Source: a virus | Lineage: Duplodnaviria > Heunggongvirae > Uroviricota > Caudoviricetes | IMG/VR virus record: IMGVR_UViG_2778261382_000003 | Reading direction: 5' to 3' (one strand) | Length of the DNA: 18,906 bases | In this document: in pieces, positions 1-18,906 of the stretch | Layout: the number at the start of each line of letters is the position of its first letter | Position numbering within the stretch: the first letter of the stretch is position 1 | Made by a program: the position numbers and the translations under genes | The notes under the pieces: model-generated | What the model saw: only the letters and a program-made list of their open reading frames with translations | Told to the model about the DNA's origin: nothing | Databases searched by the model: none

Positions 1-12
1 TATTTCCTCCTT

Positions 13-291
13 TCAGCTCCATTCCCGAAGCGGTGTTTCCAGCTCCACGACATAATCAGAGAATACAGAAACATCAAACAAGTCATCAAGAATGCGAATG
101 TTGACAAAATAACCATCATTCCGGATACAGACAGGTTCTCCCTCTTCTGTTACCCCTGTTTCTGTGTAGGTGAAACCAATTTCATCAACTAACAGTTTAT
201 TCTGGAGGTCTTCATCTTCCGCCCAGCCAAGAGATGACAGGAAGGCCTTAAACTGCAGTTTGTCATGAAACTTCAAAGTTAAATCTTTCAT
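13..291 (-). CDS. Hypothetical small acidic protein (92 aa) immediately downstream of the tail fibre gene; possible tail-fibre accessory protein, but not a recognisable lambda Tfa
   Basis: Complete ORF. Its ATG (289-291) overlaps the tail fibre stop (288-290) in an ATGA arrangement, implying translational coupling. No recognisable family motif. Confidence 0.5.
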   Translation of the reverse strand: MKDLTLKFHDKLQFKAFLSSLGWAEDEDLQNKLLVDEIGFTYTETGVTEEGEPVCIRNDGYFVNIRILDDLFDVSVFSDYVVELETPLREWS

Positions 292-2249
292 ACGACCTCT
301 TTTAATTGCCTGTCATTTAATTCTTTATGCCATATGCGGAAATTGCGAATATGGCCAAACAGATGTCGTTCTCCAGTGTTCGTCTGCCCTCCAAATCGGA
401 TATTTTTATCAGCGGTCACGCCATTATATTCACAATAAACTTTATTAACCGCTTTACCATTTGTCACCACATGAAAGTGACCATCAGCTTTTGCAATACA
501 TCCAAATGTGGTTTTCTCTGCAAATACATCTGTCGCTGCGCTATTAACATACGAGCCTGAAGGGTTTGACAGACTCATATATAACTTACCACTACCTCTG
601 TTGATTGCTGCAATTGCTGATTGCCCGGTATTGGCTGCTGCTATATCCCACACGCGGGGTGCGGCGTTTGGTGCAATATCCCAGTTTTTATGAATCTCAA
701 GTAAAAAAGTAAATGGTAACTTATAAAGATTATTTCTGGTGGGGATACTAACCAAATCACTGGCTCTTGTCGTTGCGCTGCCTCCTGAAATAATAAATGA
801 TGATACACACGGCCCATTCTCTACTTGTGGGGTGGCAAGATAAATATAGTCACCAGATACTGTTGCCCCACCCTGCTCAGGAGAATACTGTATCTGAGAG
901 CCTATTTTTAACTCACCATCAATTGCCTGAATCGTTGCCTCTGCAAAAATCCAGCCTGTGGTCTTATCCTTCCTGACTCGTGCCGTAATTCTGCCGGCAG
1001 CCCCACCTGTCATATTAATTTCAAGCGTTTGCGTATCAATGTACGCATCGCCAAGAAAAGTTGTTGCACTACCATCATACTTATCAAACCGTATACGTAA
1101 CCTTACCTGTCGTTCTGTTTTAAAACGGCATGAGGTTGTCACGTACTTGTTATCGCCTGAGACATCAACTGACTTTGTTGCAGCAATTGATGCCATATTA
1201 ATAGCCGAAGTTTGCCCAACCAGAGAATCGTTGCAGACAAACTTTCCATAAGTAAAACCAAAACTATCTGTCCCGGTTTCGGGCACATCCATGTTTGATG
1301 ACTTCCCCCAGCTGGCTGGACTTTCCGAATTGAGCATGTAGTTCGTTCTTTGTCCCTCAATAAGCAGGCCATCACACTCAAATCGCGGCTCATTAATTTC
1401 CGCCGTTTTCAGTTCGCCAGATTTGTTGATATATGTTGCCGTTGATGCGCGACTGAAATTAACCTGTTTATCACTGGCGACCTGAACCACATCGTCACCA
1501 ATAGCTATTTTTTTATAGCCCGGAGAAAAACCCGCAATCATATCCAGTGAATCGTTAAACGGTATCCACACATCAGGCAGCGGCGGCACTATATTCGCAT
1601 AGGGCTCTGCAGTCACTTCCGCTGCGACTTCTGCGCGGTCTGCCGCCTTTTCAGCCCGTGTCGCTGCCGACAGAGCCTCATCCTTTTTCTGCCCGGCCTT
1701 TGTTGCGTCTGCTGCGGCCTCCCGCGCTTTTGTGGTGGCGACTCCGGCATTTTCAGCGGCTGACTCTGCATTACGGCGGGAAGCCTCTTCACTGTCTGCG
1801 GAGGCTTCTTCTGACGCACGGGCATTTGTCTCTGAACGTTCTGCCGCTGTTGCTGCGTTTTGTGCGGCTGTTTTTGAAGAAGCTGCCGCTTTCGCGCTGT
1901 TACCTGCATTCGTCTCTGATGTTTTCGCCGCATTCCTGGACGATGCCGCTGCTGTTTCTGATTTCTTTGCTGCCGCTGCGCTCTGAGAGGCGGCTTCAGC
2001 GTTGCGTGCCACCTCTTCCACCATCTTTTCAAAACGATACAGTGCCTCCGGACGAACATCATCTTCTGTTGCAGCGCCCAGAAAATCATTCAGCGTCCCC
2101 GGCTTAGAATCCTCATACACGGTGATGGTCCCGGCATGTGAAGGCGGAAAACCTTCAACCAGCAGGATAACGCTGTACTGGCCATACTCGACATCCATGC
2201 TGTAACGTCCGGCTTCATCCGGATTTTCTGAGGCCACCGTGTTCACCAC
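288..2249 (-). CDS. stf: Side tail fibre protein (lambda Stf-like N-terminus, Ala/Ser/Thr-rich repetitive shaft, divergent C-terminal receptor-binding domain)
   Basis: N-terminal region (VNTVASENPDEAGRYSMDVEYGQYSVILLVEGFPPSHAGTITVYEDS) matches the lambda side tail fibre N-terminus from memory. Low-complexity shaft follows. C-terminus ends ...GERHLFGHIRNFRIWHKELNDRQLKE, resembling the end of LamG/concanavalin-like jelly-roll domains. The annotated start is GTG; the frame stays open upstream to about 2330 (..KPIQNCTIQLKAKRNSTTVV) without an ATG, so the true N-terminus is uncertain or truncated. Confidence 0.85.
   Translation of the reverse strand: MVNTVASENPDEAGRYSMDVEYGQYSVILLVEGFPPSHAGTITVYEDSKPGTLNDFLGAATEDDVRPEALYRFEKMVEEVARNAEAASQSAAAAKKSETAAASSRNAAKTSETNAGNSAKAAASSKTAAQNAATAAERSETNARASEEASADSEEASRRNAESAAENAGVATTKAREAAADATKAGQKKDEALSAATRAEKAADRAEVAAEVTAEPYANIVPPLPDVWIPFNDSLDMIAGFSPGYKKIAIGDDVVQVASDKQVNFSRASTATYINKSGELKTAEINEPRFECDGLLIEGQRTNYMLNSESPASWGKSSNMDVPETGTDSFGFTYGKFVCNDSLVGQTSAINMASIAATKSVDVSGDNKYVTTSCRFKTERQVRLRIRFDKYDGSATTFLGDAYIDTQTLEINMTGGAAGRITARVRKDKTTGWIFAEATIQAIDGELKIGSQIQYSPEQGGATVSGDYIYLATPQVENGPCVSSFIISGGSATTRASDLVSIPTRNNLYKLPFTFLLEIHKNWDIAPNAAPRVWDIAAANTGQSAIAAINRGSGKLYMSLSNPSGSYVNSAATDVFAEKTTFGCIAKADGHFHVVTNGKAVNKVYCEYNGVTADKNIRFGGQTNTGERHLFGHIRNFRIWHKELNDRQLKEVV
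1610..2000. repeat. Degenerate Ala/Ser/Thr/Glu-rich tandem codon repeats inside the tail fibre gene
   Basis: Translation is low-complexity (AAASSRNAAKTSETNAGNSAKAAASSKTAAQNAATAAERSETNARASEEAS...). The repetitive GC-rich DNA keeps several antisense and alternate-frame ORFs open in the six-frame track. Confidence 0.55.
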
Positions 2250-2528
2250 AACCGTGGTGCTGTTACGTTTTGCTTTGAGCTGAATGGTGCAGTTCTGTAT
2301 CGGTTTACGGCGAAGAAGAACGGAAACGCCTTAAACCGGAAAATTTTCATAAATAGCGAAAACCCGCGAGGTCGCCGCCCCGTAACCTGTTGGATCGACG
2401 GAAAGGACCCGAAAACGAGAATAATTATCACTTACAGCAAGAATCGAATCTGATCTATTATGGTGCTTGCTATTATGTGCCGGCACAAGTGCGTCGTTTA
2501 CCGTCATTTCACACAGAGGCATCATCAA

Positions 2529-2780
2529 ATGAAAATCAGAAATATTCTCGCTATCTCCCTTGCGACATCATCCTTCAGTTGCCTGGCATTTAAATCCTCG
2601 CCCAATGTGCTACCAGGACCAACGAATCAACTAACTGCGGTAGAAAGTAAAATTATCGGACATTTTTATGCCCCACACAGTACATTACCCGGAACAACCA
2701 TCACAGGGACATGTGACGCCTCCCCCGTCCCGGGATGCACCTGCCCGTTTTGTACTATGCTGCGTAGCCAAAACCGATAA
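2529..2780 (+). CDS. Hypothetical small secreted Cys-rich protein (83 aa)
   Basis: Internal ATG of track ORF 2460-2780; N-terminus MKIRNILAISLATSSFSCLA looks like a signal peptide. Lies in the junction region between bor and the tail fibre. No recognisable homology; weak call. Confidence 0.3.
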   Translation: MKIRNILAISLATSSFSCLAFKSSPNVLPGPTNQLTAVESKIIGHFYAPHSTLPGTTITGTCDASPVPGCTCPFCTMLRSQNR

Positions 2781-2841
2781 CATCCGCATTTACCTGGTAT
2801 TCCATGATGAGTTCACGCAGCGACTGATAGAGGAAGGAAAG

Positions 2842-3021
2842 ATGGTTAGTAAAAGCAAGGCGCATTGCCGCCGCATGCTGCAGGCATTGCAACAGACGAG
2901 AGCAGGTATTTTTGACCAGTTGGAAAACTGCCAGCATACTTTGCCCGAGTATATCGCCATCTCATCGGAAACCAGTGCAACTCTTATTCATCGGGTTCCA
3001 CCAGAGAAAAAGAAGAAATGA
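2842..3021 (+). CDS. Hypothetical small protein (59 aa)
   Basis: ATG at 2842 preceded by a strong Shine-Dalgarno (gaggaaggaaag ATG). An inverted repeat at about 3028-3052 follows the stop. Function unknown. Confidence 0.35.
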   Translation: MVSKSKAHCRRMLQALQQTRAGIFDQLENCQHTLPEYIAISSETSATLIHRVPPEKKKK

Positions 3022-3143
3022 ACAGTGAGGCGTTGTGTGGCATACAACGCCTTCTTCCATCATTCCTCGTCAGCCATGACAAAAATATAACCGCTGGCTC
3101 TTTCATTTTTCTCCTGCTTCCAGCCCCTCTCTATCTGGAAGCA

Positions 3144-3470
3144 TCAAGGACGTGACGGCGTAAAGATAAATTGTCTCTTCACTCCCTGACAGGGGCGATT
3201 CTTTTCAAATCGCCATTTCGCCATGGCCTTCACCACTTCATCACGAAACAAATTATGAGGCTCTGAGCGGAGAAAAACGATCCGTGTCACAGTCCCATCA
3301 GCACCAATATCGAACTTAACCTCAACCAGCCCCTTGATATAATTTGCTGCAGCATATTCCGGATATCGTGGATACACCGTCACTAATTGCCGGGGCTCAT
3401 CAGCTTTTTGCTGCGAGCATCCCACTGCCAGGACAGATAACAGAAAAAGTAGTAAAAGGCGTCTTTTCAT
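3144..3470 (-). CDS. Prophage lipoprotein with TonB C-terminal-like domain
   Basis: Start taken at the internal ATG (3468-3470) with SD agga 7 nt upstream. N-terminus MKRRLLLLFLLSVLAVGCSQQ is a signal peptide with lipobox (LAVGC). Remainder (VYPRYPEYAAANYIKGLVEVKFDIGADGTVTRIVFLRSEP..FRDEVVKAMAKWRFE) matches the TonB C-terminal domain pattern from memory. Confidence 0.6.
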   Translation of the reverse strand: MKRRLLLLFLLSVLAVGCSQQKADEPRQLVTVYPRYPEYAAANYIKGLVEVKFDIGADGTVTRIVFLRSEPHNLFRDEVVKAMAKWRFEKNRPCQGVKRQFIFTPSRP

Positions 3471-3950
3471 TTTTATTCCTACGGGTCTTATTCTGACAAT
3501 ATATCCTGTGTTCCAGACTGCCACATCACCACATCCTGTGCCATTATCTGACTCACATTACATACATCGCATCGGGATACAGTAGTAGCACTTTCTGTAA
3601 TACAGCTTCCTGTTTCTTCCACCATCGCACCGGGATAAACCCGCGAATCATTAACGCGGTAAAAACCCGGTGTGCATCGTTTTTAATTATTCCCGCACAC
3701 TCACGCAGAAGGAATTCCCCGTCGGGCTACGGTCATGGTTAATGCGGGAATACGGCGACGATACAGCGCAGCTAAAAGGGTAATGGACGGATAGACCGGT
3801 TTATTTCATTCCACAGGATTCTGAGTGTCCCCAACTTCCTCCAATAGTCTGAGCCCACCTGTGTAGTTTTAATTTTCATCAATCCATTTAACTATCGTTT
3901 AATTGTTGTCACATAGGATTCTGCCGTTTTTAACAATGCAGGATAATAAG

Positions 3951-4244
3951 ATGAAAAAAATGTTGTTTTCTGCCGCTCTGGCAATGCTTATTACAGGATG
4001 TGCTCAACAGACGTTTACTGTTGGAAACAAACCTACAGCAGTAACACCAAAGGAAACCATCACCCATCATTTCTTCGTTTCGGGAATTGGGCAGAAGAAA
4101 ACTGTCGATGCAGCAAAAATTTGTGGTGGTGCAGAAAATGTTGTTAAAACAGAAACCCAGCAAACATTCGTAAATGGATTGCTCGGTTTTATTACTTTAG
4201 GCATTTATACTCCGCTGGAAGCGCGTGTGTATTGCTCACAATAA
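3951..4244 (+). CDS. bor: Bor lipoprotein (serum-resistance, lysogenic conversion)
   Basis: 97-aa protein MKKMLFSAALAMLITGCAQQTFTV...ARVYCSQ, near-identical to lambda Bor from memory. Lipobox LITGC. RBS aggataataag ATG. Opposite strand to the lysis genes, as in lambda. Confidence 0.9.
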   Translation: MKKMLFSAALAMLITGCAQQTFTVGNKPTAVTPKETITHHFFVSGIGQKKTVDAAKICGGAENVVKTETQQTFVNGLLGFITLGIYTPLEARVYCSQ

Positions 4245-4275
4245 TTGCATGAGTTGCCCATCGATATGGGCAGCT

Positions 4276-4752
4276 CTATCTGCACTGCTCATTAATATAC
4301 TTCTGGGTTCCTTCCAGTTGTTTTTGCATAGTGATCAGCCTCTCTCTGAGGGTGAAATAATCCCGTTCAGCGGTGTCTGCCAGTCGGGGGGAGGCTGCAT
4401 TATCCACGCCGGAGGCGGTGGTGGCTTCACGCACTGACTGACAGACTGCTTTGATGTGCAACCGACGACGACCAGCGGCAACATCATCACGCAGAGCATC
4501 ATTTTCAGCTTTCGCATCAGCTAACTCCTTCGTGTATTTTGCATCGAGCGCAGCAACATCACGCTGACGCATCTGTATGTCAGTAATTGCCGCGTTCGCC
4601 AGCGTCAGTTCTCTGGCATTTTTGTCGCGCTGGGCTTTGTAGGTAATCGCGTTATCGCGGTAATGATTAACAGCCCAAGACAGGCAGACGATGATGCAGA
4701 TAACCAGAGCGGAGATAATCGCGGCAACTCTTCTCACTGATCTATCCCCCAA
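4276..4752 (-). CDS. Rz: Rz i-spanin
   Basis: Translation (..[40 protein letters not shown]...QKYINEQCR) closely matches lambda Rz. Immediately downstream of the endolysin gene; exact start codon uncertain. Confidence 0.85.
4335..4517 (-). CDS. Rz1: Rz1 o-spanin (outer-membrane lipoprotein embedded in the +1 frame of Rz)
   Basis: 60-aa ORF wholly inside Rz: [60 protein letters not shown], with lipobox and proline-rich stretch, essentially lambda Rz1. Confidence 0.85.
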
Positions 4753-5267
4753 CAGGCTAATGCGCTTTCCTGGTCACGACGAATAACCTGTCCGTAGCAG
4801 TTATTTGAACGTGTGCGGCAATCACGCCCACCGTCCTTAATCCACCAGCGAATCGACTCACAGGCACCTTTACGATCACCGGCATTAAGCCGCTTATAAA
4901 ACGTCGACGGGAAACACTTACCGGGGCCAATGTTATAGGGGCAAAATGACGCGATACCTGCTTTTTGTGGCTCGGTCAGTGGAACTTTTATATTACGCTC
5001 CACCCATGCCAGCGCCTTATCCCGCTCAATGGCGTTAACCTGGGCGCATTTTTCCTTCGACAGTTTCATGCCCGGAATAACAGGTTTACCATCCACCACC
5101 GTGGCACCCCGGCAAATGGTCCATATGCCGGAACCATCGCGGTATGCCTTTGTGTGGTTACCCTCTTTTTCGTCCAGAAACTGGTCAAGTATCTGAGGAG
5201 CAGACGCGCCTGCGGCAATCAGCGCCAGAACAGCAGCCGACAGGCCGTATCTGATTTTTACGTTCAT
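4734..5267 (-). CDS. R: SAR endolysin (phage lysozyme, T4-lysozyme / R21-like muramidase with N-terminal signal-anchor-release helix)
   Basis: N-terminal hydrophobic Gly/Ala-rich helix ([18 protein letters not shown]). Conserved pattern E..C...(L)..F.YN.G.G.F..S.....N.GD..GAC..I..W..GG......RR..E...C typical of R21/P1 Lyz-type SAR endolysins. Not lambda-R-like. Confidence 0.9.
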
Positions 5268-5401
5268 GGATATTTATCAGGATTTATCGGTTTCTGAACC
5301 CTGGATATGTTAAGCATTCAGCCCGTCAGTGGTAGGACACTGGCGCTCTGGTTAAGGATTATGGGGGATGCTGGCTGAGCTACCCCATCTGAGGATTTGA
5401 T

Positions 5402-5641
5402 ATGCAAAAAGAAGTTTTTATCAATATTACAGCTGACTGCTCATCTCCTGCATCAACAGCAAAAGAAATTGAAGCTCTTAAATATATGATTACAGTAATA
5501 TTTTCCGTATTGGACCAGAATGAAAAAAATGGAATCATTCATCAATTAAATGAACATGTAAATAATCCATATATCAAAAGCAATCTGGAAATGCTGCTAC
5601 CAATGAAAGATATTGGAAAACCAACTGAAACAAAAGGCTAA
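5402..5641 (+). CDS. Hypothetical protein (79 aa), AT-rich insert within the lysis cassette
   Basis: ATG at 5402 with SD (gagga ttt gat ATG). Markedly AT-rich compared with flanking lysis genes. Convergent with the DUF1327-like gene and overlapping it by 4 nt (5638-5641). Confidence 0.4.
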   Translation: MQKEVFINITADCSSPASTAKEIEALKYMITVIFSVLDQNEKNGIIHQLNEHVNNPYIKSNLEMLLPMKDIGKPTETKG

Positions 5642-5952
5642 CAACCAGTAATCGAGTTATCTGAACTGTTAATTTTTATGGTATACCGCGCCTCTGAACA
5701 GGGGCGCGTTTCTGGCAACAGCTCGTCCCCTTCACATAACCCGGCAGCAACATCCAGGAAGACCTGTCTGATGCTCCTTCTGGCTGCAGCCTCATAAAAC
5801 TCCAGCGCGGCACCTTCAACACGGTCCAGCGAGATGTCCAGGTCAAAAATTTCACCGTCAAAGCGTTTTTTGTCCCGTAACGCTAAAGTTACCGTAACTT
5901 TATTCTCAAAATTGCGGATCCCTTTCACAATCAGTTCATAGTTTTGAGTCAT
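5638..5952 (-). CDS. DUF1327-like (YdfR-like) protein, 104 aa, between holin and endolysin
   Basis: ATG at 5950-5952 lies 4 nt after the holin stop, with strong SD (ggggagag) inside the holin 3' end. Family assignment is from memory of YdfR-like prophage proteins next to holins and is tentative. Confidence 0.55.
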   Translation of the reverse strand: MTQNYELIVKGIRNFENKVTVTLALRDKKRFDGEIFDLDISLDRVEGAALEFYEAAARRSIRQVFLDVAAGLCEGDELLPETRPCSEARYTIKINSSDNSITGC

Positions 5953-5956
5953 TGAA

Positions 5957-6172
5957 TTACTCTCCCCGTGCAGCCTTACGCTTATCTTCTTTAATCTTGA
6001 AATAAAGGTTTGTCAGGTACGTCAGCAGGCCAAATACCAGGCTACCCAGCACACCTATTGCCGCCCACTGTGAGGGCGTGACTTTATCGAGCAACTGTAA
6101 AAACCAGTACCCGGCACTACCTGCTGAGGTGCCATAGGCGACACCCGTTGTTAACTTATCCATGGATTTCAT
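5957..6172 (-). CDS. S: Class II pinholin (phage 21 S / EssD-like) with dual-start antiholin/holin motif
   Basis: 71 aa [71 protein letters not shown]. Two TM segments, basic C-terminus, and Met1-Lys2-Ser3-Met4 dual start as in S21 (71-aa and 68-aa forms). Partnered with a SAR endolysin. Confidence 0.9.
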
Positions 6173-6299
6173 AACCCCACCTCGCAGACAAAGCGGGTGT
6201 AAATTAAGGGGATACTACGTATCGCAATAAAGGCAGAAACGTAACAGATTCGGAGTCAGTGAATAACTCAGGTATTGGGTTATCAGCTAATATCGAGAC

Positions 6300-6335
6300 T
6301 CAAAAAATGGAAAAACCCGCTCGACGGCGGGTTTA
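6300..6335 (-). terminator. Putative rho-independent terminator (minus strand) about 130 bp upstream of the holin gene
   Basis: Minus-strand hairpin (cccgc..loop..gcggg, 6316-6331) followed by a T-rich run (tttttccattttttgag on the minus strand). Could be the tR'-type terminator read through by Q-modified polymerase. Confidence 0.4.
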
Positions 6336-6761
6336 AGCTGTGTGACGAAGTAACCACTCTTAACAGCATAACCAATTTTTTACGTACGTAAACTACTAAA
6401 TGATATTTGTGAGAATGCCACCGAGTGTTCAAAACACCACCACAAATACATAAGAAAACTTCAACAAATAACCAATGAATAATTTCCGATGTTATTTTTA
6501 GTTTGTTTAAATTAAGCTAAAGAATTATAGAGTGCTTATAAATAAGTGCCATTAATATAAATTAGCTAATAGATTTATTTTCGTTCAAACAAGAGCCATG
6601 AATAGGATTAGATAGAAAAGGTTCAGATAAAAATAGAGATCTACTTCACAAATTAAATGAGAAACTAAAACTTACATCTTGAAATAATCGCATTGATTAG
6701 ATGAATATTTATCGCGCAGTGACATCATTTTTTAATAATAGTTCAAAAAAAAGGGCGTACA

Positions 6762-7844
6762 ATGAAAAAATTAACAGTGGCAATTTCTGCTGTAGCTGCA
6801 TCAGTACTGATGGCGATGTCTGCTCAGGCAGCTGAAATTTATAATAAAGACAGTAACAAGCTGGATCTATACGGGAAAGTTAATGCCAAGCACTACTTCT
6901 CCTCTAATGATGCAGATGATGGTGATACTACTTATGCCCGTCTTGGCTTCAAAGGTGAAACCCAAATCAACGATCAACTGACTGGTTTCGGTCAGTGGGA
7001 ATATGAATTCAAAGGCAACCGTGCTGAATCTCAAGGTTCTTCCAAAGACAAAACCCGTCTTGCATTTGCAGGCCTGAAATTTGGTGATTACGGCTCAATC
7101 GATTACGGCCGTAACTACGGTGTAGCATACGACATCGGTGCGTGGACTGACGTCCTGCCAGAATTCGGTGGTGATACCTGGACCCAAACAGATGTGTTCA
7201 TGACTGGTCGCACTACTGGTGTTGCAACTTATCGTAACAACGACTTCTTTGGTCTGGTCGATGGCCTGAACTTTGCTGCTCAGTATCAGGGTAAAAATGA
7301 CCGCACTGACGTAACTGAAGCCAATGGTGATGGTTTCGGTTTCTCCACTACTTATGAGTATGAAGGATTCGGCGTGGGTGCAACCTATGCTAAATCAGAT
7401 CGCACTGACGGTCAGGTCGCCTATGGTAAGAGCAAATTCAATGCCTCCGGCAAAAATGCGGAAGTATGGGCTGCAGGCCTGAAATATGATGCGAACAATA
7501 TCTATCTGGCTACCACATATTCTGAAACTCAGAATATGACCGTTTTTGGTAATAACCATATTGCAAACAAAGCACAAAACTTTGAAGCAGTAGCACAATA
7601 TCAGTTTGACTTCGGTCTGCGACCATCTGTTGCTTACCTTCAGTCAAAAGGTAAAGACCTTGGTGTTCATGGTGACCGAGACTTAGTCAAGTATGTCGAT
7701 GTCGGTGCTACTTACTACTTTAATAAAAACATGTCCACTTTTGTTGATTACAAAATCAACTTAATTGACGATAGTAAGTTTACCAAAACAGCTGGTATTG
7801 ATACCGACGACATCGTCGCTGTAGGTCTGGTTTATCAGTTCTAA
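6762..7844 (+). CDS. nmpC: OmpC/OmpF-family general porin (phage Lc / NmpC-type), lysogenic-conversion moron
   Basis: 360 aa with signal peptide [23 protein letters not shown], mature start [18 protein letters not shown]-terminal ..VAVGLVYQF (terminal Phe), classic enterobacterial 16-strand porin features. Sits between Q and the holin on the opposite strand, as in DLP12 and PA-2. A long AT-rich leader lies upstream (6340-6760). Confidence 0.95.
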
Positions 7845-7855
7845 TCTGACTTACG

Positions 7856-7897
7856 AAAAAGATATGTTGCGGGAGGCTTTGCCTCCGCAACATATAA
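7856..7897 (-). terminator. Putative rho-independent terminator, minus strand (possible tR'-like terminator of a short late leader RNA); the same hairpin lies 19 bp past the porin stop
   Basis: Near-perfect inverted repeat atatgttgcgggaggc / gcctccgcaacatat (7863-7895). On the minus strand it is followed by cttttt; there is no T-run on the plus strand. Confidence 0.45.
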
Positions 7898-7981
7898 GTG
7901 GAGCCCTCAAGCCACTTCCTTTAGAAGCACTACCTTGCTTCTTACTATATAAACCTTCTGTTATATATTACCCTTTATTTT

Positions 7982-8007
7982 GGGGGCGTTTCCACGCCCC
8001 ATTTTTA
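7982..8007 (+). terminator. Putative rho-independent terminator, plus strand, downstream of the porin gene
   Basis: GC stem ggggcg / cgcccc (6 bp, loop tttcca) followed by attttta on the plus strand. The sequence between here and the Q stop (8008-8032) contains -35/-10-like hexamers on the minus strand (ttgcaa ... tattaa), a candidate late promoter at very low confidence. Confidence 0.45.
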
Positions 8008-8032
8008 ATAACTTTTAGTAAACAATTGCATA

Positions 8033-8416
8033 TCAATTAGAATTATTAGCAACGATATCCATATCTAACCGGATATCTAATGCCATTAACATCCCTTCAA
8101 TTATGCCCTCAGCCTTCTGTAACCTTTTCCCGATATAACCATCCGAGCAGCAATGCTTACTTGCCAGTGACATGAATGTCATACCACATACATAATAATC
8201 TACTAATAAATCGTGTAAATCGCTGTTGTTCTTTTTCAGACGGGCCATGCACCCGCAAATGATCATCGCGTCATCGTCACAACATTGCGGGCGAGATTTT
8301 ACTTTTGAAGGAATTAATCCCTTAAAACCGGCGGCAACGGACGACCAGGTCACATCTTCATGATTATTAGCCGCCCATGCCCCCCAACGCTCAAGAACCA
8401 TCTGAATATCACGCAT
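8033..8416 (-). CDS. Q: Late-gene antiterminator Q (phage 82 Q / QuuD family)
   Basis: 127-aa product from the ATG at 8414-8416 ([22 protein letters not shown]...[16 protein letters not shown]...) with the Cys-rich zinc-binding motif of Q82-type antiterminators. The track ORF begins 5 codons earlier at TTG. Position immediately upstream of the lysis region is canonical. Confidence 0.85.
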
Positions 8417-8534
8417 CAACTTTCCCCACAAAAATCAGGCTAGCACGCCAATTGCCAGCAAAAATCAATAAAACGATATAAGCGCAGGCGCACCCAGCGG
8501 CGGCGAAGACGTTCTGCCATATAAGACTCAAACA

Positions 8535-8897
8535 TCATTCATCTCCCAGTTCAGTGATGGTCAGTTCCAGCTTCCCACCTTTGGTAACAAGCATCTTCAC
8601 AACGCGGTAATCAACGACCAGCTCATCATCCAGCCAGAAACCTGCTTTAGTGAGTGCGTCAAAAGCGGCTTTTTGCAGATTATCCAGGTCACGGCGACGG
8701 CGATCCGGCATGTGGCACTCAATGCGGATTTTCACAGGCATAGACAGACCGATATCCAGCATTGAGCCTTTAATGATTCGGGCGACGTTATCACGGTATG
8801 CCTGCCCTTCTGCGCTGATGTGCGTGCGCCCGCGATTATGCCTGTAGTAGCGGTTATTGCTCGGCGGCCAGGGTAGTGTGATGTGGTAAGTATTCAC
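8535..8897 (-). CDS. rusA: RusA Holliday-junction resolvase
   Basis: 120-aa product from the GTG at 8895-8897 ([25 protein letters not shown]...[32 protein letters not shown]...) matches E. coli RusA including the catalytic DRRRRD region. The track ORF uses a farther upstream start. Confidence 0.9.
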
Positions 8898-9184
8898 GCC
8901 TTGATTACCCCCTCTTTCAGCCAGATAACCTGCGTTCTCGCCATACCTTCCAGCGCGCATTCTTTTGCGTACTCAGCATCGACAAAATGCGTGCGGCGGT
9001 CGATTTCGTCGTGACAGGCAGAACAGGCAATGGTGGCAATAAGGTCTGGCGGTTTAATACCGGTGCCGCACAATCCAGCCAGCCGGATATGTGCCAGTAC
9101 AGACGTTTCAGGGTTGCCATTACATACGCCAGTGATTCTTACCTGGCATTCCCGACCACGCGCTGCTTTTCTCAAATCAGCCAT
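8894..9184 (-). CDS. ybcO: YbcO-like nin-region protein (DUF1364, Cys-rich putative nuclease)
   Basis: 96-aa product from the ATG at 9182-9184 ([35 protein letters not shown]...[12 protein letters not shown]...). Overlaps the rusA start by 4 nt. Family name from memory of DLP12. Confidence 0.8.
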
Positions 9185-9347
9185 GATTCCTCCTTGCTGC
9201 CAGTCGCAACCATTTTTTATCAACCAGGCTGGCGGTATATCCGAGCAGTGTTGGTATTTCGGAAGGCTTCAGCTCAGGTTTACGCTTACGACGATTTGGT
9301 ACTCTGTAAATGTGCCCGTTCATGACACGAATAAGCGGTGTAGCCAT
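9177..9347 (-). CDS. ninE: NinE
   Basis: 56-aa ORF translated by hand, absent from the track because it is under 60 aa: [59 protein letters not shown] at 9345-9347 overlaps the ybcN stop; its 3' end overlaps the ybcO start. Confidence 0.75.
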   Translation of the reverse strand: MATPLIRVMNGHIYRVPNRRKRKPELKPSEIPTLLGYTASLVDKKWLRLAARRNHG

Positions 9348-9802
9348 TACGCCTCCTGCTTGTCACGGAGCAGCTGGAACTCGCAGCTCTGCGGAATAGT
9401 CAGGTGGCAGCCAATATTCACCGCCCAGGCTTCAACCTTACACAGGAAGACATACATCTCTCCGGTATCAAGATCGGAGGTATGGCGTAACGACTGGATA
9501 GTGGTGATATCACCGGTTACGACATCAACCAGGTCTTTGGTTTCATAACCGAGATATGTGTGTTTGAGAGCATCTTTTACCCAAGCTGGAGTGGCGAACG
9601 TTTTACCCCTGTTGATGAGGTATTCACTGATTTCGCTGTACCACATGTGGCTGAGTGCATTCTGGGAAAGACTGCGTTTCTCACGCCACGGTTTAAGCAC
9701 CATGCGAAAGCATTTGCCCTCCTCCAGATAAGGCTGGATCTGCTGACCGATAGCAGTGAAGTTACCACGATGCAATTTGATGCCGTCTTGTGGGAGGTTC
9801 AC
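9347..9802 (-). CDS. ybcN: YbcN-like nin-region protein (DUF1367)
   Basis: 151 aa. GTG start at 9800-9802 with SD ggagg 7 nt upstream. First gene of a tightly overlapping ybcN-ninE-ybcO-rusA block, the gene order of DLP12-type nin regions. Confidence 0.8.
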
Positions 9803-9829
9803 GCTTCACCTCCGCAGAGGTCAAACGCT

Positions 9830-9951
9830 GGATGCAAAAAATCGCAGGTGCATCTCTGCATCTGTGAAGGGAGAAGAGAGTTTGGATTGTATGTGCGCAT
9901 AAACGTCCCCGTTTAGCGCAGAAGTCACCGGAGTTGTTCAAGCTCCAATGG
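9830..9951. repeat. Direct repeat copy A (~120 bp), immediately upstream of ybcN
   Basis: 9830-9934 aligns to 11764-11868 with 7 mismatches in 105 bp; weaker similarity continues to 9951/11885. Contains an imperfect hairpin (gcgcataaacg tccc cgtttagcgc, plus-strand orientation) and an A/T run. On the minus strand it encodes a 35-aa ORF from GTG at 9926-9928. Confidence 0.85.
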
Positions 9952-9996
9952 CATGATTATGGCTGGTTGATTATTGGAAATCAAATGTGCTGAAAA

Positions 9997-10506
9997 TTAG
10001 TCTGCCAAGTCTTCCTCAGTCGCAACTGGGTAATTCCAAATATCAAAAAAAGCTATAGCCTCCTGCCATTTGCTCCATAAGTTATCAAGTACTTGTGTAG
10101 GTTCCGTACTTTTAAAAACAGAATCAGCCGCATCACCGTTATGAACTTCCTCGTACAGTTCCATTATTAGCAGATTAACAAAGTACTGTTTCAACATTAA
10201 TGCCTGATTACCTTCTTTCTGCTGGCTATCCTGCTTGATGATCTCCATCGCCCGTACTAGGCACCTGATGATATCCGCTGCATCATTAACGCTCCATTCA
10301 GATCCGCGCTTATCTTTAGCTGATGAATTGGCTCTCTCAGCGCAAGCCTTTAAAGACTCATAAAGGTAAACTCTATTATGTAGCTGCAGCGCTTTTTTTG
10401 ACGTGTACCAACTTGCAAGCGCCGACCCCGCTGCGGCTAATGTGCCAAACGCAGAAATGCCTGCTGCTATTGCACTTAAGTCGGCACTGTCAAAGTTCCA
10501 CATCAT
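9997..10506 (-). CDS. Hypothetical membrane-anchored protein (169 aa, one N-terminal TM helix)
   Basis: ATG ATG start at 10501-10506 with SD (aaggtg). N-terminus SADLSAIAAGISAFGTLAAAGSALASWY is hydrophobic. Own AT-rich promoter region upstream (10507-10680). No family recognised. Confidence 0.6.
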   Translation of the reverse strand: MMWNFDSADLSAIAAGISAFGTLAAAGSALASWYTSKKALQLHNRVYLYESLKACAERANSSAKDKRGSEWSVNDAADIIRCLVRAMEIIKQDSQQKEGNQALMLKQYFVNLLIMELYEEVHNGDAADSVFKSTEPTQVLDNLWSKWQEAIAFFDIWNYPVATEEDLAD

Positions 10507-10680
10507 CGTTACACCTTATATAAACACCCCTCAGTAATATCCAATAAGGTATGTGAACAATCAATATAATTTATATCCGTATCGGCACATAGCGATTTTA
10601 ATGCTACTGATAATGGTATCTTTTAGATTATATCGTCCAGTTCCAGTACCCGTATTTTATGAAATGGACTCGCACATTAC

Positions 10681-10722
10681 CAAAAAAAATGCCAGCACTT
10701 CCGTCATCGCAGAATGCTGGCA
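10681..10722 (-). terminator. Putative rho-independent terminator (minus strand) after the Bro-N gene
   Basis: Stem gccagca / tgctggc (10691-10697 and 10715-10721). On the minus strand it is followed by eight T (plus-strand A-run 10682-10689). Confidence 0.5.
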
Positions 10723-10741
10723 GTATTTCTAACTAGTGACT

Positions 10742-11350
10742 TTATTGCAACAGATTCTGACGGAAATATGGTAACACACGACTCCACTTATCATCCTGCC
10801 ACGGTTGGAATTTTACATGCGCCGTTTCTCTGGCAAGGATTTCTCGCGCCCTGTTGAGTATCCGAGGATATTCTTGTTCGATTGAAGTGAATCTACCTGC
10901 TTCGCGATGCTCTGCGACCTGAAGAAGGGGCGTAACGTTCTGGCAGGCGGTTAACATCGTATCACTTGCTCGCCATAACCAGGCGAGTGTGCAAAGTTCG
11001 TTATCAGTGAATTGTTTTGTGATTGGGGATTGTTGAACTTCTCGATCGAGAATATCCAGAACCCAGCGGCGGAATTCTTTGGCCACAGGAGTACGAGCAA
11101 ACATGGCGATCAAATGGGCTCCGCGAAGGCTAAATACTCGAGACTCCTGCATTCCACGAGGGGTGGTCACTTTGACCACCCTTGTCATCATATCTGTGAA
11201 TTCATCTGAGTGCCGAGAGTAAATGCGCTGAACTGCTTTATCGTCCGCATATTCCAGTGCTAAACCAACTTCAGTGGCAGTAAGCCAAATTCTGTTATTG
11301 TGGCAAATCGGGGTAAACGTCGTTTTGTGGAATGCTAATTGAGTAGTCAT
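10742..11350 (-). CDS. Bro-N domain protein (prophage antirepressor-like), 202 aa
   Basis: N-terminal region FTPICHNNRIWLTATEVGLALEYAD...VFSLRGAHLIAMFARTPVAKEFRRWVLDILDREV matches the Bro-N / KilA-N-like pattern (..AkeFr.Wv...) from memory. Flanked by its own promoter region and terminator. Confidence 0.7.
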   Translation of the reverse strand: MTTQLAFHKTTFTPICHNNRIWLTATEVGLALEYADDKAVQRIYSRHSDEFTDMMTRVVKVTTPRGMQESRVFSLRGAHLIAMFARTPVAKEFRRWVLDILDREVQQSPITKQFTDNELCTLAWLWRASDTMLTACQNVTPLLQVAEHREAGRFTSIEQEYPRILNRAREILARETAHVKFQPWQDDKWSRVLPYFRQNLLQ

Positions 11351-11505
11351 AGTATCACCTCATCAGGTTAACCATCACCACCAACGACGCCAATCGACTG
11401 GTGGTGAACTGTGTAAGGTTGGCGTAACCGGCTACTCAAACCCGGCGCTTCCGAAGAAGCCCTCACACAGCCCACCATAATTTGGGCATAGCCGTGCTTA
11501 GCGCA

Positions 11506-11527
11506 CAAAAAAACCGCTTAACGCGGT
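11506..11527 (-). terminator. Putative small rho-independent terminator (minus strand)
   Basis: Minus strand: accgc-gttaa-gcggt followed by seven T (plus-strand a7 at 11507-11513). Lies about 90 bp downstream of the 82-aa ORF. Confidence 0.4.
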
Positions 11528-11613
11528 ATGCGTTGAGTAGTATCCCGGGACGCCAATCCCGTGTGCCGATTTTGCGGCAACGCACAGAATATAGCGCCGG
11601 ATAAATCATGTCG

Positions 11614-11862
11614 TCAACCCCAGTAAATGGACACCATGATGATCACAGCCATAGCTGCTACAACAGTTACAACTACCTCAGGCCAAAACATAACGATTTC
11701 CATATCACCTTTAGCCGCCAGACGAATAGAGACTCCCAATTCTGGCTGTCGAAGTAAAACACCGAATGTAAAAAATCGTAGGTGCATTTCTGCATCTGTG
11801 AATGGAGATGAGAGTTTGGATTGTGTGTGCGCATAAACGTCCCCGTTTAGCGCAGAAGTCAC
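11614..11862 (-). CDS. Hypothetical small protein (82 aa, C-terminal hydrophobic segment); N-terminal 31 codons lie inside repeat copy B
   Basis: GTG start at 11860-11862; C-terminus IVMFWPEVVVTVVAAMAVIIMVSIYWG is hydrophobic. Its first 31 codons are shared with a 35-aa ORF in repeat copy A, differing by 4 synonymous and 1 non-synonymous changes. Weak RBS; coding status uncertain. Confidence 0.3.
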   Translation of the reverse strand: MTSALNGDVYAHTQSKLSSPFTDAEMHLRFFTFGVLLRQPELGVSIRLAAKGDMEIVMFWPEVVVTVVAAMAVIIMVSIYWG

Positions 11863-11885
11863 CGGAGTTTTTTAGGCTCCGATGA
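11764..11885. repeat. Direct repeat copy B (~120 bp)
   Basis: See copy A; 93 percent identity over 105 bp, same orientation, 1934 bp offset. Confidence 0.85.
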
Positions 11886-11981
11886 CAATATTATGGCTTT
11901 TTTATTTCTAAATTCAAAACTTGAAAATATTAAGATTCGCTTTTAAATCAACCCTAAACAACTGAAGATAACATCTGATAG

Positions 11982-12941
11982 TCAGCTAATTGCAAAGATA
12001 TTAAAAATAACTTTAGGGAGTGCGAAAGATGAAATAAAAAGCACAACCATAAAAATGGCATGCTTAATAAATGATGAGCTTGTAAAAAAAGCTCCTCCCT
12101 TGCTAATTCCTGCCATAAAAACAAAGATAAAGCTAATTAAGCACGACCATATCACTAACAAAACTGAGATTGACATGCTTAAAGACATATCGCGAGAAAA
12201 TACGTTTACTGAAATAGAAATGAAAGTAAAGAAAGAAGCAAATAAAGCAATGACACCCAGCATTGAGTTCCTTGCTGTAATTACTTCCGATTCAAAGCTT
12301 TTAACTTTCTCATGTATATCTTTTTCAGCATTTGATAATGTTGCATCAAATTGCTCAATCTTTGCAGTTTGCTGAGATAATGAAGACATTACCTTACCTA
12401 TTTTTCTTTTAGTATCATTAATATTCTTTTTGCTCTTATTCAACTCTTGCGAAAAATTGGTTAGTTGATCATTGATATTTTTCCAGAGGATGTTATCAAT
12501 ATCACTTTTTGTATATTTTTTTACATTCTCTTTATTAAAAGAAATTGTAGATTCAGAATTATTATTAACAAAGTAATTAGATAAAATGGCATTAGAGACA
12601 GTATTATCCATCACCGGCACAGTTGCTTTTGAACTGTATTTTATAGCTTCATGCAACATTTCTTTTTCATTAACAAAAAGAGAGGTTTTTATTAATTTTT
12701 GTGGTGCCGCGTCTTTGATGGATATACTTTCCCGCTCTTTATTTGAAGCTGTTGCAGTTTTATTATCTATCTGCAAATTACTAATTTTTTGTACCCCTCC
12801 TGTATACGTAGATGTACTATTCGATACTTGTGAATTAGAATAAAGTGAATGATGCGCAGTTCTTTTTGCCATGTCATCGTTGACTATAGCATTATTTTTT
12901 GCAGTTCTTTTTATATCCTTTTTATTATCATCCTTATTCAT
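11982..12941 (-). CDS. Hypothetical protein, 319 aa: low-complexity Ser/Thr/Asn-rich N-terminus, predicted helical / coiled-coil middle, about three C-terminal transmembrane helices; candidate membrane effector of a defence / exclusion module
   Basis: ATG at 12939-12941 with good SD (gaggtgg), 14 nt after the stop of the upstream gene. C-terminal hydrophobic segments MLGVIALFASFFTFISISVNVF, ISVLLVIWSCLISFIFVFMAGI, AIFMVVLFISSFALPKVIFNIFAI. About 27-30 percent GC against about 50 percent in flanking phage genes. Confidence 0.7.
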   Translation of the reverse strand: MNKDDNKKDIKRTAKNNAIVNDDMAKRTAHHSLYSNSQVSNSTSTYTGGVQKISNLQIDNKTATASNKERESISIKDAAPQKLIKTSLFVNEKEMLHEAIKYSSKATVPVMDNTVSNAILSNYFVNNNSESTISFNKENVKKYTKSDIDNILWKNINDQLTNFSQELNKSKKNINDTKRKIGKVMSSLSQQTAKIEQFDATLSNAEKDIHEKVKSFESEVITARNSMLGVIALFASFFTFISISVNVFSRDMSLSMSISVLLVIWSCLISFIFVFMAGISKGGAFFTSSSFIKHAIFMVVLFISSFALPKVIFNIFAIS

Positions 12942-12955
12942 TCAGCCACCTCACA

Positions 12956-13621
12956 TTACTGAATTTCATTCACTTTACTTAAAAAGGCTTTTTTTGTTTT
13001 TTCTGCGGTATATTTATCTTTAAATATAAAACTCTCGATTGTATTCACATCGATCTGTTTCACTAGCATTGGTTGTTCTCTGACAATATCATATCCTGAC
13101 ATAATCGACAAATGACAATTAAATATGGACTGCTCAAACTCGAATTTTTTATTATACATTAAATTAATATCTTCAATTATTTCGCTATCATTCTGCATGT
13201 TGTTACTAAGATAGTTTTTAACAATCTCTTTGTTTGGGTTGTTGTTTAATTCCGCCTTAACGGCCACCAAGCCTATTCTGATAATATCCTTATTGAGTTC
13301 TTTATGGATATCAACCACACTATCGAAAACTTCTTGAAACAAATGTAAGTCTACCTCTTGCTCAGAATCCATACGTTCAAAAAACAAATCACATCTCTGC
13401 AGTGAGCATTGAACTCTAAATTTATTATCTATAGAAAACAATTGGAGACGAGGAATCTCTGGTGGGGTATCCATAGGTAAAACGCCCAACATCATATTGT
13501 TTGTTAATTCAATACCTGCCTTCTTTTTAAAAGTTTGCCTAATAAAATACGACATTCCATCGAAATCGACAGTCGTTGATGAATCGTAAAAAAATACCAT
13601 TTGTAACTGTATGATTTTCAT
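12956..13621 (-). CDS. Hypothetical soluble protein, 221 aa; first gene of the AT-rich two-gene operon (candidate sensor / partner)
   Basis: ATG at 13619-13621, 152 bp after the P stop with an AT-rich promoter-like region between. Very AT-rich codon usage. No recognised motif. Confidence 0.7.
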   Translation of the reverse strand: MKIIQLQMVFFYDSSTTVDFDGMSYFIRQTFKKKAGIELTNNMMLGVLPMDTPPEIPRLQLFSIDNKFRVQCSLQRCDLFFERMDSEQEVDLHLFQEVFDSVVDIHKELNKDIIRIGLVAVKAELNNNPNKEIVKNYLSNNMQNDSEIIEDINLMYNKKFEFEQSIFNCHLSIMSGYDIVREQPMLVKQIDVNTIESFIFKDKYTAEKTKKAFLSKVNEIQ

Positions 13622-13773
13622 CCTATATTCCAGGTTTCAGCAATGTAAATTTGGCGCATTATTCTAGCTTACAACAGCAACATTTTTGAAGGGCTTTGCT
13701 AAAACTTTTATTCCCAGTGGCATTAATTTCAACCAATAGGACCTGAACAGAAAAAAACATAAAAATCAATGCA

Positions 13774-14496
13774 TTATTTCGAAATCTTTTTATATAATGC
13801 TTTTCCCCCTTTCAGCCCAAACTTAGCTTTGATTTCTGCGATCTTCGCCAGAGCCTGTGCACGATTTAGAGGCCTACCGCCCATGACAGGAAGTTGTTTT
13901 ACTGGTTCAGGTATCGCCTCACCACGGTTAATTCGCGCGGTCATACAGGTCAGCTCATCGGCAGCCTTGCGCCGTAATTCCGCGTCAGTCAACGCATTGG
14001 CCCGCATGTTCTGATACAGGTTGGTAACCAGCCAGTAGTGCGCGTTTGATTTCCACGGATAAGACTCTGCATCCGGATACAGCCCGCGCTTCCGGCAATA
14101 CTCGTAAACCATATCAACCAGCTCGCTGGCGTTTGGCAGCCCGGCGGTAACGGATGCTTCTTCCCGGCACCAGGCGACAAACTGCCCGGGTGATGGCAGG
14201 AATGGTCGATTCTGCCGACGGGCTACGCGCATTCCAGCGTTAACCTGTTCCATTGTGGTGATCCCGTTTTCCCGAAAAGCCAGCACCCACTGGCGGCGGA
14301 TTTCGTTCAGTTCATTCTGGTCACAGTTAGCCAGGCTCGCCGGGAAAGTTGCCAGTAACTGGCTGAACACACCGTTGATGATCTGCGCTACCTGCTGTAC
14401 CTGCGGCTTTTCGTCGTACTGTTCCGGCATGTTGTTGGCGATCCGACGCATCTGCTCACGGTCAAAGTTAACCATCTGTGCGGCGATGTTTTTCAT
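13774..14496 (-). CDS. P: Replication protein P (lambda P-like DnaB helicase loader)
   Basis: MKNIAAQMVNFDREQMRRIANNMPEQYDEKPQVQQVAQIINGVFSQ... is near-identical to lambda P over most of its length. ATG (14494-14496) overlaps the O stop (ATGA). The last ~10 residues (..KFGLKGGKALYKKISK) differ from lambda P as I recall it (..KFGLKGASV). Confidence 0.9.
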   Translation of the reverse strand: MKNIAAQMVNFDREQMRRIANNMPEQYDEKPQVQQVAQIINGVFSQLLATFPASLANCDQNELNEIRRQWVLAFRENGITTMEQVNAGMRVARRQNRPFLPSPGQFVAWCREEASVTAGLPNASELVDMVYEYCRKRGLYPDAESYPWKSNAHYWLVTNLYQNMRANALTDAELRRKAADELTCMTARINRGEAIPEPVKQLPVMGGRPLNRAQALAKIAEIKAKFGLKGGKALYKKISK

Positions 14497-15422
14497 AAAT
14501 CCACCCCGCAAATCCAGTCAGTGTTTGTCAGGTCGAGTTTTGGTTTTCTGGCTATCATGCCTGCCTGTTGCTTGTTACGGTTGATTTCGAGTTGGGTCCA
14601 CTTGTCGCGGAGTTTGGCCGGACTTAGCACGTTACCGGACCAGAAGTTGTCCTGGCATGCCCAGCGGAACAGCACGCACATGTCGCGGTGGTTACGTCCG
14701 TCACGTTCACGCATCAGGCGGATATCGTTAGCCCACCCTGCAAAATTCGGTTTTCTGGCTGATGGCGCGATGGTCTTCACCATGTCAAACATCCACTCTG
14801 CGGCGGTCAGGTCTTCTGCTGTCCCCCACTTGCTGCCGCTCTGAATTGCAGCATCCGGTTTCACCACAGGAAGATCGTTTTCTGGTTGGTCAGAGGATTC
14901 GCCAGAATTCTCGGACGAAAAAGGTTTTATATTGTCTTTTGTTAGTTTGTCTTTTGTGTTTACCTGATTCGGGTAAACGCCTTTACCTGATTTGGGTAAA
15001 CTTTTTTTACCTGATTCAGGTAAATTTACCTCTTTCAGGTAAACTTTATTTTTCTTACCTGATTCGGGTAATGTTGACCATTCACTGACCACATTATTAA
15101 TGCCGGTATTCCGCCCGCTCTGAATAAAAATCCCACGCTTTACCAGAACACTTTTTGCAGCAGAACACTTGTGCGGCAATATCCCGGTTAATTCGGAAAG
15201 TTGCTCGTTGCTAACCCAATCCAGTTTTTTATTAAAGCCATATGTTTTGCGCATGACAGCCAGAAAGACCAGAAGCTGGTGCTGTGTTAATCCGGCCAGC
15301 ATCACAGCTTCCAGCAACTCATTTGCAATGCGCGTATAACCATCATCGAGATCTGCCACGCGCGGCTCCTTTTGTGCCGCATCCGGCACTGGAAAATTGA
15401 ATATCTCAGCAGTGTTTGCCAT
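14493..15422 (-). CDS. O: Replication initiator O (lambda O-like; divergent N-terminal iteron-binding domain, lambda-like C-terminal domain)
   Basis: Start at ATG 15420-15422 with strong SD (gggagga); the track ORF starts farther upstream. The C-terminal two-thirds (..LPESGKKNKVYLKEVNLPESGKKSLPKSGKGVYPNQ...WTQLEINRNKQQAG..KPKLDLTNTDWI.GVDL) is essentially lambda O from memory; the N-terminal ~110 aa are clearly different. Confidence 0.9.
   Translation of the reverse strand: MANTAEIFNFPVPDAAQKEPRVADLDDGYTRIANELLEAVMLAGLTQHQLLVFLAVMRKTYGFNKKLDWVSNEQLSELTGILPHKCSAAKSVLVKRGIFIQSGRNTGINNVVSEWSTLPESGKKNKVYLKEVNLPESGKKSLPKSGKGVYPNQVNTKDKLTKDNIKPFSSENSGESSDQPENDLPVVKPDAAIQSGSKWGTAEDLTAAEWMFDMVKTIAPSARKPNFAGWANDIRLMRERDGRNHRDMCVLFRWACQDNFWSGNVLSPAKLRDKWTQLEINRNKQQAGMIARKPKLDLTNTDWICGVDL
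14960..15071. repeat. Origin of replication iterons (ori) inside the O gene
   Basis: Five copies of a 17-bp inverted-repeat unit ttacc-N7-ggtaa (ttacctgattcgggtaa at 14960 and 15055, variants at 14983, 15007, 15026). AT-rich stretch adjacent at about 14900-14959. They encode the O linker, as the lambda ori does. Confidence 0.75.
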
Positions 15423-15508
15423 AATTCCTCCCGCAATGAGTGTGTTACGATTTGCACCTGAAAGTCGGTTCTGTTCCAGCAGACCGGCTTTCGCCATTTC
15501 TGAACCTG

Positions 15509-15931
15509 TCATATCGCCCCCAGCATGGTAGTAACCATCGCCATCAATGGACCAGCCAGATCCGGGTCCACACGAAACATCGACACAATACCTTCACTAA
15601 TTTCCTTCAATTTCTGGTGGCGTGGTGCGTTGAGAATGACAGCCTGTTTTGCCTCACTGAGTTCCTTTTCCATTTCAGCCAACCTAGCCATGAAGCTATC
15701 CTGCTCAACCAGGTGGCCGCGATATTCCAGCGGTAGTACCGCCAGAATTGCCGGGGTCAGTTCACGCACGTTATTTCGGTATTTTTCAGAATCGAATTTG
15801 TTATCGAGGAAGCGGAACAGCTTCTGGCGTGCCCGACTGACATCATCAGGAAAATCGATGGTGACGCCGCCCTGTGCTCGATACTCATTCACAATGAGTG
15901 CGGCAACGACATCCTGATTAGGCGCGATCAC
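15509..15931 (-). CDS. Hypothetical protein in the cII position (about 141 aa; possibly a YdaT/CII-like regulator)
   Basis: The track ORF (15509-16051) begins at a GTG that would overlap the divergent gene at 16046. The internal GTG at 15929-15931 with SD (ggag) is the more plausible start. No lambda CII similarity; the YdaT-like suggestion comes from position and length only. Confidence 0.45.
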   Translation of the reverse strand: MIAPNQDVVAALIVNEYRAQGGVTIDFPDDVSRARQKLFRFLDNKFDSEKYRNNVRELTPAILAVLPLEYRGHLVEQDSFMARLAEMEKELSEAKQAVILNAPRHQKLKEISEGIVSMFRVDPDLAGPLMAMVTTMLGAI

Positions 15932-16045
15932 TTTCGTCCACTCCGTTACAAAGCGAGGCTGGGTATTTCCCGGCCTTTCTGTTATCAGAAATCCACTGAA
16001 AGCACAGCGGCTGGCTGAGAAGATAAATAATAAACGGGAGGCGGT

Positions 16046-16237
16046 ATGCACAAAGCATCTCCTGTTGAGTTAAGAACGAGTATTGAGATGGCACATAGCC
16101 TTGCTCAAATTGGAGTCAGGTTTGTGCCAATACCAGTAGAAACAGACGAAGAATTTCATACGTTAGCCACATCCCTTTCACAAAAGCTGGAAATGATGGT
16201 GGCGAAAGCAGAAGCAGATGAGAGAGACCAGGTATGA
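16046..16237 (+). CDS. Hypothetical small protein (63 aa), first gene of the leftward early operon remnant
   Basis: ATG at 16046 with strong SD (gggagg, 6 nt upstream). No HTH evident, so not obviously a repressor. Confidence 0.5.
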   Translation: MHKASPVELRTSIEMAHSLAQIGVRFVPIPVETDEEFHTLATSLSQKLEMMVAKAEADERDQV

Positions 16238-16247
16238 CAACCACTGA

Positions 16248-16529
16248 ATGCATTTTTCTGGCAGCGGGCTTCATATTCTGTGTGCTTATGCTTGCCGACA
16301 TGGGGCTTGTTCAGTGACACCTCAGCAAGAAAACGCCCTTCGCAGCATTGCCCGTCAGGCTAATTCTGAAATCAAAAAAGCCAGACAGCAGTTTCCGGAT
16401 AAAAACGTCGATGACATTTGCCGTAGCGTACTGAAGAAGCACCGCGAAACAGTAACGCTGATGGGATTCACACCGACTCATTTAAGCCTAGCGATCGGCA
16501 TGTTAAACGGCGTCTTTAAGGAACGGTGA
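16248..16529 (+). CDS. Hypothetical protein (93-aa ORF; alternatively a 27-aa hydrophobic peptide at 16234-16317 plus a 72-aa protein from GTG 16314)
   Basis: The ATG at 16248 has no SD. An ATG at 16234 overlaps the upstream stop (ATGA) and opens a 27-codon ORF, MTTTECIFLAAGFIFCVLMLADMGLVQ, whose stop overlaps an in-frame GTG (GTGA) of the downstream frame. The gene model is ambiguous. Confidence 0.4.
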   Translation: MHFSGSGLHILCAYACRHGACSVTPQQENALRSIARQANSEIKKARQQFPDKNVDDICRSVLKKHRETVTLMGFTPTHLSLAIGMLNGVFKER

Positions 16530-16550
16530 ACATGAAAAGCAAAATCATCA

Positions 16551-16576
16551 GGGAGCTACAGGCTCCTTTTTTATTG
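16551..16576 (+). terminator. Putative rho-independent terminator (plus strand)
   Basis: Stem ggagc / gctcc with loop tacag, followed by ttttttatt. Confidence 0.4.
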
Positions 16577-16627
16577 TTCGCATTCACCCTCAAGCGTATT
16601 AACCAACAGTTCAGGGATTAATGAAAG

Positions 16628-16849
16628 ATGGCAGACATCATTGATTCAGCATCAGAAATAGAAGAATTACAGCGCAACACAGCAATAAAAATGCGCCGCC
16701 TGAACTACCTGGCTGTATCTGCCACTCATTGTTGTGAGTGTGGCGATCCGATAGATGAACGAAGACGACTGGCCGTTCAGGGTTGTCGGACTTGCGCCAG
16801 TTGCCAGCAAGATCTGGAGCTTATCCGCAAACAAAGGGGGATGAAGTGA
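16628..16849 (+). CDS. TraR/DksA-family C4-type zinc-finger protein (73 aa)
   Basis: Four Cys as CxxC-(17)-CxxC (CCECGDPIDERRRLAVQGCRTCASC) in a ~70-aa protein, the typical phage TraR-like architecture. Confidence 0.7.
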   Translation: MADIIDSASEIEELQRNTAIKMRRLNYLAVSATHCCECGDPIDERRRLAVQGCRTCASCQQDLELIRKQRGMK

Positions 16850-17181
16850 TGGCTAACCTGCAACTTGCTGTTAAAAGTGAATACTTCGATGCCATGATTC
16901 GCGGAGAGAAAACGGAAGAGTATCGCTTGTGTAATGACTACTGGAATAAGCGAATTATGTTCCGGGAATATGACCGCCTGATTATCACAAAGGGATATCC
17001 GAAGCGCGACGATTCCAGTCGCAGAATTGATGTTCCGTATGACGGATATGAAGTGAAGACAATCACACATCCGCACTTTGGCGATAAACCGGTAAAGGTG
17101 TTCGCTATAAAGGTGAATATCACCACTGAATATCAATCCGCACAACACAAGGTCAAGAATGTTCAGAGTGATTTACCCTAA
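16849..17181 (+). CDS. ASCH-like domain protein (110 aa)
   Basis: ATG at 16849-16851 overlaps the upstream stop. N-terminus LQLAVKSEYFDAMIRGEKTEEYR resembles the start of ASCH/PUA-like domains; assignment from motif memory only. Confidence 0.5.
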   Translation: MANLQLAVKSEYFDAMIRGEKTEEYRLCNDYWNKRIMFREYDRLIITKGYPKRDDSSRRIDVPYDGYEVKTITHPHFGDKPVKVFAIKVNITTEYQSAQHKVKNVQSDLP

Positions 17182-17398
17182 CACCTGGTACGTCGACCAC
17201 CACGGCACTCCCTGCAAAATCCTGCGTTCTACCCATAACAAAGTTCACTACATCCGAAAAGGCAGAACATGTATCGCCAGCATGTTCCGCTTTAATCATG
17301 ACTTTGAACCTGTGAATAAAGCTGATGCAGATCGGATAGCAGAAGAGATCGAAACGGCAGAACACATTAAGAAGTTACGTGCCATACGCAGGAAATAG
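17159..17398 (+). CDS. Hypothetical small basic protein (79 aa)
   Basis: ATG at 17159 with SD (aagg). Overlaps the previous gene by 23 nt in another frame. Family unknown. Confidence 0.45.
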   Translation: MFRVIYPNTWYVDHHGTPCKILRSTHNKVHYIRKGRTCIASMFRFNHDFEPVNKADADRIAEEIETAEHIKKLRAIRRK

Positions 17399-17537
17399 AA
17401 AAATTGATAAATTCAATACTGCATTTCTCAGCATTAAATTTATCTCTATGACCAGTCATGAGATGTACCTGCCATGAGCTTAATATCATGTCAGATATAT
17501 CGGTCACAAACTCCCTCAGCAGCTAAGAGGAGGACAA

Positions 17538-17774
17538 ATGTCTCGACTAATCACTTTACAGGACTGGGCTAAAGAAGAATTTGGGGACTTAGCACCAAGT
17601 GAGCGAGTTCTGAAAAAATACGCGCAAGGGAAAATGATGGCCCCACCAGCTATAAAAGTTGGTCGCTACTGGATGATTGACCGAAATTCCCGTTTTGTAG
17701 GAACGCTTGCAGAACCGCAACTCCCAATAAACGCAAACCCAAAACTCCAACGGATAATCGCTGATGGCTGCTAG
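17538..17774 (+). CDS. xis: Putative excisionase
   Basis: 78-aa protein directly upstream of int with a 11-nt overlap. Very strong SD (taagaggagg). Call is by position and size; no strong sequence match to lambda Xis. Confidence 0.6.
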   Translation: MSRLITLQDWAKEEFGDLAPSERVLKKYAQGKMMAPPAIKVGRYWMIDRNSRFVGTLAEPQLPINANPKLQRIIADGC

Positions 17775-18906
17775 ACCCCGATCTCACAAAATCTCTATAC
17801 CCAATTTATATTGCAAATTAGATAAGCGAACCGGAAAGGTATATTGGCAATACAAACATCCACTATCCGGTCGTTTTCATAGCTTAGGAACTGATGAGAA
17901 TGAAGCAAAACAAGTTGCTACTGAAGCAAATACCATTATTGCTGAACAACGTACCCGACAAATATTAAGCGTCAATGAGCGTCTGGAAAGAATGAAAGGC
18001 AGGCGCTCAGACATTACGGTGACAGAATGGCTTGATAAATATATTTCTATCCAGGAGGACAGGCTGCAACATAATGAACTAAGACCCAACTCCTATCGGC
18101 AAAAAGGCAAACCCATTCGTCTTTTCCGTGAGCATTGTGGAATGCAACACCTCAAGGATATTACCGCACTTGATATTGCCGAAATAATTGATGCTGTAAA
18201 GGCTGAAGGTCATAACAGGATGGCGCAAGTCGTGAGAATGGTGTTAATCGACGTCTTCAAAGAAGCACAACACGCAGGACATGTTCCGCCAGGATTTAAC
18301 CCAGCGCAGGCAACAAAACAACCGCGAAATCGAGTAAACCGCCAAAGATTATCACTGCCCGAATGGCAGGCAATATTTGACAGCGTAAGCAGACGGCAGC
18401 CCTATTTAAAATGCGGGATGCTACTTGCTCTTGTCACTGGACAACGTTTAGGCGATATCTGCAATTTGAAATTCTCTGATATCTGGGACGACATGTTGCA
18501 CATTACTCAGGAAAAAACCGGTTCAAAACTTGCTATTCCGCTTAACCTGAAATGCGATGCTCTGAATATTACCCTTCGTGAAGTTATATCTCAGTGCAGG
18601 GATGCTGTTGTTAGTAAATATCTGGTCCATTACCGTCACACAACCTCTCAAGCAAACAGAGGAGACCAGGTTTCTGCGAATACTCTGACAACGGCTTTTA
18701 AAAAGGCCAGGGAAAAATGTGGCATAAAATGGGAGCAAGGAACTGCGCCCACATTTCATGAGCAGCGATCTCTGTCAGAACGGTTATATCGGGAACAGGG
18801 TCTGGATACGCAAAAGTTGTTAGGCCATAAATCCAGAAAAATGACCGACCGATACAATGATGATCGTGGTAAAGACTGGATTATCGTAGATATCAAAACA
18901 GCATAG
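17764..18906 (+). CDS. int: Lambda-family tyrosine integrase
   Basis: 380 aa. N-terminal arm-binding-like region (RPRSHKISIPNLYCKLDKRTGKVYWQYKHPLSG) and C-terminal catalytic motifs (..LALVTGQRLGDICNLKFSDI.., ..FHEQRSLSERLY.., ..LLGHKSRKMTDRYNDDRG..) align with lambda Int from memory. Complete ORF ending at the last base of the window. Confidence 0.9.
   Translation: MAARPRSHKISIPNLYCKLDKRTGKVYWQYKHPLSGRFHSLGTDENEAKQVATEANTIIAEQRTRQILSVNERLERMKGRRSDITVTEWLDKYISIQEDRLQHNELRPNSYRQKGKPIRLFREHCGMQHLKDITALDIAEIIDAVKAEGHNRMAQVVRMVLIDVFKEAQHAGHVPPGFNPAQATKQPRNRVNRQRLSLPEWQAIFDSVSRRQPYLKCGMLLALVTGQRLGDICNLKFSDIWDDMLHITQEKTGSKLAIPLNLKCDALNITLREVISQCRDAVVSKYLVHYRHTTSQANRGDQVSANTLTTAFKKAREKCGIKWEQGTAPTFHEQRSLSERLYREQGLDTQKLLGHKSRKMTDRYNDDRGKDWIIVDIKTA

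Follow-up and report, generated by a model that had tools for sequence, protein, structure and literature searches.

A truncated phage 21-type side tail fibre gene and its small non-Tfa partner beside a 19-kb deletion in an E. coli prophage

The window, by which we mean the whole stretch of 18,906 nucleotides that was analysed, begins with two genes on the minus strand, a 5'-truncated side tail fibre gene (stf', 288..2306) and a gene for a 92-aa acidic protein (13..291). Similarity to phage 21 and to SK1144, an intact ST131 prophage, identified stf' as codons 15-686 plus the stop codon of a phage 21-type gene, whose intact product is 686 aa long. The open reading frame at 288-2249 (minus strand) encoded 653 aa from a mechanically assigned GTG start. 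The small gene was assigned by a profile match to PHROG 1361 as a homologue of phage 21 CPT_21_23. At the DNA level, positions 1-2306 of the window were 99.4% identical to phage 21, and identity to mEp460, ev017 and Perceval exceeded 99%. Stf' differed from Stf of phage 21 by 4 aa in 653 residues and from Stf of SK1144 by a single residue. As the earlier note had described, no head or tail genes lay between the fibre gene and bor/iss (3903-4244); only a gene with a TonB_C domain and small ORFs were present there. In the annotation of phage 21, the side tail fiber gene is followed by a hypothetical protein and then by sitDCBA, icd' and attP, and stf' had the same neighbours in the source genome. 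The prophage is an icd-integrated lambdoid of the phage 21 type that carries sitABCD, and the locus is what remains of its late operon on the right-hand side. Phage 21-type fibre biology is already known at the sequence level; the phage 21 genome announcement does not discuss the function of Stf, and the literature search found no paper that connects phage 21, the side tail fibre and sitABCD.

The N-terminal part of Stf' resembled lambda Stf and was 74% identical to it over residues 15-158. The remnant of the PF08400 tail-attachment domain, recognised by Pfam and by similarity to lambda Stf, was located at 1956..2306 (minus strand) and lacked the first 14 codons and the RBS; in the GTG-start ORF, the match to phage_tail_N (PF08400) reached 161.5 bits, the gathering score being 26.6, and covered profile positions 35-131 of 134. 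It was followed by an Ala/Ser/Glu-rich shaft with approximate bounds of 1605..2000 (minus strand), placed by low-complexity similarity to the lambda Stf shaft. The shaft drew spurious DnaX-type matches, which are typical of such composition. The C-terminal part was unlike lambda Stf, as had been claimed, but it comprised about 435 aa (ORF residues about 220-653) and not the roughly 250 aa first estimated. This C-terminal module started with a conserved neck (PLPDVWIPFNDSL...RASTATYINKSG...NEPRFE) at 1365..1592 (minus strand), which formed the homology boundary in all module-swapped relatives and was the most conserved sub-part of the module (55-82% identical). The next domain, at 762..1364 (minus strand), was homologous to the head-spike fibre of RcGTA: NCBIfam NF048003 (GTA_spike_fiber) matched residues 296-496 with 55.9 bits against a cutoff of 36, and a family profile searched against PDB sequences retrieved Rcc01080 at E=2e-43, covering Rcc01080 residues 44-280. 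Intact fibre genes of this type are systematically mis-annotated by RefSeq/PGAP, which breaks them up into a pseudogene and a CDS named "head spike fiber".

The module ended in a LamG/concanavalin-A-like jelly-roll domain at 306..671 (minus strand). The Pfam match to Laminin_G_3 (PF13385) stayed under the gathering score (24.1 bits, E=4e-5, against 27.6); the proposed LamG/concanavalin-like end was supported at the level of the fold by Foldseek and by profile matches. Foldseek returned a probability of 1.0 to CBM40, pentraxins and the lectin-like subdomain of BoNT Hc, with target-normalised TM-scores of 0.5-0.63 to single-domain targets, and the profile matches of the domain were to pentraxins and BoNT/D. 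The AF2 model made for the analysis of the fibre domains was all-beta, with a pLDDT of 93.3 and a pTM of 0.90. Precomputed PF13385 matches were present in some homologues. In the intact 686-aa Stf, the PF08400 N-terminus anchors the fibre to the tail tip and is followed by an Ala/Ser-rich trimeric shaft, the neck and two beta-sandwich domains. Since one of these domains is GTA-spike-like and the other LamG/ConA-like, the C-terminal part is probably glycan-binding, and the predicted domains would probably bind surface polysaccharide (O-antigen, capsule or LPS) in a reversible first-contact adsorption.

The 5' end of stf' lay at a deletion junction at 2305..2307 (no strand), with a 2-nt AA microhomology at 2305-2306. 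The truncation that the earlier note had placed here was mapped to the base against the intact relative. Positions 1-2306 of the window corresponded to 20001-22306 of the intact locus L003, and positions 2305-3280 to 41331-42306 of that locus; the BLAST offsets thus left one gap of 19,026 bp with a 2-nt overlap, and a three-way alignment was also made across the junction. In the intact relative SK1144, TonB_C, a hypothetical gene, cos, nohD and the following genes through J and stf formed one block. In the window, cos position +74, just past cosB site R3, was fused to stf codon 15. The retained left-end DNA of cos (+1 to +74) occupied 2307..2380 (minus strand), with cosN at 2369-2380 and R3 at 2311-2328; 30 nt upstream of cosN, cosQ (GGGTCCT) was found at 2404..2410 (minus strand), with the same sequence as the block annotated as cosQ in phage 21. 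With the cos annotation of phage 21 as the comparison, sites I1, R2 and R1 of cosB were deleted. Compared with the intact relative, the prophage had lost the rest of cosB, both terminase genes, every head and tail gene, portal and capsid included, as well as J and the RBS and ATG of stf, which bears out the suspected deletion of the morphogenesis region, and the prophage is defective (cryptic) in that its virion-production genes are missing. Illegitimate recombination across the 2-nt microhomology removed these 19,026 bp, which reach from just past R3 in cosB to codon 14 of stf. The cos-stf junction occurred in only 5 of 5,426 complete E. coli genomes, all at 100% identity. An assembly artefact was ruled out because the junction recurs in five complete genomes from different sources.

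The gene next to stf' was, as predicted, an acidic 92-aa protein gene coupled by ATGA. Its product, a cytoplasmic protein, had a pI of 4.17, with 20 D+E against 8 K+R, and matched the PHROG 1361 profile at E=3e-42 over residues 1-91 of 92. Its ATG overlapped the stf stop codon, and its own GAGG stood 5 nt upstream. With this Shine-Dalgarno sequence of its own, the gene may still be translated when Q-antiterminated late transcripts are made. In the related cassettes, consisting of a fibre C-terminal module and the small gene, an overlap of 1 or 4 nt between the small gene and the stop of the fibre gene was seen in 10 of 10 cases, whatever the fibre N-terminus, and the two genes are therefore probably translationally coupled. 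The cassette was present in 452 of the 5,426 complete E. coli genomes (about 8%), including Nissle 1917, ATCC 25922 and ST131, and among the loci inspected it spanned lambdoid, T5-like, Queuovirinae, Drexlerviridae and Dhillonvirus phages. Members of the uncharacterised PHROG 1361 family occurred in 198 phage records, with 365 clusters in the protein collection, and the small gene was absent from more distant C-terminal modules (28-32% identity). Co-evolution of the whole module with the small protein was dropped as a proposal, the correlation between the two identities not being significant (Spearman 0.29, p=0.42, n=10 cassettes). The identity of the small protein tracked that of the neck (rho 0.77) more closely than that of the adjacent LamG domain (rho 0.31), in 45 non-independent pairs without phylogenetic correction. 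A defence role for the 92-aa protein and for the 97-aa protein encoded downstream was rejected, as PADLOC gave no defence-system match for either.

The frame of stf' was open upstream of the GTG to 2330, as had been noted, where an in-frame TAA at 2331-2333 closed it; the match to Stf ended at 2306, and positions 2307-2330, which had been read as still Stf-like, were cosB DNA that is in frame by chance. No ATG, GTG or TTG was found in the stf' frame between 2330 and 2249, and neither GTG 2249 nor the first ATG, at 2198, was preceded by a Shine-Dalgarno sequence, so that the upstream in-frame start with an RBS that would have spoken against a truncated gene was sought and was absent. In the intact relatives the gene is complete, has a start and an RBS of its own and lies downstream of J in a tail operon, which is not the case here. 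A scan for promoters and terminators in positions 1-4300 was uninformative because it gave no enrichment over shuffles. Lacking a start codon with an RBS, part of the anchor domain and a tail to join, stf' is almost certainly a dead, decaying pseudogene, as judged from its sequence, and a low level of translation that starts at GTG 2249, at ATG 2198 or internally at ATG 1541 is possible. It is improbable that stf' still functions, either as a free lectin-like protein made from GTG 2249 or an internal ATG, or as a reservoir for recombination with lambdoid phages that are co-resident or superinfecting. The frame of 2 kb is undamaged and one residue away from the intact relative, yet the five carriers are 100% identical and a recent deletion would leave the frame intact anyway, so the open frame says nothing on selection. 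PGAP annotates a 417-aa CDS from ATG 1541, but this internal start is an annotation artefact because PGAP splits intact genes identically. Q and the lysis genes are still there, so late transcription from pR' should read through the locus, and defective prophages are a known source of tail fibre DNA for temperate phages (PMC3945230); against expression of a working protein stand the missing Shine-Dalgarno sequence ahead of every candidate start, the incomplete anchor domain and the absence of a tail.

Three accounts of the 92-aa protein were weighed. Its position directly downstream of a tail fibre gene, to which it is coupled, is the right one for a highly diverged member of the Tfa/Caudo_TAP family; however, PF02413 (Tfa/Caudo_TAP) gave no match at E<=10 to the protein or to 10 homologues, and BLASTP against lambda Tfa gave no alignment. 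A diverged Tfa is thus very improbable and effectively refuted at the sequence level, in agreement with the earlier statement that the partner is not a Tfa of about 190 aa. On these comparisons the protein is a conserved companion of the C-terminal module, and it is most likely a dedicated accessory factor, which may act as an assembly chaperone or as a small structural subunit on the conserved neck. A more specific proposal, which we regard as rather unlikely, is that it is a structural adaptor on the neck or end of the proximal fibre that docks a distal fibre and so gives branched fibres, being a leftover or a cap in lambdoids. A second fibre gene followed about 10 nt after the small gene in IrisVonRoten (T5-like), VogelGryff (Seuratvirus), JenP2 (Nonagvirus), tunus (Warwickvirus) and KarlBarth (Dhillonvirus), and also in the prophage or metagenome loci L007 and L016; the N-terminus of its product carries a conserved M(V)TKTxIPxDITxLKN motif, and the C-terminus is usually a Peptidase_S74 domain. 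Gp24 of IrisVonRoten was modelled as a distal fibre on the proximal fibre Gp22 by Humolli et al. (PMC11990801). The small protein was moderately conserved (45-75%) and followed the neck, while the receptor-binding domains varied over 20-90%, which also fits an adaptor. However, the small gene is well conserved in phage 21, mEp460, ev017 and the prophages L010-L013, all of which lack a distal fibre gene, and the next gene in those lambdoids encodes an unrelated hydrophobic protein of 97-98 aa. The 97-aa protein was considered as a homologue of the distal-fibre N-termini of the virulent phages and rejected, as no homology between them was found. Branched fibres of the DT57C type dock without such a protein (PMC4728585, PMC10713586), and virion proteomics bearing on the adaptor was not found in the literature. 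We put at about even the chance that PHROG 1361 is an unrecognised, non-Tfa class of tail-fibre accessory protein on the neck of galectin/LamG-type modules, whether as a new chaperone or as an adaptor for a second fibre. If this is true, the adaptor form would explain the branched lateral fibres of T5-like, Queuovirinae, Drexlerviridae and Dhillonvirus phages, with lambdoids such as phage 21 keeping the small protein without the branch.

From sequence comparison, the locus is a beheaded remnant of a phage 21 stf with its small partner gene at the edge of the 19-kb deletion in an E. coli prophage. A phage 21-type late-operon remnant formed by deletion, with a dead stf' and a non-Tfa accessory partner, is the best explanation of the whole, and we hold it with high confidence. 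The fibre gene had been called chimeric, which is true relative to lambda only, as the arrangement is the native full-length architecture of phage 21 and hundreds of E. coli prophages. The locus gives a base-pair-level record of how a phage 21-like sitABCD prophage turned defective in a few E. coli lineages. For stf' alone this is of little importance, and apart from the partner protein it is an ordinary remnant. Many phages that serve in host-range work and in engineering also carry the cassette, and for receptor-binding module swaps, such as those in lambda-based delivery particles, it matters whether the 92-aa gene must travel along.

The closest known system is phage 21 (OL657228.1), with UMO75437.1 (CPT_21_22) as the fibre and UMO75438.1 (CPT_21_23) as its partner. 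CPT_21_23 was 96.7% identical to the 92-aa protein and had the same 4-nt overlap, and phage 21 also shared the 97-aa membrane protein and sitDCBA downstream and the attachment at icd. Unlike phage 21, the window copy had lost codons 1-14 and the RBS together with all upstream DNA up to cosB, and the cosB of the prophage was of the lambda type and not of the phage 21 type. Lambda Stf (orf-401/orf-314) resembled Stf' in its PF08400 N-terminus, its Ala/Ser-rich shaft and its place downstream of J, whereas the distal part of about 435 aa was unrelated and showed no similarity to orf-314, the C-terminal part of lambda Stf, which has been linked to binding of OmpC and O16. Lambda Tfa (orf-194, 194 aa) showed no similarity to the 92-aa partner.

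RcGTA Rcc01080 (GhsB) shared the homologous central beta-sandwich domain with Stf'. Rcc01080 is a 325-aa monomer that sits on the capsid-vertex pentamer through its first 10 residues, whereas the Stf domain is distal in a tail-anchored trimeric fibre and is accompanied by an extra neck and LamG domain. The head-spike fibre binds capsular polysaccharide at first contact (PMC10218006, PMC7296036), and only its residues 2-10, which are not part of the region homologous to the C-terminal module, were experimentally resolved (PMC7296036). Among virulent siphophages, IrisVonRoten (Gp22-Gp23-Gp24), VogelGryff, JenP2, tunus and KarlBarth resembled the window, with 45-70% identity in the C-terminal module, 49-54% identity in the small gene and a 1-4-nt overlap. 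They differed from the lambdoids in some of their N-terminal anchors, that of IrisVonRoten being of the T5 type, and in the third gene, for a distal S74-type fibre, after the small gene. [quoted passage not shown]

Classical phage 21 (OL657228) shared 99.4% identity with window 1-2306, and for mEp460, ev017 and Perceval the value exceeded 99%. The corresponding phage 21 genes carry the annotations "side tail fiber" (686 aa), hypothetical protein (92 aa) and putative membrane protein (97 aa), and sitDCBA, an icd fragment and attP lie downstream of the 97-aa gene. The source locus in E. coli 19AR1724 had the same flanking genes as phage 21, and the remaining window genes were those for lysis, porin, Q, replication and integrase; the window is therefore an icd-integrated lambdoid prophage. 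An intact OmpC/NmpC-type porin gene (360 aa, 6762-7844, plus strand; ompC according to PGAP) was located between Q and the lysis cassette and is a lysogenic-conversion moron, alongside iss/bor and sitABCD. Directly 3' of the replication-gene region there was an AT-rich island (11980-13800; GC 0.30-0.33 versus about 0.45-0.55 in the flanks) with two minus-strand ORFs of 319 aa (11982-12941, hydrophobic C-terminus) and 221 aa (12956-13621). Neither had a significant Pfam match or a PADLOC match, and they could be moron or defence cargo.

In the intact ST131 prophage of E. coli SK1144, the gene order was TonB_C gene, hypothetical gene, cos, nohD (small terminase), large terminase, portal, capsid, tail genes, J, stf and the 92-aa gene. 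BLAST placed window 1-2306 at 20001-22306 and window 2305-3280 at 41331-42306 of the SK1144 locus, so that one deletion of 19,026 bp accounts for the difference, with 2 nt (AA) shared by both sides of the junction. The terminase, portal, capsid and tail genes and J were missing from the window, and between the fibre gene and bor/iss (3903-4244) there was nothing but a TonB_C-domain gene and small ORFs, bearing out the earlier note, which had proposed loss of the morphogenesis region and a fibre gene truncated at a deletion junction. According to the phage 21 cos annotation, cosQ (2404-2410), cosN GGGCGGCGACCT (2369-2380) and the cosB R3 repeat CGTTTCCGTTCTTCTTCG (2311-2328, within the kept cos +1 to +74) were retained, all on the minus strand, while IHF site I1, R2, R1 and everything as far as stf codon 14 were lost. 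Among 5,426 complete E. coli genomes, only 5 had the deleted form, all five 100% identical across 4.3 kb, and the window 1-2306 part occurred in its intact context in hundreds of genomes of the same set. Five complete genomes carrying the identical form rule out an assembly artefact, and the junction is a real, recent deletion. Compared with the phage 21 cos region (L004, 1-200), window 2307-2380 is of the lambda type in its cosB R3 and left end, and its divergence from phage 21 sets in at about cos +41; the same prophage is phage-21-like in stf, sitABCD cargo and icd attachment, which makes it a mosaic of packaging and tail-fibre modules.

The truncated fibre gene was called as a minus-strand ORF of 653 aa with a mechanical GTG start (288-2249). 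As noted earlier, its frame was open 5' of this GTG as far as 2330, where a TAA (2331-2333) closes it, and translates as *GVSVLLRR|KPIQNCTIQLKAKRNSTTVVV... The match to Stf did not extend that far: Stf homology proper starts at K15 (position 2306), and 2307-2330 is cosB, in the same frame by chance. There was no in-frame ATG, GTG or TTG between 2330 and 2249, and no Shine-Dalgarno sequence preceded GTG 2249 or the first ATG (2198), so that the upstream start with an RBS that would have contradicted truncation was not found. The PF08400 prophage tail fibre N-terminal domain scored 161 bits in Pfam but was matched only from profile position 35 on. The protein differed at 4 residues from phage 21 Stf and at 1 residue from Stf of the SK1144 prophage. 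Because a start codon and RBS are lacking, the anchor domain is incomplete and the tail genes are absent, the most plausible reading of the gene is a pseudogene that arose recently. For the locus, PGAP lists a CDS of 417 aa ("phage head spike fiber domain-containing protein") and an N-terminal "pseudogene". This annotation is no evidence of an internal start, the intact 686-aa gene of SK1144 being split in the same way. In RefSeq/PGAP the N part of this continuous ORF becomes a 'pseudogene, missing C-terminus' and the rest a 417-aa CDS (20288-22348 in SK1144, 6288-8300 in locus L001), and the split, found across many genomes, appears to be a systematic annotation artefact.

Residues 15-158 were 74% identical to lambda Stf, and the Ala/Ser-rich shaft was similar in composition. 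The globular part unlike lambda, which begins at IVPPLPDVWIPFNDSL (ORF residue ~220), spans about 435 aa rather than the ~250 aa first estimated; nothing in the fibre aligned to lambda orf-314, the Stf C-terminus. This part is a mobile C-terminal module (C-module): fibres with other N-termini had the same boundary, and in close homologues PF12571 or PF03406 replaces PF08400 (precomputed Pfam matches). GC was 0.51-0.53 in the N-terminal and shaft part (1200-2400) versus 0.41-0.44 in the distal module and 92-aa gene (1-1200), consistent with a cassette of separate origin. An exhaustive search of 50%-identity representatives gave 2,865 proteins matching the module at E<=1e-3, and it was C-terminal in the full-length matches. 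Residues 296-496 were a GTA_spike_fiber domain (NCBIfam, 55.9 bits versus a cutoff of 36). Among PDB sequences, the fibre-family profile matched the Rhodobacter GTA head spike fibre Rcc01080 (E=2e-43), a tail fibre gp17 and baseplate proteins of Pseudomonas phages E217 and Pa193, and its last ~140 positions matched pentraxins and botulinum toxin Hc. The LamG/concanavalin-like end recognised earlier was recovered as a sub-threshold Pfam Laminin_G_3 match (residues 527-648). An AlphaFold2 model from 53 diverse homologues was all-beta and of high confidence (pLDDT 93.3, pTM 0.90), and Foldseek returned CBM40 sialic-acid-binding modules, pentraxins and the BoNT lectin-like subdomain. Capsular polysaccharide is the ligand of the RcGTA head spike fibre (PMC10218006; PMC7296036). 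The C-module of Gp22 of the T5-like phage IrisVonRoten was 53% identical to that of the fibre; Gp22 has been described as a proximal fibre that contains a "galectin-like domain" (PMC11990801), and IrisVonRoten infects K-12 with restored O16 O-antigen (PMC8594841). We infer from this that the C-module would make a reversible first contact by binding a surface glycan. The lambda-like phages 4A7 and Lambda_4C10 (H95/H96) matched the window stf over 421-2306 only (98.4%) and had a 54%-identical small-gene copy about 2.7 kb further downstream, which points to a mosaic breakpoint within the LamG domain, to a second or longer fibre gene, or to the two combined.

The partner gene (13-291, minus strand) encodes, as described before, a 92-aa acidic protein whose ATG overlaps the fibre stop as ATGA; the protein has a pI of 4.17, and the gene its own GAGG 5 nt upstream. 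No match was found in NCBIfam, PADLOC or PDB sequences, nor in Pfam, also not for 11 diverse members at E<=10, and BLASTP gave no alignment to lambda Tfa; at sequence level the protein is not a Tfa, in line with the earlier note. The family (PHROG 1361) occurred in 198 phage records; Nissle 1917 and ATCC 25922 are among the 452 E. coli genomes (of 5,426) with the cassette of C-module and small gene. Ten cassettes were compared, from phage 21, two prophage types, two metagenomic contigs, VogelGryff (Seuratvirus), IrisVonRoten (T5-like), tunus (Warwickvirus), KarlBarth (Dhillonvirus) and JenP2 (Nonagvirus). In all ten the small gene overlapped the stop of the C-module fibre gene by 1 or 4 nt, whatever the fibre N-terminus, and the proteins were 85-100 aa long and 30-97% identical. 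More distant C-modules (28-32% identity) were without the small gene. Several unannotated GenBank 'Campylobacter phage' records (59-140 kb) and a 7.5-kb 'Listeria phage' contained homologues of up to 70% identity (H91, H103, H134-H137 and H140), and these are likely mislabelled hosts or contaminating coliphage sequences.

On a rival reading, the small protein could be an adaptor that docks a second fibre onto the proximal one, because in virulent phages and in the prophage/metagenome cassettes L007 and L016 a third gene about 10 nt downstream of the small gene encodes a second fibre, which Humolli et al. modelled as docked on the proximal fibre (PMC11990801), a study that does not discuss the small gene. 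These genes were at 3767-4933, 4789-6513, 3792-4529, 3770-4066 and 3789-4835 in the virulent siphophage loci L021, L022, L023, L024 and L025, respectively, and at 5341-6369 in L007. Their products share an N-terminal M(V)TKTxIPxDITxLKN motif, which may serve branched fibres as a docking peptide, and usually end in a Peptidase_S74 intramolecular chaperone. However, in lambdoid phages the small gene is kept although no distal fibre gene is present; the gene that follows it there encodes a 97-98-aa hydrophobic protein (PHROG 1443) unrelated to the second fibre. Across the ten cassettes, whole-module and small-protein identity were not significantly correlated (rho 0.29, p=0.42). Small-protein identity gave rho 0.77 with the neck versus 0.31 with the physically adjacent LamG domain (45 non-independent pairs), which is only suggestive that the protein tracks the conserved neck much better than the LamG domain; the GTA-like and LamG domains were the hypervariable parts of the module (20-90% identity). 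We conclude that the 92-aa protein most likely serves the conserved part of the C-module as a dedicated accessory, be it a chaperone or a small structural subunit.

The finding is real and its first interpretation essentially right. What it concerns, however, is the remnant left by a deletion in a gene that the phage 21 annotation already includes, and hundreds of genomes share its architecture.

What the first reader, a model, noticed from the sequence alone, without database searches (positions are those of the whole stretch)
3144..3470. Prophage-encoded lipoprotein with a TonB C-terminal-like domain next to bor
The protein has a lipoprotein signal peptide with lipobox LAVGC followed by a ~90-aa region matching the TonB C-terminal domain pattern (YP..A....I.G.V.VKFD...DG.V..I....SEP...F..EV..AM..WRFE). 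A free periplasm-facing TonB-C mimic anchored to a membrane could compete with host TonB at TonB-box receptors (FhuA, BtuB and others), giving a superinfection-exclusion or colicin-protection function similar in effect to Cor lipoproteins. It sits in the lysogenic-conversion neighbourhood next to bor.
Basis: inference. Interest (0 to 1): 0.55.

Follow-up and report, generated by a model that had tools for sequence, protein, structure and literature searches.

The report
Prophage lipoprotein with TonB C-domain
A defective phage-21-like prophage of E. coli encodes a small outer-membrane lipoprotein that is only the receptor-docking end of the host energy-coupling protein TonB. The gene is real, common, conserved and switched on in lysogens, but what it does has never been tested, and blocking TonB-dependent uptake of phages and colicins is the leading idea.

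Summary
**Observation confirmed.** Window 3144..3470 (minus strand) encodes a 108-aa protein. It has a lipoprotein signal peptide (LAVG|C18, Ser at +2) followed by one TonB C-terminal domain.
- Pfam TonB_C scores 49 bits against a cutoff of 24.6.
- It aligns without gaps to E. coli TonB 150-230 at about 40% identity.
- The AlphaFold model matches TonB in the BtuB and FhuA complexes (TM 0.91-0.92, rmsd about 1 Å).

**Already annotated.**
- The identical protein is in phage 21 ("TonB C-terminal domain protein") and in LF82 prophage Perceval ("TonB fragment").
- RefSeq names it WP_000830178, "TonB family protein".
- The gene occurs in 1616 of 5426 complete E. coli genomes.

**Evidence that it is functional.**
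- dN/dS between the two E. coli alleles is 0.12.
- It always lies between Rz and the terminase genes, on the same strand as the late genes.
- Published RNA-seq shows it transcribed in lysogens while the flanking late genes are silent.

**Function is untested.** An outer-membrane-tethered, non-energised TonB domain that binds Ton boxes and dampens TonB-dependent uptake is plausible, because periplasmic TonB fragments do this. Two findings weaken a simple "mimic" reading:
- TonB's contact residues (R158, Q160, R166) are systematically replaced.
- Non-phage chromosomal homologues exist in Klebsiella, Raoultella, Serratia and Erwinia.

No paper I searched addresses its function.

The parts
3144..3470 (-). 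CDS for a 108-aa lipoprotein whose mature part is a single TonB C-terminal domain. Identical to phage 21 CPT_21_73, LF82 Perceval PERCE_65 and RefSeq WP_000830178.1.
3417..3470 (-). Signal peptide with lipobox LAVG|C (residues 1-18). Cys18 is the predicted lipidation site. Ser19 at +2 predicts Lol sorting to the outer membrane.
   Evidence: Read directly from the sequence. Cys is invariant in 12 of 12 family members and no member has Asp at +2. No dedicated lipoprotein predictor was run.
3162..3395 (-). TonB_C domain, residues 26-103, equivalent to E. coli TonB 153-230. It includes the YP motif (Y36, P37), core aromatics F53, F75, W86, F88 and F103, and strand beta3 (residues 94-103), the strand that pairs with Ton boxes in TonB.
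3477..3480 (-). Shine-Dalgarno-like AGGA, 6 nt upstream of the ATG.
   Evidence: Read from the sequence. Annotated as an RBS in phage 21.
3632..3770 (.). Conserved, hairpin-rich intergenic block between bor and the lipoprotein gene. It is a candidate shared regulatory or leader region. Its function is unknown and no promoter was located.
   Evidence: More conserved between allele A and allele B loci than the CDS. Found in 4582 of 5426 E. coli genomes, also without the TonB_C gene. No Rfam hit. The promoter scan found nothing on the minus strand.
3029..3051 (.). GC-rich hairpin GGCGTTGT-N7-ACAACGCC, about 90 nt downstream of the stop codon, with T-rich sequence on both sides. It may be a bidirectional terminator that closes the transcription unit.
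   Evidence: Read from the sequence. The terminator scan did not flag it, so this is inference only.
3948..4244 (+). Neighbouring bor/iss serum-resistance lipoprotein gene, divergent. It is context, not an obligate partner.
   Evidence: absent at this position in many loci

Best explanation
[quoted passage not shown] Its folded part is a stand-alone TonB C-terminal domain held on a tether of about 8-10 residues, directly under the periplasmic face of TonB-dependent transporters.

It lacks TonB's membrane anchor and proline-rich spacer, so it cannot deliver energy. The most likely activity is non-productive beta-strand pairing of its beta3 edge with Ton-box segments. These could belong to transporters such as FhuA, BtuB, FepA and Cir, or to incoming Ton-box-bearing colicins. 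That pairing would compete with the scarce host TonB and dampen TonB-dependent uptake.

In a lysogen this would lower sensitivity to TonB-dependent phages (T1 and phi80 types), group B colicins and microcins. It would not affect TonB-independent agents. The gene is expressed from the prophage at a constant modest level, and read-through of the late operon should raise it during lytic growth.

**Shown:** domain identity, fold, lipobox, purifying selection, conserved position and strand, and expression in lysogens.

**Inferred:** outer-membrane location, Ton-box binding, and any exclusion phenotype.
For: - **Domain and fold.** Pfam, NCBIfam and PDB matches, and AlphaFold/Foldseek TM 0.91-0.92 to TonB as seen bound to BtuB and FhuA.
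- **The pairing strand is kept.** In the FhuA-TonB complex the Ton box pairs in parallel with TonB beta3, and Ton-box activity depends more on secondary structure than on side chains. The equivalent strand, residues 94-103, is confidently modelled and F103 (TonB F230) is conserved.
- **Precedent.** Signal-peptide-directed periplasmic TonB fragments 33-239, 103-239 and 122-239 inhibit TonB-system activity, including ferrichrome transport.
- **The Q160 position.** Q160L in TonB suppresses Ton-box mutations. The lipoproteins carry Y, L, T or H there, and the EHEC allele has L.
- **It is a working gene.** dN/dS is 0.12 overall and 0.10 in the domain, with dS about 1.5, between the two E. coli alleles. 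Length and lipobox are conserved in Klebsiella prophage homologues.
- **Expression.** In LF82 it reads log2 5.0-6.6 in all five conditions, against about 2.3-4.3 for endolysin, Rz and terminase.
- **Retention.** It is kept in this degraded prophage, which has lost its head genes and most tail genes.
Against: - No experiment exists, and no paper I found assigns a phenotype.
- TonB residues R158, N159, Q160 and R166 are near-invariant in enterobacterial TonBs. In the lipoprotein subfamily they are replaced consistently: S/T/K, P/V/A/S, Y/T/L/P, and an invariant Y. Other subfamily-specific invariant residues are N43, S69, E70 and K/R99. The binding surface has therefore diverged and may recognise something else.
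- Homologues at 37-49% identity are ordinary chromosomal genes in Klebsiella, Raoultella, Serratia and Erwinia. A constitutive TonB antagonist is an odd thing for a cell to keep.
- From my own knowledge, transporters outnumber TonB many-fold. A modestly expressed blocker of transporters may be stoichiometrically inefficient.
- PADLOC has no matching defence model.
- The carrier phages show no sign of using a TonB-dependent receptor. J of phage 21 is 55-57% identical to the porin-binding J proteins of lambda and 434 in its C-terminal 250 aa, and no cor gene is annotated. Self-exclusion is therefore unlikely.
Confidence: 0.38

Rival explanations
1. The outcome is the same, inhibition of the TonB system, but the target differs. 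The lipoprotein domain pairs with the C-terminal domain of host TonB itself and parks the scarce transducer at the outer membrane. It does not cover the much more abundant transporters.
For: [quoted passage not shown]
- From my own knowledge, TonB C-terminal fragments crystallise as dimers (1ihr, 1u07, both among the hits), Cys substitutions at these aromatics trap TonB dimers in vivo, and TonB is far less abundant than its transporters.
- The inhibitory action of periplasmic TonB fragments has been re-examined for targets other than the transporters.
Against: - There is no direct evidence.
- The physiological relevance of TonB C-terminal dimers is disputed.
- The AlphaFold model is monomeric, and no complex could be modelled with these tools.
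Confidence: 0.12
2. It is a member of a bacterial family of stand-alone TonB_C lipoproteins with a housekeeping envelope role that is not TonB antagonism. Examples would be binding another beta-strand ligand, binding peptidoglycan, or tethering an outer-membrane protein. The phage carries it as a generic fitness or virulence cargo gene, like bor/iss.
For: - Chromosomal, non-phage homologues lie at syntenic loci. In Klebsiella and Raoultella they lie next to lacZ-lacI. In Serratia the locus lies beside dsbB-nhaB-fadR. In Erwinia the gene lies next to araA.
- Many short TonB_C-only proteins, lipidated or merely secreted, exist across Proteobacteria.
- A subfamily-specific set of invariant surface residues differs from TonB.
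- Expression in LF82 is constitutive and does not respond to conditions.
- The gene lies among other envelope cargo genes: bor/iss, an NmpC-like porin and sitABCD.
Against: - No ligand or phenotype is known for any member.
- No conserved operon partner was seen. DUF1440 is adjacent in only some loci.
- The only well-established activity of this fold is Ton-box pairing.
Confidence: 0.3
3. It is a lysis accessory or spanin-like lipoprotein of the late operon, as suggested by the PHROG label "Rz-like spanin".
For: - PHROG 1267 carries that label (E 5e-43).
- The gene always lies just downstream of Rz/Rz1 on the late-gene strand.
- It is a lipoprotein.
Against: - The prophage has its own complete Rz (4276..4752) with an embedded Rz1 (4335..4517).
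- The protein is a globular TonB_C domain. It is not a short proline-rich o-spanin and has no paired i-spanin.
- It is transcribed in lysogens while the endolysin and Rz are silent.
- Chromosomal homologues lie far from any lysis genes.
Confidence: 0.03
4. It is a decaying fragment of a captured tonB gene with no function, as the labels "partial tonB-like" and "TonB fragment" in some annotations imply.
For: Annotation labels in ev017 and Perceval. There is about 40% identity to the 3' end of E. coli tonB.
Against: - It has its own start codon, RBS and lipoprotein signal peptide.
- The length is exactly 108 aa in two alleles that differ at dS about 1.5, with dN/dS 0.12.
- It is conserved in Klebsiella prophages and in chromosomal loci.
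- It is transcribed.
Confidence: 0.02

Closest known systems
C-terminal domain of E. coli TonB (residues about 150-239; PDB 1u07, 1xx3, 2gsk chain B, 2grx chain C)
   Same: - Same Pfam and TIGRFAM domain.
- Ungapped alignment at about 40% identity.
- Same fold (TM 0.91-0.92, rmsd about 1 Å).
- YP motif, core aromatics and the beta3 strand are conserved.
   Different: - No N-terminal transmembrane anchor and no proline-rich spacer, so there is no link to ExbB/ExbD and no energy transduction.
- It is anchored to the opposite (outer) membrane by a lipid.
- It ends 4 residues short of TonB, in a proline-rich tail (TPSRP).
- R158, Q160 and R166 are replaced, and it scores 69 bits against a 315-bit cutoff for the TonB equivalog model.
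Engineered periplasmic TonB fragments (signal peptide fused to TonB 33-239, 103-239 or 122-239), which are dominant-negative inhibitors of TonB-dependent transport
   Same: [quoted passage not shown] This is the direct experimental precedent for the proposed mechanism.
   Different: - The fragments are soluble, over-expressed laboratory constructs carrying the authentic TonB sequence and part of the spacer.
- This protein is natural, lipid-anchored, has a diverged surface and is expressed at a modest level.
Cor (phi80, N15) and Llp (T5), phage lipoproteins that inactivate the FhuA receptor
   Same: Small phage-encoded outer-membrane lipoproteins, proposed or shown to act on a TonB-dependent transporter from the periplasmic side and give superinfection exclusion.
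   Different: - No sequence relationship was detected. Pfam returned only TonB_C and PHROGs returned only phrog_1267 and phrog_34172.
- Cor and Llp protect against phages that use the carrier phage's own receptor, FhuA. Here the carrier phages show no evidence of using a TonB-dependent receptor, and the predicted target, Ton boxes, is generic to all such transporters.
- No exclusion phenotype has been demonstrated.
Bor/Iss lipoprotein of lambdoid phages
   Same: A small outer-membrane lipoprotein cargo gene in the same Rz-to-cos slot, expressed in lysogens. It is the immediate neighbour here.
   Different: - It is an unrelated fold and family, and it sits on the opposite strand.
- bor is strongly induced in macrophage and DMEM conditions, whereas the TonB_C gene is constitutive.
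- The two genes are not obligately linked.

Membership tests
TonB_C domain (Pfam PF03544 / TIGR01352) | Profile HMM score above the curated cutoff | tested here: met
   PF03544: 49.2 bits against 24.6. TIGR01352: 47.4 bits against 27.1.
TonB_C domain (Pfam PF03544 / TIGR01352) | Two-helix, three-strand fold of solved TonB C-terminal domains | tested here: met
   AlphaFold2 core pLDDT above 95. Foldseek: 2gsk_B TM 0.92 and rmsd 1.0 Å; 2grx_C TM 0.91 and rmsd 0.9 Å.
TonB_C domain (Pfam PF03544 / TIGR01352) | Conserved YP motif and core aromatic residues | tested here: met
   Y36-P37 correspond to TonB Y163-P164. F53, F75, W86, F88 and F103 correspond to F180, F202, W213, Y215 and F230.
Bona fide TonB energy transducer (NCBIfam PRK10819 equivalogs) | N-terminal transmembrane anchor that couples to ExbB/ExbD | tested here: not met
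   The only N-terminal hydrophobic segment is a cleavable lipoprotein signal peptide ending in LAVG|C. The protein aligns only to TonB 150-230.
Bona fide TonB energy transducer (NCBIfam PRK10819 equivalogs) | Proline-rich periplasm-spanning spacer and full-length equivalog score | tested here: not met
   There are about 8-10 residues between Cys18 and the domain. The best equivalog score is 69 bits against a cutoff of 315.
Bona fide TonB energy transducer (NCBIfam PRK10819 equivalogs) | Conserved transporter-contact residues R158, Q160 and R166 | tested here: not met
   These are T31, Y33 and Y39 here. In 17 lipoprotein-type sequences they are S/T/K, Y/T/L/P and an invariant Y, against R in 30/32, Q in 26/32 and R in 31/32 TonBs. 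The roles of R158 and R166 come from my own recollection of the complex structures.
Bacterial outer-membrane lipoprotein (signal peptidase II substrate) | Lipobox [LVI][ASTVI][GAS]C at the end of a signal peptide, conserved in relatives | tested here: met
   LAVGC at residues 14-18. Cys is invariant in 12 of 12 relatives and is also present in chromosomal homologues. This is a pattern match only; no dedicated predictor was run.
Bacterial outer-membrane lipoprotein (signal peptidase II substrate) | Actual lipidation and outer-membrane localisation (no Asp at +2) | not testable with these tools
   The +2 residue is Ser here and S, T, A, V or G in relatives, never Asp. Localisation needs fractionation or a globomycin experiment.
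Receptor-blocking superinfection-exclusion lipoproteins (Cor, Llp) | Sequence homology to Cor or Llp | tested here: not met
   Pfam returned only TonB_C. PHROGs returned only phrog_1267 and phrog_34172.
Receptor-blocking superinfection-exclusion lipoproteins (Cor, Llp) | Expression renders cells resistant to phages that use the blocked receptor | not testable with these tools
   No published phenotype was found.
Rz1-type o-spanin (PHROG 1267 label) | Short proline-rich lipoprotein encoded within or next to its i-spanin partner and required for lysis | tested here: not met
   A separate Rz with an embedded Rz1 is present at 4276..4752 and 4335..4517. This protein is a globular TonB_C domain. 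It is transcribed when Rz is silent.
Moron (autonomously expressed prophage cargo gene) | Transcribed in the lysogen while flanking phage genes are repressed | tested here: met
   Published RNA-seq for the identical gene in LF82 shows 8-fold above prophage background. Its log2 value is 5.0-6.6, against 2.3-4.3 for endolysin, Rz and terminase. This is literature evidence, not from the strain that supplied this window.
Moron (autonomously expressed prophage cargo gene) | Own promoter and terminator | tested here: inconclusive
   The consensus scan found no minus-strand promoter between 2300 and 4400. A conserved upstream block and a downstream hairpin at 3029-3051 are candidates only.

The most novel reading that the evidence does not exclude
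Phage 21-type prophages carry an "uptake-rewiring" cargo set.
- An outer-membrane-tethered TonB decoy throttles every TonB-gated door at once. This would give broad protection against TonB-dependent phages, group B colicins, microcins and sideromycins.
- The same prophage supplies TonB-independent metal import (SitABCD) and an extra porin to offset the iron cost.

This would be a new class of superinfection or bacteriocin exclusion. It would act on the energy-coupling step, not on a single receptor, and it would be present in about 30% of E. coli genomes, including the ExPEC lineages UTI89 and ST131 and EHEC O157.
Probability: 0.25. Interest if true: 0.7.

Novelty: new variant of a known kind. 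Interest (0 to 1): 0.45.

Why it matters
- **A generic mode of exclusion.** If the decoy mechanism holds, a single small prophage protein would block a whole class of entry routes: T1 and phi80-like phages, colicins B, D, Ia and M, catecholate microcins and siderophore-antibiotic conjugates. It would do so by targeting the shared TonB docking step. That mode of exclusion has not been described for any phage.
- **Practical reach.** The gene is in about 30% of complete E. coli genomes, including major ExPEC and EHEC lineages. This bears on phage-therapy host range, on colicin and microcin ecology in the gut, and on susceptibility to sideromycin-type drugs.
- **A tool for the TonB field.** It would also supply a natural, genetically simple inhibitor of TonB-transporter coupling.
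- **If the mechanism does not hold.** The result would still define an uncharacterised family of stand-alone TonB_C lipoproteins with an unknown envelope role in Enterobacterales.

Tried and rejected
- **Spanin reading (PHROG 1267 label).** Rejected because a separate Rz/Rz1 pair is present, the fold is globular, the gene is expressed in lysogens, and chromosomal homologues exist.
- **Decaying tonB fragment.** Rejected by dN/dS 0.12 and by conserved length and lipobox.
- **Fur regulation.** The best match to the 19-bp Fur box upstream is 11/19, which is not convincing.
- **Promoter.** The consensus scan found none on the gene's strand. My reading of the sequence by eye gave only weak candidates.
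- **Known RNA element in the conserved upstream block.** No Rfam hit. The folding z-score is only -1.1.
- **Defence-system membership.** No PADLOC hit.
- **Self-receptor exclusion, as with Cor.** The C-terminal part of phage 21 J is 55-57% identical to the lambda and 434 J proteins, and no cor gene is annotated. The receptor itself could not be established, and a literature search was unproductive.
- **Obligate linkage to bor.** Rejected.
- **Conserved operon partner in chromosomal loci.** None is consistent. DUF1440 is adjacent in only some loci.
- **Literature searches for any functional study.** Nothing found.
- **The Howard et al. 2001 paper.** It could not be fetched. Its result is cited second-hand through.
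- **Modelling a complex with a Ton box.** Not possible with the structure tool, which accepts only single proteins from the window or from the homologue search.
Full report
**1. What is there**

The minus strand of window 3144..3470 encodes a 108-aa protein, MKRRLLLLFLLSVLAVGCSQQKADEPRQLVTVYPRYPEYAAANYIKGLVEVKFDIGADGTVTRIVFLRSEPHNLFRDEVVKAMAKWRFEKNRPCQGVKRQFIFTPSRP. The mechanical ORF runs up to a GTG at 3524. The ATG at 3470 is preceded by AGGA. It is the start used in RefSeq (WP_000830178.1) and in the curated phage 21 record, and all homologues begin there.

Residues 1-18 are a signal peptide ending in the lipobox L-A-V-G-C. The Cys is invariant in the family, and the +2 residue is S, T, A, V or G, never Asp. 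By the standard +2 rule this predicts an outer-membrane, periplasm-facing lipoprotein. That location is an inference.

Residues 26-103 are a TonB C-terminal domain:
- Pfam PF03544 scores 49.2 bits against a cutoff of 24.6, E 7e-13.
- TIGR01352 scores 47.4 bits against 27.1.
- phmmer against solved structures gives E 1e-14 to E. coli TonB chains. The alignment of residues 23-103 to TonB 150-230 is ungapped, so residue i corresponds to TonB i+127.
- An AlphaFold2 model built on a 49-sequence alignment has pLDDT above 95 across the domain.
- The model superposes on TonB as seen bound to BtuB (2gsk_B, TM 0.92, rmsd 1.0 Å) and to FhuA (2grx_C, TM 0.91, rmsd 0.9 Å).

**2. Where it sits**

The window is a defective lambdoid prophage integrated at icd. 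It runs from the integrase (17764..) through replication genes and Q. An NmpC/OmpC-like porin follows at 6762..7844 (+). The lysis cassette is holin 5957..6172, endolysin 4734..5267, and Rz 4276..4752 with embedded Rz1 4335..4517. Then come bor/iss at 3948..4244 (+) and the TonB_C lipoprotein gene.

To the left, at about position 2305, the cos-proximal region is fused directly to a side-tail-fibre gene. All head genes and most tail genes have been deleted. sitABCD lies just outside the window.

The intact relatives are phage 21 itself and LF82 prophage Perceval. Both encode a 100% identical protein. Phage 21 also carries sitABCD.

**3. It is already annotated, and it is common**

- GenBank and RefSeq call it "TonB C-terminal domain protein" (phage 21), "TonB fragment" (Perceval), "partial tonB-like membrane protein" (ev017) or "TonB family protein".
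- blastn finds it in 1616 of 5426 complete E. coli genomes. There are two allele groups. One is at least 99% identical to the window copy (1201 genomes, including UTI89 and ST131). The other is about 73% identical (392 genomes, including O157:H7 and O111).
- Only 15 of 50,697 phage records hold it. Among them are Stx1a-converting phages and one Klebsiella phage.
- 217 IMG/VR contigs encode a relative.

**4. Evidence that it is a working gene with its own expression**

- **Selection.** Between the two E. coli alleles dS is about 1.5, which is saturated, while dN/dS is 0.12 overall and 0.10 in the domain. Both alleles are exactly 108 aa.
- **Klebsiella homologues.** Klebsiella prophage homologues (38-44% identity) keep the lipobox and the single-domain layout.
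- **Position.** In all 80 viral contigs examined, and in phage 21, O157 prophages and Klebsiella prophages, the gene lies between Rz and the small terminase gene on the same strand as the late operon. bor is present in only about half of those loci.
- **Transcription.** The LF82 study (PMC9928086) lists the identical gene as a moron transcribed 8-fold above prophage background. In its supplementary table the gene reads log2 5.0-6.6 in all five conditions. The upstream endolysin and Rz and the downstream terminase read about 2.3-4.3. bor swings from about 4 to about 11.

The gene is therefore transcribed autonomously and constitutively in lysogens. Its orientation means late-operon read-through should add to this during lytic growth, which is an inference. 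I could not locate the promoter, and there is no convincing Fur box.

**5. What it is not**

- **Not a TonB.** It has no N-terminal anchor and no proline-rich spacer. It scores 69 bits against a 315-bit cutoff for the best TonB equivalog model.
- **Not a spanin, despite the PHROG 1267 label.** The prophage has its own Rz/Rz1, the protein is globular, and it is expressed when the lysis genes are silent.
- **Not a decaying tonB fragment.** See section 4.
- **Not in PADLOC.**

**6. A distinct subfamily, not a fresh copy of tonB**

I compared 17 lipoprotein-type sequences with 32 enterobacterial TonB C-termini.

The fold-determining residues are shared: P161, Y163, P164, G174, G186, P198, F202, W213, R214, Y/F215, E216, P220, G223 and F230.

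A second set of positions differs consistently:

| TonB residue | Lipoprotein subfamily |
|---|---|
| R158 | S/T/K |
| N159 | P/V/A/S |
| Q160 | Y/T/L/P |
| R166 | Y (17/17) |
| L170 | N (17/17) |
| A196 | S (17/17) |
| Q/K197 | E (17/17) |
| V226 | K/R (17/17) |

Q160 is the classical site of Ton-box suppressor mutations. Q160L restores the activity of FhuA and colicin M Ton-box mutants. Notably, the EHEC allele has Leu at that position. From my own recollection of the 2006 complex structures and of Cys-crosslinking work, R158, Q160-Y163 and R166 lie at the transporter interface.

The protein also ends four residues before TonB's C-terminus, in a proline-rich tail.

A scan of one genome per species found homologues at 37-49% identity in plainly non-phage loci:
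- In Klebsiella sp. and three Raoultella species the gene is downstream of lacZ-lacI.
- In Serratia grimesii it lies between a ycgN-like gene and dsbB-nhaB-fadR.
- In Erwinia it lies beside araA.

An exhaustive HMMER search shows many more short TonB_C-only proteins, lipidated or merely secreted, across Proteobacteria. The phage gene therefore belongs to a bacterial family of stand-alone TonB_C lipoproteins that lambdoid phages have picked up. No paper I could find characterises any member.

**7. Most likely mechanism**

[quoted passage not shown] Ton-box function depends more on local secondary structure than on particular side chains. The lipoprotein keeps that strand (residues 94-103, confidently modelled). 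If it is sorted to the outer membrane on an 8-10-residue tether, the strand sits at the periplasmic mouth of the transporters.

Periplasmic, non-energised TonB fragments (33-239, 103-239, 122-239) are known to inhibit TonB-system activity, including ferrichrome transport. The best-supported reading is therefore a non-productive Ton-box binder that competes with host TonB and dampens TonB-dependent uptake. The expected result is selective protection against TonB-dependent phages and group B colicins and microcins. I put this at about 0.38.

A variant has the domain capturing the scarce host TonB itself (about 0.12). The conserved aromatic core, the known dimerisation of TonB C-terminal fragments and stoichiometry all make it reasonable.

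The main rival (about 0.30) is that the family has a different envelope role and a different ligand. The diverged contact residues and the chromosomal homologues both point that way.

Self-exclusion in the manner of Cor is unlikely. The C-terminal 250 aa of phage 21 J are 55-57% identical to those of lambda (LamB) and 434 (OmpC), and no cor gene is annotated. The receptor of phage 21 was not established here.

**8. Comparison with known systems, and novelty**

In fold and domain family it is a TonB C-terminal domain. In architecture it is neither a TonB nor a relative of Cor, Llp or Bor. What it may work like is a natural, membrane-tethered version of the dominant-negative TonB fragments, used as Cor and Llp are used.

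The functional idea is untested and, as far as the library I searched shows, unpublished. I rate it a new variant of a known kind, with moderate interest (0.45). It is cheap to test, broad in consequence if true, and common in pathogenic E. coli. Everything on mechanism rests on inference, and two findings here weaken the simple mimic story.

**9. Speculative extension**

Phage 21 and Perceval-type prophages carry three envelope or uptake cargo functions. These are this lipoprotein, SitABCD (TonB-independent Fe/Mn import) and, in Perceval and this window, an extra porin. All were found expressed in LF82 lysogens.

A combined package that closes the TonB-gated doors and opens a TonB-independent route is conceivable. 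However, the three lie on one inherited prophage backbone, so their co-occurrence is not independent evidence. The EHEC allele's prophages were not seen to carry sit.

Noticed in passing
window 3632-3770 (intergenic, between bor and the TonB_C gene): A block of about 140 nt with nested GC-rich hairpins. Between the allele A and allele B loci it is about 85-90% identical, against 73% for the coding sequence. It occurs at 11,732 places in 4582 of 5426 E. coli genomes. These include K-12 DLP12 (between bor and ybcV) and plasmids, where it lies next to iss. It has no Rfam match and its function is unknown. It may be the bor/iss upstream regulatory region or an element of the late transcript.
   Followed up: partly
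window about 2250-2460; junction near 2305: The prophage has lost its head genes and most tail genes. The cos-proximal region is fused directly to a side-tail-fibre ORF (288..2249, minus strand). Other genomes share the sequence only from position 2305 rightwards, with different left flanks. The cargo genes sitABCD, the TonB_C lipoprotein, bor/iss and the porin are retained.
   Followed up: partly
L013-L016 (Klebsiella sp., Raoultella), L017, L018 (Erwinia), L019 (Serratia grimesii): Homologues of the lipoprotein at 37-49% identity lie in ordinary chromosomal loci with no phage genes nearby. In Klebsiella and Raoultella the site is syntenic, downstream of lacZ-lacI. In Serratia the locus lies beside dsbB-nhaB-fadR. 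In Erwinia the gene lies beside araA. This indicates a bacterial family that phages acquired.
   Followed up: partly
L015 6749-7312, L016 6738-7301; L005 1027-1653: A DUF1440 (YagU-like) membrane protein gene lies immediately downstream of the chromosomal TonB_C lipoprotein gene in two species. A 61-62% identical copy is a separate cargo gene in the Klebsiella prophages that also carry a TonB_C lipoprotein. This could be a functional link or a coincidence.
   Followed up: no
window 6762-7844 (+): An NmpC/OmpC-like porin gene sits between Q and the holin, on the strand opposite to the late genes. The LF82 study lists its counterpart as a moron expressed 10-fold above background.
   Followed up: no
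window 2755-2937 (-) and 2842-3021 (+): Two overlapping small ORFs on opposite strands each match their own PHROG family with E about 1e-46 (phrog_3744 and phrog_4843). Public annotations disagree on which is real. RefSeq and phage 21 call the minus-strand one. The plus-strand ORF ends just before the 3029-3051 hairpin.
   Followed up: partly
L012 (Modestobacter excelsi contig NZ_SJEX01000172.1, 418 bp): A 418-bp contig in an actinobacterial assembly encodes residues 1-67 of this E. coli prophage protein at 100% identity. This is almost certainly contamination of that assembly.
   Followed up: no
window residue C94 of the protein (codon 3189-3191): The allele in this window has a second, unpaired Cys in the mature protein (NRPCQG). 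It is R, S, T, Y, A or another residue in other family members, so it is unlikely to be functionally required.
   Followed up: yes
one search hits such as P0123, P0128, P0132, P0181: The exhaustive search also finds long proteins (about 350-1300 aa) with 3-6 tandem TonB_C-like stretches. I did not recognise this repeat architecture and did not look into it.
   Followed up: no

Follow-up and report, generated by a model that had tools for sequence, protein, structure and literature searches.

A recurrent, structured leader element ahead of the nin block and of an antirepressor cassette in a lambda-like phage

The locus and its repeat pair

The window, by which we mean the whole stretch of 18,906 nucleotides analysed here (virus record IMGVR_UViG_2778261382_000003, Caudoviricetes), contains a pair of direct repeats; these and all of the features described below are on the minus strand. 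Copy A (9817-9972) heads ybcN (9347-9802), the first gene of the nin block, which the ORF list and protein annotation place in the Orf/NinB family and which is followed by ninE, ybcO, rusA, and Q. Copy B (11751-11906) heads an antirepressor cassette. Based on a repeat search and our own mismatch count, the two copies are 86.5% identical, with 21 mismatches in 156 nt, and the match of copy B to copy A (blastn E = 1e-48) is far above chance. A sequence-only reading of this DNA had reported a 93% direct repeat at 9830-9934 and 11764-11868. We counted exactly the 7 mismatches in 105 nt that it gave and the pair stands, but its extent does not: the similarity runs on at the high-coordinate side, up to a promoter-like -35 hexamer. 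The same reading had put each copy 5' of a gene block, and we agree, as A abuts ybcN and B precedes small ORFs and the Bro-N/P22AR_C gene. The hairpin that it saw in both copies is real in that both fold into the same hairpins, and the minus-strand GTG ORFs that it listed do start at 9928 (35 aa) and 11862 (82 aa). Absent from that reading were an annotated small ORF in another frame, the IsrK-like and C4 RNAs in the interval, and the wide family to which the repeated unit belongs.

The 1.9-kb interval recurs en bloc as an accessory cassette. Following copy B there is a 29-aa hydrophobic peptide ORF (MEIVMFWPEVVV...; 11614-11703), which comparison of homologues shows to be conserved and which forms the C-terminal part of the 82-aa ORF; conservation within that longer ORF is confined to its last 27-31 residues, which are hydrophobic. 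Rfam models identify an IsrK-family RNA (RF01394; 11507-11579) and a C4 antisense RNA (RF01695; 11397-11482), a domain search identifies an antirepressor-type protein with Bro-N and P22AR_C domains (10742-11350), and a PHROG match together with locus comparison marks a 169-aa protein (PHROG 1779; 9997-10506) as variable cassette cargo. For pairing between the unit and either C4 or IsrK, predicted duplex energies were no better than those of shuffled controls.

A recent local duplication, which the sequence-only reading had named as something that would count against it, does not account for the pair. Copies of the B type are 94-100% identical to B copies elsewhere and 54-93% identical to their own A, so the two copies of one locus are not each other's nearest relatives and B is nearer to the B of other loci. 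On these comparisons the repeat pair is not the product of a recent duplication or the scar of an insertion, and copy B is, by the same kind of evidence, part of a mobile IsrK/C4/antirepressor cassette.

A family of units and its RNA structure

Judged by its homologues, each copy is one instance of a widespread, uncharacterised control unit of lambda-like phages. We found the unit, about 170 nt long, in 2884 of 5426 complete E. coli genomes, in 29 phage records, and in eight enterobacterial genera; carriers include phages 82, phi80, and HK639, plus phages of Klebsiella, Enterobacter, and Citrobacter. In K-12 its counterpart is the ybcM-ybcN spacer of DLP12, which contains ylcH. Copy A is 90-92% identical to the K-12 and phage 82 sequences over 156-169 nt (reference X92588 49-235) and by nucleotide homology belongs to the ylcH/orf33 type; covariance model scores are 146.9 bits for copy A and 140.8 bits for copy B. 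The gene blocks headed by the unit are YbcN-type, NinB-type, the cassette, a 66-aa/RusA block, and DUF1367. There is also a sister lineage, in which the same first two hairpins (H1 and H2, below) are placed directly before 92-aa and 200-aa proteins. Rfam has no match on the unit, either at the gathering threshold or at E<=10, and the unit sequence was not found in the AgvB, Pas, and EcOnc literature or supplements.

The 5' edge of the unit is sharp and falls at a promoter-like sequence, TTGATT-17-CATAAT, under a TTGAT-N8-ATCAA palindrome. In copy A, an operator-like palindrome TTGATT-N6-AATCAA (9967-9984), conserved in the family, lies over the -35 hexamer (9979-9984), and the -10 hexamer CATAAT (9956-9961) follows after 17 nt, which puts the predicted transcript start at about 9950; both conservation and the putative -35/-10 of X92588 point to these hexamers. 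The copy B site found by sequence scan is TTGAAT-16-CATAAT (11890-11917), with a degenerate palindrome. Among 202 unique units, 163 have sigma-70-like hexamers (score >=9/12), with a 17-nt spacer in 156, and TTGATT/17/CATAAT is kept in 146-156 of the 163 scored units. The TTGAT-N8-ATCA palindrome is present in 172 of the 202. FNR half-sites match the palindrome, but the spacing is N8 rather than N4. A search of the window for a second operator site, for example at a late promoter, gave only copy A and one chance site. Sister-lineage copies have two elements 5' of them, a strong terminator and a box of the form TACAAT or TGnTAnACT.

Downstream of the predicted start we recognize four hairpins. 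Folding and covariation define H1 (9926-9950), with an 8-bp stem and the conserved loop cUUGAACAa, and H2 (9895-9919), GCGCUAAACG-GGGA-CGUUUA(U)GCGC, which has an SD-like GGGA loop and carries the leader AUG in its 3' arm; in the phi80 annotation H2 is IR4. Between them is a conserved linker, ACUUCU (9920-9925). After H2 comes a C-rich unstructured spacer with 12 C and 0 G in 30 nt (9865-9894), then a weak terminator-like element (9836-9864) predicted by folding, comprising H3 (9845-9864, with an A.C mismatch) and AUUUUUU (9836-9842). The last hairpin, H4 (9801-9828), is predicted to bury the ybcN Shine-Dalgarno sequence (GGAGG) along with the beginning of the GTG start codon. In copy B, H1 (11860-11884) has its loop mutated to CCUAAAAAAC, H2 (11829-11853) is identical to that of copy A in sequence and fold, and H3, again with AUUUUUU (11770-11798), is weakened by a G>A change (-4.4 kcal/mol).

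The hairpins are extensively supported by compensatory substitution, as the folding and covariance check proposed in the sequence-only reading turned out. The family H1 loop, cCUGAACAa, is invariant across freely changing stems, double-sided changes occur at 7 of 8 pairs in H1 and at 10 of 11 in H2, and G.U pairs assign the H1 RNA to the minus strand. We dropped covariation by MAFFT columns, in which the stems were mis-registered between types, and used alignment-free folding and covariance model alignment. The former gave 10 or more compensated stems for H1 and 6 or more for H2. In the latter, 98.8% of cells were paired and 21 of 26 pairs changed on both sides, counts that are somewhat inflated because the alignment is fitted to the structure; none of 500 shuffles did as well and slid controls were 18-44% paired. 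RNAalifold independently finds the same helices, with 19 of 22 pairs compensated. Compensatory change extends to H3, whose geometry is retained in a UGCU-UAAC-GGCA variant and in the Citrobacter unit. H3 energies range from -4.4 to -10 kcal/mol, and the U-run is interrupted in many copies and missing altogether in one (L137). An intrinsic-terminator scan flags copy A only, while H3 geometry and the U-run recur in the sister lineage. H4 exists in three compensated versions of -12 to -19 kcal/mol, and in 76 of 88 tails at least 75% of the SD is paired within it.

The small ORF annotated in this region is a leader ORF of 33 codons plus stop (9799-9900), identified from the ORF list and annotation as a homologue of K-12 ylcH and phage 82 orf33. 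It starts at an ATG at 9900, in a different frame from the GTG ORF at 9928, and crosses the C-rich spacer, H3 with its T-run, and H4, which falls within its last codons. The leader stop codon shares bases with the ybcN GTG (GTGA). Across the family the leader ORF has 29-37 codons, starts with AUG or GUG at a fixed structural position, and overlaps the next start with its stop (GTGA or ATGA). About 88 of 94 units have an open leader ORF with the NTGA overlap, as do 95 of 98 tails in an independent sample. Indels stay in frame, including a 6-nt loss of the U-run. Stop-free frames within sequence types are near chance expectation, and selection on the ORF is argued from comparisons between types. 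Of the categories offered by the sequence-only reading, "leader" is borne out.

Copy B differs from copy A in that its leader ORF, found by ORF comparison, has 53 codons (11673-11834) and no overlap with a following start; other cassette subtypes have a 46-codon leader ORF with a UGAUG overlap with the peptide ORF. No significant SD-masking fold was found for the copy B hydrophobic peptide. The copy B of this window has neither H4 nor the stop/start overlap, its H1 loop is mutated, its H3 is weak, and it may be decaying.

Phage 82 record X92588 (which cites Mahdi et al. 1996) covers the same locus and sequence family as copy A and marks a putative -35/-10, an inverted repeat described as a possible regulator-binding site (our H1), an RBS, and orf33 before orf151/ybcN. 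So far ylcH/orf33 has been annotated as a hypothetical protein of 33 aa preceded by a putative promoter. That annotation does not include the four covarying hairpins of the RNA, the masking of the SD by H4, the absence of peptide selection, the cassette copy, or the sister lineage.

Proposed gating of downstream genes and alternative explanations

We think it probable that the unit is a portable promoter-proximal leader that gates the genes behind it through obligatory translational coupling, to which attenuation may add. The unit would make its own transcript, starting at about the first base of H1, and the palindrome would be the operator of a putative repressor. Ribosomes would have to translate the leader ORF and melt H4 before they could reach ybcN/ninB, as in uof-fur, and H2 would throttle leader translation by sequestering the leader AUG. 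Where the leader is untranslated, the C-rich spacer and H3 with its U-run would be exposed, making transcription attenuation possible. Copy A would thus gate ybcN-ninE-ybcO-rusA-Q, and copy B would be the same device, partly degenerate, at the 5' end of a mobile cassette with the hydrophobic peptide, the IsrK-like and C4 RNAs, and the antirepressor. That rusA requires an external promoter fits gating by the unit.

Transcript data from K-12 bear on parts of this. Term-seq 3' ends map to the equivalents of 9919/9918, 7-8 nt past H1 and at the edge of the ACUUCU linker, which establishes that sense-strand RNA exists within the K-12 unit (PMC7815308, supplements 1 and 3). These are the only mapped K-12 ends there, and no Term-seq 3' end falls at H3 (PMC7815308), so these data do not directly support attenuation at H3. 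The K-12 ylcH RNA has been reported separately, listed without ybcN, and is regulated. The Cappable-seq and SMRT-Cappable-seq tables have no TSS entry near the predicted start, which is uninformative rather than negative.

The conserved H1 loop plays no part in the coupling model. A tentative and, in our estimate, unlikely alternative is that H1 and H2, the latter with a GNRA-type GGGA loop, form a recognition module read by a conserved host or phage factor or by RNA polymerase and so control entry into nin/Q and the antirepressor genes, with a short RNA ending after H1 or at H3 possibly also acting in trans. If this were true, an H1/H2 system common to many enterobacterial lambdoid phages would time the late switch (nin/Q).

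It is quite improbable that the unit is instead a stand-alone trans-acting sRNA, an RNA of about 110 nt ending at H3 and the U-run with a C/A-rich single-stranded seed. Both copies in the window do have the expected layout of a promoter-like site, 5' hairpins, an unstructured C/A-rich stretch, and a hairpin with U6, the unit is prophage-borne and multi-copy like AgvB or Pas, and the listing of K-12 ylcH RNA without ybcN would suit a separate transcript. However, most lineages have an interrupted U-run and L137 has none, H3 is weak (-4 to -10 kcal/mol), K-12 has no 3' end there, and conservation extends beyond the supposed terminator into H4 and the NTGA overlap. The sister lineage, with the same H1/H2 right before its 92-aa and 200-aa proteins, and the zero Rfam matches, even at E<=10, also speak against an sRNA.

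We give a low probability as well to a cis-acting RNA that modifies RNA polymerase, as put does, or recruits an antiterminator, as nut/boxB does, for readthrough to Q. There are two promoter-proximal hairpins at the position of lambda tR2, HK639, a put phage, has the unit, and the K-12 3' ends after H1 lie at a G-10/Y-1/G+1 pause-like sequence. The H1 loop CCUGAAcAA resembles lambda boxB CCCUGAAAAAGGG, but it needs a 2-nt bulge to mimic it. In a nut site, boxA precedes a hairpin of 5 bp whose pentaloop is GNRA-like; in the unit H1 is at the predicted 5' end and no boxA-like sequence was found. The covariance model run against HK022, put sites included and filters off, returned only hits with E>1, and the stems are simple, compared with the bulged put stems with their triplex. 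The loop is invariant although the carrier phages differ in their immunity regions, and the leader ORF and H4 would be left unexplained.

That the small protein YlcH/orf33 is itself the functional product is very doubtful, even though the ORF is open in >95% of ybcN/ninB-linked units, is annotated in K-12, UniProt, and phage 82, and has a recurring motif, SQMQKCTCDFLH. We found no codon periodicity in the leader ORF, with variable columns spread 11/12/11 and 17/18/15 over the codon positions and thus no third-position bias, and no synonymous excess in either small ORF (fraction 0.27-0.29 versus 0.21-0.24 expected). In the two main types codons 3-11 are in different frames relative to conserved nucleotides, a compensatory H3 variant turns QKC into LNG, the leader peptides of the sister lineage are unrelated, and there are zero protein family matches. 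By these sequence tests the leader peptide is free of selection, and in our view ylcH persists without peptide conservation because the unit acts as a regulatory RNA leader.

The sequence-only reading had also proposed a linker for modular exchange, and here part of the proposal holds. The BLASTN check that it suggested shows that the unit recurs in lambdoid phages at mosaic joints. Among 202 unique units there are 106 different, unrelated 30-nt upstream flanks, and breakpoints lie inside the unit: between H1 and H2 in a comparison of the window with PhiR26_1, and in another locus (L056) the promoter and H1 half is 99% identical between the two copies of that locus itself. We can hardly credit that the unit is only a functionless recombination linker, a scar, or the outcome of a recent duplication at the locus, given four hairpins with compensatory evolution, a conserved loop, an NTGA overlap kept across genera, and B copies that travel with the cassette. 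A linker role is contradicted as the sole explanation and survives as a secondary one: being common to otherwise unrelated modules, the unit doubles as a homology patch at phage mosaic joints, and recombination is a by-product because the linker here would be a selected regulatory RNA with a putative promoter.

The remaining proposal of that reading, a conserved peptide of 35 or 82 aa from the GTG ORF with synonymous-biased divergence, is refuted despite a PHROG 4612 match to residues 26-82 of the 82-aa ORF: its count of four synonymous differences between A and B out of five in the first 31 codons is correct, but with five substitutions and three frames (p about 0.1, estimated) it is not significant, 38 unique ungapped E. 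coli-type copies have no periodicity in that frame (11/11/12 over codon positions; synonymous fraction 0.27 versus 0.24 expected), the frame shifts against the 3' block between types (GTG-to-ATG 28 versus 29 nt), and stops or frameshifts break the long frame in 3 of 8 cassette (copy-B-type) subtypes. No frame supports a conserved small peptide or shows amino-acid selection, so we regard four of five as chance.

Comparison with known systems

The coupled leader that we favour would matter because over half of the complete E. coli genomes have the unit, where it stands before the genes leading to Q, the late/lysis switch, and because copy B precedes an antirepressor cassette, and such a cassette acts on prophage induction. 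The unit is a covariation-supported RNA that Rfam lacks; the K-12 gene ylcH lies within it, and it offers a testable handle on gating of nin/Q and the antirepressor independent of the classical N/tR2 route. It may also be a clear case of a regulatory element that also provides a patch of homology for mosaicism and a target for CRISPR. Comparative genomics of HK97/HK022 and HK620 reportedly gave rise to the concept of conserved boundary or linker sequences at lambdoid module joints. Those boundary sequences are likewise short and conserved, with unrelated flanking modules and breakpoints inside; unlike plain boundary sequences, the unit itself would be a selected regulatory RNA with a promoter.

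The prophage sRNAs AgvB, AsxR, Pas, IsrK, and C4 resemble the unit in being prophage-borne and multi-copy with a 3' hairpin and U-run. IsrK and C4 are, however, separate elements between copies A and B, while the unit has no Rfam family, and curated sRNA covariance models (AgvB, AsxR, Esr41, STnc100, IsrK, and others) gave no match to it. The HK022 put sites are also promoter-proximal, with two stem-loops in a phage early operon, but put RNAs have long bulged stems with a triplex and no leader ORF, and do not match the unit in sequence or structure.

In lambda, tR2 occupies the same place, between the replication/ren genes and ninB, but it is simply a strong intrinsic terminator, and promoter, ORF, and 5' hairpins are all missing there. 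The lambda PR'-6S RNA-tR' region is similar in having a promoter (promoter-like in the unit), a short leader, and a terminator-like hairpin before an operon; neither a Q-binding nor a sigma-dependent pause element was identified in the unit. In uof-fur of E. coli, a short leader ORF is translated to open, and allow reinitiation at, the downstream gene, and the sequence of its peptide is irrelevant. Copy A has the same arrangement, with a leader stop overlapping the main start and the main RBS sequestered inside the leader ORF, and in both the initiation region of the leader would be the point of control. Beyond what uof-fur has, the unit carries a 5' hairpin whose loop is conserved, together with an internal hairpin and U-run.

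Gene layout and distribution of the unit

A repeat search of the window returned one long direct repeat pair, 9817-9972 (copy A) and 11751-11906 (copy B), both read on the minus strand and 87% identical over 156 nt. The 7 mismatches in 105 nt counted in the sequence-only reading were exact on recount, and the full pair has 21 mismatches in 156 nt. The early-right and late genes of this lambdoid prophage are also on the minus strand, in the order O with its iterons (14493-15512), P, two unknown ORFs, copy B, small ORFs, an IsrK-like RNA, a C4 RNA, a Bro-N/P22AR_C antirepressor, a 169-aa ORF, copy A, ybcN, ninE, ybcO, rusA and Q, followed by a porin gene on the plus strand and then holin, lysozyme and Rz. 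The four iterons (TTTACCTGATTCGGGTAAAC-like, 14955-15071) in O are the replication origin. The porin gene (OmpC/NmpC-like, 6762-7844), which separates Q from holin and is encoded on the plus strand, opposite to both, is a classic lambdoid moron. The two ORFs without known function at 11982-13621 (minus strand; 319 aa, PHROG 25335, and 221 aa, PHROG 24110) replace ren and the PD-lambda-1 defence gene of PhiR26_1 and the E. coli 118UI prophage, which are otherwise near-identical, and are candidate accessory or defence cargo. The left arm is compact or deleted; the integrase gene (17764-18906, plus strand) adjoins cI-like, cro-like and YdaT genes (16100-18906) with no N or recombination region between, so N-dependent nin readthrough may be unavailable to this prophage.

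Of 5426 complete E. coli genomes, 2884 carry the repeated unit. When one genome per species was scanned, carriers came from Enterobacter, Citrobacter, Lelliottia, Trabulsiella, Huaxiibacter, Scandinavium, Pseudescherichia and Escherichia. The K-12 copy takes up the ybcM-ybcN spacer in prophage DLP12 and contains a 33-aa CDS (UniProt YLCH_ECOLI by exact-sequence look-up), and in HK639, HK225, phi80, Klebsiella phage KO-TP1 and Enterobacter phages it is directly 5' of a ybcN/ninB-type gene. The phage 82 record X92588 marks a putative -35, -10 and RBS, orf33, and a "possible regulator-binding site" (our hairpin H1) on this sequence, while hairpin H2 is inverted repeat IR4 in the phi80 annotation; what is otherwise known of the locus is limited to the hypothetical ylcH/orf33 and its putative promoter. 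Rfam gave no match to the unit even at E<=10, and it is therefore not AgvB, IsrK, C4 or any other curated RNA family. We conclude that the unit is a cis-regulatory leader RNA, widespread, well supported and so far uncurated, whose uORF probably serves in translational coupling.

Conserved hairpins and the promoter-like site

In transcribed order both copies have TTGATT or TTGAAT, 16-17 nt, CATAAT, H1, the linker ACUUCU, H2, a C-rich unstructured stretch, the weak hairpin H3 and AUUUUUU. The folding and covariance analysis across homologues that the sequence-only reading had proposed bore out the conservation of the hairpins, with extensive compensatory change. When every distinct variant was folded singly, without alignment, about 39 of 42 distinct H1 sequences gave the same hairpin, with at least 10 different fully compensated stems around a conserved loop, cCUGAACAa, and 14 of 14 distinct H2 sequences folded, with at least 6 compensated stems and a GGGA loop. 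When 99 copies (75 distinct) were aligned to a covariance model made from 14 ungapped seeds, 98.8% of cells paired and 21 of 26 pairs had two-sided changes (179 cells); none of 500 shuffles matched any of the pairing measures, and sliding the partner columns reduced pairing to 18-44%. This alignment is fitted to the model, and the same helices also come from the alignment-free folds and from RNAalifold run on it with no structure given (the same three helices, 19 of 22 pairs compensated). G.U pairs are frequent, U.G being the commonest type at one H1 position, which places the RNA on the minus strand of the window.

H3 is unchanged in most copies. A sample unselected for H3 contained the compensation UGCA-GAAA-UGCA to UGCU-UAAC-GGCA, and a distant Citrobacter copy keeps the geometry (((.((((....)))).))), including the A.C mismatch, followed by CGAUUUUCU, in a different sequence. 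All types have a C-rich H2-H3 spacer with almost no G (12 C and 0 G of 30 in copy A), and in the full-length fold the U-run is able to pair with AUGCAGAGA in competition with H3. An untranslated leader may expose the spacer/U-run region to intrinsic or Rho-dependent termination. The invariant H3/U-run block is also identical to one spacer, TTGTCACAGATGCAGAAATGCACCTGCGATTTC, of a CRISPR array in Enterobacter sp. BIGb0383 (L144:5403-6361, NZ_RJKQ01000002.1; 16 repeats of GGTTTATCCCCGCTGGCGCGGGGAACAC, 61-nt period), so a host targets conserved phage sequence.

We surveyed 202 unique units anchored on the H1 loop for a promoter (TTGAnn, 16-18 nt, nAnnnT; cut-off at least 9/12). The cut-off was reached in 163, with -35 TTGATT in 149 of these, -10 CATAAT in 146 and a 17-nt spacer in 156. 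The 30 nt 5' of the -35 comprise 106 unrelated sequences among the 202 units, so the unit starts sharply at the promoter-like site. The -10 is located 6-8 nt ahead of the first paired H1 base, a distance at which H1 would form the 5' end of a transcript from the predicted start. A TTGAT-N8-ATCA palindrome occurs in 172 of the 202 units with its right half in the promoter spacer, a position that suggests an operator.

Starting from a weaker covariance-model match in Citrobacter (39 bits), we identified another lineage, abundant in its turn (at least 120 viral contigs; L286-L405 in IMG/VR, also L137:5308-5418), with the same H1 loop on other stems, the linker ACCUGCU, and an H2, UGCGCCA[..GGAG..]UGGCGCA, that holds an AUG in its 3' arm. 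The first ORF in this sister lineage is a 29-36-codon leader ORF with ATGA/GTGA overlap ahead of a 66-aa ORF and RusA, a 90-92-aa protein or a DUF1367 protein. In some members leader and downstream ORF are apparently fused into one 92-aa ORF (KSDWFQH vs MKKSWFQH). Several copies are preceded by a strong intrinsic terminator and a TACAAT or extended -10 box, which supports H1 as the mark of the start of a transcription unit.

In K-12, ylcH RNA is listed alone, without ybcN beside it, as rising microaerobically (log2 2.03, about 4-fold; PMC8910356). Term-seq places sense-strand RNA 3' ends at K-12 572349 and 572350 (plus strand) in two conditions, and lists none at H3 (PMC7815308), where the K-12 U-run is AAUUCUUU. 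The ends correspond to window ~9919/9918 (minus strand) and fall within ...CUCCGGUGACUUCUG|C, 7-8 nt past the H1 stem and 19 nt ahead of the ylcH AUG; they could be termination, a pause or an exonuclease stop. The position GGUGACUUCU|G fits the elemental pause consensus G-10 Y-1 G+1. In its statement citing Mahdi et al., PMC4118853 describes K-12 rusA as inadequately expressed unless insertions supply a promoter. Taken together, the K-12 data show a transcribed unit beyond which, in this cryptic prophage, little transcription or translation continues; this is compatible with gating without establishing its mechanism. The palindrome half-sites TTGAT/ATCAA (9967-9984, minus strand, and homologues) are FNR half-sites, but at N8 spacing, not N4; with the microaerobic rise of ylcH RNA, this may be coincidence or may reflect an oxygen-responsive regulator.

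Leader ORF and probable translational coupling

The ylcH-frame ORF starts in the 3' arm of H2, at AUG or, in some lineages, at GUG in the same structural position, and is 29-37 codons long (94 unique units). Its stop overlaps the start of the next gene (GTGA/ATGA) in about 88 of the 94, and in an independent sample anchored on H2 the ORF was open in 97 of 99 and the overlap present in 95 of 98. Indels between types stay in frame (3 nt in the spacer; a 6-nt deletion that takes out the U-run in locus L137). The peptide is not what is conserved: variable columns fall 11/12/11 by codon position in 38 unique E. coli-type copies and 17/18/15 in 76 copies of the other main type, synonymous fractions are 0.27-0.29 vs 0.21-0.24 expected, the frame of codons 3-11 relative to the conserved CACAAUC..AACUC differs between the two main types, and the H3 compensatory variant alters QKC to LNG.

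The sequence-only reading had instead pointed to a different minus-strand frame opening at GTG. Its 35- and 82-aa ORFs, and the four synonymous differences of five between copies A and B, are present as described. Across homologues no codon-position periodicity is apparent (11/11/12), the register against the 3' block differs between types, and among the 8 copy-B-type subtypes 3 have breaks in the long frame. PHROG 4612 (57 aa) matches the C-terminal two-thirds of the 82-aa ORF, but conservation across cassette subtypes is confined to the final 27-31 hydrophobic residues (MEIVM[F/S]WP...). A 29-aa hydrophobic peptide ORF (MEIVMFWPEVVVTVVAAMAVIIMVSIYWG, 11614-11703, minus strand) is conserved in every subtype, but five loci have it interrupted by a stop codon; its product may be a membrane toxin or a regulator. 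The 57 aa of the PHROG model probably reflect a gene call that was extended too far. Of the alternatives that had been offered, the leader and the mosaic joint both stand, while the GTG ORF and the conserved peptide do not.

A fourth hairpin, H4, is formed from the last leader codons and buries the ybcN/ninB Shine-Dalgarno and first start-codon bases. It has three mutually compensated versions, GCGUUUgACCUC[UGCG]GAGGUgAAGCGU, GCGUUACCUC[UCG]GAGGUGGCGU and GCGGUUUCC[GUUAA]GGAGGCCGU, with free energies between -12 and -19 kcal/mol. Of 88 distinct tails, 76 have 75% or more of their SD bases paired. A ribosome-binding site masked within the leader ORF, the stop/start overlap and an ORF kept without peptide selection give the unit the textbook signature of what would be obligatory translational coupling. 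H2, in which the leader start codon is paired and the loop presents the SD-like GGGA, would determine the coupling frequency.

We consider a promoter-proximal leader plus translational coupling the probable mechanism, with some reserve, and hold its attenuation and operator parts with less confidence. No feature is better conserved between the two lineages than the H1 loop, which is outside what the coupling model explains, leaving room for a more novel control system, which we regard as rather unlikely.

The cassette, exchange within the unit and comparison with known systems

All 12 two-copy loci have the same layout, namely unit, hydrophobic-peptide ORF, IsrK-like RNA, C4 RNA, antirepressor, variable cargo, second unit and ybcN. 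Each upstream copy is a full unit, having a palindrome and a -10 of its own and an H1 built on another stem. Identity among B copies of different loci is 94-100%, vs 54-93% between a B copy and the A copy of its own locus, so the cassette brings its own leader, and the pair is neither the recent local duplication that the sequence-only reading had considered nor a target-site scar. Exchange inside the unit does occur: the promoter+H1 half is 99% identical between the two copies of one locus (L056), and the window shares the cassette and copy A with PhiR26_1 while copy B differs upstream of H2. Of 8 cassette subtypes, 4 have a leader ORF whose stop overlaps the internal AUG of the hydrophobic peptide, as UGAUG. 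The window lacks this overlap, and in its copy B the H1 loop is mutated, the palindrome degenerate and H3 weakened (-4.4 kcal/mol); copy B may thus be decaying.

The C4 antisense RNA (74.8 bits) and IsrK-family RNA (58.7 bits) are at 11397-11594 (minus strand), directly upstream of the antirepressor. A c4-a1b1 match overlapping IsrK scores 39.6 bits, below the gathering score of 46.7, and points to IsrK as the counterpart of a1/b1 in P1-type immI control regions. Complementarity of the unit to these neighbouring C4 and IsrK RNAs is no better than in shuffled controls.

The unit is not a nut site, having no boxA, nor is it a put RNA, as the covariance model found nothing in HK022 and the architecture differs. 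It takes the position of lambda tR2, which in lambda is a plain strong terminator. In function, its best analogue is the uof-fur type of uORF-dependent translational coupling.

Follow-up and report, generated by a model that had tools for sequence, protein, structure and literature searches.

A defective lambda-like prophage of E. coli probably carries two independent accessory modules in the interval that separates ninB from the replication gene P, a judgement that applies jointly to both modules and to the explanation as a whole. This P-ninB slot is variable, and the lambdoid prophage that carries it is integrated at icd. All coordinates refer to the window, by which we mean the whole stretch of DNA analysed (18,906 nucleotides), and all features described lie on its minus strand (-). 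The first module (approximately 11617..10682) is best read as a riboregulated antirepressor unit, in which a promoter, an IsrK-like small RNA with its terminator, and a C4-like RNA with a leader ORF precede the gene for a Bro-N protein. The second module (approximately 10564..9997) appears to be a moron-like gene for a 169-aa protein, with its own conserved promoter-like element. The former is a unit of known type, the latter is an uncharacterised moron-like gene, and the locus is largely ordinary. As stated in a preliminary description of this DNA, neither gene is one of the core replication or nin genes.

The prophage has no pR and no immunity region, and therefore only self-promoted genes can be expressed from it. 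No repressor gene is left in the prophage, and no repressor target lies within the window. Both genes are bracketed by the direct repeat described earlier, which spans 156 nucleotides (9817..9972 and 11751..11906, 87% identical). Copy 1, identified by repeat search, translation and the annotation of the homologous stretch of phage 82, is the conserved pre-ninB linker. It contains a putative promoter, an inverted repeat and an intact ylcH/orf33 (33 aa, 9900..9799), whose stop codon overlaps the GTG start of ninB/ybcN; the phage 82 annotation lists a -35, a -10, a 'possible regulator-binding site' and orf33. In copy 2 the ylcH frame is shifted. This second copy is found only in loci that have the leader and this Bro-N allele, and it marks the upstream edge of an inserted block.

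The 169-aa ORF reported previously is present at 9997..10506, and its product is probably 168 aa long, beginning at the second ATG (10503); some variants have ATA in place of the first ATG. The protein falls into no named nin or housekeeping family, given that Pfam, NCBIfam and PADLOC returned no matches and that the only PHROG match, phrog_1779, is annotated 'unknown function'. A sequence search of the PDB returned nothing for this protein or for the Bro-N protein. Its relatives, none of them named, make up a small phage family confined to Enterobacteriaceae, comprising 15 clusters in 5.8 billion proteins and 35 representatives in 1.8 billion. Only 3 loci were recovered in a scan of species-representative genomes, and we therefore regard the family as narrow.

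The protein carries an Ala/Gly-rich hydrophobic helix near its N-terminus (approximately residues 10-32) and an invariant acidic tail, ...T-[ED]-ED-L-x-D (alignment A1). The preliminary description had assigned it one N-terminal transmembrane (TM) helix. Of the 14 aligned family members, 13 have their hydrophobicity maximum in this segment (Kyte-Doolittle 1.6-2.3, Hessa -0.5 to +3.9), with acidic residues on its N-side and basic residues on its C-side, the exception being P0002, whose N-terminal region is aberrant. For the window copy the assignment is borderline, with a 19-residue Kyte-Doolittle maximum of 1.59 and an additive Hessa score of +2.7. One distant relative has three further clear TM helices fused ahead of this segment, and the fusions seen in distant relatives consist of such extra helices, with no Pfam domains among them. 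The AF2 model is all helical (pLDDT 71.5, low confidence at residues 1-26), and the part of the protein beyond the hydrophobic segment is predicted to form a cytoplasmic helical bundle; fold comparison gave no informative match. The gene plausibly encodes a membrane anchor, and its product would be a small Nout-Cin membrane-anchored helical protein. We infer that the most likely class is an envelope-associated, prophage-expressed function, such as phage exclusion or host membrane modulation.

Upstream of the 169-aa gene lies a promoter-like element (10524..10564) with a -35 hexamer TTGATT (10564..10559), a 17-nucleotide spacer and a -10 hexamer GATATT (10541..10536). Its score to consensus is 8/12, which is why it is missing from the consensus scan list. 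A degenerate inverted repeat surrounds the -10 (ATACC, 10552..10548, and GGTGT, 10528..10524), and in relatives this repeat is a perfect AATACCCT...AGGGTATT. Further copies of the palindrome were not found in the window or in the fetched loci, and the idea of a regulon was rejected on these grounds. The pattern TTGnnn-17-GATATT is present in 9 distinct upstream sequences, which precede proteins that are 49-100% identical and follow different upstream genes; it is missing in some relatives (loci L012, L018, L020 and L021). This pattern suggests that the 169-aa gene plausibly has a promoter of its own. Downstream of the gene, a weak hairpin followed by T6 (9860..9843, -9.9 kcal/mol, z -0.9) lies inside the repeat.

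It is possible, although we consider it doubtful, that the 169-aa gene is an ordinary gene of the early right operon, transcribed from pR with antitermination for lytic use and silent in the prophage, and that the sequence upstream of it acts as an mRNA element and not as a promoter. Its relatives do lie on the early-right strand, separated by 40-110 nucleotides from the gene before them and followed directly by ninB or DUF1367, and the flanking inverted repeat could fold as an RNA hairpin. However, the -35 and -10 hexamers keep their exact 17-nucleotide spacing in all 9 variants, and the left arm of the inverted repeat is placed upstream of the -10. Moreover, the E. coli gene sits after a strong terminator, and it is kept at an identity of at least 95% in nearly all of the E. 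coli genomes with the gene (178 of 180), this pR-less prophage among them. These findings argue against the early-operon reading.

The terminator in question separates the two genes and belongs to the antirepressor unit (10682..10722). It consists of a stem, TGCCAGCA...TGCTGGCA, followed by T8, and its block is approximately 94% conserved in all E. coli variants. The hairpin and T8 noted after the Bro-N gene in earlier work are confirmed by this analysis, which places them directly 3' of the stop codon with a folding energy of -23.2 kcal/mol (z -2.3); the sole reason for their absence from the output of a simple terminator scan is a loop of more than 8 nucleotides. A strong intrinsic terminator at this position would close the antirepressor unit.

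Each of the two genes had also been described as having its own AT-rich upstream region. This holds for the 169-aa gene (174 nucleotides, 34.5% GC), but the 270 nucleotides upstream of the Bro-N gene are 53% GC and are occupied by elements matching the Rfam families isrK, C4 and c4-a1b1. The view that the Bro-N gene is driven from an AT-rich region of its own is therefore replaced by that of an IsrK/C4 riboregulatory leader in front of it, and the 5' boundary of the unit lies at approximately 11617 rather than at 11350. The leader begins with a putative PisrK-like promoter (11588..11617) composed of a -35 TTGACG (11617..11612), an 18-nucleotide spacer and a -10 TATATT (11593..11588), which at 10/12 is the top sigma-70 match of the region in a consensus scan. 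Its -10 block, GCTATATTC, is unchanged in an alignment of the window, the Gifsy-1 isrK locus, the Stx-phage ant leader and phage IdasGreatGrand. In Gifsy-1, transcription of anrP is driven by the isrK promoter (PMC4825925).

An IsrK-like small RNA follows at 11507..11579 (RF01394, 58.7 bits against a gathering score of 50). Three hairpins are present in its fold, two of them 5' hairpins with loops CAAAAUC and (A)UUGGCG(U), and the last an intrinsic terminator, ACCGCGTTAAGCGGT plus T7, that was also picked up by the terminator scan. Where its stems differ from those of Gifsy-1 and the Stx phages, the differences are compensatory. An overlapping match to c4-a1b1 (RF03163, 11594-11542) reaches 39.6 bits, which is under the gathering score of 46.7. 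Next is a C4-like antisense or regulatory RNA at 11397..11482 (RF01695, 74.8 bits against a gathering score of 45, E 2.6e-13), the counterpart of Gifsy-1 STnc1160, which folds into a long closing stem with two inner hairpins and a single-stranded ACGCCAA (MFE -42.9 kcal/mol).

As read from the sequence, this C4 heptamer is complementary to the UUGGCGU of the second IsrK hairpin loop. It is also complementary to a second UUGGCGU located downstream of C4, in the block GAUUGGCG(U) (11395..11388), which lies within the leader ORF and 36 nucleotides upstream of the Bro-N ATG and does not overlap the RBS. The other C4 box pair, CAAA/UUUG, is of 4 nucleotides only. Unconstrained, global C4-target duplex energies were not clearly better than those of shuffled sequences, a test that is uninformative here. 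The leader ORF itself has 36 codons (MVGCVRASSEAPGLSSRLRQPYTVHHQSIGVVGGDG, 11368..11478) and is the counterpart of Gifsy-1 orf45, sharing with it the conserved start ATGGTGGG. Its TAA is located 17 nucleotides upstream of the Bro-N ATG, immediately 5' of the Shine-Dalgarno sequence GAGGTGA, and its frame is retained through ...IGVxGGD in four loci (window, Gifsy-1, Stx phage and IdasGreatGrand).

Over its entire 270 nucleotides the leader can be aligned with the Gifsy-1 isrK locus and with the ant leader of Stx phages, both of which match the same three Rfam families. Invariant in this alignment are the promoter -10, the hairpin loops, the leader ORF start and the UUGGCGU boxes. The mechanism and operon structure of isrK-orf45-anrP have been established experimentally in Gifsy-1, the one system in which RNA control of translation of the downstream gene has been demonstrated, and there anrP translation needs translation of orf45 (PMC4825925). 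IsrK-C4 systems have been recognised in P1, P7, N15, P4 and lambdoid prophages (PMC3632133).

By analogy, the leader RNAs of the window may control translation of the Bro-N gene, with the leader ORF coupled to it. A constitutive sigma-70 promoter would yield the IsrK-like RNA, most transcripts ending at the terminator of this small RNA. Read-through RNA would bear the C4-like structure with its embedded 36-codon ORF, followed by the Bro-N gene, and this long transcript would be translationally silent as in Gifsy-1. Pairing between the IsrK and C4 RNAs, UUGGCGU against ACGCCAA, might then free the leader ORF, and ribosomes that finish it would load at the antirepressor start 17 nucleotides further down. 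In the P1/P7 version, ant is repressed by a processed C4 RNA instead.

The 202-aa protein encoded behind this leader (10742..11350) had previously been assigned a Bro-N domain, and Pfam agrees (residues 17-100, E 4.4e-10). A second domain, P22_AR_C (PF10548), covers residues 110-180 (E 1.7e-17, 63.7 bits against a cut-off of 22.4), and matches to PHROG Ant families likewise identify the product as an Ant-type effector. By BLASTP, residues 177-271 of P22 Ant align with the C-terminal domain (E 7e-6); the two proteins have no significant alignment outside it, the N-terminal half of the window protein being Bro-N. The gene is not a truncated pseudogene, as both domains are intact and the leader plus gene is present at a coverage of at least 80% in 134 E. 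coli genomes; the protein is antirepressor-like over its full length. The same domain pair occurs in more than 4000 clusters of its family. An AF2 model (pLDDT 68.6, C-terminal half poor) gave zero matches in a PDB structure search at E <= 0.001. Homology to Gifsy-1 AnrP was considered and rejected, as the alignment extends only over the first ~10 residues.

Orthologues with 66-73% identity are found in prophages of Klebsiella, Citrobacter and Enterobacter. They immediately follow Arc-like genes and have Mnt-like genes opposite them, which is the ant slot of P22-type (mnt/arc/ant) regions. Neither C4 nor isrK was found beside the orthologues in those regions. Together, the alignment of the leader with those of Gifsy-1 and the Stx phages and the placement of orthologues in ant slots lead us to conclude that the Bro-N protein is best read as a riboregulated antirepressor. 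The position of orthologues beside Arc- and Mnt-like genes is what points to binding and inactivation of a phage repressor, which would occur through the P22-Ant-like C-terminal domain. The target would be the repressor of a co-resident or incoming lambdoid phage, because the immunity region of this prophage has been lost.

Bro-N (Pfam PF02498) is a DNA-binding-type domain. The protein could accordingly be a DNA-binding regulator or a growth-modulating effector and not an antirepressor, for instance one that activates a phage gene next to it in the manner of Roi or AnrP, or one that is toxic and is held off by the RNA switch, a reading that we judge unlikely. It draws on this domain type, on the lack of any remaining repressor gene in the prophage, on the finding that Gifsy-1 AnrP raises antQ expression and arrests growth when over-produced (PMC4825925), and on the observation that superinfection immunity is unaffected by knockout of a Stx-phage Ant (PMC3064807). 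However, the C-terminal domain is common to P22 Ant, the orthologues hold the ant position by Arc- and Mnt-like genes, antQ activation by AnrP is itself explained as derepression, and AnrP induces Gifsy-1 (PMC4825925). An antirepressor remains our preferred reading of the 202-aa protein.

The two genes had been proposed to form one cassette, and it is very improbable that the Bro-N and 169-aa proteins act jointly, for example in abortive infection or exclusion with Bro-N as sensor or regulator and the other protein as membrane effector. The two genes are almost always adjacent in E. coli (full block in 111 genomes, 169-aa gene in 180), and adjacency persists after a swap of the antirepressor N-terminal half, even with a 99-aa P22AR_C stub. 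However, what is conserved is a single block of approximately 94-100% identical DNA that comprises the 3' end of ant, the terminator, the spacer and the 169-aa gene, and the adjacency therefore reflects linkage by descent. Divergent 169-aa homologues (45-82% identity) occupy 9 other gene contexts in a comparison covering 14 non-E. coli loci, every one with unrelated upstream genes and none with a Bro-N/P22AR_C neighbour. Conversely, Bro-N orthologues occur in P22-type immI regions that have no 169-aa gene. The proposed co-occurrence is therefore confined, among the contexts compared, to the E. coli block, and this pairing is one linkage block and not a functional couple.

The strong terminator and the separate promoter-like element between the two genes likewise count against a shared cassette. 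PADLOC, used at E 0.1, gave zero matches for both proteins and for two upstream low-GC genes, and a defence or abortive-infection assignment was rejected on this basis. Neither protein resembles P22 SieA or SieB (hhalign probability <1%), nor was an informative fold match obtained, and the abortive-infection and exclusion readings put forward earlier consequently receive no support. Also very improbable is that the IsrK and C4 RNAs are the selected product, an immunity decoy or defence against P4-like satellites or C4-controlled phages with an incidental protein gene: Barquist et al. raise this idea for lambdoid prophages with IsrK-C4-like genes (PMC3632133), and Gifsy-1 lysogens transcribe IsrK and STnc1160 at high levels (PMC7067206), but the leader always precedes an intact antirepressor-type ORF with a putatively coupled leader ORF (window, IdasGreatGrand, Stx phages and Gifsy-1).

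The Bro-N gene is currently annotated solely as encoding a 'P22AR C-terminal domain-containing protein', and the RNA leader is unannotated in this genome and in phage records with the same leader. Recognition of the leader would, by analogy, put the gene under a known small-RNA switch. One Ant-type effector is found behind two unrelated classical controls, the Arc/Mnt proteins of P22-type regions and the C4/IsrK RNAs of P1-type regions, and this effector swap is a tidy case of modular exchange in phage immunity regions. An RNA-gated antirepressor in a cryptic prophage could affect the induction of other prophages, including the Stx phages that share its leader. The 169-aa family is a clean, small and self-contained candidate for functional screens; nothing marks it as special. 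It is a long shot that the 169-aa protein is the first of a new class of membrane-anchored factors expressed from prophages, with an operator-flanked promoter, while the RNA-gated antirepressor of this cryptic prophage triggers co-resident lambdoid prophages in trans. If this were true, the 169-aa factor could exclude superinfecting phages or disturb the envelope or a host process, and its acidic tail would be an interaction motif.

Among known systems, morons offer the closest likeness to the 169-aa gene. Morons are promoter-gene-terminator insertions expressed from prophages, such as those for the membrane exclusion proteins P22 SieA and SieB. The 169-aa gene resembles them in its own promoter-like element, its place between conserved gene blocks and its putative small membrane-anchored product, whereas it differs from SieA/SieB in having no sequence or profile similarity to them and in its weak downstream terminator. 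For the antirepressor unit, the P22 immI region (mnt / arc-ant, sar RNA) provides a protein with the same C-terminal P22AR_C domain. However, the N-terminal half of the window protein is not alignable with P22 Ant, and the arc, mnt and sar genes are absent from the window locus, where IsrK/C4 RNAs would, by analogy, replace the repressor proteins.

The immI region of P1/P7 (c4-icd-ant; RF01695, RF03163) has a C4 RNA flanked by short repeated target boxes and a small coupled ORF ahead of the antirepressor gene, features that the window would share, and it falls in the same Rfam clan (PMC3632133). Unlike its P1/P7 equivalent, the upstream element of the window has a terminator of its own and matches isrK with a higher score than a1b1. 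The downstream box of the window does not overlap an RBS, whereas that of P1 does, and the carrier here is a lambdoid prophage.

Salmonella Gifsy-1 has a related locus, isrK-orf45-anrP-isrJ (Hershko-Shalev et al. 2016, PMC4825925), in which the promoter, IsrK with its terminator, the C4-like RNA STnc1160 and a leader ORF beginning at ATGGTGGG come in the same order. Approximately 270 nucleotides align throughout, and an antirepressor-like gene with common first codons (MTTQ) comes next. The two loci differ in that AnrP has an ORF6N N-terminus where the window protein is Bro-N plus P22AR_C, and in that the Gifsy-1 leader ORF encodes exactly 45 aa and shares an ATGA overlap with the start of anrP, whereas that of the window has 36 codons and a 17-nucleotide gap. 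Unlike in Gifsy-1, IsrJ is absent after the Bro-N gene (Rfam), and no adjacent Q-like target gene is known; the Gifsy-1 locus lies between Q and the lysis genes, the window unit between P and ninB.

The Ant unit of Stx-converting phages (Phi24B, 933W group) has the same IsrK/C4 leader at approximately 70% identity in 207 phage records. The P22AR_C domain is common to both proteins, and each gene is located in a lambdoid nin region. The Stx-phage Ant has an ORF6N N-terminus and is sited between ninE and ninF, whereas the window protein has Bro-N and its gene is upstream of ninB. This Ant, whose C-terminal domain is that of the window protein, promotes induction of the prophage (PMC3064807).

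The interval bracketed by a 156-nt direct repeat (9817-9972 and 11751-11906, 87% identical) carries two minus-strand ORFs, as the preliminary description had reported. These encode a 202-aa Bro-N protein (11350..10742) and a 169-aa protein (9997..10506). We conclude that the interval probably holds an RNA-controlled antirepressor unit of a known kind, next to which a moron-like gene, independent of that unit, encodes a small, putatively membrane-anchored protein. Pseudogene status does not apply to the Bro-N gene: Pfam finds both its Bro-N and P22AR_C domains complete, and the protein also matches PHROG antirepressor families. This architecture is very common (>4000 clusters), and structure prediction and PDB searches with the 202-aa protein were uninformative. 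The hairpin plus T8 that follows the stop codon folds at -23.2 kcal/mol and makes a convincing intrinsic terminator.

Evidence for RNA control resides in the ~270 nt 5' of the Bro-N gene. A scan of all Rfam families yielded three matches, all on the minus strand like the Bro-N gene and directly upstream of it: C4 antisense RNA (11482..11397; 74.8 bits, gathering score 45), isrK (11579..11507; 58.7 bits, gathering score 50) and c4-a1b1 (11594..11542; below its gathering threshold). The isrK element is closed by its own terminator (hairpin plus T7), and the region's top promoter match, TTGACG-18-TATATT (11617..11588, minus strand), lies just 5' of it. Both genes had been described as preceded by AT-rich sequence, which holds for the spacer before the 169-aa gene (34.5% GC) but not for the 270 nt 5' of the Bro-N gene (53% GC).

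The leaders of the window, the Gifsy-1 isrK locus, the Stx1-phage ant gene and phage IdasGreatGrand can be aligned over their full length. No variation occurs among the four in the -10 block, the two hairpin loops, the ATGGTGGG start, the GGTTACGCCAACC segment or the CGATTGGCGTCG box, and the stems carry compensating changes. The Gifsy-1 and Stx loci match the same three Rfam families. The ORF beginning at ATGGTGGG comprises 36 codons in the window versus exactly 45 in Gifsy-1, where it is the published orf45; its frame is preserved through ...IGVxGGD, and in the window 17 nt separate its stop codon from the Bro-N ATG, with a GAGGTGA Shine-Dalgarno sequence just after the stop. By blastn, the leader is present at ~70% identity in 207 phage records, mostly of Stx-converting phages, which carry it 5' of 'ant' between ninE and ninF. 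The stop codon of a 57-aa ORF (phrog_4612; 11614-11787, minus strand), whose last 29 residues are clearly hydrophobic (MEIVMFWPEVVVTVVAAMAVIIMVSIYWG), overlaps the -35 of the IsrK-like promoter; this ORF occurs in every fetched locus that has the leader and sufficient upstream sequence. Rfam isrJ matches were also observed in four comparison loci (L005 8567-8643, L006 7784-7854, L020 5873-5946 and L065 6371-6443). In L005 and L006 these immediately follow the Q antiterminator gene, where the short pR' leader transcript is located, and therefore 'IsrJ' may simply be the pR' leader RNA.

Three orthologues of the 202-aa protein (66-73% identity) are sited among tail genes in Klebsiella, Citrobacter and Enterobacter (L070, L072 and L073, ~2200-3700 in each). 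Each is directly 3' of a 53-57-aa ORF (in Enterobacter, Pfam assigns this ORF an Arc fold) and lies opposite a divergent Arc/RHH gene, which is the mnt/arc/ant layout of P22 as annotated. No C4 or isrK match was found by Rfam at these three loci. This position in the ant slot gives the strongest support, judged from gene order, for naming the 202-aa protein a putative antirepressor. In L071 and L073, a second, ORF6N antirepressor-like gene immediately follows the Bro-N/P22AR_C orthologue. We consider it quite probable that the leader and Bro-N gene (~11617..10682) constitute an IsrK/C4-gated antirepressor-type unit.

The preliminary description had treated the two genes as one cassette. The 169-aa gene is present in 180 of 5426 complete E. 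coli genomes, the leader plus Bro-N gene (at least 80% coverage) in 134 E. coli genomes and the whole block in 111, and every close copy of the 169-aa gene in the fetched loci (at least 95% identity) adjoins a gene that encodes P22AR_C. In its upstream half this neighbor differs between loci, which carry the window Bro-N allele and its leader, an allele of 67% identity that lacks a leader match (phage PhiR5_1), or a stub of 99 aa with P22AR_C only, located behind emrE and a serine recombinase. The conserved part is a single DNA block comprising the ant 3' end, terminator, spacer and 169-aa gene. Moreover, all more divergent homologues (45-82% identity, nine gene contexts) have unrelated upstream genes and are last or next to last before ninB or DUF1367. 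The E. coli pairing therefore reflects linkage by descent and is no evidence of joint function; the one-cassette reading is still not supported. In one E. coli variant (L023, 163-3510), the order is emrE, a 508-aa large serine recombinase gene, the 99-aa P22AR_C-only gene, the 169-aa gene, ylcH and ybcN, a context resembling the K-12 DLP12 region.

Upstream regions of 169-aa homologues from differing gene contexts were aligned and show a conserved stretch of ~65 nt preceding the start codon despite the differing neighbors. In nine distinct upstream sequences, TTG(A/C)nn is separated by exactly 17 nt from GATATT, a pattern absent from four relatives. In most of the nine, an inverted repeat (AATACCCT...AGGGTATT) surrounds the -10; it is degenerate in the window, and this palindrome was found nowhere else in the fetched DNA. 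This sequence pattern is compatible with a self-contained, possibly operator-controlled promoter, and the independent transcription proposed earlier is thus credible for this gene. The first ATG is ATA in some variants; the second (10503) is probably the start.

The only family matched by the 169-aa protein is phrog_1779 (function unknown); it hits no model in Pfam, NCBIfam or PADLOC and belongs to no named nin family. A defence role is not supported, given the lack of a PADLOC match and of similarity to P22 SieA or SieB. The family is small (15 clusters in 5.8 billion proteins; 35 representatives in 1.8 billion) and reaches only three species-representative genomes (Scandinavium, Enterobacter and Phytobacter). 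Full-length members are mostly ~153-182 aa, with one distant member of 288 aa. A hydrophobic N-terminal helix rich in Ala and Gly, a helical domain in which C55, N60, W71 and D75 are conserved, and an invariant acidic tail are common to the inspected members. In the window copy, the hydrophobic segment scores at the threshold for a TM helix. Of the 14 aligned members, 13 conserve both the hydrophobicity of this segment and the charges on its flanks, from which an Nout-Cin orientation is predicted. A distant member carries an upstream fusion of three clear TM helices. AF2 predicts a helical bundle (pLDDT 71.5), for which only generic fold matches were obtained. On balance, we lean slightly toward this module (~10564..9997) being separately promoted and membrane-anchored.

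E. coli chromosomes match the window at 100% identity, and the window is a lambdoid prophage integrated adjoining icd. Its minus strand holds early-right genes (O, P, then ninB/ybcN, ninE, ybcO, rusA and quuD). The prophage is defective (seen via L001 at 1-8431 and 15509-18906): it has lost its immunity region, a ydaT pseudogene remnant abuts unrelated plus-strand genes, and most tail genes, tail-fibre genes among them, are truncated. Therefore, only genes with their own promoters are likely expressed. Conversion-type genes persist, namely an ompC-like porin gene (6762-7844, plus strand), iss/bor and a TonB-family gene. Between P and repeat copy 2 are adjacent genes for 221-aa and 319-aa proteins (11982-13621, minus strand; 30-32% GC versus 45% for the window), a candidate foreign moron or defence pair. 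Both proteins match only PHROGs of unknown function and nothing in Pfam, NCBIfam or PADLOC; the 319-aa protein appears to consist of a coiled coil and, after it, TM helices at the C terminus.

Repeat copy 1 is the conserved linker 5' of ninB. The phage 82 annotation of the homologous stretch lists a putative promoter, an inverted 'regulator-binding' repeat and orf33 (ylcH). The ylcH gene is intact in copy 1 (9799-9900, minus strand; the stop codon and the ninB/ybcN GTG start overlap) and frame-shifted to a 53-aa ORF in copy 2 (11673-11834, minus strand). Each copy has one promoter-like site (9984..9956 and 11917..11890, minus strand) and the small inverted repeat annotated in phage 82 as a possible regulator-binding site. 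Copy 2 occurs only with the window Bro-N allele and leader, and the duplication is best explained by recombination at the pre-ninB linker during block acquisition.

The order of promoter, isrK, C4 and leader ORF in the window is that of Salmonella Gifsy-1, where PisrK, IsrK and orf45 (inside STnc1160) precede anrP (PMC4825925). The 202-aa protein has no homology to AnrP past the first ~10 residues: AnrP has an ORF6N domain and Stx Ant has ORF6N plus P22AR_C, whereas the window protein has Bro-N plus P22AR_C. These proteins differ behind a common leader, which is therefore a portable front end combined with various antirepressor-type genes. In its C-terminal domain, the 202-aa protein can be aligned with the C-terminal portion of P22 Ant, and in Stx phage Phi24B an Ant with a P22AR_C-type C-terminal domain promotes efficient induction (PMC3064807). 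From the orthologue positions, the same effector would come under either protein-based or RNA-based immI control. Thus, the kind of unit is already known from these systems, and what is new is its position and the combination of effector and leader.

What the first reader, a model, noticed from the sequence alone, without database searches (positions are those of the whole stretch)
11982..13773. AT-rich two-gene operon (soluble 221-aa protein plus 319-aa protein with C-terminal 3-TM anchor) at the ren position: candidate novel abortive-infection or exclusion system
Two co-oriented genes (12956-13621 and 11982-12941, 14 nt apart, each with its own RBS) sit exactly where lambda carries ren, between P and the nin genes, a known hotspot for exclusion morons. 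GC content drops to about 27-30 percent against about 50 percent in flanking O/P/nin genes, so the cassette was acquired horizontally. The P C-terminus differs from lambda P right at the junction. The second protein has a disordered Ser/Thr/Asn-rich N-terminus, a helical middle and about three C-terminal TM helices, the layout of membrane-disrupting effectors; the first is soluble and could be the sensor. I recognise no known defence family motif in either protein (Rex, Kiwa, SLATT-type effectors and CBASS effectors do not obviously fit).
Basis: partly seen in the sequence, partly recalled or inferred. Interest (0 to 1): 0.85.

Follow-up and report, generated by a model that had tools for sequence, protein, structure and literature searches.

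The report
Uncharacterised two-gene prophage defence candidate
A lambda-like prophage of E. coli carries, in place of the ren gene, a foreign two-gene cassette (a soluble protein plus a membrane protein) that belongs to a large, unnamed gene family found next to restriction systems and in prophage cargo slots, so it is most likely an untested anti-phage defence system.

Summary
Two co-oriented minus-strand genes, A (12956-13621, 221 aa) and B (11982-12941, 319 aa), lie 14 nt apart. Their GC is 31% against 48-54% in the flanking O and P genes. They sit directly after lambda-type P, where sister prophages carry ren.

No Pfam, NCBIfam, PADLOC, PDB-sequence or convincing fold match names either protein.

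New here:
- A belongs to a large unannotated family: 927 clusters at 50% identity, almost all 215-240 aa.
- A is almost always followed by a tightly coupled partner gene, and the partner type changes:
  - B-like proteins (disordered N-terminus, coiled coil, three near-invariant TM helices) in enterobacterial prophages;
  - small two-TM proteins in Firmicute prophages and beside a Type II R-M system;
  - a soluble protein plus a HEPN or PIN protein in environmental contigs, many next to hsdS and other R-M genes.
- The same slot in sister E. coli prophages holds DUF4041 (the domain I recall for SNIPE), DUF4145 or HEPN cargo.
- DefensePredictor (Science 2026) lists A's cluster as a "predicted novel defense gene", not validated.

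Best reading: a sensor (A) plus membrane effector (B) defence module. It resembles RexAB in logic but not in sequence. Function and mechanism are inferred, not shown.

The parts
13622..13773 (-). AT-rich (34% GC) intergenic region between the P stop codon and gene A. It holds two sigma-70-like promoter matches: TTCAAA-18-TAGAAT at 13690-13661 and TTTACA-18-TAGGAT at 13649-13620.
   Evidence: These are consensus matches only (9 of 12 positions); promoter activity was not shown.
12956..13621 (-). Gene A. It encodes a 221-aa acidic soluble protein with a two-lobed alpha/beta sandwich of two beta-alpha-beta-beta-beta-alpha repeats. It belongs to a large unannotated family and is the proposed sensor/regulator.
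   Evidence: ORF. AlphaFold2: pLDDT 89.7, pTM 0.87. Family size: 927 representatives at E<=1e-3. Family-wide conserved positions: P49, P53, P57, R76, D78, R115, G117, N168, D191, N193. PHROG 24110, function unknown. Listed as a predicted novel defence gene in DefensePredictor Table S10.
12942..12955 (-). 14-nt spacer between A and B carrying the GAGGTGG Shine-Dalgarno sequence for B.
   Evidence: read directly from the sequence.
12522..12941 (-). Gene B, codons 1-140: a Ser/Thr/Asn-rich, predicted disordered, hypervariable N-terminal region.
   Evidence: pLDDT below 50. No conserved columns among 22 homologues. pN 0.42-0.57 against pS 0.62-0.81.
12270..12521 (-). Gene B, codons 141-224: a long cytoplasmic helix or coiled coil that runs into TM1 and ends in the conserved F-E-x-E-x-x-x-A-R-N-S junction motif.
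   Evidence: AlphaFold2 helix 145-248 at pLDDT about 87-90. Only coiled-coil-type chance hits in Pfam and PDB. Alignment.
11982..12269 (-). Gene B, codons 225-319 plus the stop codon: three transmembrane helices, near-invariant across genera (VIALFASFFTFISISVN.FSRDMSL ... WSCLISFIF.FMAGISKGG.FFTS..F.KHA). This is the proposed membrane effector domain.
   Evidence: Hydropathy. Alignment with 48 invariant columns, almost all in this stretch. pN 0.07-0.22 against pS 0.72-0.87. About 60% identity is retained in the Yersinia homologue whose A partner is only 28% identical.
11858..11886 (-). 10-bp hairpin (GUCAUCGGAG-N9-CUCCGGUGAC) about 95 nt after the B stop codon, at the point where homology with sister prophages resumes. 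It marks the left edge of the variable cargo segment (about 11860-13808).
   Evidence: No U-tract follows it, so it is not a canonical terminator.
11513..11527 (-). Intrinsic-terminator-like hairpin followed by a T-run, in the conserved flank downstream of the cassette. It is a possible end point for the cassette transcript (tR2-like position).
   Evidence: Conserved in sister prophages that carry other cargo. Function not tested.
13774..13808 (-). Divergent 3' tail of gene P (last ~9 codons plus stop), marking the right edge of the cargo segment.
   Evidence: DNA homology to other prophages starts at window position ~13808.

Best explanation
Genes A and B form a prophage-borne ('moron') two-component anti-phage system of a family that has not been characterised.

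Proposed mechanism:
- The cassette is expressed from its own promoter in the lysogen (inferred).
- A is a cytoplasmic alpha/beta protein. It acts as the sensor or regulator that detects an infection cue (inferred).
- B is anchored in the inner membrane by three highly conserved, Ser/Thr/Asn-rich TM helices. A long coiled coil and a disordered N-terminal tail face the cytoplasm.
- On activation B oligomerises or changes conformation and compromises the membrane. Phage development is aborted (inferred).

Shown: the gene pair, the protein architectures, strong purifying selection, co-conservation of A with B, and A's association with interchangeable partner modules in defence-type neighbourhoods.

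Inferred: the defence function, the direction of signalling (A to B), and membrane damage as the output.
For: 1. Pair conservation.
- Every B homologue examined has an A homologue immediately upstream. This holds in Klebsiella, Citrobacter, Leclercia, Erwinia and Kosakonia prophages.
- It also holds in a Yersinia lambdoid prophage where A is only 28% identical and B 35% identical.
- Two metagenome contigs show the same pairing.

2. A belongs to a large family: 927 representatives at E<=1e-3 and 281 at E<=1e-10.

3. Tight coupling to a partner gene.
- In 63 of 65 metagenome loci with room, a co-oriented ORF starts within -45 to +30 nt of A's stop codon.
- In 41 of these the ORFs overlap.

4. 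The partner is swapped between loci, as effector modules are in defence systems:
- B-type coiled coil plus 3 TM;
- small S/T-rich 2-TM proteins;
- a soluble X protein plus HEPN (PF05168 E 1.3e-5; PADLOC PDC-M05B and HEPN_IX) or PIN (PF01850 E 1.6e-5). One X family weakly resembles AbiEii.

5. Neighbourhoods.
- hsdS lies directly upstream in 16 loci.
- Among 150 ORFs from 18 loci, the Pfam tally is N6_Mtase 9, Eco57I 6, Methylase_S 6, N6_N4_Mtase 4, MmeI_Mtase 4, EcoEI_R_C 3 and HSDR_N 2.
- One subfamily sits directly after a C5-methylase plus RE_Eco47II pair. Another sits beside SocA_Panacea and DUF5677.

6. The same slot in sister E. coli prophages holds DUF4041, DUF4145 or HEPN cargo. I recall DUF4041 as the SNIPE domain; the SNIPE paper outline read does not name it.

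7. DefensePredictor scored A's cluster as defensive: mean log-odds 4.99, 'Predicted novel defense gene' (PMC13092281 Table S10).

8. The cassette has low GC and promoter-like sites in its own upstream spacer. It is present in only 21 of 5,426 complete E. coli genomes.
Against: - There is no experimental phenotype for this or any family member that I could find.
- No catalytic or ligand-binding motif was identified in A.
- The model of B is confident only for isolated helices (pTM 0.27). Pore formation is conjecture.
- Guilt by association also fits toxin-antitoxin or addiction modules.
- Neither A nor B was found in 50,697 phage records, and A was not found in 72,556 plasmid records. Carriage is therefore seen only in prophages and islands.
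- B was not found in the stored part of DefensePredictor Table S10; that file was truncated when stored.
Confidence: 0.5

Rival explanations
1. Superinfection exclusion at the envelope. B sits in the inner membrane and blocks genome entry of incoming phages, for example by interfering with the injection channel or tape-measure insertion. A acts as a cytoplasmic accessory or stabiliser. There would be no cell death.
For: - B is an inner-membrane protein encoded by a prophage.
- Its TM domain is far more conserved than its soluble part, as expected if it contacts conserved host membrane machinery.
- The same slot in a sister prophage holds a DUF4041 gene. I recall DUF4041 as the domain of SNIPE, which acts at the membrane during injection (PMC13190303 abstract); the domain assignment is from memory.
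Against: - In many relatives A is paired with cytoplasmic HEPN or PIN proteins and no membrane protein. That fits a swappable toxic effector better than an entry block.
- Known entry-exclusion proteins usually act alone.
- The bulk of B faces the cytoplasm; the periplasmic loops are only a few residues long.
Confidence: 0.15
2. A toxin-antitoxin or addiction module that stabilises the prophage or island. B and the other partners are toxins, A is the cognate antitoxin, and there is no dedicated anti-phage role.
For: - The two genes are tightly coupled or overlapping, with a small membrane protein or a HEPN/PIN partner.
- One subfamily neighbours a Panacea-type TA module.
- One X family weakly resembles AbiEii.
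- The pair is carried on mobile elements.
Against: - A, at 221 aa and highly conserved, is large for an antitoxin and lacks a DNA-binding domain.
- One antitoxin fold neutralising membrane proteins, HEPN and PIN alike would be unusual.
- Embedding in R-M operons and the DefensePredictor score favour defence.
- Many TA modules act in defence anyway, so this rival overlaps the main explanation.
Confidence: 0.12
3. A function in the phage's own life cycle, replacing ren or acting in lysis or replication control. Examples would be a holin/antiholin-like pair or a regulator of DNA replication at the membrane.
For: - The cassette occupies the early-right operon just after O and P and could be read through from pR.
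- Firmicute relatives lie beside holin and endolysin genes.
- B-type proteins have holin-like small TM bundles.
Against: - The cassette is present in only 21 of 5,426 E. coli genomes, while P-type replication modules occur in more than 3,600.
- It is absent from all 50,697 sequenced phage records.
- Relatives sit in non-phage R-M loci and small integrative elements.
- Its GC is foreign and it has its own promoter-like spacer.
Confidence: 0.08
4. Another lysogenic-conversion function at the membrane that benefits the host, such as stress tolerance, colicin or toxin immunity, or surface modification. This would be unrelated to phages.
For: - Moron slots also carry virulence and fitness genes. 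The same slot holds a YajG-like lipoprotein or a TagO-like gene in some prophages.
- B is a membrane protein of unknown function.
Against: - There is no signal peptide and no periplasmic domain.
- The constant partner across the family is cytoplasmic A, with RNase-type partners elsewhere.
- The neighbourhoods are dominated by R-M genes.
Confidence: 0.07

Closest known systems
RexA/RexB of phage lambda (prophage-encoded exclusion system: soluble sensor plus membrane ion-channel effector)
   Same: - Two adjacent genes in a lambdoid prophage.
- One soluble protein of about 220-280 aa and one polytopic inner-membrane protein.
- Proposed logic: a cytoplasmic sensor activates a membrane effector, causing abortive infection.
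- Cargo that is dispensable for the phage.
   Different: - No sequence similarity: PADLOC gave no hit at E<=1.
- B has 3 TM helices plus a 225-residue cytoplasmic N-terminal part; RexB is a 144-aa protein with 4 TM helices (from memory).
- The location is the ren slot after P, not the immunity region.
- The A family also pairs with HEPN or PIN partners, which is not known for RexA.
Effector-swapping defence families with TM or nuclease effectors (CBASS, retrons, Thoeris, Avs-type logic)
   Same: A conserved upstream component is combined with alternative effector modules: multi-TM proteins, small 2-TM proteins, or HEPN/PIN RNases. The neighbourhoods are mobile elements and R-M loci.
   Different: - No cyclase, reverse transcriptase, TIR/SIR2 or STAND NTPase is present.
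- A has no recognisable signalling-enzyme motif.
- No SLATT or other known TM effector profile matches B or its analogues.
Genes embedded in Type I R-M operons, such as the anticodon nuclease PrrC in the EcoprrI locus (established knowledge, not tested here)
   Same: Distant A-family operons (A plus X plus HEPN) sit directly after hsdS in 16 metagenome loci, with hsdM/hsdR-type genes around them. This is the arrangement known for R-M-guarded abortive-infection nucleases.
   Different: - The window's cassette is in a prophage, not in an R-M operon.
- Its partner is a membrane protein, not a nuclease.
- There is no homology to PrrC or RloC.
PADLOC candidate systems PDC-M05 (HEPN-type B gene) and PDC-M32
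   Same: The third gene of some distant A-family operons matches PDC-M05B and HEPN_IX (E 2e-7 and 2e-5). One X family matches the C-terminal part of PDC-M32A (E 1e-9).
   Different: Neither A nor B nor any of 64 A-family members matches any PADLOC model. The matches concern partner genes of remote relatives only.
S-adenosylmethionine decarboxylase / TBP-like two-lobed alpha-beta sandwich folds
   Different: - Sequence identity is 5-9%.
- There is no pyruvoyl-forming serine motif.
- TM scores are below 0.5.
- This is a fold-class resemblance, not evidence of function.

Membership tests
RexAB (lambda exclusion system) | Sequence or profile homology of the soluble component to RexA and of the membrane component to RexB | tested here: not met
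   PADLOC-DB scan of A and B gave no family at E<=1. I assume from memory that PADLOC-DB includes Rex models; I did not check this. Pfam and NCBIfam gave nothing relevant.
RexAB (lambda exclusion system) | Located in the immunity region and co-transcribed with cI | tested here: not met
   The cassette lies after P, at the ren position. The repressor-like S24 peptidase gene is about 3.5 kb away on the other side of O/P.
RexAB (lambda exclusion system) | Membrane depolarisation and abortive infection on activation | not testable with these tools
   Needs an experiment.
Kiwa (KwaA/KwaB) | KwaB DUF4868 domain and a 4-TM KwaA protein | tested here: not met
   No Pfam or PADLOC hit for A or B. B has 3 C-terminal TM helices and a long cytoplasmic N-terminal part.
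SLATT / CBASS-type TM effectors | A SLATT or other known TM-effector profile, plus an associated nucleotide cyclase or SMODS gene | tested here: not met
   No profile hit. No cyclase is present in the cassette or in any related locus inspected.
Any defence system in PADLOC-DB v2.0.0 | Profile match of at least one component | tested here: not met
   A, B, 64 A-family members and B-like or 2-TM partners gave no significant match. Only the HEPN and X partners of remote relatives match candidate models.
The new A-family module (A plus a coupled partner), defined here | A roughly 215-240 aa protein with the motifs Q.A.FF, P..AP.EIPR..L.S, R.DF, R.G, N, and (R/K)DIN | tested here: met
   Window A carries P49, P53, E55-I56-P57-R58, R76-x-D78, R115-x-G117, N168 and Q189-x-D191-x-N193. 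The profile search recovered 927 family representatives.
The new A-family module (A plus a coupled partner), defined here | A co-oriented partner gene starting within a few tens of nucleotides of A's stop codon | tested here: met
   The gap is 14 nt in the window. The same holds in 63 of 65 metagenome loci and in all enterobacterial, Firmicute and other loci inspected.
B family (coiled coil plus 3-TM partner), defined here | The junction motif (R/K)N(S/A).L(G/A).IA(L/I)FA(S/A)FF(T/S)F(I/V)S, followed by two more TM helices and preceded by a coiled coil and a low-complexity N-terminus | tested here: met
   Window B residues 224-243 read RNSMLGVIALFASFFTFISI. The motif is shared by 21 homologues, the Yersinia protein (E 9e-38) and two metagenome proteins (E 3e-18 for L115). 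Resemblance to the L086 and L104 partners is weaker (hhalign E 1.7e-3 and 1.2e-4).
HEPN-MNT / AbiE-type toxin-antitoxin systems | A HEPN or nucleotidyltransferase domain in the cassette | tested here: not met
   Absent from window A and B. Present only in partner genes of remote A-family operons.
Phage holins or lysis proteins | A holin profile match and a position in the lysis cassette | tested here: not met
   No Pfam or PHROG holin hit. The window's lysis genes (essD, rrrD and Rz-type) lie about 5-6 kb away, beyond Q.
TIGR04255 family (uncharacterised) | A profile match above the curated cut-off | tested here: not met
   [not shown]

The most novel reading that the evidence does not exclude
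The A protein defines a widespread, so far unnamed superfamily of defence 'adaptor/sensor' proteins, with about 900 clusters at 50% identity spread from Enterobacteria to Firmicutes and uncultured sediment bacteria. It works with interchangeable killing modules: a coiled-coil 3-TM protein, a 2-TM micro-protein, or NTase-like plus HEPN/PIN RNases. It is often guarded by, or guards, R-M systems. The E. coli A+B pair would then be the genetically tractable entry point to a new, large modular immune family with a sensor fold not seen in known systems.
Probability: 0.45. Interest if true: 0.8.

Novelty: new variant of a known kind. Interest (0 to 1): 0.6.

Why it matters
- If A+B protects against phages, it would add a new defence family whose core component has no Pfam, NCBIfam or PADLOC model even though it has hundreds of diverged members.
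- The natural effector swapping (membrane proteins versus HEPN or PIN) would make it a clean system for asking how one sensor fold couples to very different outputs.
- The E. coli version sits in a lambdoid prophage that can be handled with standard genetics. The hypothesis is therefore testable with plaque assays, toxicity tests and escape mutants.
- It also documents the P-to-nin junction of DLP12-site prophages as a cargo slot. Besides ren, that slot holds DUF4041, DUF4145, HEPN and this cassette, which is useful for mining further systems.
- It gives an independent, context-based check on one of the 1,041 unvalidated DefensePredictor clusters.

Tried and rejected
Searches that found nothing:
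- Pfam, NCBIfam and PADLOC scans of A and B gave only sub-threshold noise: zf-C2H2_aberr, Dicer platform, MobQ, spectrin and DUF1664 (coiled-coil).
- PDB sequence-profile searches gave nothing for A and only coiled-coil chance hits for B.
- Megablast and tblastn against 50,697 phage records gave no match for A or B. tblastn of A against 72,556 plasmid records gave no match.
- Literature searches by accession and for 'TIGR04255' gave no papers.
- Motif strings from A and B were not found in the sequences of validated DefensePredictor systems (Table S8).

Weak or rejected leads:
- The BFVD search gave one unnamed viral protein (E 9e-9, TM about 0.6) and nothing informative.
- NCBI's 'Yip1 family protein' name for one B homologue is not supported for the window protein.
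- hhalign of the B profile against the Firmicute 2-TM partner showed no relationship (prob 0.3%). I treat it as a different partner class.

Unavailable or failed:
- The AFDB Foldseek library was not available.
- The search for related loci failed with alignments that were too diverse.
- A viral-contig scan with the 'EIPRLQ' subfamily only re-found the enterobacterial loci.
- The Brenes and Laub 2025 prophage-defence screen is not held in the library. I could not check whether that screen hit this cassette.
- SNIPE (PMC13190303) was considered. It is described as a single membrane-bound nuclease, not this pair.
Full report
**1. The observation**

The window is a lambdoid prophage integrated at the argU/DLP12 site of E. 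coli. An identical stretch in strain AR_0077 runs from integrase, through bet/exo, an S24 repressor-like gene, O, P, nin-type genes, Q and lysis genes, to terminase.

On the minus strand there are two ORFs exactly as described:
- A at 12956-13621 (221 aa);
- B at 11982-12941 (319 aa).

They are separated by 14 nt carrying GAGGTGG. A's own Shine-Dalgarno sequence is weak.

GC content is 31.7% for A and 30.5% for B, against 53.5% for P and 47.8% for O. P (PF06992, E 4e-61) and O (PF04492) lie immediately upstream. A Bro-N/P22AR_C anti-repressor-like gene and an unknown 169-aa gene lie downstream, before ybcN (ninB-like)/ninE/ybcO/rusA.

**2. Boundaries and the slot**

I compared the region with 5,426 complete E. 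coli genomes.
- The cassette is present in 21 genomes, always next to P, at 99.4% identity or higher.
- The flanks occur in more than 3,600 genomes.
- DNA homology with other prophages stops at about window 13808, in the last codons of P. P is 98% identical to a ren-linked P up to about residue 236 and then diverges.
- Homology resumes at about 11855-11900, around a conserved hairpin at 11858-11886.

Sister prophages at the same chromosomal site carry different cargo between P and ybcN:
- ren only;
- ren plus an oppositely oriented DUF4041 gene (the domain I recall for the membrane nuclease SNIPE, PMC13190303; the outline read does not name the domain);
- a ren pseudogene plus a TagO-like gene, a HEPN gene and a hypothetical gene;
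- a winged-helix gene plus DUF4145.

**3. The proteins**

A:
- A is acidic and has no hydrophobic segment.
- With a 13-sequence alignment, AlphaFold2 gives a confident model (pLDDT 89.7, pTM 0.87). The fold is two beta-alpha-beta-beta-beta-alpha repeats forming a two-lobed sandwich.
  - AdoMetDC prozyme, TM 0.41;
  - TBP, TM about 0.27.
- BFVD gives one unnamed viral protein.
- I do not draw a function from these matches.

B:
- Residues 1-140 are Ser/Thr/Asn-rich, with pLDDT below 50.
- Residues 145-248 form one long helix (coiled coil running into TM1).
- Two further TM helices span 254-281 and 289-315.
- The positive-inside rule suggests N-terminus in, C-terminus out (my reading of K281/K293 in loop 2). 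This was not run through a dedicated predictor.

Among 22 homologues the N-terminal part is unalignable. The TM domain is nearly invariant, with 48 invariant columns. Non-synonymous divergence is 0.07-0.22 in the TM domain against 0.42-0.57 in the N-terminal part, with synonymous sites saturated.

**4. No known family**

- Pfam, NCBIfam and PADLOC-DB v2 return nothing significant for A or B.
- PHROGs holds both as families of unknown function, 24110 and 25335.
- PDB sequence-profile searches are empty for A and return only coiled-coil noise for B.
- tblastn finds neither protein in 50,697 GenBank phage records, and does not find A in 72,556 plasmids.

**5. Relatives and their contexts (the informative part)**

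*Close homologues.* The word-indexed search found only enterobacterial homologues: 13 clusters for A and 26 for B. In every B locus inspected, a gene of about 220 aa that is 36-64% identical to A sits just upstream. These loci are:
- lambdoid prophages of a Klebsiella-like host and of Kosakonia, again right after P;
- prophage remnants in Citrobacter and Leclercia;
- an Erwinia prophage, next to Dam, a DNA methylase, Exc and Int.

*The wider family.* An exhaustive HMMER search with the A profile found 927 representatives at E<=1e-3 and 281 at E<=1e-10. Almost all are 215-240 aa. They share the motifs Q.A.FF, P..AP.EIPR..L.S, R.DF, R.G, N and (R/K)DIN. None of 64 sampled members has a Pfam, NCBIfam or PADLOC assignment.

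*Partner genes.* Contexts of distant members fall into three partner classes.
- **B-type partners.**
  - A Yersinia enterocolitica lambdoid prophage carries A at 28% identity. Its partner is 35% identical to B overall and about 60% identical in the TM domain (E 9e-38).
  - Two metagenome contigs carry 185-194-aa coiled-coil plus 3-TM partners with the same RN..LG.IA.FA.FFTF.S junction motif.
  - Two sediment contigs have weaker B-like partners flanked by DNA methyltransferases.
- **Small 2-TM partners with an S/T-rich N-terminus (112-147 aa).**
  - Firmicute prophages, beside the lysis genes.
  - Directly after a C5-methylase plus RE_Eco47II pair, in some cases on an integrative mobilisable element.
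  - A small integrase/Rep element, next to DUF5677 and a Panacea-type module.
- **Soluble partners.** In about 45 of 80 metagenome loci, A is followed by one of three unannotated X families and often by a third gene.
  - The third gene is HEPN (PF05168 E 1.3e-5; PADLOC PDC-M05B and HEPN_IX) or PIN (PF01850 E 1.6e-5).
  - One X family weakly resembles AbiEii. Another resembles the C-terminus of PDC-M32A.

*Coupling and neighbourhoods.*
- In 63 of 65 loci with room, the partner starts within -45 to +30 nt of A's stop codon. In 41 of these the ORFs overlap.
- Sixteen loci have hsdS directly upstream.
- A Pfam tally over 150 ORFs from 18 loci is dominated by R-M domains: N6_Mtase 9, Eco57I 6, Methylase_S 6, N6_N4_Mtase 4, MmeI_Mtase 4, EcoEI_R_C 3, HsdM_N 3 and HSDR_N 2.

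**6. Literature**

- DefensePredictor (DeWeirdt, Mahoney and Laub, Science 2026, PMC13092281) lists A's cluster in Table S10. The representative is WP_021526100.1. The row is WP_224204944.1, NZ_CP083585.1 3764650-3765315, which is one of the 21 genomes.
- The cluster is one of 1,041 uncharacterised clusters. Its mean log-odds is 4.99, it is labelled 'Predicted novel defense gene', and it has no HHblits or Foldseek defence homologue.
- It is not among the validated systems. Motif strings from A and B are absent from the sequences in Table S8.
- B's accession was not found, but the stored table is truncated.
- I found no paper naming either protein.
- The Brenes and Laub 2025 prophage screen could not be read.

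**7. Interpretation**

Four independent lines point to anti-phage defence:
- a constant component with swappable toxic-looking partners;
- embedding in R-M loci and mobile-element cargo slots;
- occupancy of a slot that elsewhere holds other defence-type cargo (DUF4041, DUF4145, HEPN);
- a machine-learning call that does not use genomic co-localisation with known defence genes.

The logic most consistent with the anatomy has two parts:
- A is the cytoplasmic sensor or regulator.
- B is the membrane effector. Its conserved, polar-residue-rich TM bundle damages membrane integrity when triggered.

RexAB is the closest functional analogue, but every membership feature I could test is not met.

I put about 0.5 on this whole statement. 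I put about 0.65 on 'defence system of some mechanism'. The rivals cannot be excluded without experiments:
- entry exclusion (0.15);
- a pure addiction or TA module (0.12);
- a phage life-cycle role (0.08);
- another lysogenic-conversion function (0.07).

The hypervariable, near-neutrally evolving N-terminal tail of B could be a specificity determinant or merely a spacer. The data do not decide between these.

**8. Novelty and score**

- The protein families are new to curated databases and untested.
- The kind of system is familiar: a prophage moron with a sensor and a membrane or RNase effector.
- The gene was already flagged computationally.
- I therefore rate it a new variant of a known kind, with interest 0.6.
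- It remains clearly worth a bench test, because the family is large, modular and directly tractable in E. coli.

Noticed in passing
window 9997-10506 (-): A 169-aa ORF (PHROG 1779, function unknown; GC 44%) with an Ala/Gly-rich hydrophobic N-terminal stretch. It sits between the anti-repressor-like gene and ybcN. It has no Pfam, NCBIfam or PADLOC hit and is also present in a sister prophage that carries the DUF4041 cargo. It may be a second cargo gene.
   Followed up: partly
window 10742-11350 (-): A Bro-N plus P22AR_C anti-repressor-like gene (PF02498 E 4e-10, PF10548 E 2e-17; PHROG 245 'Ant') lies inside the nin region, between the cassette and ybcN.
   Followed up: partly
window 11351-11981: About 630 nt with no annotated gene in RefSeq, yet highly conserved among prophages with different cargo. 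It contains an 82-aa GTG ORF (11614-11862, -), a terminator-like hairpin plus T-run (11513-11527, -) and a strong promoter-like match TTGACG-18-TATATT (11617-11588, -). It may be the tR2-equivalent regulatory region.
   Followed up: partly
Sister prophages L118-L121 (E. coli NZ_CP172331, NZ_CP048330, NZ_AP025546, NZ_CP027461): The P-to-ybcN slot is a cargo hotspot. It holds ren alone; ren plus DUF4041; a ren pseudogene plus a TagO-like gene, a HEPN gene and a hypothetical gene; or a wHTH gene plus DUF4145 plus a holE-like pseudogene. A YajG-like lipoprotein is listed in another genome (H30).
   Followed up: partly
L043, L035, L032, L085, L062 and others (metagenome loci, genes after the A homologue): Three unannotated 'X' protein families (about 200-320 aa) follow A homologues. 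They are usually followed by HEPN or PIN genes. One X family weakly resembles AbiEii (E 6e-4) and another the C-terminus of PADLOC candidate PDC-M32A (E 1e-9). Together these look like uncharacterised three-gene operons, many directly after hsdS.
   Followed up: partly
P0075 (326 aa), P0065, P0160: A few A-family members carry N-terminal extensions of 30-125 residues, with the A domain at 127-309 in P0075. The extensions were not examined.
   Followed up: no
window 15509-16051 (-): The gene upstream of O is annotated in the identical RefSeq region as 'toxin YdaT domain-containing protein' and sits where lambda has cII. The Klebsiella-type relative has the same arrangement (PF06254).
   Followed up: no
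B homologue P0016 (Citrobacter werkmanii): NCBI names this B homologue 'Yip1 family protein'. No Yip1 profile hit was obtained for the window protein, so the name looks like an over-annotation.
   Followed up: partly

Follow-up and report, generated by a model that had tools for sequence, protein, structure and literature searches.

The window, a stretch of 18,906 nucleotides, is the int-proximal part (18.9 kb) of a lambdoid prophage and is 100% identical to sequence in Escherichia coli CEA601S and in three New Zealand isolates. In these identical genomes icd lies directly past the window end, abutting int, and is oriented towards the prophage, on the minus strand. Measured in an identical genome from the duplicated icd fragment to icd, the prophage is ~23.6 kb long and contains no terminase, head, or tail genes, tail-fibre remnants excepted. 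This 23.6-kb remnant has kept sitABCD, iss, and an OmpC-like porin as cargo, and we conclude that it is a domesticated, cryptic lambdoid prophage remnant at icd, of the phage-21 type. Within the window, the minus strand carries the genes for replication protein P (13774–14511; PF06992, Phage_lambda_P, E=4.4e-61; PGAP “replication protein P”) and replication protein O (14493–15512; PF04492, Phage_rep_O, E=1.1e-33), with ori iterons of the form TTACC-N7-GGTAA read from the sequence inside O (~14955–15075). The plus strand ends in an excisionase gene (17538–17774) and a phage-21-type tyrosine integrase gene next to icd (17764–18906), recognised together by Pfam (PF07825, PF09003, PF00589).

Between O and the excisionase gene, the window holds a remnant of ydaT (15509–15920, minus strand), a remnant of lambda orf60a (15921–16073, plus strand), and then, all on the plus strand, an intact homologue of lambda orf63 (16046–16237), a 27-codon hydrophobic ORF (16234–16317), a full-length orf61 homologue of 71 aa (16314–16529; annotated by PGAP and in phages 21 and 434), a TraR/DksA zinc-finger gene in the position of lambda orf73 (16628–16849; PF01258, E=6.5e-9; PGAP), an ASCH-domain gene (16849–17181; PGAP), and a DUF4222 gene (17159–17398; PGAP, PF13973). 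From orf61 to the TraR-like gene, a consensus scan marked a candidate terminator-like hairpin followed by a T run (16550–16568, plus strand), and a search of 16530–16620 for DicF or another sRNA gave none. The original prediction, made from the raw letters, had stated that no cI or cro is recognisable here and that the early-left operon lacks N, exo, bet, and gam. Pfam and PGAP bore this out over the whole window, where neither reported an equivalent of any of these six genes. Pfam also found no repressor-type domain among the ORFs of 15300–17800 or the other sizeable ORFs of the window. There is no divergent repressor gene of the HTH+S24 or XRE HTH type in the window, no cro-like HTH gene, and no CI/Cro-type operator/promoter intergenic region between two such genes.

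We then placed the boundary between the two remnants to the nucleotide by three-way alignment and BLAST end points against four intact relatives. Left of position 15920 the sequence tracks the relatives’ ydaT (...ACATCCTGATTA/TCTGCAG..., the slash marking the crossover), and right of it the sequence tracks orf60a (...ATATCCGGGTA/GGCGCGATCAC...), with a TA dinucleotide at 15919–15920 common to both parents. Window positions 13808–15920 correspond to 6775–8887 of the intact locus L110 and positions 15919–18906 to its 14202–17189, so that 5316 bp are missing, the figure counted against Ecol_244, whose prophage occupies the same icd site and encodes an identical integrase protein (WP_000741335.1). 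A megablast search with 15300–16700 as the query against 5426 complete E. coli genomes returned the whole stretch across the joint in only five of them. In more than 3000 other genomes the match starts at window position 15919 and covers the rightward part only, and more than 2000 match the left part, ending at 15920. An origin of the joint in misassembly or a chimera has practically no probability, since five complete genomes, assembled independently and of different provenance, have the identical joint, as does a contig of the viral collection (L239); we found nothing in favour of an artefact. The region is almost certainly the scar of a single ~5.3-kb deletion in a lambdoid prophage at icd. 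Such a deletion would have fused codon 44 of ydaT, in the rightward operon, to nucleotide 29 of orf60a, the gene that opens the exo-xis block of the leftward operon, at the shared TA. The original prediction had itself named a simple deletion scar as the finding that would undo it; the joint, now mapped to the nucleotide, and the independent PGAP annotation of ydaT in an identical genome as “incomplete; missing N-terminus” both point to one. The explanation is ordinary and already understood in kind.

The ydaT remnant comprises the 3′ 411 nt (the C-terminal 136 codons) of a 179-codon gene, intact 179-aa copies of which are present in loci L004, L005, L010, and L110. It lies directly upstream of O, and the cro/ydaS-like gene that normally lies upstream of ydaT is deleted here. 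Its product matches the YdaT_toxin domain (Pfam PF06254, E=2.9e-30, profile positions 1–90 of 92). The first 43 of 179 residues are gone, together with the start codon, the ribosome-binding site, and helix α1 of the POU-like DNA-binding domain; in an alignment to PDB 8bt1, deleted residues 28–43 fall on the first helix and the loop that follows it. The window YdaT is thus without a complete POU-like HTH domain bearing helix α1 and a start codon of its own. The solved YdaT of CP-933P is an HTH-containing POU-like DNA binder with a tetramerisation helix and is the CII equivalent (PMC9986795). Like the YdaS/YdaT systems of Rac and CP-933P, the window has a YdaT_toxin domain in the cII position upstream of O, but its protein is only distantly related to CP-933P YdaT (E=0.002), derives from a 179-aa form, and lacks the N-terminal 43 residues, the ydaS/cro partner, and the ydaS–ydaT operator region.

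On the minus strand, the ORF ending at 15509 can be read from a GTG at 15931 (140 aa) and stays open to a GTG at 16051 (180 aa). The first of these is already past the joint, and the four codons read from it (VIAP) are antisense orf60a DNA; a GGAG stands upstream of it. The frame is open across the joint by chance, giving a 180-aa chimeric ORF (15509–16051). If it were transcribed at all, it could yield a truncated YdaT in which the Pfam domain region is complete and the tetramerisation helix is kept. A protein of ~141 aa with no obvious HTH had been predicted at 15509–15931; the ORF stands, at 140 aa, and the lack of an HTH does not, the protein being an N-truncated member of a POU-like family.

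On the other side of the joint, orf60a (DUF1317, PF07026) begins at its nucleotide 29, without its ATG. The plus-strand translation of 15932–16045 matches DUF1317 at profile positions 13–60 of 60 (E=1.5e-26), and we compared the remnant with the intact 60-aa copy in L110. PGAP rescues it only through an ATC start at 15927. A full-length DUF1317 gene whose start overlaps the exo stop is not present in the window: the remnant has no ATG, GTG, or TTG start, and exo is absent. A consensus scan found no sigma-70-like promoter in 15932–16045 on either strand. These 114 bp had been put forward as a divergent intergenic promoter region; they are the 3′ part of the orf60a coding sequence, and the raw-sequence reading mistook a deletion joint for a regulatory region.

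The intact relatives compared (Ecol_244, AR_0077, E9, and RM14723, the first two sharing the icd site) show what the missing interval holds. In all four it contains the first 43 codons of the 179-codon ydaT, a cro-like HTH gene (75–76 aa), a divergent XRE/S24 (CI-type) repressor gene (229–230 aa), zero to two hypothetical genes, and kil, gam, bet, and exo, followed by the first 28 nt of orf60a; the kil-type gene is annotated “phage encoded cell division inhibitor.” AR_0077, Ecol_244, and coliphage 21 have in common with the window the module of integrase and excisionase beside icd, the genes for O and P, and the block of orf60a, orf63, orf61, and the TraR-like, ASCH, and DUF4222 genes at 98.7–99.5% identity. 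All three still have what the window lacks: a complete ydaT, the genes for a cro-like protein and a CI-type S24 repressor, kil, gam, bet, and exo, and an orf60a with its start. AR_0077 additionally retains genes for terminase, head, and tail. The interval corresponding to the deletion is where lambda-type phages have pR and pL. Judging from the divergent cI/cro position and this architecture, the equivalents of pR and pL, their operators, and any N-like function were presumably lost too.

Loss of the early promoter would leave O, P, the nin genes, and Q untranscribed; with no Q, late transcription would terminate and the lysis genes would be silent. The leftward accessory genes, xis, and int would likewise be cut off from pL. 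The prophage would then be non-inducible, non-replicating, and without a CII-like activator for int, and so locked in place. With their early promoter lost, O, P, Q, and the lysis genes would call for no repressor. Weak or fortuitous promoters, or read-through, may still reach either operon, with icd as one candidate source. Of the three alternatives originally offered for the missing repressor, crippled rightward transcription holds in effect; the hidden small regulator and the premise of a divergent promoter fell away.

A compact, unconventional immunity system, in which the truncated YdaT, Orf63, the 27-aa peptide, or Orf61 would repress promoters in 15932–16045, draws on real properties of these proteins. 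YdaT family members are genuine HTH DNA binders (PMC9986795), homologues of Orf61 have been modelled as homeodomain-like (PMC8614690), and the layout of the ORFs looks divergent. We nevertheless consider it exceedingly improbable: what was taken for an intergenic region belongs to the orf60a coding sequence and has no promoter-like site, the YdaT is without helix α1 and its own start, the same small genes stand downstream of exo in lambda, 434, and 21 beside a normal cI/cro, and the arrangement occurs in only 5 of the 5426 genomes. Control from elsewhere, either by a co-resident prophage repressor acting in trans or by a C4/isrK and antirepressor module replacing CI, is very unlikely. The host genomes do hold several other lambdoid prophages, as seen from several matching places per genome, and the window does carry, at 10742–11579, an antirepressor-like gene of the Bro-N/P22AR_C type preceded by matches to isrK (58.7 bits) and a C4 antisense RNA (74.8 bits). 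The operators for any trans repressor, however, would lie in the deleted interval, and the intact relative L004 has a P22AR-type gene beside its own cI/cro pair; the module therefore adds to CI immunity and is no substitute for it.

To the right of the joint, the window resembles the lambda “exo-xis region” on which the Wegrzyn and Donaldson groups have worked (PMC8614690, PMC6213356, PMC10869804). It has the same genes (orf60a, orf63, orf61, orf73), order, and overlaps, with orf63–orf61 DNA 97% identical, and differs in that its orf60a is truncated, its block is cut off from pL, and its orf61 is full-length, whereas lambda’s own copy has been described as truncated (PMC8614690). The order orf60a–orf63–orf61–TraR-like(–ASCH–DUF4222)–xis–int is that of phage 21 and, up to the TraR-like gene, that of phage 434. 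The 63-codon orf63 product is an Orf63/DUF1382 protein (PF07131, E=7.7e-31, profile positions 1–60 of 60; PDB 8dsb, lambda Orf63, E=7.4e-33 over 62 residues). The strong ribosome-binding site originally ascribed to this 63-aa gene is present (GGGAGG), but not as the output of a divergent region: it is the normal site of orf63, which all relatives have within the 3′ end of orf60a. The start of orf61 at 16314 is polymorphic between GTG and ATG, is kept as a start codon, and always overlaps the TGA of the 27-codon ORF. Together, orf63, the 27-codon ORF, orf61, and the TraR-like, ASCH, and DUF4222 genes are ordinary, highly conserved exo-xis accessory genes and form no immunity module. A reading of the 63-aa/27-aa/72-aa trio as ydfA–ydfB–ydfC of Qin was rejected, as K-12 YdfB and YdfC are unrelated in sequence.

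The 27-codon ORF (MTTTECIFLAAGFIFCVLMLADMGLVQ) has a hydrophobic core of 16 residues (CIFLAAGFIFCVLMLA) and fills the spacer between orf63 and orf61 exactly, with ATGA and (A/G)TGA overlaps. We asked how it is conserved in the available copies. The orf63 loci of the viral collection are near-identical copies, and a search of species-representative genomes for distant orf63 loci gave almost only lambda DNA contaminating unrelated assemblies. Lambda, 434, and 21 all have the ORF intact, as do nearly all of ~200 loci; the exceptions are an ATA for the ATG in two loci and a premature stop at the last codon in one. Among 84 haplotypes there were 28 distinct changes in the ORF, 14 synonymous and 14 non-synonymous, and 16 of the 28 fell on third codon positions. 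The synonymous fraction of 0.50 compares with a random expectation of 0.23, with 0.37 and 0.33 in the other two frames of the spacer, and with 0.39 and 0.46 in the flanking orf63 and orf61, in a test that is shallow and of low power, all copies having DNA identities of 95% or more. No indels were seen in the spacer among 44 haplotypes.

That the ORF is a real, translated small exo-xis membrane peptide strikes us as possible, at somewhat short of an even chance. It shows a third-position bias and a synonymous fraction as good as those of orf63 and orf61 and above those of the other frames, the spacer is free of indels and fits from the orf63 stop to the orf61 start with ATGA-type overlaps, and the ORF is shared by lambda, 434, and 21 with its hydrophobic core. 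Against this stand the low power of the substitution test, the two ATA starts and the premature stop, the absence of any Pfam family at E≤0.01, and the lack of relationship to K-12 YdfB. PGAP and the annotators of phages 21 and 434 left the ORF out, some public annotations call it “hypothetical protein,” and the orf61 published for lambda and phi24B uses a different frame of this DNA (PMC8614690). The stronger form, a Hok- or Kil-like toxin, meets further objections. Pfam places the ORF in no described toxin family (Hok/Gef or other type I), Rfam reports no antisense RNA at its position in the window, and we saw nothing else Hok-like, such as a fold-back mRNA. It has neither homology to lambda Kil nor the kil position between gam and cIII/N: in the relatives, kil belongs to the interval deleted here, and the ORF lies between orf63 and orf61. 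The coordinates and overlaps originally given for the ORF were correct; the likeness to Hok or Kil found no support beyond hydrophobicity. On modest evidence from its sequence, the 27-codon ORF may be a translated, translationally coupled micro-gene.

Next, we considered the position of the joint itself. The TA at window positions 15919–15920 is nucleotides 27–28 of orf60a (...ATCCGGG-TA-GGCGCGATC...), and at least 11 further independent deletions, that of K-12 DLP12 included, have their joint at the same TA. At least 11 different left partners and two different right partners are joined there. In the TKEC21-59 prophage at argU, another deletion fused the interior of a cro-like gene to orf60a at this TA. 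Pattern scans of the viral collection for TA/GGCGCGATCAC... gave left flanks in the interior of O, in the interior of ninB/ybcN, and near rusA and ybcO, and further TA/GGCGCGATCAC... left flanks lie in the C-terminus of a replication gene, a moron region, a tail-fibre gene, and Mu-like baseplate genes. The left half, ...CCGGGTA/, is joined to two right partners, the interior of intD and a point ~94 nt upstream of intD. The latter arrangement is that of DLP12 in E. coli K-12 MG1655 (exoD–xisD–intD end), which is likewise a defective lambdoid prophage trimmed by deletions. Its joint at the orf60a TA (K-12 566059–566087, ...CCGGGTA/CCTCAC...) keeps the left side (exo′ and orf60a nucleotides 1–28) and has lost the exo-xis block, whereas the window keeps the right side; its other joint (P′/ren × exo′) also crosses at TA. 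DLP12 is at argU with a different integrase, and the window prophage is at icd.

The affected prophages differ in their sequence backgrounds and in their integrases and sites (icd, argU, the lambda site beside ybhC, a P4-like integrase). Descent of the deleted copies from one ancestor was rejected, for each is nearer to an undeleted haplotype than to the other deleted copies; the deletion events are therefore independent. Every partner with a known parental sequence also has TA at the crossover. When all collected loci were compared systematically with four intact references, 14 distinct clean deletion joints emerged, and all 14 cross at TA, the shared bases being TA (seven joints), TAG (two), TTA (one), GGTA (two), and three 8–9-nt overlaps containing TA. 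In seven of these joints orf60a has no part. The two GGTA joints have one common end, the second recurrent one, in an ori iteron (ATTCGGGTA/), which is identical at 8 of 9 positions to the orf60a 9-mer ATCCGGGTA/. In the 28 nt visible upstream of the TA we saw no other junction positions, apart from an IS629 six nt to the left in one locus (L160). Many loci were retrieved by patterns anchored at the orf60a TA, which biases the sample towards it; the seven joints elsewhere and the absence of neighbouring junctions are outside what this bias explains.

The site has no hairpin or inverted repeat, and searches of the viral and metagenome collections gave no mobile element occupying the TA. That the TA is a natural mosaic boundary of viable phages was rejected, their boundary being the exo stop. 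To our knowledge, IS ends, dif, REP, cos, integron core, and invertase sites provide no convincing match, comparisons that we treat as leads only, and we found no published description of the recurrent joint in the searchable literature. In the geometry of the joints, one TA is kept, both halves of the site are usable, and identity extends over only 2–3 nt. A 2-nt staggered exchange, of the sort made by serine recombinases at quasi-sites and by Tc1/IS630-type elements, would produce this geometry, and the joining of TA-terminated ends would fit as well. We tentatively propose, with somewhat less than even confidence, that the orf60a TA is a nucleotide-precise, two-sided hot spot and that TA-by-TA joining repeatedly truncates and locks lambdoid prophages of E. 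coli. The pattern would point to an enzymatic 2-nt staggered exchange or to TA-terminated ends, unlike random illegitimate recombination. Candidates are a serine-recombinase-like activity, a Tc1/IS630-like activity, and priming from a defined 3′ end; a connection with O-protein half-sites is speculation.

The absence of a repressor is the expected state of a prophage that has lost its early promoters, and the deletion scar itself matters little. What remains of interest is a possible lambda micro-gene, a 27-codon gene that may have gone unannotated within the much-studied exo-xis region, and the recurrent TA joint. If this joint reflects a defined activity, the domestication of prophages would be partly programmed, or enzyme-driven, rather than a matter of random decay.

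The orf60a TA (…ATCCGGG-TA-GGCGCGATC…), at window positions 15919–15920, is a nucleotide-precise joint shared by independent defective prophages, in which it is fused on the left to no fewer than 11 different partners and on the right to two. Among the prophage loci compared with the window, the joint was present in L001 (the argU prophage of TKEC21-59), L113, L121, L147, L154, L163, L165, L237, L238 and L230–L235, as well as in the cryptic K-12 prophage DLP12 (K-12 566059–566087). In each of the 14 deletion joints whose parents are known, the crossover lay at a TA dinucleotide. A second recurrent joint end was an ori iteron, ATTCGGGTA.

In L160, a 1310-bp insertion (about 9883–11192) within orf60a, flanked by a target duplication of ATC, sits six nucleotides left of the recurrent TA, and its right end reads as an IS629/IS3-family terminus. 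A 707-bp deletion in gam/bet, with its crossover at TTA, is also present at that locus. The TKEC21-59 prophage has a 353-bp deletion in the O gene and iteron region (L001 3001–3008), which arose across an 8-nt repeat (CGCCTTTA) and left the O gene split.

Right of the TA, orf61 begins with GTG in the window (16314); 28 of the 44 haplotypes have ATG as the start codon. A 1-nt insertion downstream of this start (alignment position near 16374) occurs in one haplotype, whose length of 485 is consistent with lambda. The insertion agrees with a published description of lambda Orf61 as truncated in comparison with the Orf61 of Stx phages. A terminator-like hairpin (16550–16568) lies between orf61 and the TraR-like gene and is overlapped by a 31-codon ORF (16526–16621); the counterpart of this ORF in phages 21 and 434 has 29 codons and is annotated "putative secreted protein". 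Fragments of this region are labelled "cell division protein ZapA" in some public records, which looks like annotation drift. Lambda-like orf63 loci (L093–L106, genome_contigs matches), whose protein is 94% identical to Orf63 of the window, occurred on low-coverage contigs of unrelated organisms, e.g., Shewanella, Bradyrhizobium, Paenibacillus and Kitasatospora, and are almost certainly lambda DNA contaminating those assemblies.

The nin region contains a minus-strand Bro-N/P22AR_C antirepressor-like gene (10742–11350). Upstream of it, likewise on the minus strand, lie two RNAs: a C4 antisense RNA (11397–11482, 74.8 bits) and the Hfq-binding RNA isrK (11507–11579, 58.7 bits). Together they look like an RNA-controlled antirepressor module, and the prophage has no repressor left to antagonise. 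The P-to-ninB interval holds three sizeable minus-strand genes of 221, 319 and 169 aa (12956–13621, 11982–12941 and 9997–10506), none with an above-threshold Pfam match or a PADLOC family. Their place is taken in relatives by other cargo: ren, emrE and ybcK; a pair of AAA ATPases; or an inverse autotransporter.

The entire prophage in L009 (NZ_CP195804.1 2804085–2827862) spans only about 23.6 kb. It lacks terminase, head and tail genes, with tail-fibre remnants present, and its cargo includes sitABCD, iss and an OmpC-like porin (compare window 288–2249). At least one more large deletion, beyond that joining ydaT to orf60a, must have occurred in the history of this prophage.
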